Shown: positions 1-32,000 of the stretch, piece by piece | Numbering within the stretch: the stretch's first letter is position 1 | Layout of the letters: every line of letters starts with the position of its first letter | Assembly: GCA_019056805.1 (NCBI GenBank) | Contig: DXJG01000001.1 | Span: 90,001-122,000, forward strand | DNA: 32,000 nucleotides | Reading direction: 5' to 3' | Source of the DNA: Candidatus Baldrarchaeota archaeon | GTDB lineage: Archaea > Asgardarchaeota > Baldrarchaeia > Baldrarchaeales > DXJG01 | Made by a program: the position numbers and the translations under genes | Notes under the pieces: model-generated | Seen by the model: only the letters and a program-made list of their open reading frames with translations | What the model was told of the DNA's origin: nothing | Databases searched by the model: none

Positions 1-1107
1 AATTTTTTCTTCGTTGTAATCTGTAATTACACGAGTATAACCCTTTAGTTCCCTATCTAGGTTCTTATCACCTGTATCAACTCTTAGGCAACTTATTGTA
101 GAGAGCTTATATTTAGTTGCTATAACAATAATATTTTGTATACCAGCTTCCCTAATAACTCTCGGACTTATTTGCTGATTTCCCCTACCAAAAATAAATC
201 CTTGATTTCCAATGGGCGTCACAATAATTTTAGCTTTTTTCCCTCTTATTATTTTCAGTATATCCCTTTCTCCTACGTCTCTTGCAACTATTTTTCCATT
301 CTTTATTATATCCACACCAAGTAAAGTTTTTTCAATACCAAAAAGATCCGCAATGGCTTTAACTGTTGTTCCTGGACCTAATATATAAATAACATCTGGC
401 TCCATGTTCTCAACAACATATTTTGCTATAGCTAATTTATTTTCTTCCTCTTCATTTGTAAGGGGACCGGCAGTTTTTACACCTTGTACAAGTTCAGGTT
501 CATATGGAACTAAAAGATATCCCTTTAATTTTGCGGATAACATACCAGCTCTAAAAGCATCTTCATCAATATCCATAACTTCAGCTTGTCTCAAGGGTAG
601 TCCTTCAGTTAAATATTTAATTACAACTTCTGCTGCTGCTCTTGGATTCACTGCAAATACAGCGCTGTGCATTTTCACCCCCGTAGGTACACCTATAACA
701 GGGATGGTGGTACCAATAGCTTCGTATATATCGCAAGCAGTACCATCCCCACCGCAAAACATGATCAGCTCTACTTTCAATTTTTGCATTTCTTTTGCCG
801 CTCGTCTAGTGTCATCCGCTGTGGTTTTTCCAGGAACTATATTCCCAATAACGACTGGTGAAAAACCTACATTTTTTGCTTCGTTTTCCCCCATGTCATG
901 AGGGTAAGTAATCAGTTCTAAATGATCTTTTATTTGCAATAGAATTTCTAAGGTTTCCTCGGCTCTTTGAGGAGCAACAGGTTTCGCGCCAAGTTCTATG
1001 GCTTTTTTTAAAATTTCTTCTCCGTCTGTACCCTTTAAACCTACAATTCCTCCCATACCAGCTATGGGATTAACGATAAATCCCAGTTTCCAAACTTTTT
1101 TCTCCAC
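1..1107 (-). CDS. ATP-NAD kinase family protein (COG3199-like), 3' end runs off the window
   Basis: Manual translation from GTG at 1107 is open to position 1: VEKKVWKLGFIVNPIAGMGGIVGLKGTDG ... FCGGDGTA (NAD-kinase GGDGT motif) ... GVPTGVKMHSAVFA ... QGFIFGRGNQQISP. Absent from the ORF track because there is no stop in the window. Confidence 0.85.
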   Translation of the reverse strand, partial: MEKKVWKLGFIVNPIAGMGGIVGLKGTDGEEILKKAIELGAKPVAPQRAEETLEILLQIKDHLELITYPHDMGENEAKNVGFSPVVIGNIVPGKTTADDTRRAAKEMQKLKVELIMFCGGDGTACDIYEAIGTTIPVIGVPTGVKMHSAVFAVNPRAAAEVVIKYLTEGLPLRQAEVMDIDEDAFRAGMLSAKLKGYLLVPYEPELVQGVKTAGPLTNEEEENKLAIAKYVVENMEPDVIYILGPGTTVKAIADLFGIEKTLLGVDIIKNGKIVARDVGERDILKIIRGKKAKIIVTPIGNQGFIFGRGNQQISPRVIREAGIQNIIVIATKYKLSTISCLRVDTGDKNLDRELKGYTRVITDYNEEKI

Positions 1108-1235
1108 AATTCGCGATCTCCAAGAGTTTTCTATAATTCATTACAGCTAAATAATTAAATCAGAAATTTTTAATAAGTGTTAAAGTAGTACAGTTTCGAT
1201 GTTCAAAATTAACATTTTCACTGGGGCCGAATGAA

Positions 1236-4200
1236 ATGACTGAAAAAGTGAAGAAGTTCGGAAGTTTATTAAAATCGTTAATTACTATACCCAGAGCAAA
1301 AGTTAGAAAGGATAAAGTAATTTTATATCTCTCACTTACATTAATATTCTTCTTTGCTCTACTAATAAGAATTTATCCGTACTTTTCTTATGGTGTTGTA
1401 CTTAAGGCATTTGACCCGTGGTTTCAACTAAAATCAACTTTGTATATAATAAGTCACGGCTTTTCCGCTTGGCTTAACTGGGTCGAAAAACCTCCAGATA
1501 TATCTACATGGTACCCCTATGGCCGAAATATGCCTAAAACATCTTTCCCAGGAATACCATGGACAGCAGCAACTCTGTATTTCATACTTAAATTCTTAGG
1601 AGTAGAAATAGATCCAGTAACACTTTGCTATTTCTTCCCAGCTATCATGGGAGCGCTGGCATCAATTGCGATGTACTTTTTCGCCAAAGAATTAACAGAT
1701 AGTATAAAAACGGGTCTACTTTCAGCATTCTTTCTTGCTTTTATCCCGGGATACGTTCAACGTACAACTGCAGGATTCTTTGACAATGAAGCGATAGGCA
1801 TTTTACTCATAATATTATCACTTTACTTCTTTGTAAGATCCCTAAAAAGAGAATCCGTATTATCAGGAATTATGGCAGGGCTATTTCTAGGATATCTCTC
1901 AGCCAGCTGGGGTGCTTATTTATACGCGTTTGATTTACTAGCAGTCTACGCATTACTTCTTCTTATTTCACGTAGATATTCTAGATCGCTACTTCTATCC
2001 TACACCACAACAGTCGGTCTCGGTCTCTTTATAGCGACAAGAATACCCAGACTCGGACCGAGTATACTAACTAAGACAGATCTACTTCCATCTTTAATCA
2101 TGTTAGTAGTATTACCTGTTTACGAAGGGGCCCCCCTAGTATATAATTCCCTAATAGTCAAGCGAATAAGGGAAATTAAAATATCAAAAAAAGCACTTGG
2201 ATATATATCGCTGTTAACAATCGTACTTATCTCTTCATTATTTACCTATTTATGGTATATCGGTTTATCTCCCTTGATCATTTTACAAAAATACTTCAAA
2301 CCCATTAGCGGAAAATTTTTAACGGTACTAAACCCTCTTTATAGAGAAAAGACGCGTATAATAGCTTCAGTAGCGGAGCATGCAGCGACATCGTGGGCAG
2401 AATTCTATTTTAACTTAAATGTTCTTTTGTTTGTTTATCCTCTTGGAATATATTTTTCATTTAAACGATTAAAAAATGAAGATATTTTCTTAATAATTTT
2501 AGGACTAACAGCTACGTATTTCGCTGGATCCATGATAAGATTAATATTAATACTTTCACCGGTAGTTTGTCTCCTTTCGGCATACGCGATTGATCAAATA
2601 CTATCTCCATTTGTAAATGTGTTAAAAGAAGTACGTGAGGGCATGCCTTTAGCAAGGCGTAAAAGAGCTAGAATTTCTGGTATAGTTGGTTCAGAGTATA
2701 CGGTTATAACTTTAGTTTTCGTAGCATCACTACTTATCATTGCAACATGGTATGGAGCATACATTTCATCAAAATATATGGCAGCTGCAGAAATGTTGCC
2801 TAATGGGGAGCCAGATTGGCAAGAAGCACTGATGTGGATGAAATATAATCTACCAGAAAACACTGTAATAGCTTCCTGGTGGGACTATGGTTACTGGATA
2901 AATACGGTAGCAAATAAAACCACCATAGTTGATAATGCGACACTTAATAGTACCCAAATAGCATGGATAGGTGCAGCATTCGCACTAAATGAGACAGAAG
3001 CAGTAAAAATATATAAACGATATAATGTAACGCACGTATTAGTGTTCTTTGGATACTGTATTCAAGGACTAGGTGGAGATGAATTTAAATGGCCATGGAT
3101 GGTTAGAATCGCCGAGGATCATTTTCCAGAACTAGTGAATGAATCTCTCTATGGAGATATCACTAGCCCAACAGATACGTTCTTTAACTCAACTATTTAC
3201 AAATTACTATTTTACAGAGAACCAGATCCCGAACCGAACAAATATCGTGACAGCCTGATAAACTTTATGATAAGATATAGATATTTAGCATATTACAGGG
3301 ATCCTTATGGCCAAATTCCAGACGTCGATCCTCAACACTGGGCACTATTCGAAAAAATATTCAAACCAACATATCTTTCAAGCAACCGTTTTGTCAAAAT
3401 ATTTGAGGTAAATTACAGCATTTTAGAAGCCCGTATGGAAATATCAGATGCCAATCTGTATAATAATGGTCTTTGTATCGTAACAATAAATAATACTGGA
3501 ATTCATGACCTCCGACTTTCAAAAATCTATGTAAACGGTGAAAACTATGACTTTGAAATAGTAAAAGGAAGCGAAACAATAAACCCGAATGAAACAGTAG
3601 AAATTGTTGTAGACACCGAAAGAGAGTGGTCGATAGGTGACAACGCGACAATTAAAGTTGTAGCAAAGGTCATAGAGTATCCTGGCTACAAAATATCAAC
3701 ATCTACGAACGTTACAGCTACGGAAGCCCCCAAGATACTTCTTGTCGTAGACGAAGAGGCAACTATAATTTATGACAATGGTATAGGTTTTGTTAAAGTT
3801 AAAAATGTTGGAGAGTTCCCCGTTACAGTCGATTCAATTACGGTAAATGCAACAGAAACCTCATTTACGGCGATTAACGGAAGCATGACAATTTTACCAC
3901 AAAATGAAACATTGTTCGTTATCGATTTAGGTTTTAATGAAACTACTAAATTAACAAGTTCGATAACGACTGTTAATGTAACTTATCATCCTACTGGAGC
4001 CCCCAAGAAATTAATAACGGCGATTATTAACGCCACTGTTACAGCAACTCCACCTCTTCTTCTCAATATTGAAAGTGCAACAGCTTATACCAACGGAATC
4101 GTAACCATAACAGTTAGCAATCCAACAAACCTATCTATAAAAATCAGCGGTGTCGCTATTAATGGTACTAATTACAGCTTCGAAATAATTAACGGCAGTG

Positions 4201-4643
4201 CCACATTAAACAAAGATGAAATTACAGTGCTTAAAGTTAGTACTGGAGTATACTTTAATGTTTCACAGATTGTTAACGTTACCGTTTACTACCACTTTAG
4301 CTATGTATCAAGATGGGCAAACGAAACATCAATGACAAATATAGCTATAGTACCATATGCTAACATAACAGCAGAAGCATATCAAGATGGAACTGTAATT
4401 ATAACGATTACAAATCTCGGAATAGAGCAATTAGAGATATTAGCAATCAAAATTAATGGAACACTCTGTAACTTTACAATAATTAATGGCTCAACTACTT
4501 TAAATCCAGGAGACTCAACAACATTACAACTTAATTACACGGCAATATCTGGCATACAACTCGCTATAGGCGACAAGTTGGTTATAAAAGTTGATTTCGT
4601 AGAGGGATACACCCTAGAAGAAATCGTCGTAGTTAAATCATAA
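1236..4643 (+). CDS. aglB: Oligosaccharyltransferase catalytic subunit AglB/STT3 with a repeat-containing C-terminal extension
   Basis: Multi-TM N-terminal region with FDPW, YPYGR, GFFDNEA and SVAEH; soluble domain with SWWDYG, DNATLNST and DEFK (DxxK) motifs. Confidence 0.96.
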   Translation: MTEKVKKFGSLLKSLITIPRAKVRKDKVILYLSLTLIFFFALLIRIYPYFSYGVVLKAFDPWFQLKSTLYIISHGFSAWLNWVEKPPDISTWYPYGRNMPKTSFPGIPWTAATLYFILKFLGVEIDPVTLCYFFPAIMGALASIAMYFFAKELTDSIKTGLLSAFFLAFIPGYVQRTTAGFFDNEAIGILLIILSLYFFVRSLKRESVLSGIMAGLFLGYLSASWGAYLYAFDLLAVYALLLLISRRYSRSLLLSYTTTVGLGLFIATRIPRLGPSILTKTDLLPSLIMLVVLPVYEGAPLVYNSLIVKRIREIKISKKALGYISLLTIVLISSLFTYLWYIGLSPLIILQKYFKPISGKFLTVLNPLYREKTRIIASVAEHAATSWAEFYFNLNVLLFVYPLGIYFSFKRLKNEDIFLIILGLTATYFAGSMIRLILILSPVVCLLSAYAIDQILSPFVNVLKEVREGMPLARRKRARISGIVGSEYTVITLVFVASLLIIATWYGAYISSKYMAAAEMLPNGEPDWQEALMWMKYNLPENTVIASWWDYGYWINTVANKTTIVDNATLNSTQIAWIGAAFALNETEAVKIYKRYNVTHVLVFFGYCIQGLGGDEFKWPWMVRIAEDHFPELVNESLYGDITSPTDTFFNSTIYKLLFYREPDPEPNKYRDSLINFMIRYRYLAYYRDPYGQIPDVDPQHWALFEKIFKPTYLSSNRFVKIFEVNYSILEARMEISDANLYNNGLCIVTINNTGIHDLRLSKIYVNGENYDFEIVKGSETINPNETVEIVVDTEREWSIGDNATIKVVAKVIEYPGYKISTSTNVTATEAPKILLVVDEEATIIYDNGIGFVKVKNVGEFPVTVDSITVNATETSFTAINGSMTILPQNETLFVIDLGFNETTKLTSSITTVNVTYHPTGAPKKLITAIINATVTATPPLLLNIESATAYTNGIVTITVSNPTNLSIKISGVAINGTNYSFEIINGSATLNKDEITVLKVSTGVYFNVSQIVNVTVYYHFSYVSRWANETSMTNIAIVPYANITAEAYQDGTVIITITNLGIEQLEILAIKINGTLCNFTIINGSTTLNPGDSTTLQLNYTAISGIQLAIGDKLVIKVDFVEGYTLEEIVVVKS
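3435..4640 (+). repeat. Four tandem ~100-aa beta-rich protein repeats in the AglB C-terminus
   Basis: Units start at about 3435, 3729, 4050 and 4353. Shared consensus is roughly Y-x-NG-x3-(I/V)-x-(I/V)-x-N-x-G...(I/V)-x2-I-x-(V/I)NG...F-x-I(I)NGS-x-T(L/I)NP-x-E. Confidence 0.85.
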
Positions 4644-4654
4644 TAATACAATTT

Positions 4655-4834
4655 TTATTCACTTTTTGATTTTAATAGTTCACGTTTTAACTTTCTTCTA
4701 TATTCACCGTAGGGATCAAGAGGAGAAAATTTAGGCGGATAAGGAGACTTAAGTGGTCCACCACAATATGGACATTTATCTCGCTTTAAAGTGTATCTCC
4801 CACATTTTTGACATTTCCACAAAAGTTTCCCCAA
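4655..4834 (-). CDS. nop10: H/ACA RNP protein Nop10
   Basis: KCQKCGRYTLK...CPYCGG...PPKFSPLDPYGEYRR is the Nop10 signature. Start placed at TTG 4834, downstream of an AGGTGA SD (ORF track starts at 4843). Confidence 0.93.
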   Translation of the reverse strand: MGKLLWKCQKCGRYTLKRDKCPYCGGPLKSPYPPKFSPLDPYGEYRRKLKRELLKSKSE

Positions 4835-4839
4835 GATGT

Positions 4840-5643
4840 TCACCTAGACTCTCTTTTAAACTCTCCTTCTCCCCCTTCTTCTTTGATAAGACTTAATGCA
4901 GTGTCTACTACTTTCTTTAGCACTTCCTCAGCAGTGCCCCAATCTTTAGCCTCTACTTCAACTTTCCACCTCGGAGTCCCAGCCAAGTAAATGTCTATTT
5001 TTACGCCATCTTTTTCGCTTTTACCGGCTTTAATAGCTTCTTTCAATGTTTTTTTAATTATTTCTACTCCATTCGGTTTTGTGCATTTTAGTGTAAGTAT
5101 ACCAGAAATTTTTACTTTCGGAATTTCAACATACATTTTAGCAAGTTCAGTTAGTACTTTTGCCCATTTTTCATCCAATCCTGCCTTTAAGAGTGCAGTT
5201 TCTCCTTCTTCTAATGCAGCTTCAAATCCTGCATATATTTCACCAAATGCATCTTCCATTTTCCAACCTGCTTCTTCATAAGCTTCATCAAGAGTTTTTC
5301 CAAGCTTTTCAGCGGCTAATAGAAGTAGGTTTTCAGCTTTCTGTGCTCTTTTCCATTCAGAAATCTTCTGTCTTCTCCACTGATCTGTTACTCGCCTTAA
5401 AGACAAATCTATGTGACCTTTAACCTTATCCACTCTTAAAACTTTAGCAACCACCTTTTGTTTCTCTCTCACGTAATCTCTGATATTTCGAACCCATGTA
5501 CTTGAAACTTCGCTAATGTGAATGAATCCCTCTTTCTCGTTATATTCATCAAGCCTAACATAAGCTCCATAGGGTTCAACACGAACCACTGTTCCAATTA
5601 CTATATCACCAACTTCAGGCCATTCTTGTCTCCTTTTTACCAT
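4840..5643 (-). CDS. eif2a: Translation initiation factor aIF2 alpha subunit
   Basis: WPEVGDIVIGTV S1 domain, EGFIHISEV, KGHIDLSLRRV; GGAGG SD upstream. Confidence 0.97.
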   Translation of the reverse strand: MVKRRQEWPEVGDIVIGTVVRVEPYGAYVRLDEYNEKEGFIHISEVSSTWVRNIRDYVREKQKVVAKVLRVDKVKGHIDLSLRRVTDQWRRQKISEWKRAQKAENLLLLAAEKLGKTLDEAYEEAGWKMEDAFGEIYAGFEAALEEGETALLKAGLDEKWAKVLTELAKMYVEIPKVKISGILTLKCTKPNGVEIIKKTLKEAIKAGKSEKDGVKIDIYLAGTPRWKVEVEAKDWGTAEEVLKKVVDTALSLIKEEGGEGEFKRESR

Positions 5644-5709
5644 TATTCTTCCTCCAACAATGCGATCATAAATTTAAATAAGACAATACAAATGTCTGTG
5701 TGGAGTAAG

Positions 5710-5762
5710 ACTTGAAAAATATTAAGATTACTATGACTAATCATTATTAATATTTCTCAAGT
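5710..5762 (-). other. Long imperfect stem-loop in the rps27e-aIF2alpha intergenic region
   Basis: 5710-5725 pairs with 5762-5747, with one A/C mismatch that is a G-U pair on the minus-strand RNA. After a 4-nt bulge, 5726-5730 pairs with 5742-5738 around a 7-nt loop. Confidence 0.55.
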
Positions 5763-5844
5763 ACAGACTAGATTCTTTCTAACAGTATCTTAGAATTAGT
5801 GTGAAAAGAATTTAAACATAATTGTAATGTCGGTTGTCAACTCA

Positions 5845-6042
5845 TTACCCAAGTACTTTAATTATTTTGGCTTGTATTTTTGCTTTTCCTCCACTAGGCA
5901 CAGCTAGTATACGATTACAAACTAAGCATCTAACTTTAGTACTTGCACACCCAAATATTATCTGTTCGTTACCACAATCGGGACATGAAACTTTAATGAA
6001 TCTCGATCTTGGTTCCGGAACCAATGCATCTTTTCGACCCAT
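5845..6042 (-). CDS. rps27e: 30S ribosomal protein S27e
   Basis: [20 protein letters not shown]...[16 protein letters not shown] zinc ribbon. Confidence 0.97.
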
Positions 6043-6162
6043 TGTGAACCCTCACTCCGTAATATTCCTTCTACATTAAAAGTTTTTTTTGATTTAAAAT
6101 TTGTGTTGTTTCATTTTAAGTTGTTTAGAAGTTATATGATGGATTAGATTAAAAGTAAGGGA

Positions 6163-6438
6163 CTATACAAGTTCTATACTTTTCATTCTGATTCCTTTTT
6201 TGTGGATGATATATCCACATTCTCTACATTTTAGTTTTAGTGTTTGTTTTTTCGTTGCTTTAACTAACTTTTTCTGTATCGGCTTCGGTTGCGAACCGTA
6301 TCCCTTTTTCTTTCTGTCATACCTTCTCCTTCCTTGGGACATTTCTCTTTCAGGGCCCTTTTTGTATAGGGATACCGAATGAAGAGTGTACGTATTGCAT
6401 TTTGGACAATAGGTTCTTATCTGCTTTGGAACTTTCAT
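6163..6438 (-). CDS. rpl44e: 50S ribosomal protein L44e (eL42)
   Basis: MKVPKQIRTYCPKC...GYGSQPKP...LKLKCRECG. Confidence 0.97.
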   Translation of the reverse strand: MKVPKQIRTYCPKCNTYTLHSVSLYKKGPEREMSQGRRRYDRKKKGYGSQPKPIQKKLVKATKKQTLKLKCRECGYIIHKKGIRMKSIELV

Positions 6439-6457
6439 CTGTGGTCTCCTCTTTCTA

Positions 6458-6545
6458 GTTGAAATTTACATATCTCACAATAAACTTTCCCTTTTAACCT
6501 TTATCCCAAGATTCATAGTGATAATGAAGGTTGAAATTTACATAT
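6458..6545. repeat. Perfect 16-bp direct repeat GTTGAAATTTACATAT (6458-6473 and 6530-6545) upstream of rpl44e
   Basis: Read directly from the sequence; period 72 bp; flanks dissimilar. Confidence 0.8.
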
Positions 6546-6571
6546 GGTTTAAGTAATAGAGCATATACTGG

Positions 6572-7147
6572 TCATACTTTTATTATTTTTGCCTTATTTC
6601 TTTTTATCAATGTTTCCACATTTTTTGACGGTAATACGACAATGTCTCCTTTCTTAAAAGGACCGTAAACTTTCATATCCGTTCCAACAATAGCTGGCAG
6701 ATTTTCAAGAATTCTCACAGCAATCTTTTCTTTCTTAAACTCGTCTATTTTTATACTTCTTAACTCCTTTTCTATTTCACCAATAATCTTTCCTTCCAGG
6801 ATATTAGAAATAAACATAAAATAGTTCTTTAGAGAATCAATTAATGGCTTAAAGTACTTTTTTTCCACTGGATTCAATTGAACCTCGACAGTTTCGTCCT
6901 TTCTCAATATGCTTTTTAAAATTTTTTCTAAACGTAAAATACATAAGTCCTTAATCATAAACTGAGCATTTTTCAGCTCTGATTCTATAATTTTGGATTC
7001 TATACGACCTAAATTTTCATTGTTAAGCCCTTTTCTAAGCGTGTTAATATATCTACTTAGTTCTTCGTAAAAACGTGGAGGCAAGCCCTGTAAACTCTTG
7101 TTTTCAATCTCTTTGAGCCATATCGCATACAGTTTTTCATAATCCAT
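6572..7147 (-). CDS. gins51: GINS complex subunit, Gins51 (Gins15) type
   Basis: Helical A domain (LQGLPPRFYEELSRYI) followed by C-terminal B domain (VRILENLPAIVGTDMKVYGPFKKGDIVVLP); canonical position after priS. Start moved to MDYEKLY at 7147. Confidence 0.88.
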   Translation of the reverse strand: MDYEKLYAIWLKEIENKSLQGLPPRFYEELSRYINTLRKGLNNENLGRIESKIIESELKNAQFMIKDLCILRLEKILKSILRKDETVEVQLNPVEKKYFKPLIDSLKNYFMFISNILEGKIIGEIEKELRSIKIDEFKKEKIAVRILENLPAIVGTDMKVYGPFKKGDIVVLPSKNVETLIKRNKAKIIKV

Positions 7148-7148
7148 T

Positions 7149-8399
7149 TTACGACAACTCCGCAATATTCTTAGCAAGCAGAAAAACAACAGCAGAAAGA
7201 GGGAGTTCCACCTTCTCATCCTCTTGGTATGGTCCAAATACTTCTTCTCCAATCCTAAATTCGGGGCAATAATCTCTAAAAATTACTTCTTTCTCACCCT
7301 TAAAAACTACGGCATCTTTAAATGGATCAAATTTCTCGATCTCCGCAACTGAAATTGGAATTACCTTAAACCCCGTTGAGCCATGCAAACTATATTCGAG
7401 TCTAATAAGTCTGTGTACATCTATGCTTACAGGTTCATCTACCTGGGCGGAAGATAGTTTTATCGCTACTGAGGCAATTTTTTTCCAAATAGAGATCCCT
7501 ATGCCCTGTAAAATATCCCATCTAGGAGGGATAGTACTCAAAGCCTTTATAACCTTCTCCTTATTGTTTAGCAATATTTCTATTTTATTTCTTTGTATTC
7601 CAGCATCTCTAAGAATACTTTCTATATTATGACTTGAAAAAAGCTTAATTATAGATTTTACCAGACGGCCACCCCAACCCTCAGTGTTAAGATCAGGACC
7701 AACAATAGATTTACGCCCTCCAACAGAAATTTCAACCAAACCTAGGTTTTCCACCCTCACCCCAGTTCCTGAAACATAGTCAACAATTTCTCTTCTTCCT
7801 TCACTACTTAATTCTCTTACTGTTTCACTGTACACGTGTATATGGTAACCACGATGTCCTGAGTAAACAATTTTTACCTCCTCTTTCGATATACCGAAAT
7901 CACTAAAAAGGAAATCTAGAAGTTTGAATAGCTCATCCTTTGCAGAATTGAGGCATTGATCACATATCCATGTGATTTCATCAATAACAGTTGATTTACA
8001 ATTTGGACACTGATCAGGTCTTTTTCCTAAGCCTTTTGCACCACAGTTGGTACATACCCATTTATCATGGGTTTCTTTACATTTAGTAACTAGATGATCG
8101 GCGTCAATGTCGAATATTAAATCAGCACCTAACCAACCTTTTCCTTCCATATTTTGCGCTTCCGGGTCTAAATAGTAAGCTGCAGATCTATATGCATTTT
8201 TTGGGACATTTTTTCTAAGAAACATTAAAAATTCTGACCGATTATAAAAAGTCTTATGTCTAATCATACCTTCCTTAGTCCAAAGCATAAAGCCGAATTC
8301 TCTTTTACTAAACTGAGGTGGTGTGGGGATATCGTTTTCCTTGTAATAAGCACCAAAGAGGCTTTTCAAAAGCAAAATGGATTTCGCTCTACTTTTCAT
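7149..8399 (-). CDS. priS: DNA primase catalytic (small) subunit
   Basis: ADLIFDIDAD, YSGHRGYHIH and VDEPVSIDVHRLIRL motifs. Start moved to MKSRAK at 8399. Confidence 0.96.
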   Translation of the reverse strand: MKSRAKSILLLKSLFGAYYKENDIPTPPQFSKREFGFMLWTKEGMIRHKTFYNRSEFLMFLRKNVPKNAYRSAAYYLDPEAQNMEGKGWLGADLIFDIDADHLVTKCKETHDKWVCTNCGAKGLGKRPDQCPNCKSTVIDEITWICDQCLNSAKDELFKLLDFLFSDFGISKEEVKIVYSGHRGYHIHVYSETVRELSSEGRREIVDYVSGTGVRVENLGLVEISVGGRKSIVGPDLNTEGWGGRLVKSIIKLFSSHNIESILRDAGIQRNKIEILLNNKEKVIKALSTIPPRWDILQGIGISIWKKIASVAIKLSSAQVDEPVSIDVHRLIRLEYSLHGSTGFKVIPISVAEIEKFDPFKDAVVFKGEKEVIFRDYCPEFRIGEEVFGPYQEDEKVELPLSAVVFLLAKNIAELS

Positions 8400-9450
8400 T
8401 CTTAGTACGCCTCTCTTTGTGGAGAATATACGACATTCTACCGTAAAACACAAGGGGATTCTTTATTGTCCCTTCAGAACACCATTTATGTGTTGGTCTA
8501 CAAATACCGTATGTTTTTAATGTATCACAGTTATGGGCGGTGTATCCTTTACTTTTTGCATGTTTAACATAATATTTTGTTCTCTCTTCGTTAAAATCCG
8601 GCATTTTTCTAAATAAATTCACAACGTCCTCCTCTGCTTTCCCAATATCTAACATAAAAAACATAAGAAATAATCTCTCTACATGACTTAAATTCTCCCC
8701 TCTTTCAGTTCTTTCGAGAATATACTGAATACATGGGGGATAAACACCCCCCGTGATTTCAGCTTTTATCGGGATTTCCCTTATAACCTCTTTTTTATAT
8801 TTTTTAATTAGTTCTTCTATATCTTCCAAGATTCTCATCAATTTATCTGGTAACTCTATAAATCTCTTCGGAACTCTTTTCTCTAAAATCTTTTCCTTAA
8901 AAGCTTCAGCCAATAATCTAGCTAATTCTCGCTTAGTTAATCTTACATAACCATTAGAGACGGGATGATTACACATCTTCCAAGTTATATCGTGAAAATG
9001 AACAGCAGTGCTCAAATAATCCTTAAAATGTAATTTCCACTCGTAGAATTTTACACCCACCCTCTTTATCTCGTATATTAAATTCCAACCATGTTCACTA
9101 ACATTACCCGGCATCCTAGCAATTTCTAATATTTTCTCGTTTTCTTCCTTTTGCAAAAATTGACCAACTCTTTTTGAAAACGCAACAGCAAATCTTCGTC
9201 TTAACCAATCATCGCCAATAGCATCTATAAAAAGCCTAACAACTGGAAACGCTAAAATTTCGGTTTCAAAGTCATTAGAGACATACGTATAGACTCCTTT
9301 AACAATAATGTCTCTTAATATTTGTCGCGCTCTATTAACAATTGCAGGGTACTCATCGGCTAACGTTGCAATATCGATATTAAACTGTCTTACATATTCT
9401 CGTGCAGGTTCTATGCTTGGATATTTAGCTAAATCTTCTTTTGTCAGCAT
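8389..9450 (-). CDS. priL: DNA primase regulatory (large) subunit
   Basis: DLAKYP N-terminus; YPPCI, NLSHVER, and HNCDTLKTYGIC Fe-S domain motifs. Confidence 0.93.
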   Translation of the reverse strand: MLTKEDLAKYPSIEPAREYVRQFNIDIATLADEYPAIVNRARQILRDIIVKGVYTYVSNDFETEILAFPVVRLFIDAIGDDWLRRRFAVAFSKRVGQFLQKEENEKILEIARMPGNVSEHGWNLIYEIKRVGVKFYEWKLHFKDYLSTAVHFHDITWKMCNHPVSNGYVRLTKRELARLLAEAFKEKILEKRVPKRFIELPDKLMRILEDIEELIKKYKKEVIREIPIKAEITGGVYPPCIQYILERTERGENLSHVERLFLMFFMLDIGKAEEDVVNLFRKMPDFNEERTKYYVKHAKSKGYTAHNCDTLKTYGICRPTHKWCSEGTIKNPLVFYGRMSYILHKERRTKNEK

Positions 9451-9467
9451 ATTTCATCAAATGAAAT
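9451..9467. promoter_or_regulatory. Inverted repeat ATTTCAT-N3-ATGAAAT abutting the priL start codon
   Basis: Perfect 7-bp arms directly upstream of ATG 9450. A TTTTATAAA TATA-like run lies about 30 bp upstream on the minus strand. Confidence 0.35.
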
Positions 9468-9500
9468 AAATAATTTTAATTTTTATAAAATCTTCTCAGA

Positions 9501-10253
9501 TTATTCTCCTTCTATTCTTGGAGCTAAGAAGTAGCTTACCCTCCCTCCACCTGGAAGGTTAAAATCGATACGAAGAGGCATATCTGTCGAAAGTTGGAGC
9601 TTTACAGTATCAGCAGCTTTTGCAACTTTAATCATGTCAGCAAGATAGTTCAAAGTATAGGTTGCAGACACTTCTTCCGCAGTTTGAACGTCAAGAAGTG
9701 CTTCGGAATCTTTTCCCATCTCTACAACAACTTCTCCGAGATCACCAACAGCTCTCAAAACCACCTTTTCTGGTTGAACTACAATTTTTACGTGGTCACT
9801 AGTGATTGCAGCATCCTTTACAGCTTCCTGTAGAGCATCAGCTGTGATGATAGCACTAGCTTTAAACTCAACAGCAGGTTCGGGTAGTTCTTCAGCAGTA
9901 ATGTCCAGTAAATGAATACTAAAAGTTCTAACAGTTTTTCCCCGTAACTTTAATTTAAGTCTCTTCTCAGTTTCATCATAAAATATTTCCAAAGTATCCC
10001 CAGTCCTCGCTCTTCTCATAACCTTTTTCATCTCGTCAAGATTTACACCAAGCAAAGTTTCCTTATCGCACTCATACTCATCGAAAGCATCGCTTGGCAG
10101 GACAAAATCCACCATAGCGACGTGTGACGGATCCATAGCTCTCATGCTTAACCCTTCTGGCTTTGCGACAAAGTTAGCTTCATCTACAAGGGTCGATAAT
10201 GCATCAACTATGTATGTCCATGTTTTTGCATTCGAAAGTACAGCCCTAAACAT
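9501..10253 (-). CDS. pcn: Proliferating cell nuclear antigen (sliding clamp)
   Basis: RAMDPSHVAMVD, ATYTLNYLADM, and SYFLAPRIE C-terminus. Confidence 0.97.
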   Translation of the reverse strand: MFRAVLSNAKTWTYIVDALSTLVDEANFVAKPEGLSMRAMDPSHVAMVDFVLPSDAFDEYECDKETLLGVNLDEMKKVMRRARTGDTLEIFYDETEKRLKLKLRGKTVRTFSIHLLDITAEELPEPAVEFKASAIITADALQEAVKDAAITSDHVKIVVQPEKVVLRAVGDLGEVVVEMGKDSEALLDVQTAEEVSATYTLNYLADMIKVAKAADTVKLQLSTDMPLRIDFNLPGGGRVSYFLAPRIEGE

Positions 10254-10256
10254 ATT

Positions 10257-10595
10257 TTATCCCTCCTCAACAAGTTTGCTCTCAACACTTTTAAACTTCT
10301 TTCTCAAATTATATACTTCTTTATAGAGATCAAATTTTAATTTATCCATATTCTGAATGAATTCAGCGTCTATTTCAATTTCACCATCTGTCCTTATAGA
10401 TACTTGTCCTATTACCCTTATCAATTTTCCAGTTTCCACTTCACGGTTCGTTCGAACTCTTACACTACCAGTACCATCATCAAGGATGCACATACCAGGC
10501 CTAGAATCGATAACCACCCCAATAACTCTAACACGTCTATCTTCAAGCTTAATCTCGTTAATTCTCCTATCAACAGCAGGAGTTCTCTTGCTCAA
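10257..10595 (-). CDS. Small single OB-fold protein resembling the RPA14/RPA3 subunit
   Basis: KRTPAVDRRINEI...RVRVIGVV...LDDGTG...GKLIRVIG...IDAEFIQ recalls Thermococcales RPA14 (RRKPAVERKISEI...LDDGTG...VRVIGR...AEVIQ). TTG start at 10595 with a GGAGG SD. Confidence 0.7.
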   Translation of the reverse strand: MSKRTPAVDRRINEIKLEDRRVRVIGVVIDSRPGMCILDDGTGSVRVRTNREVETGKLIRVIGQVSIRTDGEIEIDAEFIQNMDKLKFDLYKEVYNLRKKFKSVESKLVEEG

Positions 10596-10770
10596 GTATT
10601 TTCCTCCAGATATTCCTAGCAATTTTTTCGGCAGTTTTTAAATTTTCCAAAGAGCGGAAAGCATAGTTTTTGGCATTAAACCTATCAGGAATGCGTTCAT
10701 AGCCTTCCTCTAAAATTTTTACAGTTTTCTTTAAAATCTTATATAGAGCTTCAACCTCATAAACTAACAT
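10570..10770 (-). CDS. Small hypothetical helical protein (66 aa)
   Basis: Fills the tfs-RPA14 gap; ATG 10770 is 13 nt after the tfs stop; operon-like codon usage; amphipathic sequence MLVYEVEALYKILKKTVKILEEGY... Confidence 0.55.
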   Translation of the reverse strand: MLVYEVEALYKILKKTVKILEEGYERIPDRFNAKNYAFRSLENLKTAEKIARNIWRKILEQENSCC

Positions 10771-10783
10771 AATAACATCCCTT

Positions 10784-11122
10784 TCAATACTTTCGCCACG
10801 TGTGTCCACATTTAACACATTTATAAAAAGTCGTCATTGCTTCATCCGCTCTTCTAGTTTGAAGCTGCCAATAATAAGCACGGTCATTGCCACACTTTGG
10901 GCATTTAACTTTGGCAATAGGTAAGGTTCTGACTTCTTCTTTCACAACGATCATTTCATCATGAGGACCATGGGTTATACGATGAGTAATACGATATGTA
11001 TTTTCAAGTTCGTTCTTATCTACTTTCTTGACATATCCACAAGATTTACAGCGAAGGACAAGTTTTCCTTCTTCATCCTCGCCTGGCATTAGCAAAGCAC
11101 CACATTTAGGGCAAAACTCCAT
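10784..11122 (-). CDS. tfs: Transcription factor S (RpoM/TFIIS-like)
   Basis: MEFCPKCG...CKSCG N-terminal ribbon; C-terminal CPKCG...QTRRADEAMTTFYKCVKC with the acidic DE dipeptide. GGAGG SD before ATG 11122. Confidence 0.95.
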   Translation of the reverse strand: MEFCPKCGALLMPGEDEEGKLVLRCKSCGYVKKVDKNELENTYRITHRITHGPHDEMIVVKEEVRTLPIAKVKCPKCGNDRAYYWQLQTRRADEAMTTFYKCVKCGHTWRKY

Positions 11123-11164
11123 AGTACTTCCTCCAGAAAAATGGATGTACATCGATAAAACGCA

Positions 11165-11653
11165 TTATGAAACCTTTTTAACTTTTCGCATGGTCAATAA
11201 TGTTTCAATTTTCGGGATTACTTCTTCAAGAAGACGTTTAAACGCTTTAACAGCGGCTTTTACCTCCAACTTTTTATTACTAAAATCTTCAGGATCCATT
11301 TCTTTTCTTAAGATCATAACTGCATCTTTAAGATCAAAAGTTTCTACAAGCCACGCATAAGCTAAAAGAGCTTCCACGGCATCTCCCTTACTATGTCTAT
11401 CACTTCTTTTAGGGAGAATTTTTAATAAACAAGCATCTTCTAAGGCGCGAGATAATACCTTATCCGAAACTTTCCAAGCATCAGGCTTTTTTAATACAAG
11501 AGATTTGGCTAATGAATACATAAAATTTACTAGGGAATCTCCGAGTTTAGCCAAATCTTTATCTTGAACGATTTCTCTTAGAGAATTATAATGATCCATG
11601 TGAAGAATAGTATTCCGCAACATTTGTCTTATATCGTCTATATAAGTCATCAA
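11165..11653 (-). CDS. Archaeal RNase III-like domain protein
   Basis: DKDLAKLGDSLVNF and KGDAVEAL match RNase III signature segments; family commonly found next to rpoL. Confidence 0.75.
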   Translation of the reverse strand: MMTYIDDIRQMLRNTILHMDHYNSLREIVQDKDLAKLGDSLVNFMYSLAKSLVLKKPDAWKVSDKVLSRALEDACLLKILPKRSDRHSKGDAVEALLAYAWLVETFDLKDAVMILRKEMDPEDFSNKKLEVKAAVKAFKRLLEEVIPKIETLLTMRKVKKVS

Positions 11654-11654
11654 A

Positions 11655-11936
11655 TTATCCCTTCAAGGATTTAAGAAGTGTTTTATGAAAATCTTCAGCC
11701 ATATTCTTTATCTTTTTAGCAGCTTCAATAACTACATCAAAAGGATCCTTTCTCCCATTTGTTCTCACATAAACCTTTGGTTTGCCGATTAGAGGATGCT
11801 CTATTCTATAACCGGCAAAAGTAACATCATTGTCCTCAAGTAAAACTTTTCTGAGTAAATTACACAAAGTATGTCCTTCTCCTTCAATCTCAAATTCTAT
11901 TTCCCTTTCATTTTTTGCTAAAATTTTTATTTTCAC
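11655..11936 (-). CDS. rpoL: RNA polymerase subunit L (Rpo11)
   Basis: IEGEGHTLCNLLR...AGYRIEHPL. Confidence 0.96.
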   Translation of the reverse strand: MKIKILAKNEREIEFEIEGEGHTLCNLLRKVLLEDNDVTFAGYRIEHPLIGKPKVYVRTNGRKDPFDVVIEAAKKIKNMAEDFHKTLLKSLKG

Positions 11937-12552
11937 TAGTAAGTACCTCCTTTATAAGTTTTGAACATGTTTCATCAGGCGGAAGCATAGAACCGTATCG
12001 GCCATCATCTAAATATTTAATTATTCCTTTCGAAATAGCTATTTTGAGAATACTTTTACAATCCACACCAGTTATAATCGCTGCAATACATAAAATCTTT
12101 CTTATAATTTTCGGTTGAATATCATGTATTTCATCCATTATCTTCTTGTATTCTCTTGCAAGTTTTACCACTTCCTCGAGTTTAGCGCTAGTTCTGATAG
12201 TATTATTTTGAACATAGACTTTGTAGCCTCTTAATTCTAATATCTTTCCTAAATCTTTAAGAGAAATAGACACTCTACTCTTCTCAGTGATAAGAGAACC
12301 GTCATATCGATACATACCATTTGCATCCTGATACAGAGCATTTCTTATCCTTTTATGAATACTTTTAACCTCGTTCAGAGCAAACTTAATATCATCTTTT
12401 GAACCATAAACTGTAAGGCGAATTTTTTCTCTATCATAACGAGCATAAGTGTTAAAAGATCGTAGATGTTTACGTATAGCCTGTAATATTTCTATTATTT
12501 CCCTATTGCTTTTAACATGTAGAACGATTTCTCTCTTAAGACGTGCACTCAT
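11908..12552 (-). CDS. Conserved archaeal hypothetical protein, probably DUF2067 family
   Basis: Position between csl4 and rpoL, and length, match my recollection of the family; no diagnostic motif checked. Confidence 0.5.
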   Translation of the reverse strand: MSARLKREIVLHVKSNREIIEILQAIRKHLRSFNTYARYDREKIRLTVYGSKDDIKFALNEVKSIHKRIRNALYQDANGMYRYDGSLITEKSRVSISLKDLGKILELRGYKVYVQNNTIRTSAKLEEVVKLAREYKKIMDEIHDIQPKIIRKILCIAAIITGVDCKSILKIAISKGIIKYLDDGRYGSMLPPDETCSKLIKEVLTSENKNFSKK

Positions 12553-12558
12553 AACTGT

Positions 12559-13134
12559 CTACCTTTTAGGTCTTCTATAATCAATAGCCACTTTCCTCGT
12601 TTCGATATGATCACAATTTGCACACCTGAGTTTTCCTTCTCCTTGCCTCTGTAAAATACCTCCACAAAGAGAACAGAAAGCCAAAAGGGCGCCAAATTTC
12701 TTTCCAATAGTAGACAATTGTATGGGAATTGTTATTGCCCTAATAACCCTAGCTCTGATAATGTCTCCAACCTTGTAGGCATCCGGCATGACATTCGTAA
12801 ATGTCTTGCTAACCTGAGAAATGTGGATTACACCAGTAAATGGCGGTGAAACGAGATTTTTATTAATTTGAAAAATTTCCACAGAAGCCATTTGACTTTG
12901 TACATGAGCAACCTTACCCAGAACAACATCTCCAACGCGAGGTATTACCGGTTTTACAATACCGGGTTTATAGACCTTAATTTTCTTATCCACGTGATCA
13001 ATTAATACAAATCCTGCTGAAGCCGCATAAACTTCGCTATTTTCCTCATAAGTACCCTCACCGGGTACAAATTCTTCTATTGTTCCAAGCCTGTCTCCAG
13101 GTAAGACAAAATCTCCAGTTTTTATTTTCTCCAT
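12559..13134 (-). CDS. csl4: Exosome RNA-binding subunit Csl4
   Basis: FVLPGDRLGTIEEFVPGEGTYE; S1 domain GVIHISQV...GDIIRARV; C-terminal CSLC...CANC...ETRKVA ribbon. Confidence 0.95.
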   Translation of the reverse strand: MEKIKTGDFVLPGDRLGTIEEFVPGEGTYEENSEVYAASAGFVLIDHVDKKIKVYKPGIVKPVIPRVGDVVLGKVAHVQSQMASVEIFQINKNLVSPPFTGVIHISQVSKTFTNVMPDAYKVGDIIRARVIRAITIPIQLSTIGKKFGALLAFCSLCGGILQRQGEGKLRCANCDHIETRKVAIDYRRPKR

Positions 13135-13136
13135 AT

Positions 13137-13760
13137 CTAAACACCCTCCTTAACAATTCTGTAAAGATCAACTTTAACTACATGAACTCGTTTTCGATGA
13201 AATCGGAAAGTTGGACGAAGAGGAAGATCCATGCAAATCACGTTATCAATTCTACCACCATATTCTTCAACAAGGTTCTTAATGAATACCCTACTTTTCT
13301 CATTAGATTTATGCAACGAATAAACCACAGATCCTATATCTAAAGCCTTTACAATAAACTTCCTATCAGCACCTCGTTTTTGAACACCAAATGGTGGATT
13401 TTGAATCACCACATCACTTTTACCACTTAAATATTCAATATCACTTAATATCCATTCAACCCTATTCACTACATCGGCAATCACAGAATTAATACGAGCA
13501 ACTCTTAAGGCTTTTGCATCTATATCAACACCCACCACTCTACGAGCACCCAAAGTGGCAGCCCCAATAGCCAGTCTTCCAGTGCCACAACCTAAATCAT
13601 AAATAATTTTTCCTTTGACATCCCCATAAACATAACAAGCAATATAAAGGATATTTGCAGCAACCCTAGCAGGAATAGTATACTGCTCTAACCATACACG
13701 TGGTTCAGGATGTTCCTTTAACTTCTCAAGCAACATTTCAAGCTTCTTACGGGGAATCAT
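13137..13760 (-). CDS. METTL5-family SAM-dependent (rRNA adenine-N6) methyltransferase
   Basis: LEQYTIP, DLGCGTG and NPPFG motifs. Confidence 0.9.
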   Translation of the reverse strand: MIPRKKLEMLLEKLKEHPEPRVWLEQYTIPARVAANILYIACYVYGDVKGKIIYDLGCGTGRLAIGAATLGARRVVGVDIDAKALRVARINSVIADVVNRVEWILSDIEYLSGKSDVVIQNPPFGVQKRGADRKFIVKALDIGSVVYSLHKSNEKSRVFIKNLVEEYGGRIDNVICMDLPLRPTFRFHRKRVHVVKVDLYRIVKEGV

Positions 13761-13801
13761 GTAATCACGACCGCAATACTACAATCAAAATATTTTAGTT
13801 A

Positions 13802-13811
13802 CTTATAAAAG
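13802..13811. promoter_or_regulatory. Candidate bidirectional TATA box between the METTL5 gene and eno
   Basis: CTTATAAAAG reads TTATAAAA on plus and TTTTATAA on minus, within a 79-bp divergent spacer. Confidence 0.45.
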
Positions 13812-13839
13812 ACTCTAATATCTCATAAAAACACAATTC

Positions 13840-15168
13840 ATGACTAAGAAAGTGGTCAAAATGAAAAGCCATTACACCATTACTAAAATAAAAGCAAGAG
13901 AAATCCTAGACAGTAGAGGAAATCCAACCATAGAGGTGGATGTGATAACAGAAGGTGGAGCAATGGGAAGAGCGGCAGTTCCGTCAGGCGCCTCAACTGG
14001 AAGATACGAAGCATTGGAATTAAGAGACGGAGGAAAGAGATATCATGGGAAAGGAGTTCTGAAAGCAGTTAAAAATGTAAATGAAATAATAGCACCAGCA
14101 CTAAAAGGATTTGATGTAAGAAAACAAGAAGAAATAGATAAAAAAATGATCGAACTTGACGGAACTCCAAACAAGTCTAAACTCGGAGCTAATGCCATAC
14201 TTGCAGTCTCCTTAGCAACAGCCAGAACAGCTGCAAACGTCCTGAAAACACCTCTATATAGATACTTATCAAAAGATAAAGATGAACTACTTCTTCCAGT
14301 TCCATTAATGAACATTATAAATGGAGGAAAACATGCAGGAAACAAATTGAACATTCAGGAATTCATGATAATACCACACAGAGGCGGAACCTTTAAAGAG
14401 ACATTAAGAATGGGAGTAGAAGTGTATCACACCCTGAAAAAAATCATAGAGAGAAAATATGGAAGAAATGCTATAAATGTTGGAGATGAAGGTGGATATG
14501 CGCCACCAATGGAACAAACAACAGAAGCGTTAGAAGTTTTAATTAAGAGTATAGAAGAAACAGGATACATGCCTAAAAAGGAGATTTCGTTAGGTCTAGA
14601 TGCTGCAGCAAGCGAATTTTACAATGAGAAAACCAAAAAATATTATTTGGACCAAAAAGAATTCTCAATGGATGAATTAATTGATTACTATACTCAGCTG
14701 ATTGAAACTTATCCAGTAATATCCATAGAGGATCCTTTCCAAGAAGAAGATTTTAAAGCATTTGCTGAATTCACCGGAAAACTCGGAAGTAAGGTGCAAA
14801 TAGTGGGGGATGACCTTTTTGTAACAAATGTGGAAAGATTGGAAAAAGGAATACAAATAGGAGCAGCAAACGCGCTTTTGTTGAAAGTGAATCAGATAGG
14901 AACCTTAACAGAAGCATTAGAAGCAGCGAAAATGGCATACCAACACAATTATGCTGTGGTAGTAAGTCACAGATCAGGAGAGACAGAAGATCCATTCATA
15001 GCTGACCTCGCTGTAGCATTATGTACAGGACAAATAAAAACAGGAGCACCTGCAAGAAGTGACAGAACATCAAAATATAATCAACTACTAAGAATAGAGG
15101 AAGAACTAGGCGAAAAAGCTAGATTTCCAGCAAGCGAATTCAGGACATCATGGAAAAAATATAGGTAA
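13840..15168 (+). CDS. eno: Enolase
   Basis: [57 protein letters not shown]. The start may instead be ATG 13861. Confidence 0.98.
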
Positions 15169-15173
15169 TAAAA

Positions 15174-15644
15174 ATGCAACTTAAGGACGAACAAGACATC
15201 ATAGAATTAATAATGAGAATTTTCCCAAAACCTAAGAAAATTGTTGAAGTCGGAGTAGGAAAACTACCAGAAATAGCCGTAAAACTAGCAGAAAAACTAC
15301 CGAAAACAGAAATAATTGTAACAGATATAAATATACAAACAATACAACAACTAAAACAGAGATATCCACAAATCAAATTTGTAAAGGACGATATAACAAG
15401 ACCAGACATTAAAATATACCAGGATAGCGATTTAATTTACTCTATACGTCCACCACCAGAATTAACACCTTACCTGTTGAAACTAGCCAAGAAAGTAGGA
15501 GCTACGCTAATAATAAGACCGCTGAGTTCAGAGACGCACGAAATTCAAACTATGCTAGAAAAATCAAAAGTTACTTACTTCAAAAAAACTACTTTAATAT
15601 TAGTACCTTTCAAAATAAAAATGTACGAAAATAGAGGATCCTAA
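15174..15644 (+). CDS. UPF0146 family protein (methyltransferase-like fold)
   Basis: KIVEVGVG, DDITRPDIKIY, DLIYSIRPPPEL. Confidence 0.85.
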   Translation: MQLKDEQDIIELIMRIFPKPKKIVEVGVGKLPEIAVKLAEKLPKTEIIVTDINIQTIQQLKQRYPQIKFVKDDITRPDIKIYQDSDLIYSIRPPPELTPYLLKLAKKVGATLIIRPLSSETHEIQTMLEKSKVTYFKKTTLILVPFKIKMYENRGS

Positions 15645-15670
15645 AAAGGACTGTTTGATTTTCATCAATA

Positions 15671-16756
15671 CTACACAAAACTCAAACCACTATTTTTATT
15701 ATAGAGCTTTAAAACCTGATTAAAGTATTTTTTCCCGTAGGTTAATGTTATTTGATAAAATTCCCGGTTCTTTTTTATAACCTTCTCTAGTCTTCCTTCT
15801 ACAATTCCTATTTCTCCCTTCCTAAGCTGCATTCGAAATTCCTCTACATAAGACACTATACGTGTAATATTTTTATCCATAAATTTATCACTAGTTTCTA
15901 ATACCTCTATTGGATATATTGAAGGCATAAAATATGAATCTGAATCATCCAAAATCATTACAATAGCTTTAACCCAACCTACAGTTTTTATTTCCTCAAT
16001 TTCATCATACTCATTAGTAATTTCACTCCACTTTCTAACAGGTTCAAACTCAACTTTGACTATTCTACCCAAATAAGGAGAGTTATACACTGCGTAGATA
16101 TTCTTTCTTCTCTGATACCAACCATATTCAGCCTTACTATAGTTTTTAAAGTTCCAGTGAAGCGGCGGCATGCTAAGATCCCATGTCTCAAATTCGTTTT
16201 TTAAACGAGAAGATGTATCCGAGTAAAGAGAATTCAATACCTCCACTAGTTCACGCGTTTCTTTACGTCCATATATGATGAGATCTATATCACTAAATTT
16301 CGGATTGTAAAAATCATGCAATAAGGAGCCAAATACTCCAAAATCAGTAATTTTAAGTTTTGAAACTTCAAAAACTGTATTTAACACTTCTCTCATAGTT
16401 TTTAACAAATCATCATCTTTATTAGAGTTAAAAAGAGCATTAAGTTTTTCGTCAGGTCTACGTAATTCTAAAATTTGATTCTCGGACAATCCAACAAGCC
16501 TTTTGCGGAGTGGATAATAGAAAACTTGATAGTGAGGAAACCGTTCTTTAATAAATCTGAGTCCACCATCGAAGTAAAATTTGTAGTACTTTATCTCTTT
16601 ACCAGTCCTAATTGCTCTAGGATCACTAGTTCTATATATAGTTTCGGGAGCATATTCTACATCACATACGCATGAATTAGGAGGATGATCATAGCCATAA
16701 ACCCTAAAAATGATTCTCTCTCTAGTAACTGGTGCATCTCGATCTCTAACATTCAT
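15671..16756 (-). CDS. Uncharacterised Pol-beta superfamily nucleotidyltransferase (COG1665-like), copy 2
   Basis: RDRD...IFRVYGYDHP N-terminus; GVFGS...SDIDLIIYG catalytic motif. Confidence 0.8.
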   Translation of the reverse strand: MNVRDRDAPVTRERIIFRVYGYDHPPNSCVCDVEYAPETIYRTSDPRAIRTGKEIKYYKFYFDGGLRFIKERFPHYQVFYYPLRKRLVGLSENQILELRRPDEKLNALFNSNKDDDLLKTMREVLNTVFEVSKLKITDFGVFGSLLHDFYNPKFSDIDLIIYGRKETRELVEVLNSLYSDTSSRLKNEFETWDLSMPPLHWNFKNYSKAEYGWYQRRKNIYAVYNSPYLGRIVKVEFEPVRKWSEITNEYDEIEEIKTVGWVKAIVMILDDSDSYFMPSIYPIEVLETSDKFMDKNITRIVSYVEEFRMQLRKGEIGIVEGRLEKVIKKNREFYQITLTYGKKYFNQVLKLYNKNSGLSFV

Positions 16757-16761
16757 TTAAA

Positions 16762-17775
16762 TCACTCACTTTTAACTTCTATATACTCGTCATCTAACCC
16801 TGATCCAACGACAATCCTAAACCATTTTTCTTGTTCACTTTGAACCTGCTCTAACATACCTTTAACAACAATCAAATCCCCATTAAAGGCTATGCTTCTA
16901 AATAATCCAATCATCGAAACAACTTCAGAAATGGCATCAGAATACTCTATGGGACCACTAATGATATCAAGAACTCGAATTTTATATATAGCAGGTCTAA
17001 AAACAGACTCAGTATCGTCAATTACCTTACATAACGCTTTTATCTTTGCTACTGGTTTGTAAATTAATTTTTTACGATTAATTTCTGAAGGAAGTCTAAT
17101 AGCGTTAACTACAAATCTTATGTCATCGTAATATCCGGTGTTTAACCGCCTTTGTTCGTAAAAGGATGTCTTGCTAAGTGTAATTTTTCCGGTCTTGTCC
17201 AGCTTCGCTAAAGTTGCGATCACCTTCCTGAAATTTTTAGCTCCATAAACAGCTAAATCAATATCACTTCCTTCATGCTGCATACCTAAACTTACGGAAC
17301 CATGTATCCCCCAAAATTCTAATGGGACATTAGAGTCTAAAGATAATTCTTTTACAAGTTTCACAGCCATTTCTTCAAGAAAATCCCTAGACTTCTTCCT
17401 TAAAAGCTTGCGCAAACATTCAGAAGGAACAAACACTTGCTTAATTAGAGATTTTGGAACACTTATCAACCACCTACCCAAGGACTCAGAAAAATAAAGA
17501 TATTCTGGAAAATGATCGTTAAAAGCTTTTACAAGCTTTTTATAGTTTTCTGGACTAAAAAGATCTTTAGGTCTGAGAAGATAAATACCTTTGAAATACC
17601 ATTTAATCTTTAACCATTCTATATCAAATTTATGCGCATATTCCTCTGGGATATATTTTAAAAAAGCTAGAATCCTGTTTTTTGGGTGTTCGTAGCCAAA
17701 CGTATAAAATATAAAGTTATGCTTTGTCAATACGATATCCCCATCTCTTAATAGAGGAGGAATCATGCTACTCAT
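16762..17775 (-). CDS. Uncharacterised Pol-beta superfamily nucleotidyltransferase (COG1665-like), copy 1
   Basis: RDGD...[11 protein letters not shown]-terminus; GIHGS...SDIDLAVYG catalytic motif. Confidence 0.8.
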
Positions 17776-17777
17776 AG

Positions 17778-17877
17778 CGTATACAAGCCCCTATACGTTA
17801 ATTGTAACAAACCTTGTAAAGATACGATTTAGTTCAATATGTAACTCACATATTTATTTTTGCACTACGTATACGTA
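17778..17877. promoter_or_regulatory. Cluster of inverted repeats in the divergent NTase/DUF166 spacer
   Basis: CGTATA-N8-TATACG (17778-17797), AATATGT-N5-ACATATT (17836-17854), and perfect palindrome TACGTATACGTA (17866-17877). Confidence 0.45.
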
Positions 17878-17958
17878 CACGATAAGTGATTATAGACGAA
17901 AATTTTAAGTTAATAGCTTTTACCATTTAATTTAATTTCTAAATGTTGCGGTGATTCC

Positions 17959-18666
17959 ATGAAGATATTCATTATTACAATAGCTAATGATCCATGGAGT
18001 GATCGGATAATTAACAATATTCGTACTAGAGGACCAAGGTCTTGGACCTACGACATATATAAATATCAAACTATACCCCCAATCGAAGAATTACTAGACA
18101 TACGAGAAAAATATTTACCAACAAAAATGCCCGAGTGTGATTTAATACTTTCCCTCGGATTACCCGCAGATCTAGTTCTTCTTTTACCGCTAATAGCCAA
18201 AAAGTGCAAAGCGAAAGCAGCAATTGTACCAGTTGATGACCCTGAATGGATCCCGTTAGGAGTACAAAAACAACTTAGAAAGGAACTTTCCGAAATCGGC
18301 GTTGACTCGGTTTTCCCTAAACCTTTTTGTTCACTCAAGGCGACTAGTCGAAACCAGTATATTAGCGAATTTACAAAATATTTTGGCTATCCCCTTCTTG
18401 AAATTAAAATATCAAATAATTTAATTGTAGAGGTTAAAGTGAAACGTGGAGCACCATGTGGATCAACTTGGTATATTGCTGAAAAACTAATTAATACTAG
18501 AATTCAAGACGCAGAATATAGAGCAGGACTTGAACACCACAACTACCCATGCCTAGCTTCTAGAAAAATTGATTCACTAATTAAAGATTCTATTATGCAC
18601 CTAGCTGGATATCACATCAAAAATGTAGTTAAGAATGTCCTAGAAATCATTAAAAAAGAAAAATAA
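17959..18666 (+). CDS. DUF166 (COG1810-like) family protein
   Basis: PKPFCSL, VKRGAPCGSTW and HHNYPCLAS conserved blocks. Confidence 0.8.
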   Translation: MKIFIITIANDPWSDRIINNIRTRGPRSWTYDIYKYQTIPPIEELLDIREKYLPTKMPECDLILSLGLPADLVLLLPLIAKKCKAKAAIVPVDDPEWIPLGVQKQLRKELSEIGVDSVFPKPFCSLKATSRNQYISEFTKYFGYPLLEIKISNNLIVEVKVKRGAPCGSTWYIAEKLINTRIQDAEYRAGLEHHNYPCLASRKIDSLIKDSIMHLAGYHIKNVVKNVLEIIKKEK

Positions 18667-18812
18667 TGCTTTAAATCAGAATTTTAGAAAATTTGAACTT
18701 TAATATTTGGATGTTTTAGGTTTACCTCAAAATGATAAAGGTTTATTTAGGGGACGTATCTCTCTATTGGGGAGGAAGATATTGAGAAATACAGATACAA
18801 GGAGAGAGTAAA

Positions 18813-19580
18813 ATGACTTTTACTATAGCTATAACTGGAAAAGGTGGTACTGGGAAAACAACGGTTGCTGCATTGTTAATAAACTTTTTCCGTAAAAATT
18901 TTGAAGGTCCTATACTAGCCATTGATGCTGATCCAAATAACAATCTACATGAGGCTTTGGGATTAAATGTAAGTAAAACGGTTGGAGATATTCGTGAAGA
19001 AATTTTACAAAGTGAAAAATACTCCTCTCCCAGTATGTCAAAGGAAGGTTACCTCGAATACCTAATTTATGGTGAAGTTGTGGTTGAAGCGAATGGTTTT
19101 GACTTTATAGCTATGGGTAGACCTGAGGGCCCAGGATGCTACTGTTATGTAAATCATCTTTTAAGAAAAATTATAGACAATTTAGCGAGGAACTATCGTT
19201 TCATTATAATGGATACAGAGGCTGGTCTTGAACATATAAGTCGAAGAACAACCAGAGATATCGATGTTATGCTTATAACAACCGATACAAGTATAAGAAG
19301 TTTAAGAACAGCTAAGCGGATAAGAGATTTAGCTATAAGTTTAGAAACAAAAACAAAGAATTTCTATGTAGTGGTAAATAGAGCGTCTCAAGACATGTTA
19401 CCCCTAATACTTGAAGAATTAAATAAAATGAATCTAAAATTGATAGGGGTAATTCCAGAAGATCCACTTGTTCTAGAATACGATTTTAAAGGAAAACCTT
19501 TAATCGGCCTTCCCCCACACTCACCAGCAATCCAGGCTGTGGCAGATATAGTAGAAAAACTAAAACCGCTCATCCAATAA
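18813..19580 (+). CDS. cooC: CooC-family nickel-insertion ATPase, AcsF/CooC2-like
   Basis: GKGGTGKT, DADPN, MGRPEGPGCYC, DTEAGLEHISR. Confidence 0.9.
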   Translation: MTFTIAITGKGGTGKTTVAALLINFFRKNFEGPILAIDADPNNNLHEALGLNVSKTVGDIREEILQSEKYSSPSMSKEGYLEYLIYGEVVVEANGFDFIAMGRPEGPGCYCYVNHLLRKIIDNLARNYRFIIMDTEAGLEHISRRTTRDIDVMLITTDTSIRSLRTAKRIRDLAISLETKTKNFYVVVNRASQDMLPLILEELNKMNLKLIGVIPEDPLVLEYDFKGKPLIGLPPHSPAIQAVADIVEKLKPLIQ

Positions 19581-19611
19581 CTAGTGTTAAAATTAAAAAG
19601 AAATAATATTA

Positions 19612-21042
19612 TTATTGTTTTTCTCCAAAAACTTCCTGTTTCCAGATTTTTTCTAGGAACTGTTTAATATCTGCGGAGTCTCGGGGACCTACGAAGACTC
19701 TCCAGTCTTTTAAAAGATCTTCTAGTTCTCCACTAAGTCGTGCTGCATATCCAGGAATTATGACAGTTTTATGTTGTACTTTTTCCATCGCGCCCGAAGA
19801 AACCATGGTTTCATAAATATTCTCTGCTGTTAACTTCTTACCTGCTACTGCTGACTGTACACTGGTCCCCTCGGTATCAACAACCACCAGCCATGCATCT
19901 ATCTTGTTTCTTTCAACATCATCCTTAACAATGTAATATGTTAAGGCAAAGTTCGCGGTAACCAGCAGTGGTGACATCTCATTAGGTTTACCTATTTCAT
20001 ACAATCCAGGCTTTACTGATGGAGGAACTCTGGGATCTGTATATACACAATCTCTCCATACTATTACTGGTAAAATCGGCCAAACATCAATGGAATGAAG
20101 TATAAGGATATCGGCATACCTTGACATTAGTGAAGATGCGACTATAGATTCCATAAGCCTTTTTTCATCATCATTTCCATCAAAGAGCGACCATACAGCT
20201 GCTGGAACTCCAAGCAAAGGATAGCCGACATCAGAGTCTTCTCCCTCTATTGCAGCATACCTTAAAACACTGAACATACTGATGGTGTCTAAAATAGTTC
20301 CTCCATCAACAAAAGTCCCTGGATCAAGTACAAAGTCGTCAAGGTTATAGTATTTTTTAATCGATACCGTTAAGGATTTTAGGAGTGAAAGATCTCCAGG
20401 GGCTGATACCACTAGTGGACATTTGTATTTCGAGGAAAGTTCTGCCATTTCTTTCCAGTTTTGTTTATTAGCAGCATAAATAAGAGGTTTTTTATCACCA
20501 GCTATTGTTAAAGCTTCCTCAAGAACAGTAGGATTGTAAGAGCATAAAACCAGAGGAAGTTGAGTGTGCTTTAATACAGTGGAGACGGCGGTTGAAAACT
20601 TTTTCGAATCATCGGATACACATCTTACAGCGATCCCATCAAGTTTAAGTTCCCTTCCAATTCTGATGAAACTAAAGTCATTTACAAATTTTACTCTCTT
20701 AATTAACTCTTCTTCTTCCATTTCATCATGAACATCAATCATTAATGCCGTGGGATGTCGCCAAGTGAGCTCATGCCTGTACATTACATCTTTTCCGCCA
20801 ATAGTTATAGCATTGGGTGGAATTCCTATTGTAACTTCTTTGACAGGAGATCTTAAAACTTCTAGAAGCGCCTTTAATTTTTTACCGTACTTTGGTTCAG
20901 ATAGGGGAGTACACTTTTCAACGCTTACTTGTCTTTCAATAAGTTTTGCAGCAAAAGCCATACAACTACTTTCACCGCATTCGCCACAATTTGTTTGAGG
21001 GAGGTATTTGTATACATCAAGAGGTCTCAAAATTTTTGGCAT
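19612..21042 (-). CDS. cdhE: ACDS complex gamma subunit (corrinoid Fe-S protein, large subunit)
   Basis: LPQTNCGECGESSCMAFA...KCTPL Fe-S motif; YTDPRVP; TANFALTY; IIPGYAA; VGPRDS. Confidence 0.96.
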   Translation of the reverse strand: MPKILRPLDVYKYLPQTNCGECGESSCMAFAAKLIERQVSVEKCTPLSEPKYGKKLKALLEVLRSPVKEVTIGIPPNAITIGGKDVMYRHELTWRHPTALMIDVHDEMEEEELIKRVKFVNDFSFIRIGRELKLDGIAVRCVSDDSKKFSTAVSTVLKHTQLPLVLCSYNPTVLEEALTIAGDKKPLIYAANKQNWKEMAELSSKYKCPLVVSAPGDLSLLKSLTVSIKKYYNLDDFVLDPGTFVDGGTILDTISMFSVLRYAAIEGEDSDVGYPLLGVPAAVWSLFDGNDDEKRLMESIVASSLMSRYADILILHSIDVWPILPVIVWRDCVYTDPRVPPSVKPGLYEIGKPNEMSPLLVTANFALTYYIVKDDVERNKIDAWLVVVDTEGTSVQSAVAGKKLTAENIYETMVSSGAMEKVQHKTVIIPGYAARLSGELEDLLKDWRVFVGPRDSADIKQFLEKIWKQEVFGEKQ

Positions 21043-21053
21043 GCTTAATCCTC

Positions 21054-22367
21054 CTAATACTTGGCTTCAACCCATTTTTCATAGGGAATTTCGCTTAACG
21101 GTTTTCTAACCTTTTGCAACGCTTCAGCAAATGTCTTAGCAATTTTCATTGCAAGTGGATGCATCATCATGAAGAGGTCAGCTCCAGCCAACATACAAAC
21201 GATAGCAGTAGTAGCTTCCCACAATGGGCCTCTAAGTTCTCTTGGTCCCCACTCTTCGACTTTCATCCATGCTTCTCTAGCAGCCCAAGCATTAGTAGCA
21301 GCACAACTCATAGGTACTTGAAGAATTTCTTCCCCCATTAAGGCTGCAAGTCTGATACGTTCCATGACGCTGAAGGAGTATTCTATACCGTAACCTAAGG
21401 CTCCAGTTGTAGGATCGAGAATCAGTTGATTTTTGGGTAATCCAGCTTCAAGAATTTTTCTTGAAAGTTCTTTTGCTTGGTTTATATCCATGAAAGCTAA
21501 TGCAATAGCATTTTGTCCATGCTTCACTAGAGGTTCAACAGCTTTTGGAATATCCATATCCAATGTAATAGAAGCAAATACCAGCTTTTCCCCTTCCGTA
21601 GCTTTTGCAATTTCACGAAAGATGTCAATATCCTTCTCAGGATTCCCAGAACCACCAACTATAATCGGTTCATCAATAGCTTGTAGTACATCTTCCACGG
21701 TTCTTCTTGCTTCACTAGGAGGTGTGTCTTTGATACCGGGGTCTGTACTTACAAGATGAACAGAAACTAAGTCAGCTTTATATGTTTCTATGCATTTCTT
21801 AGCCCATGCAACTGGATCTTCTAGTACGTCAGCATAAGAACGCTTAACCGGACCAGCTAATGTTGGCCGCATATCAAATACGTCTAATGCAAATAAGGGT
21901 CGATTAATCGATGTTTCCTGAAATAGGAACATAGGAGGAGTGGAATAACCTCCAAGTTTATATGTAACGCCTCTAGAACCTCCTTCGCTCTTTGTAGCTC
22001 CAAGTTGAACTTCAGCAATCTTGCTTGTGTAAGGTAATTGTGGATACTTAAAAGGTATCGACAAAAGTTCAACAACTTTTGGTGGCGCTGGAGCAGCCGG
22101 AGTTACAGGTGGCACTCCTAAAACTCGCAAACCTTGTGGAGAAGCTTCAACAAGAAACTCTATTTTTCCTGTCGCTCCTGGCATAACTGGCTCCAGAGAT
22201 AATTTAAATAATTCTGGTCTTCCTGGAGCAGCTGCTGGTACAATTTCAATCGCAAATTCCTCCGCATCTATCGTTACATCCTCTAACTCTACGTTATCAG
22301 TTTCAGAAAGTAGTTTCAAAAGGTCAATTACTATTTTTTCATTTTCTTCCTTTTTTTCTTCCTTCAT
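21054..22367 (-). CDS. cdhD: ACDS complex delta subunit (corrinoid Fe-S protein, small subunit)
   Basis: EVQLGATKSEGGSR, IIVGGSGNPEKD, DPTTGALGYGIEY, AWAAREAW, GADLFMMMHP; GGAGG SD 7 nt before the ATG. Confidence 0.96.
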   Translation of the reverse strand: MKEEKKEENEKIVIDLLKLLSETDNVELEDVTIDAEEFAIEIVPAAAPGRPELFKLSLEPVMPGATGKIEFLVEASPQGLRVLGVPPVTPAAPAPPKVVELLSIPFKYPQLPYTSKIAEVQLGATKSEGGSRGVTYKLGGYSTPPMFLFQETSINRPLFALDVFDMRPTLAGPVKRSYADVLEDPVAWAKKCIETYKADLVSVHLVSTDPGIKDTPPSEARRTVEDVLQAIDEPIIVGGSGNPEKDIDIFREIAKATEGEKLVFASITLDMDIPKAVEPLVKHGQNAIALAFMDINQAKELSRKILEAGLPKNQLILDPTTGALGYGIEYSFSVMERIRLAALMGEEILQVPMSCAATNAWAAREAWMKVEEWGPRELRGPLWEATTAIVCMLAGADLFMMMHPLAMKIAKTFAEALQKVRKPLSEIPYEKWVEAKY

Positions 22368-22506
22368 GGGAGGCCTCCAGAGGCTTTATTATAACCTTTT
22401 CTGCTTGAATCTCCACTCCTTCTAATTCTAAAGTTACATTTTGCTGCAAAATTTTTGACAGAAATGAAACAATGTCAATTTCCTTTGATTTATTGGATGA
22501 AGTCAC
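22339..22506 (-). CDS. Unannotated 55-aa microprotein homologous to the CdhD N-terminal module
   Basis: GTG 22506 to TGA 22339 gives MTSSNKSKEIDIVSFLSKILQQNVTLELEGVEIQAEKVIIKPLEASHEGRKKGRK. Gap-free 15/40 identity to CdhD residues 1-40; fills the 145-bp cdhC-cdhD gap; purine-rich GAGGGGAAGTGA upstream. Confidence 0.75.
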   Translation of the reverse strand: MTSSNKSKEIDIVSFLSKILQQNVTLELEGVEIQAEKVIIKPLEASHEGRKKGRK

Positions 22507-22512
22507 TGTGAA

Positions 22513-23946
22513 TCACTTCCCCTCGGTTTTCTTAATTATAACCTTGTTTATGTGAATTTTTGCGCCCTTTAGAATTATCTTTATCCCACCAGCTGGAACA
22601 GCTTGGCCAGCAACAGGAAGAGCTGTGGGCAATGATACTTGTGGAATACCTATAGTTGTGGGTTGTTCAGGTACAGCGGCAGCTTCTTCAGCAGCTGCTT
22701 CTTCAGCAGCTGCAGCTTCCATTTCACGGATTTTCTCAGCTACTGGATGGTTTTTCTCAAGCAGGAACTTTTTCAACTCTTCTATATTAGTTGCGTCTTT
22801 TTCTGTCGCTATTTTGTCTACCAATTCTTCCGGTATAGCATCCTTTACTCGCATTTTTAGTTCTTCAGGCATCCATACAACTCTATTCCAACCGCCATCA
22901 GCATAGAAGAACTTTCTAGATCGCATATACTCGATTCCTATTCCCAAGAATCCTTCTGTTTGTATTCCACCACCCGTTTGAGCTGCCATAGATGAGAATG
23001 GTAATCCGTTTACAGCCTCTCCTCTGAAACCTCGATGTACAATTCCTATACCATCAACTTCTGGTATATAGAAAGCTATACATTCAAAGCATCCGCACGA
23101 TGTATGAGGATATTCAAACATACTGTAAAGGTAAACTCTTTTTACTGATCCAAGTGATCGTTGTGCAACTACTTCGTTTATACCACTCCATTCACCTTTA
23201 ACAGGGTCTAAACATTCACCTTTTGGAATTGGAAAGTTTGGTCCCTTTGGATCTATATTAGCTGAAGCTCTTGCGTCAAGCCAGGTTAGAGAACCGCAAA
23301 GCGATATTCTTTCCGGCGTGATTACACAAACATGCGTTGGTGCAAACGATTGACAAAGTACACAACCGTAGAACATATCAACTTCTTCGTCTTTTAGTCC
23401 TCTAACTCGGGCATCTCTGGCTTCATATACCTGCATTGCTTCTTCAAATTTCTTGGCTACCTCATCTGGATCTGTTATAAAGGTTACCTGCATTTTTTCT
23501 ATGTAGGGCATTTCAGCTTTGAATAGTTTAATTAGTGCCATACCCCACCATTTTAGAGAATCTAGACCCTTCTTTACAGATTTTTTAGCGATTCTTATCC
23601 AGATATCGTATCTCTGGTTTAAGTGCATTATACCTTCGATGTAGTTTGTGTACATGTGGATACGTCGTTCAACGACTCCTTCGAGATCTGTTTCAAGTTT
23701 TGGTCCTGCAATTTCTATAAGTATGCCTAGTGGGTAGCTTCCCCCTTCTTTTAAATCTTTTAAATCTGGTCCAATGATTTGTACTTTTTCATCCTCTACT
23801 TCATCCATAGACCTTACTCGTACAAGTTCAAATTTGTGTTCTACTTTTGGTCCGCCAAATTCAAGGTACATATCATCTCTTCTTATTCTTTGCCCTTCAA
23901 AAGCTGGACTTATTTCAATAGGGAAACCAGCAAATGCTGATGACAT
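22513..23946 (-). CDS. cdhC: ACDS complex beta subunit (acetyl-CoA synthase)
   Basis: FEGQRIRR, FYGCVLCQSFAPTHVC, RISLCG and HTSCGCFE A-cluster motifs; C-terminal Ala/Glu linker. Confidence 0.97.
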   Translation of the reverse strand: MSSAFAGFPIEISPAFEGQRIRRDDMYLEFGGPKVEHKFELVRVRSMDEVEDEKVQIIGPDLKDLKEGGSYPLGILIEIAGPKLETDLEGVVERRIHMYTNYIEGIMHLNQRYDIWIRIAKKSVKKGLDSLKWWGMALIKLFKAEMPYIEKMQVTFITDPDEVAKKFEEAMQVYEARDARVRGLKDEEVDMFYGCVLCQSFAPTHVCVITPERISLCGSLTWLDARASANIDPKGPNFPIPKGECLDPVKGEWSGINEVVAQRSLGSVKRVYLYSMFEYPHTSCGCFECIAFYIPEVDGIGIVHRGFRGEAVNGLPFSSMAAQTGGGIQTEGFLGIGIEYMRSRKFFYADGGWNRVVWMPEELKMRVKDAIPEELVDKIATEKDATNIEELKKFLLEKNHPVAEKIREMEAAAAEEAAAEEAAAVPEQPTTIGIPQVSLPTALPVAGQAVPAGGIKIILKGAKIHINKVIIKKTEGK

Positions 23947-23957
23947 TTTTTACCCTC

Positions 23958-24503
23958 CTAATCTTTTTTCTTTTCTTCTTTTAGAGTTTTCATTAAAATG
24001 TTAAGATTTTCAATCCAATCTTTCTCAGACAAATTCTGGAATGACCATGTAGCGTTAGGGTGATAATATCTGTCAAGAGATAGAGTTCTTATTTGTGGCG
24101 CAAAGTTCTTTAAACATGAAAGCAATTGTGATTGCAATTGATACGTGATTCCAACATATACCACTATGTCATGTGGTTTTGAACCATCAAGACTCCATTC
24201 AGGGTCTCTTAACCTATCGGTGATTTCTATAGCACCCATCGATAATGCGGGTTCTACGCCACGTTCTAAAAAGGCACTTAATGTGCTAGAAGTAGCGACA
24301 ATGGGAATTTTAGCGACCTCAGCAATTTCAATAACATAGTCTAAGAGGAGTTTCTCTCCAACTTTAACCTTTAAAGCTTCTGCTCCAACTATTATTAATG
24401 GATTTTTAGCCTTTTTTAACAGTTTTCCCGCTACTTCCCCAGTTAGTTTTAAAGCCGTTTTTGGTCCTGGAACATTACCCAACTGCCAAGGAGTAATGGA
24501 CAT
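23958..24503 (-). CDS. cdhB: ACDS complex epsilon subunit
   Basis: PWQLGNVPGPK, KKAKNPLIIVG, DRLRDPEW, and LDRYYHPNATWSF; operon position. Confidence 0.93.
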   Translation of the reverse strand: MSITPWQLGNVPGPKTALKLTGEVAGKLLKKAKNPLIIVGAEALKVKVGEKLLLDYVIEIAEVAKIPIVATSSTLSAFLERGVEPALSMGAIEITDRLRDPEWSLDGSKPHDIVVYVGITYQLQSQLLSCLKNFAPQIRTLSLDRYYHPNATWSFQNLSEKDWIENLNILMKTLKEEKKKD

Positions 24504-24516
24504 AGTTGTTCACCCC

Positions 24517-26877
24517 CTACTTTTTAACCCTTATTAAACGTTCTAGTAGGGTTGGGTCAACCACGGGTTTTTCCCAAGGTTCCCAGCCAACTTCTTTCAG
24601 ATATTCCATAATTTCTCCTTTGAAAGTAATAGGAATATCAGCCTCTGTTCGAATGAACATGTGCAGATCATCTGGTAGTCGCCTGTAATATTTCTTATAT
24701 AACTCAACATAGTGAGTCAATTTTATCATTCTACCCTTAGTTGTATCATTTGGTCTTAGACAAAGTTTAGCAGTCATAACAATAGCCTCTTCGCGAGTCT
24801 CGGCTACATAAACTAAATGTTCAGGTGCGGGACCAACCCAAACTCTATCACCAGTTCTTGCATCGTATACTGTGAAACTTTCTCTATCCTCCCTCCGACC
24901 GAGATACAATCGTCTATATTTAGCACCCTGAGGACCAACAATTACAGGTACGCCAAGTCTATTAAAGCCAGTAGCTATCGATGCAGCTTTTTGTGACATG
25001 GCACCCCAAGCAACTCCACAAGCACCAACCCTATTCAAAACATAATCCGCAATTTCTTCATAATTGGCCCTTAATGGACGCCTTGCGAAGATATTAGCTA
25101 TTTTGATGGCCGCACCAGCTATGTGAGCATTAGCTACACATGATCCAACATTTACAAGCCCCCCAGCATCGAAAGCCCCAGAATATTCCTCATACAATGT
25201 TTTTCCTTCTTCCGTTCTATACATGGCTATGCTCATAGCTGAACAGCCTGAAACCGTAACAATGAATCTTCTTCTTAAGAATTCTTCAGCCATTATTGCA
25301 ACGTCACGTCCACCTTCGGGGTAATTAGCACATCCAACATAAGCTACTACACCTGGAATTTCACCAAAAACTATTGGTGAACCAACTTCTCTAATTTCAG
25401 TATCAAGAATAGGGCCTCTACCTACCCTTATCTTGTATCGCTCCGTCTTTATTTTTAATTCAGCAGCACTTACGATTAAGCTATGAATTGGAATATCCCT
25501 TGGACATTCACTTTCACAACGAGCACAACCCAAACAATAATCATAAAGTTCTGCTAATTTATCGAAATTACCTTGTCTTGCAGCAAATACCGCTTCATCT
25601 GTTGGTAGATCGATCGGGCAATTTCTTCTACACCTACCACATTTCGTACATTTCTCTGCTACTTTCTTTAAGTCAGCTTTGTCAGGTAAGGACTTAAACT
25701 TCTTTCTAATAGGTGCAATTCTCAATGCGGTTAATACTGCTACAGCTCCAGCCTTTTCTAAATCAAGTATCAAAACACCAGGGTATTTTCCAGAAACCAA
25801 TGCGTCAACTATTTCCTCTACGGGTTTATTAGTCATATCGGGTAATCCATGACATGCTTTATCGGATGTAGCGATGACAGGTGTTTTTACACGCTGAGCT
25901 TCTGAAAGAACCATTATATGAATACATTGTTCATCAAGAATTAGCACATCAGCAGCTCCAGACCTAATGAAGCGAATTTGATGTGAAATTGGACCAACTA
26001 TCTTAGCTTGTTCATCATACCGCGTTAAGTCATGAGCGGTACAACATAATCCTAGAACTTCTATTGTCTCTCCAGGTCTTCCAAGACCATTCTTTTTCAT
26101 AAAATCTATTATTTCTACACCACTGGAGACGTTATGACCTATACAAAGAATCACGGGTTTTGTCGTGTCAGCAAGCCCCATACCAACTTCCGTCAATGGG
26201 GCGTCAGGTTTTCCTTTTGGAAAATTATATGTAATTATTTGAGCTACATCTGCAACTTCCATTGCTAAGTGATCTAACATACCTAGATGAAGACTCTTTG
26301 ACTCAAAATCTAAATAACTACCTTCTTGCCCTGTATGTGCTGCAGCCAGTGTCTGGACAATCTGTTCTTCTACATATTTTAATATGTAAGAGAGATCTCC
26401 AAGTGTTTTTGGTTTAATTCCTGTGATCAGTCTGCTTATTGGCATTTCAACATAGATGTCCGACCCTAGGTCTATTGGCCAGTTTTCACCATATTTTTCA
26501 ATTAGATGATCTACTAGGTGTCTTGCATGACTCGTGTGTGTTGAAGCCCCTATGGCACATGCTATTAATACTATTCGTCCTTGTTGAGCGCCTATGTCAA
26601 GTCCGCATGCTCCCCTCTTACCAGCGGTTAAATCACATTTTCCATAAGTGCAAAGGCAACATAAATCGCAAAAGGGCATATAAAAAGGCCTATAACGTTT
26701 TAATAATTTCATATCCCATTCTCTAAGAGTGGTTATTTTTGGCATAGGTGTAGGTCCCATAGGTTCCCATTCTTCTTCCATAGCAAGACGGCCAATAGCA
26801 ATTTCAATATCTTCAAGTGAAATTCCACTACCTTTAAGAGATTTTACCGAGAATTTTATTGGTCCCTTTTCAACCAC
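24517..26877 (-). CDS. cdhA: ACDS complex alpha subunit (archaeal Ni-CO dehydrogenase)
   Basis: CDLCCLCTYGKC, CIGHN, LCCTAHD, DEQC, two internal CxxCxxCxxxCP ferredoxin motifs, VGCAN, VGSCVANAH. Confidence 0.97.
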   Translation of the reverse strand: MVEKGPIKFSVKSLKGSGISLEDIEIAIGRLAMEEEWEPMGPTPMPKITTLREWDMKLLKRYRPFYMPFCDLCCLCTYGKCDLTAGKRGACGLDIGAQQGRIVLIACAIGASTHTSHARHLVDHLIEKYGENWPIDLGSDIYVEMPISRLITGIKPKTLGDLSYILKYVEEQIVQTLAAAHTGQEGSYLDFESKSLHLGMLDHLAMEVADVAQIITYNFPKGKPDAPLTEVGMGLADTTKPVILCIGHNVSSGVEIIDFMKKNGLGRPGETIEVLGLCCTAHDLTRYDEQAKIVGPISHQIRFIRSGAADVLILDEQCIHIMVLSEAQRVKTPVIATSDKACHGLPDMTNKPVEEIVDALVSGKYPGVLILDLEKAGAVAVLTALRIAPIRKKFKSLPDKADLKKVAEKCTKCGRCRRNCPIDLPTDEAVFAARQGNFDKLAELYDYCLGCARCESECPRDIPIHSLIVSAAELKIKTERYKIRVGRGPILDTEIREVGSPIVFGEIPGVVAYVGCANYPEGGRDVAIMAEEFLRRRFIVTVSGCSAMSIAMYRTEEGKTLYEEYSGAFDAGGLVNVGSCVANAHIAGAAIKIANIFARRPLRANYEEIADYVLNRVGACGVAWGAMSQKAASIATGFNRLGVPVIVGPQGAKYRRLYLGRREDRESFTVYDARTGDRVWVGPAPEHLVYVAETREEAIVMTAKLCLRPNDTTKGRMIKLTHYVELYKKYYRRLPDDLHMFIRTEADIPITFKGEIMEYLKEVGWEPWEKPVVDPTLLERLIRVKK

Positions 26878-27146
26878 AGCTTGTCACCTTCGGGTGCTGT
26901 TCACTAAGATATTTTAAAGTCTACTTTTAAGTTTATTGATGTAAAATACTTAAGAATAAGTTAATCTTTCAAATAATAAGAAAGTTAAATTTTGTAAACC
27001 TAATTTTTGTATTAAGTTTCTTAGGTTACGAAATTCATTCCGTATTCAAAATTATTTTTGATTAAAATAGTTGTTCATTATTTTTCTATTGAAGTGAAGC
27101 TATATTCCTAAAATCAAGATTATATGCTTTCTAAACTCTATTCAAA

Positions 27147-27935
27147 TTATAATAAAGATTTTTTCAATAATTCTACTGCTTTAATTGCTGGCGAAGATGG
27201 AACATAGTCGATGGGGGCTTTCTTTATCATATCAGCATAAGCAATTTGTTTATCAAAAGGTATGACAGCAAGCAGCGATATCTGATGTTTTTCCAATTCT
27301 TCTTTTACAAAACGTTCTTCTTCACTTGTTGATATCTTATTAGCCACAACAGCAAATTTACGAATCCCAATATCTAATGCTAACTTCTTTATACGGCAAG
27401 CAGTCTCAATGGATTTAAAACTTGGCTCAACAACAGCTAGCATTATGTCCACGTTCCTAGCGGTTCCACGCCCAAGATGTTCTATACCAGCTTCCATATC
27501 AAGGATAACAAACTCATCTCTATCAACAACTAAATATCTAAGTAAATTCCTAAGAAAAGCATGGGCTGGACAAAGACATCCTGTTCCTCCATTTCGAACG
27601 GTTCCCATAACTAAAAGCATAACTCCATCAGGACCTCTAACTCCGAACCGATCAACAATATCATCGACCTTGGGGAACAAATTAAATGCTCCACCAAGTG
27701 GAAGGCCAGGAATTTTCGTTCGTTCCTCTATAAGTTCTCTATTGACTGCAAGAGGAACTATTCTCGATATTTCTTCTTTTCTTAACCCTATCGTATAAGC
27801 AAGATTTGTATTTGGATCGGCATCTACCGCTAATACCTTATAACCATCCCTAGCTAGAATCCTAGCCAAAGTTCCAGCAATGAAAGTCTTACCAACTCCG
27901 CCTTTACCAGTAATAGCTAGTTTCACACCTTTCAC
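27147..27935 (-). CDS. cooC: CooC-family nickel-insertion ATPase, CooC1-like
   Basis: GKGGVGKT, DADPN, GGTGCLCP, DMEAGIEHLGRGT. Confidence 0.92.
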   Translation of the reverse strand: MKGVKLAITGKGGVGKTFIAGTLARILARDGYKVLAVDADPNTNLAYTIGLRKEEISRIVPLAVNRELIEERTKIPGLPLGGAFNLFPKVDDIVDRFGVRGPDGVMLLVMGTVRNGGTGCLCPAHAFLRNLLRYLVVDRDEFVILDMEAGIEHLGRGTARNVDIMLAVVEPSFKSIETACRIKKLALDIGIRKFAVVANKISTSEEERFVKEELEKHQISLLAVIPFDKQIAYADMIKKAPIDYVPSSPAIKAVELLKKSLL

Positions 27936-27950
27936 CTTTTAAATCTTAAA

Positions 27951-28880
27951 TTACCGTTCCGACAATATTTTACGTAGAGGGGACTGATCAAGATCTCTGG
28001 AACTTAAATGCAAATTTAAACCTAGTTCTTTTCTAGGATCTAAACCAAAAGCTAAACCAATCAGTTGAGAAATGTGAACTACTGGAATCTGCACATCTAT
28101 TTCCTCAAAAGATAACATTTCAAACTGAATTTTATCTATGGCACGCAAACAACTAGGACACATAACTAAAATAAGGTCAGGTTCTTCTTCAAATATGCTT
28201 AATATTTTTCTTCTAGCAAGTTCAAAAGATAAATTCCTTATAGACCTTAATGCAGGTTCTCCGCAACAAAGGTCTTTCTCTTCATAATCTATTGATGTTC
28301 CACCCAATGTTGATACTATTTCGTCTAAAAATTTGGGGTGTTCACTACTATCTAAGACTTTATTTTGGTGCGAATATAAGTAATGACATCCATAATGCAC
28401 TGCTATTCTTAAATCATCTAAAGGCCGCTCCACTAGTTCAGATATTTTTTGTCTCATTTTATAAAATAATTCAGCTACGTGAAAACAATTAACGTTTTGG
28501 GGGAAAGTAAAACCAATAGCATTAAGCGCACTTTCAATAATTTTCATACTTTCACCATTATTTTTAATGTTCTCCAGTGCGGAATTGATACTTGAATAAC
28601 AACCGTTACACACCGTTAAAACATTTTCATATCTATCTTGAGTTTCAGCTAGAATTCGCCCCACAATGGTATACATAGTATTTGAAGAAAGAATTCCCGC
28701 GAGAAACAGGGGAAGGCCGCAACATAAAACTTCTTCGGGTACGTAAACATTATACCCTAATTTAGACAGAACTTTTATTGTTGATGTTTCGATGCCAGGA
28801 TAAATATTAACCGATAAGCAACCTGGATATAAAAAAAGATCACCTTCTTCAGGTATCTTCTTTAGTTTTTCTACATTCAT
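27951..28880 (-). CDS. hdrB: Heterodisulfide reductase subunit B-like (two CCG domains)
   Basis: YPGC...CCG...CNGC and HYGCH...CCG...CPSC; C-terminal HISQLIGLAFG. Confidence 0.9.
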   Translation of the reverse strand: MNVEKLKKIPEEGDLFLYPGCLSVNIYPGIETSTIKVLSKLGYNVYVPEEVLCCGLPLFLAGILSSNTMYTIVGRILAETQDRYENVLTVCNGCYSSINSALENIKNNGESMKIIESALNAIGFTFPQNVNCFHVAELFYKMRQKISELVERPLDDLRIAVHYGCHYLYSHQNKVLDSSEHPKFLDEIVSTLGGTSIDYEEKDLCCGEPALRSIRNLSFELARRKILSIFEEEPDLILVMCPSCLRAIDKIQFEMLSFEEIDVQIPVVHISQLIGLAFGLDPRKELGLNLHLSSRDLDQSPLRKILSER

Positions 28881-29380
28881 TTTAAAGAACCTTCCTTTTC
28901 AAACATTTTTAACTTTTCGTGAAAGCTTGTTAATTTAAATATGGTTTTAAGATCGTTTCTGGTTTGATCAGATATTTTACCGTGCTTTATCCCAGCTTGT
29001 CTCTTGAACATCTCTATTTCTTCACTTAAAACAGGTGTTAGCATACCCCATTCCATAAGAATGTCAACAATACTTAGGTATAGATCAAGTACATCACGTT
29101 TTAAACCGGAAAGAAGAGCATTTTCGCGTAGACGTAATATTAGTTGAGGAATATCTACATTGTTTGGACATCTGACGTTACATGAGTAACATATAAGGCA
29201 AAGCCAAACTAAATTATCGTTTTTTACATCGTCAAATTTTCTTCTAACCAAATGATAAGCCAACAATCTAGGGTTACATTGAGAAAATCTTGCAGCTGGA
29301 CAAGACCCGGTACAAGAACCGCATTGAAGACATTTTAATAAGATTTCGAGCGATAAACTTTTATTTAACTCACCCATCAT
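28877..29380 (-). CDS. hdrC: Heterodisulfide reductase subunit C-like
   Basis: CLQCGSCTGSCP and WLCLICYSCNVRCP; stop overlaps the hdrB start. Start moved to ATG 29380 after a GGGTGG SD. Confidence 0.88.
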   Translation of the reverse strand: MMGELNKSLSLEILLKCLQCGSCTGSCPAARFSQCNPRLLAYHLVRRKFDDVKNDNLVWLCLICYSCNVRCPNNVDIPQLILRLRENALLSGLKRDVLDLYLSIVDILMEWGMLTPVLSEEIEMFKRQAGIKHGKISDQTRNDLKTIFKLTSFHEKLKMFEKEGSLK

Positions 29381-29400
29381 AACCACCCAGGTGACATAAT

Positions 29401-29778
29401 ATGTCATTGCAACTCACGTTAATTGTAGCAAGAACACATGACCAAGAACTTACAGCAAAGACCGGTACCGTAACTGACGAATACAAAAAGGCTGCTGCAG
29501 CCGCGTTTCTTTCAAAATCTGATCTAAACAGATTAGGATTGAAGAGTGGTGAAAACATCGAAGTATCCTTTATGGGTTCTTCAATTGTTGTAAAGGCTTT
29601 TGAAAGTGATGAGGTACGTGAAGGAATGATATTAATACCGTTGGGGCCATGGGCTATGGCAGTACTTCCTTCCTTTACTGGGCAGCATGGATTTCCAGTG
29701 TATGGACGAGTAACTGTAACTGTTAAACCCTCTGTTCGTGAAGTTTCAAATTTAAAAGAATTATTCACCACTTTTTGA
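29401..29778 (+). CDS. fwdD: Molybdopterin dinucleotide-binding protein, FwdD/FmdD-like
   Basis: LTLIVART..Q...K...EY..AAA...LS..DL..LGL..GE.IEV...VV.A...EG.I.IPLGPWA.AV pattern; GGTGA SD upstream. Confidence 0.82.
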   Translation: MSLQLTLIVARTHDQELTAKTGTVTDEYKKAAAAAFLSKSDLNRLGLKSGENIEVSFMGSSIVVKAFESDEVREGMILIPLGPWAMAVLPSFTGQHGFPVYGRVTVTVKPSVREVSNLKELFTTF

Positions 29779-31056
29779 TTCACCCTTTAATCTATCTATC
29801 TTTCCTCTTTCAAAAAGAATCCTAAACACTTTGGTTCTCAATTTCTCAATTAATTCATTTGCTATTTTTTTTGCCTTTTCAAATCCCTTGGGTTTAGGTG
29901 GTATCGCCTCTGGCGGTGGGAGCTCAACCATTTCTATGGGCACTTGCACAGGTCTAACATACAAAGGAGGTTTAAGCGGGACGTATCCTTCTAAAATTTT
30001 ATCAAAAAACTTTTGATAAGACATAGTCCAAAGTTTGTCTGAAGATTTAACGAAGTACTTTTCTCTGGAGATTTTAATAACTCCTTCTGGACAGGCATTT
30101 TCACATGCACCACAAAAGATGCAGAAATCTTCTACAATTAATATTTTTGTCGGTACAGGTTTTCTAGGAACATATATTACATTAACTGGGCAGATATTCA
30201 TACAGTTTTTACAGCCACTCGGGTCACATTTCTCAGGTTTTAATATTTCAGCTTTGCCAAGAAGAGGTTTTGCAAATTGGATTGCTTCCGTAGGACAAAA
30301 CTTAGCACAAATACCGCACCAAACGCATTTCTCATCATCAATTACAAGGCTTCCTTCGATTTTTAACTCACCTATTTTACGGGGAGCTGAAGCAGTGCAT
30401 TCAACCTTTATAGCGTCTGATGGACATATTTTTTCACATAGCCCACAATAATCGCAAGAGTTCTCTTCTACTGAAATGGTAATGCCAGGCTTATATTCTG
30501 GTGGTTGTGGATCAACCCATGTAATTTTTACAGCATCGCATAAAAGTTCACATAGTCCACAAAATGAACATTTCTCCACATCTATACTTATTTTACCCTT
30601 AGCCCATTCTTTATCTTCATATTTTACCAGTTCTTCCTTTTTTGGTACTTTAATGTCAACCTTTACAGCATTGCGAGGACATATTTTTTCACATAGCAAA
30701 CATGGTATGCACTTCTCAAGATCTACTTTTATTTCACCTTTAATTTGTGGATATTGAGGTTTTTCTTCGAATTCTAATTTTAGAGCTTCAAAAAAACACA
30801 CTGATGAGCATAGAGGACAAGCAACGCATTTAGTTTCATCAATTACTATGAGAGGGGCTTCAAATTTTCCAGCAGCTACTTCAGTTACTGGTCCAAGGGA
30901 AATCGCATCCACAGGGCAAACCAATTTGCAGAGGCCACAAGCCGTGCATTTTTCCATATAGAAGTTAAGTTGCTTAGAAAGTTCTGGGGCTTTCCACTCA
31001 TAAGTTAAAATATTGTCTAAGATGATTAGCTCCAATTTTGGTTTTTCAACAGCCAT
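29761..31056 (-). CDS. fwdF: Polyferredoxin with eight [4Fe-4S] motifs, FwdF-like
   Basis: Eight Cys clusters: CTACGLC, CVACPLC, CIPCLLC, CSFCGLC, CDYCGLC, CVWCGIC, CDPSGCKNC, CIFCGAC. Start at MAVEK 31056. Confidence 0.78.
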   Translation of the reverse strand: MAVEKPKLELIILDNILTYEWKAPELSKQLNFYMEKCTACGLCKLVCPVDAISLGPVTEVAAGKFEAPLIVIDETKCVACPLCSSVCFFEALKLEFEEKPQYPQIKGEIKVDLEKCIPCLLCEKICPRNAVKVDIKVPKKEELVKYEDKEWAKGKISIDVEKCSFCGLCELLCDAVKITWVDPQPPEYKPGITISVEENSCDYCGLCEKICPSDAIKVECTASAPRKIGELKIEGSLVIDDEKCVWCGICAKFCPTEAIQFAKPLLGKAEILKPEKCDPSGCKNCMNICPVNVIYVPRKPVPTKILIVEDFCIFCGACENACPEGVIKISREKYFVKSSDKLWTMSYQKFFDKILEGYVPLKPPLYVRPVQVPIEMVELPPPEAIPPKPKGFEKAKKIANELIEKLRTKVFRILFERGKIDRLKGESKSGE

Positions 31057-31057
31057 A

Positions 31058-31999
31058 TTAATCCCCTTCAGTAAATTCACTGCCTATAGGTCCAAGCTGT
31101 TTAATTCTATTTACAAAATCAGTGATTATTTCAGCAAGTCTTTTTCCCTCAGCCGCCGATGCCCCAACGATTTCTACTCTATCAGGTTTTATTCCATGAA
31201 ATTCTAATAATTTTTTGAGATGTTCTATCTTTTTGTCCGCTTTCAGACGACCAGTACGGTAATGACAGTCCTGTTCATGGCAGCCAACGATTAGAACTCC
31301 ATCGGCTCCAAGACTTAAAGCTTCTAGTATATGAATTGGATTAACTCTAACTGAACAAGGAACTCTAATGATCCTAATATTTGTCGGATAATTTATTTTA
31401 TTCACTCCAGCATTATCAGCAGCAGCGTAACCACACCATTTACACATAAAACTTACAATTAGAGGGTATTCTTTCTTATCAATCAACAAAACTTCCAACA
31501 TTTGTGATATTTGTTTATCACTGAGTTCAATTGATGGTTGAAGAGCACCAGAGGGACATACAGCTAGACATGCACCACAACCCCTGCATGCAGCTTCTTT
31601 AATATATACCTTCCTCTGTTCTATTTGAATAGCCCCAAAGTCGCAAGCTAAAGTGCAGAGACCACAGTGAATGCATTTTTCTTCGTCGAACTCTGGAGCC
31701 ACAGATTCTAATTCTAATTCTTTTAGAGATAGAAAAGTTAATGCTCTACTAGCTGCCAATCCTGCATGAGTTACAGTTTCAGTTATATCTTTTGGACCAT
31801 TACAAGTACCTGCTAGAAATATACCACTACTAAAGGTGTCAGACGGATTTAATTTTGGATGATATTCCATGAAAAAGCCATTTTCATCTAATTGTAACCC
31901 AAGAACGCTAGCTAGCTGCTTTGTGTCAGCACTAGGCTCCATACCAACACTTAAAACTACAAGGTCGAATTCTTCTTCCCTATATTTACATTCGAGAGT
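31058..31999 (-). CDS. hdrA: HdrA C-terminal region fused to MvhD (HdrA-MvhD/QmoB-like), 5' part outside the window
   Basis: Frame is open to the window edge: FDLVVLSVGMEP...GFFMEYHPKL...GIFLAGTCNGPKDI, two ferredoxin motifs, then MvhD blocks CKWCGY, RVPCSVRV, GADGVLIVGC...DCHY. Confidence 0.9.
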   Translation of the reverse strand, partial: TLECKYREEEFDLVVLSVGMEPSADTKQLASVLGLQLDENGFFMEYHPKLNPSDTFSSGIFLAGTCNGPKDITETVTHAGLAASRALTFLSLKELELESVAPEFDEEKCIHCGLCTLACDFGAIQIEQRKVYIKEAACRGCGACLAVCPSGALQPSIELSDKQISQMLEVLLIDKKEYPLIVSFMCKWCGYAAADNAGVNKINYPTNIRIIRVPCSVRVNPIHILEALSLGADGVLIVGCHEQDCHYRTGRLKADKKIEHLKKLLEFHGIKPDRVEIVGASAAEGKRLAEIITDFVNRIKQLGPIGSEFTEGD

Positions 32000-32000
32000 A

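Follow-up and report, generated by a model that had tools for sequence, protein, structure and literature searches.

An oligosaccharyltransferase (OST) of 1135 residues from a Candidatus Baldrarchaeota archaeon consists of a eukaryote-type STT3 followed by a C-terminal tail of four tandem Ig-like beta-sandwiches. In our reading this tail is probably a glycan-coated extracellular stalk or spacer whose length varies and whose proximal domain is conserved (probability about 0.6). The enzyme is encoded by a single ORF at positions 1236-4643 (+) of the window, i.e. the whole stretch of 32,000 nucleotides that was analysed, and it is the only STT3 found in its own 1.92-Mb genome. Judged by their sequence, residues 1-733 form a complete eukaryote-like STT3 with intact catalytic motifs. 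Residues 734-1135, which with the stop codon span positions 3435-4643, are the four Ig-like domains, here named D1 to D4. The features are listed below with their window coordinates.

1236-2795, + strand: STT3/AglB membrane domain, multi-pass TM, residues 1-520, matched by PF02516
2796-3434, + strand: extracellular catalytic core of STT3, residues 521-733, with the WWDYG and DK motifs
2877-2891, + strand: WWDYG motif, residues 548-552
2913-2954, + strand: sequon triad N560/N567/N571 directly after WWDYG, in a segment aligned with human STT3B
3078-3101, + strand: DK motif DEFKWPWM, residues 615-622
3435-3728, + strand: tail domain D1, membrane-proximal Ig-like beta-sandwich, residues 734-831, 4 sequons
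3729-4049, + strand: tail domain D2, residues 832-938, 6 sequons
4050-4352, + strand: tail domain D3, residues 939-1039, 7 sequons
4353-4640, + strand: tail domain D4, the distal free end, residues 1040-1135, 5 sequons

The enzyme is a eukaryote-type STT3

The Pfam STT3 family PF02516 matched residues 29-447 with an E-value of 9.3e-54 (183.9 bits, cut-off 24.5). All hydrophobic segments were located between residues 25 and 513, outside the tail; the membrane domain (residues 1-520) contained no sequons and the core (residues 521-733) contained 8. Among 17 Asgard STT3 homologs WWDYG was invariant, as were D615, K618, W619, W621 and M622 of the DK motif, which is of the DxxKxxxM/I type. D60 and D183-N184-E185 of the external loops, which we take from established knowledge of solved OSTs to serve metal/substrate binding, were also invariant in these homologs. 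The segment with the sequon triad, NKTTIVDNATLNST, was paired in the alignment with NRTTLVDNNTWNNS of human STT3B, and N567, T569, N571 and T573 were invariant in the 17 Asgard STT3s. For comparison, the DK-type motif of P. syntrophicum AglB has been reported as DEGKWPWM (PMC11284389).

When the protein was searched against the PDB with phmmer, eukaryotic STT3 chains were matched with E-values of 1.8e-100 to 2.3e-92, and AglB chains with 2e-8 or worse. The core matched the lumenal domains of human STT3B with an E-value of 4.5e-28 and those of yeast Stt3 with 1e-26. Foldseek was run with a full-length AlphaFold2 model (pLDDT 73.8, pTM 0.49) that is weak in the TM/core region and does not show where the tail sits with respect to the active site; it gave E-values of 2e-30 to 1e-22 for STT3A, STT3B and Stt3, about 1e-14 (7e-15) for A. 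fulgidus AglB-L and 1.6e-8 for PglB. The eukaryotic STT3 structures (yeast 6C26, 6EZN and 8AGC; human STT3A 6S7O and 8B6L, and STT3B 6S7T) are homologous over residues 20-661, with 24-28% identity in the structural alignment, and share with the Asgard enzyme the WWDYG motif, a motif of the DK type and the group of sequons that follows WWDYG. The solved eukaryotic chains comprise 696-935 residues; their alignments end at about residue 630-660 and leave residues 734-1135 unmatched. Whereas eukaryotic STT3 is accompanied by separate lumenal subunits, the Asgard enzyme has 402 residues of Ig-like domains fused in cis.

The long euryarchaeal AglB proteins (A. fulgidus AglB-L 3WAJ, 3WAK, 5GMY and 7E9S; Pyrococcus 2ZAG and 2ZAI) are likewise single-chain archaeal OSTs with extra beta-rich extracellular domains, which in AglB-L are named P1, P2 and IS. 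Foldseek aligned AglB-L with the full-length model over about 930-955 columns (about 950 for 3WAK) at the above E-value of about 1e-14, and the sequence similarity was confined to the surroundings of WWDYG (E 2e-8 to 1e-3). In AglB-L unlike peripheral domains are wrapped around the core, whereas the Asgard tail repeats a single domain type regularly in tandem. Residues 734-1135 gave no sequence match to any AglB chain, and no AglB was found among the 50 VIA-align matches listed. We concluded that we are dealing with an Asgard STT3 of the eukaryotic type and not with a typical AglB, the label under which it appeared in a preliminary description of this DNA. The protein is the sole STT3/AglB-family OST found in the genome, and by sequence and fold it is closest to the eukaryotic enzymes.

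Fold and relationships of the tail domains

The preliminary description had divided the tail into four beta-sandwich-like repeats of 98, 107, 101 and 96 residues with no terminal TM helix. Cut at these boundaries, the four repeats are 24-31% identical to one another, and a repeat HMM detected each of them separately with E-values of 1e-28 to 1e-35 (9e-35 for D1). A BLAST search of the tail against itself found nothing off the diagonal, as the divergence between the repeats exceeds what BLAST can detect; they become visible by MAFFT, HMM and AlphaFold2. The AlphaFold2 prediction of residues 734-1135 consisted of four separate, confident all-beta domains with a mean pLDDT of 91.5 (about 89-95 for D1), in line with the proposed beta-sandwich fold. 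No hydrophobic segment was detected in residues 734-1135, where the maximal 19-residue Kyte-Doolittle mean was 1.47, compared to 1.6-2.5 in TM helices; the terminal TM helix is indeed absent. Because the tail lies downstream of the last TM helix and of the extracellular core and is itself devoid of an anchor, we infer that it must be a string of domains on the cell exterior with one end free. Assuming about 4 nm per Ig domain, we estimate that the extended tail would measure about 15 nm.

A Foldseek search with the model of all four domains led to tandem Ig-like arrays; these were whole-array matches only, for which TM-scores are meaningless, and the comparison of single domains was taken from VIA-align. 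There, Z-scores of 8.6-11 were obtained to FlaF, archaeal pilins and archaellins, with FlaF/FlaG of S. acidocaldarius as top matches (5tug, Z 11.0; 4p94, Z 10.4). D3 was best matched by FlaF 4p94 (Z 10.4, rmsd 1.9 over 90 residues) and the Pyrobaculum pilin 8fk7 (Z 10.3). D4 matched the archaellin 9eq7 with Z 10.1, and D2 matched PapD-like chaperones and MSP domains with Z 7.4-8.1. Unlike archaeal type IV pilins and archaellins, the tail domains have neither a class III signal peptide nor an N-terminal pilin helix and are fused to an enzyme of 1135 residues with no filament polymerisation; the likeness is one of the globular fold only (Z 8.6-10.3).

On the level of sequence, the repeat profile found two weak matches only among the PDB sequences, the AAP pilin 8q30 (E 0.0096) and 8fk7 (E 0.067). 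The curated Pfam and NCBIfam thresholds were not reached: D4 scored 24.1 bits with HYDIN_VesB_CFA65-like_Ig (PF22544; cut-off 25.5), and the tail scored 15.8 bits with ASH (cut-off 27) and 27.1 bits with choice_anch_D (cut-off 45). Outside STT3 the best matches of the repeat profile were HYDIN, ASH, DUF1573 and CARDB proteins, and all five of the five non-STT3 matches scanned had strong matches to PF22544, ASH or DUF1573. Thus, a remote relationship of the tail repeats to ASH/HYDIN/CARDB is likely. The tail domains resemble the ASH, HYDIN-VesB-CFA65-like, DUF1573 and CARDB domains in the pattern N-x-G ... F ... G-S ... P-G; by sequence they are likely of the ASH/HYDIN/CARDB type, and in shape the globular domains found in FlaF and in the pilins and archaellins of archaea come nearest to them. 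That the repeat could be a module common to other surface proteins of the organism was also considered and dropped, because the repeat HMM, searched against all ORFs of at least 80 residues of its own genome, matched nothing besides STT3.

Sequons of the tail

Exactly 22 N-x-S/T sequons were found in residues 734-1135, the number previously arrived at by an approximate hand count, while 7.2 ± 2.3 are expected from the composition. Shuffling the tail 100,000 times never resulted in 22 sequons (maximum 18), and 58% of the tail Asn residues are located in sequons. The element F-x-I-I-N-G-S, whose IINGS part had been described as a sequon in three of the four repeats, is one in D2 (N881), D3 (N986) and D4 (N1084) and reads KGS in D1. 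In the AlphaFold2 model of the tail its N-G lies at the hairpin turn after the strand. Homologous tails contain 21-25 sequons each and 9 sites are invariant; the number is kept while the positions turn over. Windows of 402 residues with at least 22 sequons occurred in 6 of the 355 long proteins of the genome, STT3 included, and the other five, which are as dense or denser, are surface proteins with Ig-like, CarboxypepD_reg, transglutaminase or beta-helix domains. We concluded that the dense packing with sequons noted before is real, with a threefold excess, but not peculiar to the OST; a high sequon density is the norm of this organism for secreted beta-sandwiches.

Distribution and conservation

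Across 151 Asgard genomes the STT3 reading frames were 690-800 residues long in ten families and 850-1360 residues in ten others, and metagenomic STT3 relatives reached 1715 residues. Tails of varying copy number were found across Asgard STT3s: related enzymes carry about 1 to 8 tail domains, with five in G005 and G016 and about eight in P0014, P0015, P0018 and P0025, and whole Asgard families have none. Within the genus the copy number is fixed at four. Like the enzyme described here, the other Ig-tailed Asgard STT3s combine a eukaryote-like core with a tandem, sequon-rich beta-sandwich tail without an anchor. The tail is thereby one copy-number form (four) of an apparently undescribed enzyme variant. 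No paper describing an Asgard STT3 with an Ig-like C-terminal tail was found, although AglB length variation is possibly mentioned in Nikolayev et al. 2020; in the text of the MK-D1 translocon paper (PMC11417166) the terms "Ig-like" and "extension" are absent. With tails of 0 to about 8 domains among Asgard STT3s, the four-repeat stalk is not a one-off.

Of 13 distant representative STT3s that were scanned, 9 had a first tail domain that found its best match in D1, and the same held for both G040 and G020. Between families only this proximal domain is recognisably orthologous. A distal "tip" domain conserved across families was considered and rejected, the last domains matching D1-D4 poorly and inconsistently. 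In the homologs from the genus the TM domain and core were 78-98% identical and D1-D4 49-86%; D4 was discordant, with 58-59% identity to the closest homologs compared to 77-86% for D1-D3. These sequence comparisons point to relaxed constraint on the tail, which evolves faster than the core.

Function of the tail

What has been observed of the tail, namely its domain layout, its fold, its surplus of sequons, its occurrence among Asgard archaea and the way in which it is conserved, is in our view best explained by the glycan-coated stalk. With its 22 sequons the tail would be a substrate of N-glycosylation, like the other beta-sandwich surface proteins of the genome, and would most likely be glycosylated in trans by OST molecules that are already folded. 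D1 would form a conserved part of the outer architecture of the enzyme, further domains would be lineage-specific duplications that set the length, and the distal domain, as the exposed end, would be the one that evolves most freely. The likely role of such a stalk would be to hold or shield the enzyme in the cell-surface coat, with no part in catalysis. A passive spacer does not obviously need a first domain conserved across families, nor a copy number constant at four in the genus, and a specific partner is therefore possible. It is also unusual for a generic surface module that the repeat type occurs in no other protein of the genome.

In an unlikely alternative the pilin/FlaF-like domains would bind a putative S-layer or surface-coat protein and so hold the OST in place beneath the envelope, perhaps together with the translocon, by analogy to FlaF acting for the archaellum. 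FlaF/FlaG as top structural matches, closely followed by pilins and archaellins of archaea, and the weak profile matches to the pilins 8q30 and 8fk7 point in this direction; a free distal end and the constant copy number within the genus would be compatible with a defined spacing from an outer layer. However, Z-scores of 8-11 were equally obtained with PCuAC chaperones, CBMs and Ig domains of glycosidases, so that the structural match is that of a common fold, and the support which the predicted FlaF-like domains may give to an S-layer anchor is at the level of the fold. The distal domains are, moreover, the least conserved across families, with no conserved tip, and families with 0-1 domains manage without such an array.

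Rather improbable, in our estimate, is a tail that does in cis what ribophorins, OST48 and TRAP-alpha/beta do in trans, e.g. hold on to nascent chains or make the complex more stable. The core is eukaryote-like, D1 is conserved in many Asgard families, a TRAP subunit beta-sandwich (8b5l_q) was matched by VIA-align with Z 7.7, and the existing families with a short STT3 might use separate subunits instead. Yet the same genome encodes a separate ribophorin I homolog (G000:C17:13038-14735; 56.9 and 63.3 bits) and contains a weak OST3/6-like match, which argues that the tail does not replace the accessory subunits. A copy number of 0 to about 8 and the faster evolution of the tail compared to the core also speak against such a role. 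The tail gave no Pfam match to PF04597, PF03345 or PF05817, and no ribophorin, Swp1, Wbp1 or OST48 chain was among the matches listed for it by Foldseek and VIA-align.

There is still less reason to regard the tail as an acceptor in cis, a sink or feedback sensor for the activity of its own enzyme, or a glycan-binding lectin. The threefold sequon excess with 9 invariant sites and the NGS turn motif, itself a sequon in three of the four repeats, would be expected of an acceptor or sensor, and a porphyran-binding CBM (8wae, Z 9.0) among the structural matches would be expected of a lectin. Against a dedicated acceptor or sensor it can be argued that five unrelated surface proteins of the genome equal or exceed this density, and the position of N-G at the hairpin turn is a structural reason for conservation of the motif. 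Additionally, the tail would be translocated before its own core could fold around it, which makes self-glycosylation in cis unlikely.

Equally slim is the chance that the tail is a working part of the Asgard OST/translocon, with D1 docked on the STT3 core and the array handling nascent surface proteins or contacting ribophorin I/TRAP, as the cis-encoded counterpart of the separate lumenal beta-sandwich subunits of eukaryotes. If so, the distribution of tailed and tail-less enzymes over the Asgard families would record the assembly of the multi-subunit eukaryotic OST.

That an STT3 gene and a surface protein gene were fused through mis-assembly or a lost stop codon, a concern already raised in the preliminary description and fitting to a source genome that is an 18-contig MAG with 3.6% contamination, is hardly credible, since the same uninterrupted four-domain frame was found in 7 independent 90%-identity protein clusters (ENA, Logan, NCBI and JGI) and the same layout in 3 other genomes of the genus, other families show the same synteny (convergent aIF2-alpha), and distant STT3s carry homologous tails.

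Implications for Asgard OSTs

No prokaryotic enzyme is more closely related to the catalytic subunit of the eukaryotic OST than Asgard STT3, which is usually discussed as a plain STT3 core with a few accessory genes. Of the Asgard families sampled here, about half have an enzyme whose outer face bears a variable Ig-like array rich in potential glycosylation sites. These tails bear on models of the Asgard OST and translocon, on constructs for heterologous expression and on reconstructions of the ancestral OST. The four-domain member alone adds one more case without establishing a new principle; together, enzymes with 0, 1, 2 and up to 8 domains form a natural series for probing extracellular appendages on a membrane glycosyltransferase.

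STT3 gene and enzyme type

The host belongs to Baldrarchaeota, which lie within Promethearchaeati, i.e. Asgard archaea (NCBI taxonomy; GC ~36%). The STT3 gene was found as a single long ORF with the following features in the window.

1236-4643 (+): STT3 gene, 1135 aa
2913-2954 (+): sequon (N-x-S/T) triad NKT...NAT.NST, aa 560-573, directly after WWDYG
3435-4643 (+): residues 734-1135 (the tail) and stop codon
4353-4640 (+): fourth tail domain (D4), aa 1040-1135

The Pfam STT3 domain was detected at aa 29-447 (E 9.3e-54), and the Pfam matches to the STT3/PglB/AglB core beside WWDYG (aa 548-552) were sub-threshold. A DK-type motif, DEFKWPWM, was located at aa 615-622; D60 and D183-N-E185 were unchanged across 17 homologs. 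With this query, no second STT3 was detectable in the host genome, which spans 1.92 Mb in 18 contigs at 91% completeness.

Eukaryotic STT3 chains matched residues 20-661 with E 1.8e-100 to 2.3e-92, whereas the match to solved euryarchaeal AglB chains was limited to the surroundings of WWDYG (E 2e-8 to 1e-3). In the ranking for the full-length predicted model, too, STT3A, STT3B and Stt3 led with E 2e-30 to 1e-22, followed by A. fulgidus AglB-L (about 1e-14) and then PglB. The preliminary description had named the protein AglB; its identity as an oligosaccharyltransferase (OST) was borne out by domain and motifs, but by sequence and model ranking it is an Asgard, eukaryote-type STT3 and no typical AglB.

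The triad, one part of the 8 sequons in the core, aligned with NRT...NNT.NNS (DNNTWNNS) of human STT3B, and N567, T569, N571 and T573 were invariant in 17 Asgard STT3s. The matching site of yeast Stt3 presumably bears a glycan that contacts Wbp1/Swp1.

The tail consists of four sequon-rich Ig-like domains

The four tail domains (D1-D4; aa 734-831, 832-938, 939-1039 and 1040-1135) could be aligned at the boundaries proposed earlier and shared the pattern Y-x-N-G ... N-x-G ... I-N-G ... F-x-I-I-N-G-S-x-T-L-x-P. AlphaFold2 with an 8-sequence alignment predicted four separate all-beta domains (pLDDT 91.5). Identity among D1-D4 was 24-31%, but 49-86% between each domain and its own ortholog in seven related proteins, and the four-fold duplication is therefore older than the genus. 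No hydrophobic segment was found after the STT3 core, in agreement with the earlier claim that a terminal TM helix is absent.

The Foldseek matches were to proteins with Ig-like domains in tandem: ASH domains of the HYDIN type, as in ciliary central-apparatus proteins, together with PrgB, RTX adhesins, titin and SbsB. By domain, the top VIA-align matches were the archaellum stator proteins FlaF/FlaG (Z 11.0 and 10.4), with an rmsd of 1.9 over 90 residues for 4p94. Next, at Z 8.6-10.3, came archaeal type IV pilins (8fk7, 6w8u, 8fjs), archaellins (9eq7, 5ya6, 5tfy) and the AAP pilin 8q30, and PCuAC chaperones, CBMs and PapD/MSP domains lay within one or two Z units of those matches. On the predicted models, the domains can safely be described as a common s-type Ig-like sandwich, most resembling archaeal surface-filament domains. 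D4 scored 24.1 bits against Pfam HYDIN_VesB_CFA65-like_Ig, narrowly under the threshold of 25.5.

The roughly 22 sequons counted by hand were exactly 22 (16 N-x-T, 6 N-x-S). In 100,000 shuffles of the tail the count was 7.2 +/- 2.3 and never got to 22. The I-N-G-S element is itself a sequon in D2, D3 and D4, as had been noted. It sits at the turn following a strand, thus an Asn-Gly hairpin would be sufficient structural reason for its conservation.

Genome-wide, the median was 0.29 sequons per 100 aa (99th percentile 2.6), with a small protein class at 4-5. A 402-aa window with at least 22 sequons occurred in 6 of 355 long proteins, STT3 among them; the other five are surface proteins with CarboxypepD_reg, Big, transglutaminase, MG2 or beta-helix domains. 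The sequon load of the tail is not special: judged from sequence, the tail appears glycosylation-ready like the host's other secreted beta-sandwiches. A 1012-aa transglutaminase/CarboxypepD_reg surface protein (G000:C9:216517-219555, host genome) held 35 sequons.

Distribution among Asgard archaea

A profile built from 32 repeats was searched against 1.84 billion representatives and matched 467 proteins at E <= 1e-3. Among the best 150 of these were 18 STT3 proteins or fragments (P0005 included; two were fragments without WWDYG). In these, 370-1183 aa follow WWDYG, and the tails hold 9-74 sequons and 2-7 repeats that were detected with confidence. All five non-STT3 matches scanned (619 to 2703 aa) gave strong HYDIN/ASH/DUF1573 hits, and four also CARDB. 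A permissive per-domain scan yielded about 8-9 envelopes in the longest STT3s (P0014, P0015, P0018, P0025), 5 in Odinarchaeum-type genomes and the Asgard genome G040, and 1 in the genomes G010 and G020.

When 151 genomes of the phylum were searched with the catalytic part, STT3 frame lengths grouped by family. Several of the short STT3s lie away from contig ends in genomes that are closed or nearly so.

STT3 frame lengths by Asgard family
f4, f5, f6, f14, f15, f16, f17, f19, f21, f26: short, about 690-800 aa
f8: extended, 843-864 aa
f18: extended, 870-888 aa
f7: extended, 908-963 aa
f13: extended, 881-993 aa
f12: extended, 979-1045 aa
f1: extended, 1138-1162 aa
f3: extended, 1235 aa
f20: extended, 1243-1272 aa
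f9: extended, 1216-1336 aa
f22: extended, 1296-1361 aa

As tail length and domain number vary by family, four domains are one of the copy numbers (about 1 to 8-9) in which this feature, widespread in Asgard archaea, occurs.

Assemblies from ENA, Logan, NCBI and JGI supplied seven clusters (at 90% identity) that share this architecture, with tail identities of 54-78%, and three further genomes of the genus have it too; this excludes mis-assembly, including a chimeric fusion of two genes. The downstream convergent aIF2-alpha gene (window 4840-5643) is kept beside STT3 even in other Asgard families. The congeneric MAG G001 (9% contamination) carries, beside its four-domain STT3, a second, short one (G001:C161:315-2174; a frame of 748 aa, 41% identical to the core), which may be a paralog or contamination.

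Constraint along the protein and proposed role of the tail

Within the genus, homologs shared 78-98% identity over the TM domain and the core versus 49-86% over D1-D4. The first tail domain best matched D1 in 9 of 13 distant representative STT3s scanned, and also in G040 and G020; the domains after it had no stable counterpart across distant STT3s. To the two nearest relatives (P0002, P0003) D1-D3 showed 77-86% identity, D4 58-59%; against P0004, a more distant homolog, D4 reached 65%. This sequence pattern suggests that D4, as the exposed tip, was exchanged or evolves fast. Homologous tails held 21-25 sequons; 9 sites were the same in all, and the others showed turnover.

We propose that the tail would lie outside the cell with a free end, be glycosylated in trans and act as a glycan-coated stalk. 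The proximal domain would be part of the enzyme's conserved outer architecture, and the distal domains would differ by lineage. An envelope tether like FlaF, the type of protein that headed the structural matches, is unlikely, other sandwich families following closely in Z. A cis accessory module, acting as a built-in substitute for ribophorin, is improbable. The genome encodes its own 565-aa homolog of ribophorin I (OST1), unlinked to STT3 (G000:C17:13038-14735; Pfam Ribophorin_I at aa 26-225, 56.9 and 63.3 bits, above cut-off), thus the tail is no stand-in for ribophorin I. The long, helical C-terminal part of the homolog fits the layout of MK-D1 OST1, reported to have extracellular N-terminal domains and a cytosolic helical bundle (PMC11417166). 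An acceptor/sensor or lectin, which the many sequons might bring to mind, is the least probable role; other host surface proteins are as densely loaded. In our literature search this tail was not found described in any paper; the STT3 part is a known enzyme kind, the form of the tail apparently undescribed.

For other OST subunits, the OST3/6-like match in the host genome was borderline, controls matching too, and OST48_N matches were under the cut-off. One sub-threshold OST48_N match fell in an ORF (G000:C9:219818-220312) adjoining the 1012-aa transglutaminase protein, and a weak one in a GIFT/ABC_transp_aux-like protein of 333 aa (G000:C6:39822-40823), which holds 14 sequons.

Other genes in the window

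6572-10253 (-): replication cluster of GINS51, primase small subunit, primase large subunit and PCNA
18813-19580 and 27147-27935: CooC-like ATPases on both sides of the cdh cluster
19612-26877 (-): archaeal CODH/ACS (cdh) cluster, complete-looking, with alpha (Prismane/CODH), epsilon, beta and two CdhD-family proteins

The cdh cluster indicates a Wood-Ljungdahl pathway.

What the first reader, a model, noticed from the sequence alone, without database searches (positions are those of the whole stretch)
22339..22506. Hidden 55-aa microprotein in the cdh operon is a free-standing copy of the CdhD N-terminal module
Seen in the sequence and below the ORF-track cutoff. MTSSNKSKEIDIVSFLSKILQQNVTLELEGVEIQAEKVII aligns without gaps from Met1 to CdhD MKEEKKEENEKIVIDLLKLLSETDNVELEDVTIDAEEFAI, with 15/40 identities (I12 V13 L16 K18 L20 E27 L28 E29 V31 I33 A35 E36 I40, plus M1 and K6). 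It starts 6 nt after the cdhC stop, in the same frame, and overlaps the cdhD start by 29 nt. cdhD keeps its own GGAGG SD. Established: ACDS is described as five subunits. Inference: an undescribed sixth component consisting only of the docking module, acting as a scaffold filler or as a competitive regulator of supercomplex size or stoichiometry. Alternative products are a UGA read-through CdhC with two modules, or a +1 slip at the A7 run (22351-22357) giving a CdhD with two modules.
Basis: partly seen in the sequence, partly recalled or inferred. Interest (0 to 1): 0.85.

Follow-up and report, generated by a model that had tools for sequence, protein, structure and literature searches.

The report
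Free-standing CdhD docking module gene
A real, conserved 39-55-residue gene sits between cdhC and cdhD in some archaeal acetyl-CoA synthase operons; it is a body-less copy of the short N-terminal "docking" piece of CdhD, so it is probably an undescribed small extra part of the complex.

Summary
A 55-codon ORF (22339-22506, minus strand, GTG start) lies 6 nt after the cdhC stop and overlaps cdhD by 29 nt. It is homologous to CdhD residues ~10-40 (BLASTP E 1e-5; profile-profile 96%, E 2.8e-9). It is not an assembly artefact: three other assemblies are identical across the A7 run and the TGA.

It belongs to a gene family always found between cdhC and cdhD, in four subtypes: Ca. Methanomethylicia, Bathyarchaeia, other Thermoproteota, and this genome. 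At least 9 of 96 cdhD-bearing Thermoproteota genomes sampled carry it. Purifying selection is strong (dN/dS 0.03-0.29; synonymous excess p 7e-4 to 3e-7). Each copy has its own start codon and tight coupling (ATGA, TAATG overlaps).

The frame relative to cdhC and cdhD varies between relatives, and the A7 run is not conserved. The read-through and +1-slip products are therefore not supported.

Relatives are annotated only as "hypothetical protein". There is no Pfam, NCBIfam or PDB match, and I found no paper describing it. The scan found the same kind of micro-ORF before on other DNA (e1-2485957, a Bathyarchaeia clade).

Its role in the ACDS hub is inferred from homology, operon position and Zimmer et al. 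2026. It is not shown.

The parts
22339..22506 (-). Small ORF: 55 codons plus TGA, GTG start. A free-standing paralogue of the CdhD N-terminal module.
   Evidence: Orthologue P0005 on L015. Family members.
22384..22482 (-). Conserved core, residues 9-41: an amphipathic helix (about 12-21) followed by the motif NVxLELEGVEIxAEKhIIK.
   Evidence: Family alignment A6. AF2 gives a helix at 12-21, with pLDDT about 77 over residues 11-40. Only synonymous changes against L015 in codons 11-46.
22339..22383 (-). Non-conserved C-terminal tail, residues 42-55. Its last 29 nt overlap the cdhD start.
   Evidence: The tail differs in length and sequence in every relative. The overlap is visible.
22513..22524 (-). 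SD-like GAGGGGAAGTGA. It includes the cdhC TGA stop and lies 6 nt upstream of the GTG start.
   Evidence: Same pattern and spacing as cdhA (GAAGGTGA + 6 nt + GTG) and cdhB (GGGGGTGA + 6 nt + ATG). The 20 nt around it are identical in L015.
22513..23946 (-). cdhC (477 aa). Its C-terminal hairpin GGIKIILKGAKIHINKVIIKK is encoded at about 22531-22593.
21054..22367 (-). cdhD (437 aa). Its N-terminal module is residues 10-40, at 22248-22340.
22374..22378 (-). cdhD's own GGAGG Shine-Dalgarno, inside codons 43-45 of the small ORF.
22351..22357 (-). A7 run in the overlap. It is not conserved and is not a recoding site.
   Evidence: L015 has AAAAAGAGAAAG here with no indel. Independent contigs are identical.
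24517..26877 (-). cdhA (786 aa, GTG start). Its N-terminal stretch GISLEDIEIAIGRLAM is loosely motif-like.
   Evidence: The similarity to the small-ORF family is not significant (hhalign E 0.3).

Best explanation
The ORF is a bona fide small protein gene, a member of an unnamed family of 39-55 residues that is always inserted between cdhC and cdhD. It arose by duplication of the extreme N-terminal module of CdhD: an amphipathic helix plus a two-strand motif hxLE[DNG]VxIxAE. In three of the four subtypes the last strand has become basic (AEKhIhK), like the terminal strand of CdhC. It is translated from its own start codon and is tightly coupled to cdhC and cdhD, so it is probably made in roughly subunit amounts. 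[quoted passage not shown] 2026). The free module would occupy a docking position in that hub as a small sixth structural subunit. It has the docking piece but no catalytic body. Shown: the gene is real, conserved, selected, homologous to the CdhD N-terminus, and confined to the operon. Inferred: that it binds the hub, and its stoichiometry. My odds: real coding gene about 0.93; homologue of the CdhD N-module about 0.9; physically part of or acting on the ACDS hub about 0.55-0.6.
For: - Same ORF in the same place in the closest relative, L015. There are 8 synonymous and 3 non-synonymous differences in codons 1-46, and all 3 non-synonymous changes lie in codons 2-10. Binomial p 7e-4.
- The family is found by profile search. 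Members of 44 and 39 aa in Ca. Methanomethylicia and Bathyarchaeia-like contigs are each called as a gene between cdhC and cdhD, one of them on more than 20 contigs.
- More members occur in a 401-genome Thermoproteota sample: G400, G401, G520, G491, G523, G656, G674, G728 and G799, out of 96 genomes with cdhD.
- dN/dS is 0.03-0.06 (Methanomethylicia type), 0.06 (window type), 0.18-0.29 (Bathyarchaeia type) and 0.20 (GC-rich type), with synonymous sites often saturated.
- Translation signals are present: ATGA overlap with the cdhC stop, TAATG or GTG..TGA overlaps with the cdhD start, TTG or GTG starts 2-6 nt after the cdhC stop, and an SD-like element with the operon's usual 6-nt spacing.
- Homology: hhalign against CdhD N-termini 96%, E 2.8e-9; against CdhC C-termini 73%, E 3e-5.
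- Context from the literature: the CdhD N-terminal region scaffolds ACDS; the CdhA N-terminus and CdhC C-terminus are conserved, disordered, crosslinked to each other (E15-K452) and proposed to bind the CdhD region. The first ~42 CdhD residues were not tested.
- The ORF co-occurs with a CdhD subfamily whose N-region does not align to the first 39-57 positions of TIGR00381. All 9 interpretable operons of that kind have it. Eleven operons with ordinary CdhD have cdhC and cdhD directly adjacent.
Against: - There is no direct evidence of the peptide or of binding.
- The module is only about 35 conserved residues, and AF2 gives just a helix plus an extended chain at moderate confidence.
- Most archaeal cdh operons lack the gene. 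That includes Nezhaarchaeota, the same-genus genomes and 400 genomes of the window's own phylum. It is therefore dispensable for ACDS in general.
- The four subtypes differ in the charge of the last strand, and one Bathyarchaeia copy (L023) has no ATG, GTG or TTG before the helix.
- A single origin of the four subtypes is not established.
Confidence: 0.6

Rival explanations
1. It is a competitive cap or regulator. The body-less module competes with the CdhD N-terminus or the CdhC tail for the same docking site. That would limit the valency or size of the supercomplex, or release ACS or CODH, rather than serve as a stoichiometric structural part.
For: It carries the docking motif without any catalytic body. 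Its last strand mimics that of CdhC. The gene is present in only a minority of operons, as expected for a modulator.
Against: Constitutive placement inside the operon with ATGA or TAATG coupling argues for fixed, subunit-like expression rather than regulated dosing. No regulatory signals were seen.
Confidence: 0.2
2. It is a transient assembly factor that shields or templates the sticky CdhD N-terminal or CdhC C-terminal strands during folding, and is absent from the mature complex.
For: It is encoded exactly between the two partners whose termini it resembles and is translated just before CdhD. AF2 suggests it is not a stable fold on its own.
Against: No chaperone-like features. Nothing separates this reading from a stable subunit.
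Confidence: 0.1
3. It is a recoding product. UGA read-through would extend CdhC by this module, or a +1 slip at the A7 run would fuse it to CdhD.
For: In the window and in L015 the ORF is in frame with cdhC behind a TGA. In L016 it happens to be in frame with cdhD behind a TAA.
Against: In Methanomethylicia, Bathyarchaeia and the other window-type loci the ORF is out of frame with cdhC. Its frame relative to cdhD varies. The A7 run is absent from L015. Every copy but one has its own start codon and SD. No CdhC or CdhD with two tandem modules was seen in about 110 operons.
Confidence: 0.03
4. It is a non-functional duplication remnant, or a coupling uORF whose peptide does not matter.
For: It is short, and its tail overlaps the cdhD ribosome-binding site, so translating it would open the cdhD start.
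Against: The amino-acid sequence is kept while synonymous sites are saturated, across four subtypes. The alternative frames are full of stops.
Confidence: 0.05

Closest known systems
N-terminal conserved region of archaeal CdhD (CoFeSP small subunit), the ACDS scaffold region of Zimmer et al., bioRxiv 10.64898/2026.07.07.736967
   Same: Homologous to residues ~10-40 of CdhD: the same amphipathic helix followed by hxLE[DN]VxIxAE. Same operon.
   Different: Free-standing, with no linker, coiled-coil or TIM-barrel body (PF03599). The last strand is basic instead of acidic in three of four subtypes. The tested oligomerising element of M. acetivorans CdhD is residues 45-68, not this first module.
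C-terminal tail of archaeal CdhC (residues ~401-470 in M. acetivorans)
   Same: Shares the terminal strand K-h-I-I-K and the G/N turn. hhalign 73%, E 3e-5.
   Different: Lacks the Pro/Ala-rich linker and the GG-IKI-L first strand. It has an N-terminal helix that CdhC tails lack.
Earlier scan findings: the micro-ORF between cdhC and cdhD in a Bathyarchaeia clade (e1-2485957), and detached CdhC tails as separate genes (e1-3949094)
   Same: The same phenomenon: ACDS terminal docking pieces encoded as separate tiny genes inside the operon.
   Different: The window copy belongs to another subtype (GTG/TTG start, NVxLELEGVEI core, overlap with cdhD). It sits in a genome of a different phylum from the Thermoproteota carriers.
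The gene between cdhC and cdhD in Methanosarcina cdh operons, a CooC-type Ni-insertion ATPase (from my own knowledge)
   Same: Same position in the operon.
   Different: That gene encodes a P-loop ATPase of about 250 aa. This ORF has 55 aa and no CbiA/ParA match. In this window cooC lies upstream of cdhA.

Membership tests
CdhD N-terminal module (archaeal CdhD residues ~10-40) | Significant sequence homology to CdhD N-termini | tested here: met
   BLASTP E 1e-5. hhalign 96%, E 2.8e-9 over 32 columns.
CdhD N-terminal module (archaeal CdhD residues ~10-40) | Amphipathic helix followed by the hxLE[DN]VxIxAE motif | tested here: met
   Alignments. AF2 helix at 12-21.
CdhD N-terminal module (archaeal CdhD residues ~10-40) | Covalently attached to the CdhD TIM-barrel body (PF03599 / TIGR00381) | tested here: not met
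   Separate ORF with its own start and stop in 20+ loci. No Pfam or NCBIfam hit.
CdhC C-terminal tail | Pro/Ala-rich linker followed by the GG[IV][KR]I.L.GAKI.I.KLIIKK hairpin at the C-terminus of CdhC | tested here: inconclusive
   Only the last strand matches clearly (8/14). hhalign 73%, E 3e-5. There is no linker.
ACDS complex subunit | Encoded in the cdh operon and co-translated with the other subunits | tested here: met
   Always between cdhC and cdhD, with ATGA or TAATG overlaps.
ACDS complex subunit | Co-purifies with CdhABCDE | not testable with these tools
   Needs biochemistry or proteomics. The M. acetivorans work used an organism of a group in which this ORF was not found here.
Programmed recoding (stop read-through or +1 frameshift) | Conserved frame relation and conserved slippery or read-through context | tested here: not met
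   Frames vary. The A7 run is absent from L015.
CooC-type accessory ATPase between cdhC and cdhD (Methanosarcina) | P-loop NTPase domain of about 250 aa | tested here: not met
   55 aa, no CbiA/ParA hit.

The most novel reading that the evidence does not exclude
In a subset of archaea, ACDS is a six-subunit enzyme. The small protein would be a stoichiometric hub subunit whose helix-plus-hairpin joins the CdhA, CdhC and CdhD termini in an inter-subunit beta-assembly. This assembly would replace or supplement the CdhD coiled-coil scaffold described for Methanosarcina. That would explain why the ORF co-occurs only with CdhD variants that have a divergent N-terminal region.
Probability: 0.3. Interest if true: 0.75.

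Novelty: new variant of a known kind. Interest (0 to 1): 0.62.

Why it matters
[quoted passage not shown] The latest model (Zimmer et al. 2026) assigns tethering to the conserved, disordered termini of CdhA, CdhC and CdhD, but states that biochemical data on them are lacking.

A naturally free-standing, selected copy of one of these termini is a ready-made probe. It can be expressed alone, tagged, titrated or deleted to test whether and where the termini dock.

If it is a true subunit, the textbook five-subunit composition is incomplete for Methanomethylicia, Bathyarchaeia and related lineages. It also shows that genes under 60 codons inside core metabolic operons are still left as "hypothetical" or uncalled.

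Tried and rejected
- **Complex prediction:** CdhA 1-50, CdhC 428-477, CdhD 1-60 and the small protein, each with its own alignment. Score 0.20 against a mark of 0.32, so no verdict. This is not evidence either way.
- **AF2 of the small protein:** pLDDT 68. **AF2 of CdhD 1-110:** pLDDT 57, a weakly predicted beta-rich region. Both are too uncertain for fold searches, so none were run.
- **Single-chain fold of the L016 ORF read through its TAA into CdhD (P0016):** planned but not run. MAFFT placed the CdhD modules onto the small-ORF part of the alignment (A7), which made it unusable.
- **phmmer against 1.84 billion representatives:** returned only the query and a repetitive 1561-aa protein (P0007). 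I judge that hit to be chance, because repeats inflate the score.
- **Word-index search with CdhD 1-110:** one hit only.
- **PDB profile search and ESM Atlas:** nothing usable.
- **Sequencing runs:** no RNA holder listed, so expression was not assessed.
- **Small open frames hit in the window's own phylum (L071, L072, L077, L080):** they are not in a cdh context and were rejected as chance.
- **G533 junction:** masked by N. **G536:** its cdhD is not next to cdhC. Both are uninformative.
- **Tandem duplication across the cdhC/cdhD junction as the origin** (CdhD 1-36 fused to the KVIIK tail of CdhC): this fits the window type and the Methanomethylicia type but not the Bathyarchaeia type. It cannot be tested at the DNA level because synonymous sites are saturated. 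I keep it only as an idea.

Full report
**1. Observation**

The cdh operon lies on the minus strand:
- cdhA 24517-26877
- cdhB 23958-24503
- cdhC 22513-23946 (477 aa)
- small ORF 22339-22506 (55 codons)
- cdhD 21054-22367 (437 aa)
- cdhE 19612-21042

CdhC and CdhD are both full length against their NCBIfam models. Neither gene is therefore truncated by the small ORF.

The ORF starts with GTG, 6 nt after the cdhC TGA and in the same frame. It ends 29 nt inside cdhD.

The similarity to the CdhD N-terminus is ungapped and significant. BLASTP gives 16/41 identities, E 1e-5. Family profile against family profile gives 96%, E 2.8e-9. A weaker similarity to the CdhC C-terminal strand also holds: KVIIK is shared, 8/14 identities, and hhalign gives 73%, E 3e-5. 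Similarity to the CdhA N-terminus is not significant.

**2. Not an artefact**

Logan contigs of three runs cover 22117-22692 with no substitution or indel. All three are flagged as possible sources of this DNA, so they are not fully independent.

A diverged orthologous contig, L015, carries a 55-codon ORF (85% aa identity) in the same position and frame layout. The A7 run there is replaced by AAAAAGAGAAAG without an indel.

**3. A conserved gene family**

Reading the cdhC-cdhD junctions of the nearest CdhD relatives revealed homologous small ORFs in two Ca. Methanomethylicia MAGs and one Bathyarchaeia MAG. Five Nezhaarchaeota loci had none.

A profile search then returned gene-called proteins of 44 and 39 aa. 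Two are named "hypothetical protein" by NCBI. Their contigs all show the order cdhA-cdhB-cdhC-small-cdhD-cdhE.

I scanned a 401-genome sample of the phylum of the Methanomethylicia MAG. Of these, 96 have cdhD above the TIGR00381 cut-off. At least nine carry the ORF.

Four subtypes emerge (alignment A6):
- **Window type:** NYVVELEGVEIxAxKMII core, with TTG or GTG starts.
- **Methanomethylicia type:** 39-44 aa.
- **Bathyarchaeia type:** 39-40 aa.
- **GC-rich type:** an acidic last strand.

In 400 genomes of the window's own phylum, only the window genome has it. The other hits there are CdhD N-termini, CdhC C-termini or chance.

**4. It is translated as its own protein**

Pairwise Nei-Gojobori estimates give dN/dS of 0.03-0.06 within the Methanomethylicia type, 0.06 within the window type, and 0.18-0.29 and 0.20 in the other two. 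For window against L015 the value is 0.25, or 0.11 outside the overlap with cdhD. Synonymous sites are often saturated. The excess of synonymous changes is significant in every pair tested, p 3e-7 to 3e-3. The other two frames of the same DNA are full of stops.

Signals fit independent, coupled translation:
- ATGA overlap with the cdhC stop (Methanomethylicia type).
- TTG or GTG starts 2-6 nt after the cdhC stop (window type).
- A stop next to, or overlapping, the cdhD start (TAATG, GTG..TGA).

In the window, the element GAAGTGA followed by 6 nt and GTG mirrors cdhA (GAAGGTGA, 6 nt, GTG) and cdhB (GGGGGTGA, 6 nt, ATG).

**5. Recoding alternatives**

The in-frame relation to cdhC is peculiar to the window and L015. 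In all other subtypes the ORF is out of frame with cdhC. Its frame relative to cdhD varies from locus to locus. No slippery run is conserved. No CdhC or CdhD with two tandem modules was seen. Read-through and +1 slippage are therefore not supported.

**6. What it is**

The conserved core is residues 9-41: a helix (AF2 12-21) and the two-strand motif. The tail, residues 42-55, is not conserved and simply runs into cdhD.

The helix and first strand resemble CdhD. The last strand, AEK-h-I-h-K, resembles the CdhC end and is basic, whereas the CdhD strand is acidic (AEE-h-x-h-E).

Small ORFs of the Methanomethylicia and Bathyarchaeia types are as close or closer to ordinary (Nezhaarchaeota-type) CdhD N-termini than to their own neighbouring CdhD. 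This points to an old duplication. Whether there was one origin or several is unresolved.

The ORF co-occurs with CdhD proteins whose N-region fails to align with the first 39-57 positions of TIGR00381. All nine interpretable operons of that kind have it. Eleven operons with ordinary CdhD have cdhC and cdhD directly adjacent. In the window and Methanomethylicia types, that CdhD region holds a conserved beta-rich insert (PExxKLxLEP...KxEFLVExxPxGxR).

**7. How it probably works (inference)**

Zimmer et al. (bioRxiv 10.64898/2026.07.07.736967) report the following for M. acetivorans ACDS:
- The complex is organised around oligomers of CoFeSP, formed by the CdhD N-terminal region. The coiled coil at residues 45-68 was tested.
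- CODH points its N-terminal disordered region to the centre.
- The CdhA N-terminus and the CdhC tail crosslink (E15-K452).
- These conserved termini are proposed, without biochemical data, to bind the CdhD region and keep CODH and ACS attached.

The small protein is a body-less copy of the part of CdhD upstream of that coiled coil. It is produced between CdhC and CdhD. The most economical reading is that it takes a place in this hub as a small extra subunit. A competitive cap and a transient assembly factor are the main rivals. None of these is tested. The complex prediction gave no verdict.

**8. Known or new**

There is no Pfam or NCBIfam family, no PDB relative and no Atlas cluster. No paper in the held library mentions a small protein in this position.

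The scan itself has seen the same phenomenon before. One note describes a Bathyarchaeia micro-ORF (e1-2485957). Another describes detached CdhC tails in a third genome (e1-3949094). I found the Bathyarchaeia-type copies before reading those notes.

It is a new variant of a known element: a docking terminus made free-standing. It is not a new kind of system.

**9. Side observation**

The window's CdhA is 76% and 72% identical to those of two Thermoproteota carriers, but only 62% to the same-genus genome. CdhD is 63-64% against 47-49%, and the adjacent HdrB-like protein shows the same bias. The hdr-cdh block, with its small ORF, was either laterally acquired or the contig is mis-binned.

Noticed in passing
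window 19612-28880 (hdrB-like, cooC, cdhABC-small-DE): This block is closer to Thermoproteota genomes than to the window's own genus. CdhA is 76% identical to G674 and 72% to G400, against 62% for same-genus G001. CdhD is 63-64% against 47-49%. The HdrB-like protein is 46% against 35%. Either the block was laterally transferred or the contig is mis-binned.
   Followed up: partly
window 22038-22247 (CdhD residues 41-110); also L016, L020, L083, L099, L110, L122: The CdhD proteins next to window-type and Methanomethylicia-type small ORFs share a conserved beta-rich insert (PExxKLxLEP...KxEFLVExxPxGxR). It sits where Nezhaarchaeota-type CdhD has a helical stretch, and where M. acetivorans CdhD has its coiled coil by the paper's numbering. 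TIGR00381 does not align to it.
   Followed up: partly
L023:2765-2905: The Bathyarchaeia-type small ORF in this MAG is conserved in sequence but has no ATG, GTG or TTG upstream of the helix. It may use an unusual start, carry an assembly error, or be decaying.
   Followed up: no
window 22368-22378: The cdhD ribosome-binding site GGAGG is part of a perfect 10-nt palindrome, GGAGGCCTCC, directly before the ATG and inside the small ORF. It may play a role in coupling cdhD translation to the small ORF.
   Followed up: no
window 26875-26877 and 22504-22506: cdhA and the small ORF both start with GTG, each preceded by a GGTGA-like SD at 6-nt spacing. cdhB, cdhC, cdhD and cdhE use ATG.
   Followed up: yes
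L114 (G533:C3:12900-14900): The cdhC-cdhD junction of this genome is masked by a run of N, which creates an apparent 774-aa open frame. It cannot be used to judge presence of the small ORF.
   Followed up: yes

Follow-up and report, generated by a model that had tools for sequence, protein, structure and literature searches.

Acetyl-CoA is made or split by ACDS in methanogens and many uncultured archaea, and the assembly reaches about 2 MDa. For M. acetivorans, Zimmer et al. (bioRxiv July 2026, PMC13370988) proposed a CdhD hub to which CODH and ACS are tethered via conserved terminal regions, comprising CdhA 1-43, CdhC 401-470 and the N-terminal region of CdhD. In their model, the N-terminal region of CdhD would be bound by the other termini; biochemical data on these were said to be lacking, and a photo-crosslink connected CdhA E15 with CdhC K452. 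All CdhC-CdhD crosslinks reported in that study reside in folded domains, none of them in the CdhD N-terminus. The terminal regions were called disordered and AlphaFold2 modelling of the three regions returned a CdhD coiled coil only; a text search of the paper found none of the words 'motif', 'sheet' and 'beta-strand'. For M. thermophila, a C-terminal extension of CdhC of about 75 residues has been described (PDB 9c0s/9c0t; Biester et al., 2024, PMC11474084). Cryo-EM did not resolve this extension, its function was given as unknown, and limited proteolysis led to a truncated beta subunit as an isolated component.

Here, we analyzed a stretch of 32,000 nucleotides from Candidatus Baldrarchaeota archaeon (GCA_019056805.1 DXJG01000001.1:90001-122000), hereafter the window. 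Four short peptides encoded in its cdh operon are, with a probability of about 0.6, copies of one docking module situated on the flexible ends of CODH, ACS and the corrinoid protein, where they would pair and hold ACDS together. The three terminal regions are the same as those of Zimmer et al., while neither a shared motif nor microproteins are described there. The general tether idea has been known since 2026, so that the caution about novelty expressed in the first-pass annotation was justified; added here are the shared motif, the CdhA N-terminus as its third bearer, statistics across the families and the compensation of charges.

Results

The cdh operon and its terminal motif copies

The genes are arranged in the order cdhA-B-C-sORF-D-E, and five equivalog models score above cutoff within this single operon, which identifies an archaeal five-subunit ACDS (CdhABCDE).

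24517..26877, minus strand: cdhA, CODH alpha subunit, 786 aa, GTG start (TIGR00314, 1218 bits, cutoff 781)
23958..24503, minus strand: cdhB, epsilon subunit (TIGR00315, 131 bits, cutoff 101)
22513..23946, minus strand: cdhC, ACS beta subunit, 477 aa (TIGR00316, 675 bits, cutoff 356)
22339..22506, minus strand: microprotein gene (sORF), 55 aa, GTG start (syntenic orthologues)
21054..22367, minus strand: cdhD, CoFeSP small subunit, 437 aa (TIGR00381, 399 bits, cutoff 253)
19612..21042, minus strand: cdhE, CoFeSP large subunit (NF003195, 565 bits, cutoff 306)

The TIGR00316 model spans CdhC residues 5-473 and covers the C-terminal tail. CooC-like genes are present on both sides of the operon (27147-27935 and 18813-19580). 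The N-terminal extensions of CdhA and CdhD and the C-terminal extension of CdhC correspond to conserved terminal tether regions in the sense of Zimmer et al. and contain the following elements.

26776..26865, minus strand: CdhA N-terminal module (aa 5-34), the motif with a strand-like segment upstream of it (translation, ortholog conservation, profile ranks)
26779..26826, minus strand: CdhA 16-mer (aa 18-33)
22591..22737, minus strand: Ala/Glu/Pro-rich flexible linker of CdhC, aa about 404-452 (sequence)
22534..22581, minus strand: basic C-terminal motif of CdhC, aa 456-471 (translation)
about 22438..22479, minus strand: helix of the microprotein
22387..22434, minus strand: motif of the microprotein (aa 25-40)
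22248..22334, minus strand: CdhD N-terminal module, in which a helix (aa about 12-23) precedes the acidic motif (translation)
22248..22295, minus strand: acidic motif of CdhD, aa 25-40
22068..22247, minus strand: clade-specific insert of CdhD, aa about 41-100 (kept in the window clade and operon L034 only)
22384..22410 and 22531..22557, no strand assigned: 27-nt direct repeat (78% identity, spacing 147 nt or 49 codons)

The four 16-mers had been proposed in the first-pass annotation, and their coordinates and translations proved exact. The same holds for the basic nature of the CdhC copy and the acidic nature of the CdhD copy (net charge +4 and -6 in the window) and for the Ala/Pro-rich linkers that can be read in the sequence next to both motifs. 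Leucine at position 4 and isoleucine at position 9 are invariant in the four window copies only; in the families at large, about 90% of the residues at these positions are hydrophobic. We read the four peptides as one docking module of about 16-20 residues, and the residue pattern suggests that it has strand character.

Significance of the motif similarity

When the proposed register was compared with the best 16-mer from shuffled termini using the window sequences, the microprotein matched CdhC (P=0.0085) and CdhD (P=0.009) better than expected. The CdhA, CdhC and CdhD pairs were no better than shuffled termini (A-C 0.76, C-D 0.98, A-D 0.09) and the CdhA-microprotein pair was likewise not significant (P=0.33). 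Family profiles gave a positive result for all three subunits. These were built from about 80 archaeal cdh operons with the window clade left out and searched against about 2050 windows from all five Cdh subunits. The CdhC motif starting at residue 456 and the CdhD motif starting at residue 25 are reciprocal rank 1 of about 2060 windows, the CdhA motif starting at residue 18 takes rank 2-4 against both, and each motif retrieves the other two at rank 1-4 in the proposed register. Most ranks lie between 1 and 21 when Bathyarchaeia, Asgard archaea, Methanosarcinales and other Euryarchaeota are treated separately; the exception is Methanosarcinales, where the CdhD query finds CdhC at rank 62 and two comparisons were unscored. 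Column-shuffled termini gave P values of 0.0003 (C-D), 0.018 (A-D) and 0.039 (A-C). Positions 4, 7, 9, 11 and 14 are hydrophobic in all families, while positions 6 and 12 are mostly Gly, Asn or Asp. At the level of family profiles we therefore regard the similarity of these sequences as real.

In hhalign, the same register was recovered in five of five comparisons, with strong values for microprotein-CdhC (P=1.8e-6, probability 90%) and microprotein-CdhD (P=8.4e-6, probability 83%). For the pairs among CdhA, CdhC and CdhD the probability is as low as 2.6-11.5%, and common descent of all three is therefore not established; their likeness could have arisen by convergence.

The microprotein

The sORF starts 6 nt past the cdhC stop codon and at its 3' end shares 29 nt with the start of cdhD. 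It is a real, syntenic gene with orthologues in operons L092, L094, L096, L098, L034, L082, L099, L100 and L102. Genes for 35-55 aa proteins consisting of a helix plus the motif are found between cdhC and cdhD in other cdh operons, as are detached CdhC tails that form genes of their own. The relatives are labelled 'hypothetical protein' in public records, and no Pfam or NCBIfam family scores above threshold for the microprotein. We considered whether the A-run where cdhD begins might hide a frameshifted sORF-cdhD fusion and rejected this because both genes have separate start and stop codons and because the same arrangement recurs in divergent operons. Three genomes of the same genus yielded no microprotein; two of these contain a CdhD with only 47-49% identity, and no CdhD match was detected in the third.

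Judged from its sequence, the microprotein is best described as a chimera in which a CdhD-like helix and first strand are joined to a CdhC-like second strand. Among 15,592 genome ORFs it is the second-best match of both the CdhC-tail HMM (E=0.0015) and the CdhD-N HMM (E=0.0024). The 27-nt direct repeat links its second strand to that of CdhC and would fit a tandem duplication spanning the junction of cdhC and cdhD, for which it is a weak indication on its own. AlphaFold2 predicts a confident helix for the microprotein alone and models residues 21-40 confidently (pLDDT about 87) but unpaired; DSSP assigned no strands in this model. When its profile was searched against PDB sequences, de novo helical proteins were the only matches.

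Conservation, co-occurrence and charge

All three terminal motifs are kept archaea-wide among the 80 operons gathered. The CdhA N-terminal module is retained in about 50 orthologous operons, the helix-plus-motif layout of CdhD is kept across archaea, and the CdhC tail follows the consensus GG-f-KIILKnAKIyAeKVIIK in at least 70 operons, with a preceding linker that differs in length and composition between orthologues. The three motifs occur together in 38 of 44 assessable operons. Three of the six exceptions are devoid of a detectable CdhC tail only; in the other three, at least two of the motifs are missing. Among the latter are the bacterial-type operons L049 (Dehalococcoidia) and L073 (NPL-UPA2), which have no CdhC or CdhD motif and in which that of CdhA is absent or marginal. 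The motifs are thus present or absent jointly. In the archaeal operons L078 and L081 the CdhC tail is missing and the motif resides on a separate gene directly after cdhC, and in L035 the CdhD copy is not acidic and an acidic stand-alone copy is present.

Could the likeness nevertheless be due to chance, that is to ordinary amphipathic beta-branched segments on termini with unrelated roles, with a true relationship to CdhC and CdhD only for the microprotein, which a duplication would have left behind? Such an explanation would fit the non-significant shuffle test for the window's A/C/D pairs, and the motif profile also matches hairpins of unrelated cadherin-like repeat proteins. It is difficult to reconcile with the profile ranks, which were obtained at a register named beforehand, with the window clade excluded, and were largely repeated in four clades, or with the column-shuffle values, the joint presence or absence of the motifs and the published crosslink between the CdhA motif and a CdhC site in or beside the motif. 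We consider chance improbable.

The mean net charge of the motif is +3.2 for CdhC, -5.4 for CdhD and -0.5 for CdhA. In 35 operons, the charge of CdhC is compensated by those of CdhD (rho -0.64) and CdhA (rho -0.58), both inside Bathyarchaeia (-0.77 and -0.72) and outside (-0.57 for each), with P values that are overstated since the operons are related and not independent.

The compensation also bears on a second alternative, according to which the termini dock at separate places, each on a folded domain or on a scaffold particular to the lineage, for instance the coiled coil or the insert of CdhD. The shared pattern would then have arisen as convergent generic strand-addition peptides, and a mixed sheet would not form. 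The weak direct profile likeness between CdhA, CdhC and CdhD, the absence of a single-sequence signal among them and the fact that the sole reported terminal crosslink connects CdhA and CdhC, with none for the CdhD N-terminus, all agree with this explanation. However, separate sites would hardly lead to charge compensation of CdhC with both partners in two disjoint clade sets, to best cross-family matches in one register, to maintenance of a chimeric CdhD/CdhC microprotein or to retention of stand-alone copies where the fused copy is lost or altered. Separate docking sites are therefore judged unlikely, though less so than chance.

Search for further motif bearers and structure predictions

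The search for further clients put forward in the first-pass annotation was carried out with three motif HMMs against the 15,592 ORFs. It retrieved the microprotein and no convincing protein beyond it and Cdh, the best non-Cdh match being C14:5833-6141 (E=0.043). Five giant proteins from an exhaustive profile search were judged not to be relatives, as the matches are repeated hairpins in cadherin-like, Big_9 or YDG repeats.

This result is of relevance for a third explanation, in which the motif is a recognition tag and has no structural role. A single factor would read it on all subunits; this could be a chaperone, a protease or a CooC/AcsF-type maturation ATPase encoded beside the operon. 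A terminal peptide plus flexible linker on unrelated enzymes is the usual arrangement of targeting peptides, as in encapsulation by bacterial microcompartments, and the CooC-like genes flanking the operon would fit. But opposite and compensating charges suit mutual binding better than one receptor, CdhD bears the motif without possessing a Ni site to mature, and the genome yielded no further clients. A tag function appears about as improbable as chance.

Prediction of a four-chain complex (CdhA 2-45, CdhD 1-50, microprotein and CdhC 436-477; own alignments) scored 0.30 against a mark of 0.32, a result that speaks neither for nor against binding. For CdhD 1-110, AlphaFold2 places strands in the insert at low confidence (mean pLDDT 53.5). 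Direct reading of window CdhD 41-100 revealed no leucine-zipper helix; the region is Pro/Ala-rich with strand-like segments.

Discussion

The earlier proposal that the termini serve assembly of the supercomplex is well supported by conservation, co-occurrence, charge compensation, stand-alone copies and the published CdhA-CdhC crosslink. In Methanosarcina spp., CdhA E15 is position 5 of the motif. CdhC K452 lies in or beside the motif when placed by M. thermophila numbering, from which that of M. acetivorans may differ; the nearby M. thermophila lysines K450, K454 and K457 are all inside it. The published crosslink shows that the motifs of CdhA and CdhC lie physically close to each other, and a direct contact with the CdhD copy is inferred in addition.

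Probably, the strand-like ends dock together and thereby hold the giant complex. Each docking module would consist of amphipathic strand-like segments interrupted by turn-forming residues and be borne by CODH at the CdhA N-terminus, by ACS at the CdhC C-terminus and by the corrinoid protein at the CdhD N-terminus, where a short helix precedes the motif. The basic CdhC copy would pair with the acidic CdhD and near-neutral CdhA copies via common hydrophobic positions and opposite charges, and together they would form a small inter-subunit beta structure. Support for a mixed beta-sheet or barrel, as put forward in the first-pass annotation, is indirect and comes from the alternating beta-branched residues with Gly, Asn or Asp at positions 6 and 12, the charge compensation and the published CdhA-CdhC crosslink. 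One CODH, one ACS and one CoFeSP might be held in this way on Ala/Pro-rich tethers, such that ACS could swing between its two partners. The microprotein would be an extra copy without a body, most likely filling another place in the same assembly. Higher oligomerization would be contributed by lineage-specific parts; in Methanosarcina this would be the published coiled coil, and in the window clade it may be the beta-rich insert of CdhD.

The published hub element is a leucine-zipper coiled coil, CdhD 45-68 in M. acetivorans, for which no counterpart is seen in window CdhD; the clade-specific insert stands in its place. In Bathyarchaeia CdhD, too, the motif is followed by a short Pro/Ala linker with no apparent counterpart to the coiled coil. 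What all CdhD proteins retain is the helix with the motif, located upstream of the coiled-coil segment, which suggests that the coiled coil is a lineage-specific addition and not the general principle. More tentatively, and at less than even odds, the motif may be the ancestral universal glue of ACDS, with the termini of three enzymes and the microproteins co-folding as a charge-matched split mini-domain and the microproteins acting as true extra subunits that set or cap stoichiometry. If true, a split mini-domain contributed by several subunits would hold a megadalton carbon-fixing machine together. With a motif of 16-20 residues whose copies share one register, differ in the sign of their charge and also occur naturally as stand-alone proteins, the exact residues for experiments are at hand and the assembly question becomes experimentally tractable.

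The M. thermophila CdhC extension is the same tail as that of the window and ends in the motif GGIKLTFKNAKITIDRMII in 9c0s_E. Beyond the published description (PMC11474084), its last ~20 residues are the conserved part and match the CdhA and CdhD motifs.

The proposed architecture resembles that of 2-oxoacid dehydrogenase complexes, in which an oligomeric hub likewise occupies the centre, Ala/Pro-rich flexible linkers carry the catalytic modules and one module shuttles. Pfam searches with all six proteins detected no E2 acyltransferase core, lipoyl or peripheral-subunit-binding domain, and the likeness is to be taken as an architectural analogy and not as membership. Unlike in 2-oxoacid dehydrogenase, the ACDS hub would consist of short terminal peptides from several subunits. 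Unrelated enzymes are also gathered by a short shared terminal peptide on a flexible linker in the case of bacterial-microcompartment encapsulation peptides and of dockerin-cohesin systems. These make use of amphipathic helices or Ca-binding domains and a dedicated receptor, whereas the ACDS pattern is beta-like in its sequence and its copies appear to bind each other.

Gene arrangement and the shared terminal motif

The cdh operon of the window lies on the minus strand in the order cdhA-cdhB-cdhC-sORF-cdhD-cdhE, with the following genes relevant here:

24517-26877, minus strand: cdhA (CODH, alpha subunit)
22513-23946, minus strand: cdhC (ACS, beta subunit)
22339-22506, minus strand: sORF of 55 codons, encoding the microprotein
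21054-22367, minus strand: cdhD (small subunit of CoFeSP)

Each of the five Cdh proteins scores above the NCBIfam equivalog cutoff for its family, and the sORF product has no match among Pfam and NCBIfam family models. The operon is flanked on each side by a gene for a CooC/CbiA-type P-loop ATPase (18813-19580 and 27147-27935, on opposite strands); both are probably accessory proteins for nickel insertion.

A first-pass annotation had described a 16-residue motif common to CdhA (residues 18-33), CdhC (456-471), CdhD (25-40) and the microprotein (25-40), and the four 16-mers are translated from the window exactly as given there. The motif is real and extends across the protein families, and it most likely serves the ACDS tethers as their docking element.

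Evidence for the shared motif comes chiefly from protein families and only in part from the single sequences of the window. When the score at the proposed register was compared with the best 16-mer pair among shuffled termini, the microprotein stood out with both CdhC (P=0.0085) and CdhD (P=0.009), but CdhA-CdhC (P=0.76), CdhC-CdhD (P=0.98) and CdhA-CdhD (P=0.09) did not. Shuffled termini score as well for the latter pairs, and at the single-sequence level the three-way likeness therefore fails the shuffling test that the first-pass annotation had named as refuting.

It does emerge from family profiles. Eighty cdh operons were fetched from Bathyarchaeia, Asgard archaea, Hadarchaeota, Methanosarcinales, Methanomicrobiales, Archaeoglobi and others, and the motif-bearing termini of CdhA, CdhC and CdhD proved strongly conserved among them. 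The consensus is GG-f-KIILKnAKIyAeKVIIK for the CdhC C-terminus, v-VKi-ELkT followed by iKnLElSIGKvv for the CdhA N-terminus, and a helix (L..LLeLLaK) followed by EIELEDfEmEvgdLEi for the CdhD N-terminus. Weighted profiles built without the window clade were slid as 16-column motifs across the five Cdh subunits (about 2050 windows). The motifs starting at CdhC 456 and CdhD 25 were reciprocal best hits, and that at CdhA 18 ranked 2-4 against both, each time in the proposed register. Four clades analyzed separately gave ranks mostly between 1 and 21; one Methanosarcinales comparison stood at rank 62, and two further Methanosarcinales comparisons yielded no score. Column-shuffled terminal profiles gave P=0.0003 (CdhC-CdhD), 0.018 (CdhA-CdhD) and 0.039 (CdhA-CdhC).

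The same register was recovered by hhalign in five of five comparisons. The microprotein matched the CdhC tail with P=1.8e-6 and the CdhD N-terminus with P=8.4e-6; direct pairs of CdhA, CdhC and CdhD reached P=0.003-0.02 at low probability, such that hhalign significance was obtained via the microprotein only. Among 15,592 ORFs of the genome, the microprotein was second-best for both the CdhC-tail and the CdhD N-terminal HMM. The best non-Cdh match to the latter, a 103-codon open frame on a contig of the genome (C14:5833-6141, E=0.043) containing LSIVSELSLEDVNLV, is probably due to chance.

Anatomy and charge of the motif

In all three families, motif positions 4, 7, 9, 11 and 14 are hydrophobic, largely with beta-branched residues, and Asp, Asn or Gly predominate at positions 6 and 12. 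Judged from sequence, this pattern would be better suited to short strands and tight turns than to an amphipathic helix, and the motif copies could co-assemble into a beta-sheet. The net charge of the motif averages +3.2 in CdhC, -5.4 in CdhD and -0.5 in CdhA. Charges compensate across operons (n=35), with rho=-0.64 for CdhC versus CdhD and -0.58 for CdhC versus CdhA; the respective values are -0.77 and -0.72 inside Bathyarchaeia and -0.57 and -0.57 outside, the associated P values being optimistic because related operons are not independent.

Co-occurrence, fusion and detachment

All three motifs are found together in 38 assessable operons. A Dehalococcoidia operon (L049) has none of the three terminal motifs. 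In this MAG, the CdhD TIM barrel and the CdhA N-terminus share one reading frame (L049:1777-4813) with a masked stretch in between, and the covalent CdhD-CdhA fusion may replace the non-covalent tether. In an NPL-UPA2 operon (L073), neither CdhC nor CdhD has the motif, and the match of CdhA is marginal. In two further operons, L078 and L081, the end of CdhC is formed by a different domain of about 55 additional residues with a faint HTH-like match, and a detached CdhC-type motif gene of about 70 codons directly follows the cdhC stop codon:

L078:4225-4434: detached CdhC-type motif gene
L081:6849-7040: detached CdhC-type motif gene

The detached CdhC-tail family comprises at least 13 clusters of proteins of 58-78 residues (alignment A8) from Altiarchaeota and Methanobacteriota MAGs, which combine two or three PLKLxLKK repeats with a linker and a near-invariant IILKNAKIhAdKVIIK. 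Furthermore, a 73-residue gene product closing a Bathyarchaeia cdhABC cluster (L031:4327-4545) consists of the CdhD N-terminal helix, the motif and a short helical tail; neither cdhD nor cdhE follows on that contig.

The microprotein

The microprotein is encoded by a real gene. Syntenic orthologues of 44-72 residues with their own start codons occur in the four closest operons, in L034, L082, L035, L039, L099, L100 and L102, and probably in L101. In all cases examined the gene sits directly upstream of cdhD, and where the other flank can be seen, it follows cdhC. An exhaustive search of 1.84 billion proteins returned only 14 small representatives of this type, and public records label the relatives hypothetical proteins. 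The hairpin part of the profile also matched dozens of repeats in giant bacterial cadherin-like/Big_9/YDG proteins (P0136-P0140), which were ruled out as relatives, the matched parts being strand-turn-strand segments of Ig-like domains.

By sequence, the microprotein is a CdhD/CdhC chimera: its helix matches CdhD only, its first strand-like segment fits CdhD best and the second fits CdhC best, and a 27-nt repeat at a spacing of 147 nt joins its second strand region to that of cdhC. A tandem duplication over the cdhC/cdhD junction with breakpoints inside both motifs would produce a gene of precisely this composition. The CdhD motif copy of L035 is no longer acidic, whereas its stand-alone copy is, suggesting that motif copies can substitute for one another.

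The microprotein gene extends with its last 29 nt (22339-22367) into the start of cdhD, which is read in a different frame, and the shared stretch includes seven consecutive A. Relatives likewise show stop/start codon overlap, pointing to translational coupling of the two genes. In two genomes of the same genus (G001, G003), CdhD is only 47-49% identical to that of the window and the microprotein was not found, and the closest operons (CdhC 77-79% identical) reside on other metagenome contigs. Either lateral acquisition of the operon or a very broad genus could account for this.

Comparison with published ACDS models

A CdhC extension of about 75 residues was not resolved and its function was called unknown by Biester et al. 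(2024, PMC11474084), and limited proteolysis gave a truncated beta subunit as isolated component (PMC11474084). The caution that a hub formed by terminal regions might already be on record was justified: the general idea is published (Zimmer et al., bioRxiv July 2026, PMC13370988) and is not new here. In that work, ACDS from M. acetivorans is built around CdhD, which oligomerizes via a coiled coil (residues 45-68), and conserved 'disordered' regions of CdhA (1-43) and CdhC (401-470) are proposed to bind the CdhD region. The one confident crosslink connects CdhA E15 with CdhC K452 (Zimmer et al., PMC13370988). E15 is motif position 5 in Methanosarcina spp., and the lysines around position 452 in M. 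thermophila CdhC (K450, K454, K457) all fall within the motif. A text search of the preprint (PMC13370988) found no mention of a shared motif. What is new here is CdhA as third motif bearer, a single register common to the CdhA, CdhC and CdhD families, the compensating charges and the finding that the coiled coil is not universal.

Between motif and TIM barrel, CdhD of the window bears a clade-specific conserved insert (22068-22247, residues ~41-100; …FKLSLEP…GKIEFLVEASP.GLR.L…) common only to the window, the window-clade operons L092-L098 and L034. It is predicted with low confidence to be beta-rich and may act as an oligomerization element of this clade. While the M. acetivorans model rests on a coiled-coil CdhD hub, CdhD of the window clade has the motif but no visible coiled coil; a counterpart of that segment is likewise not visible in Bathyarchaeia, and it is thus the motif, not the coiled coil, that represents the widely conserved element.
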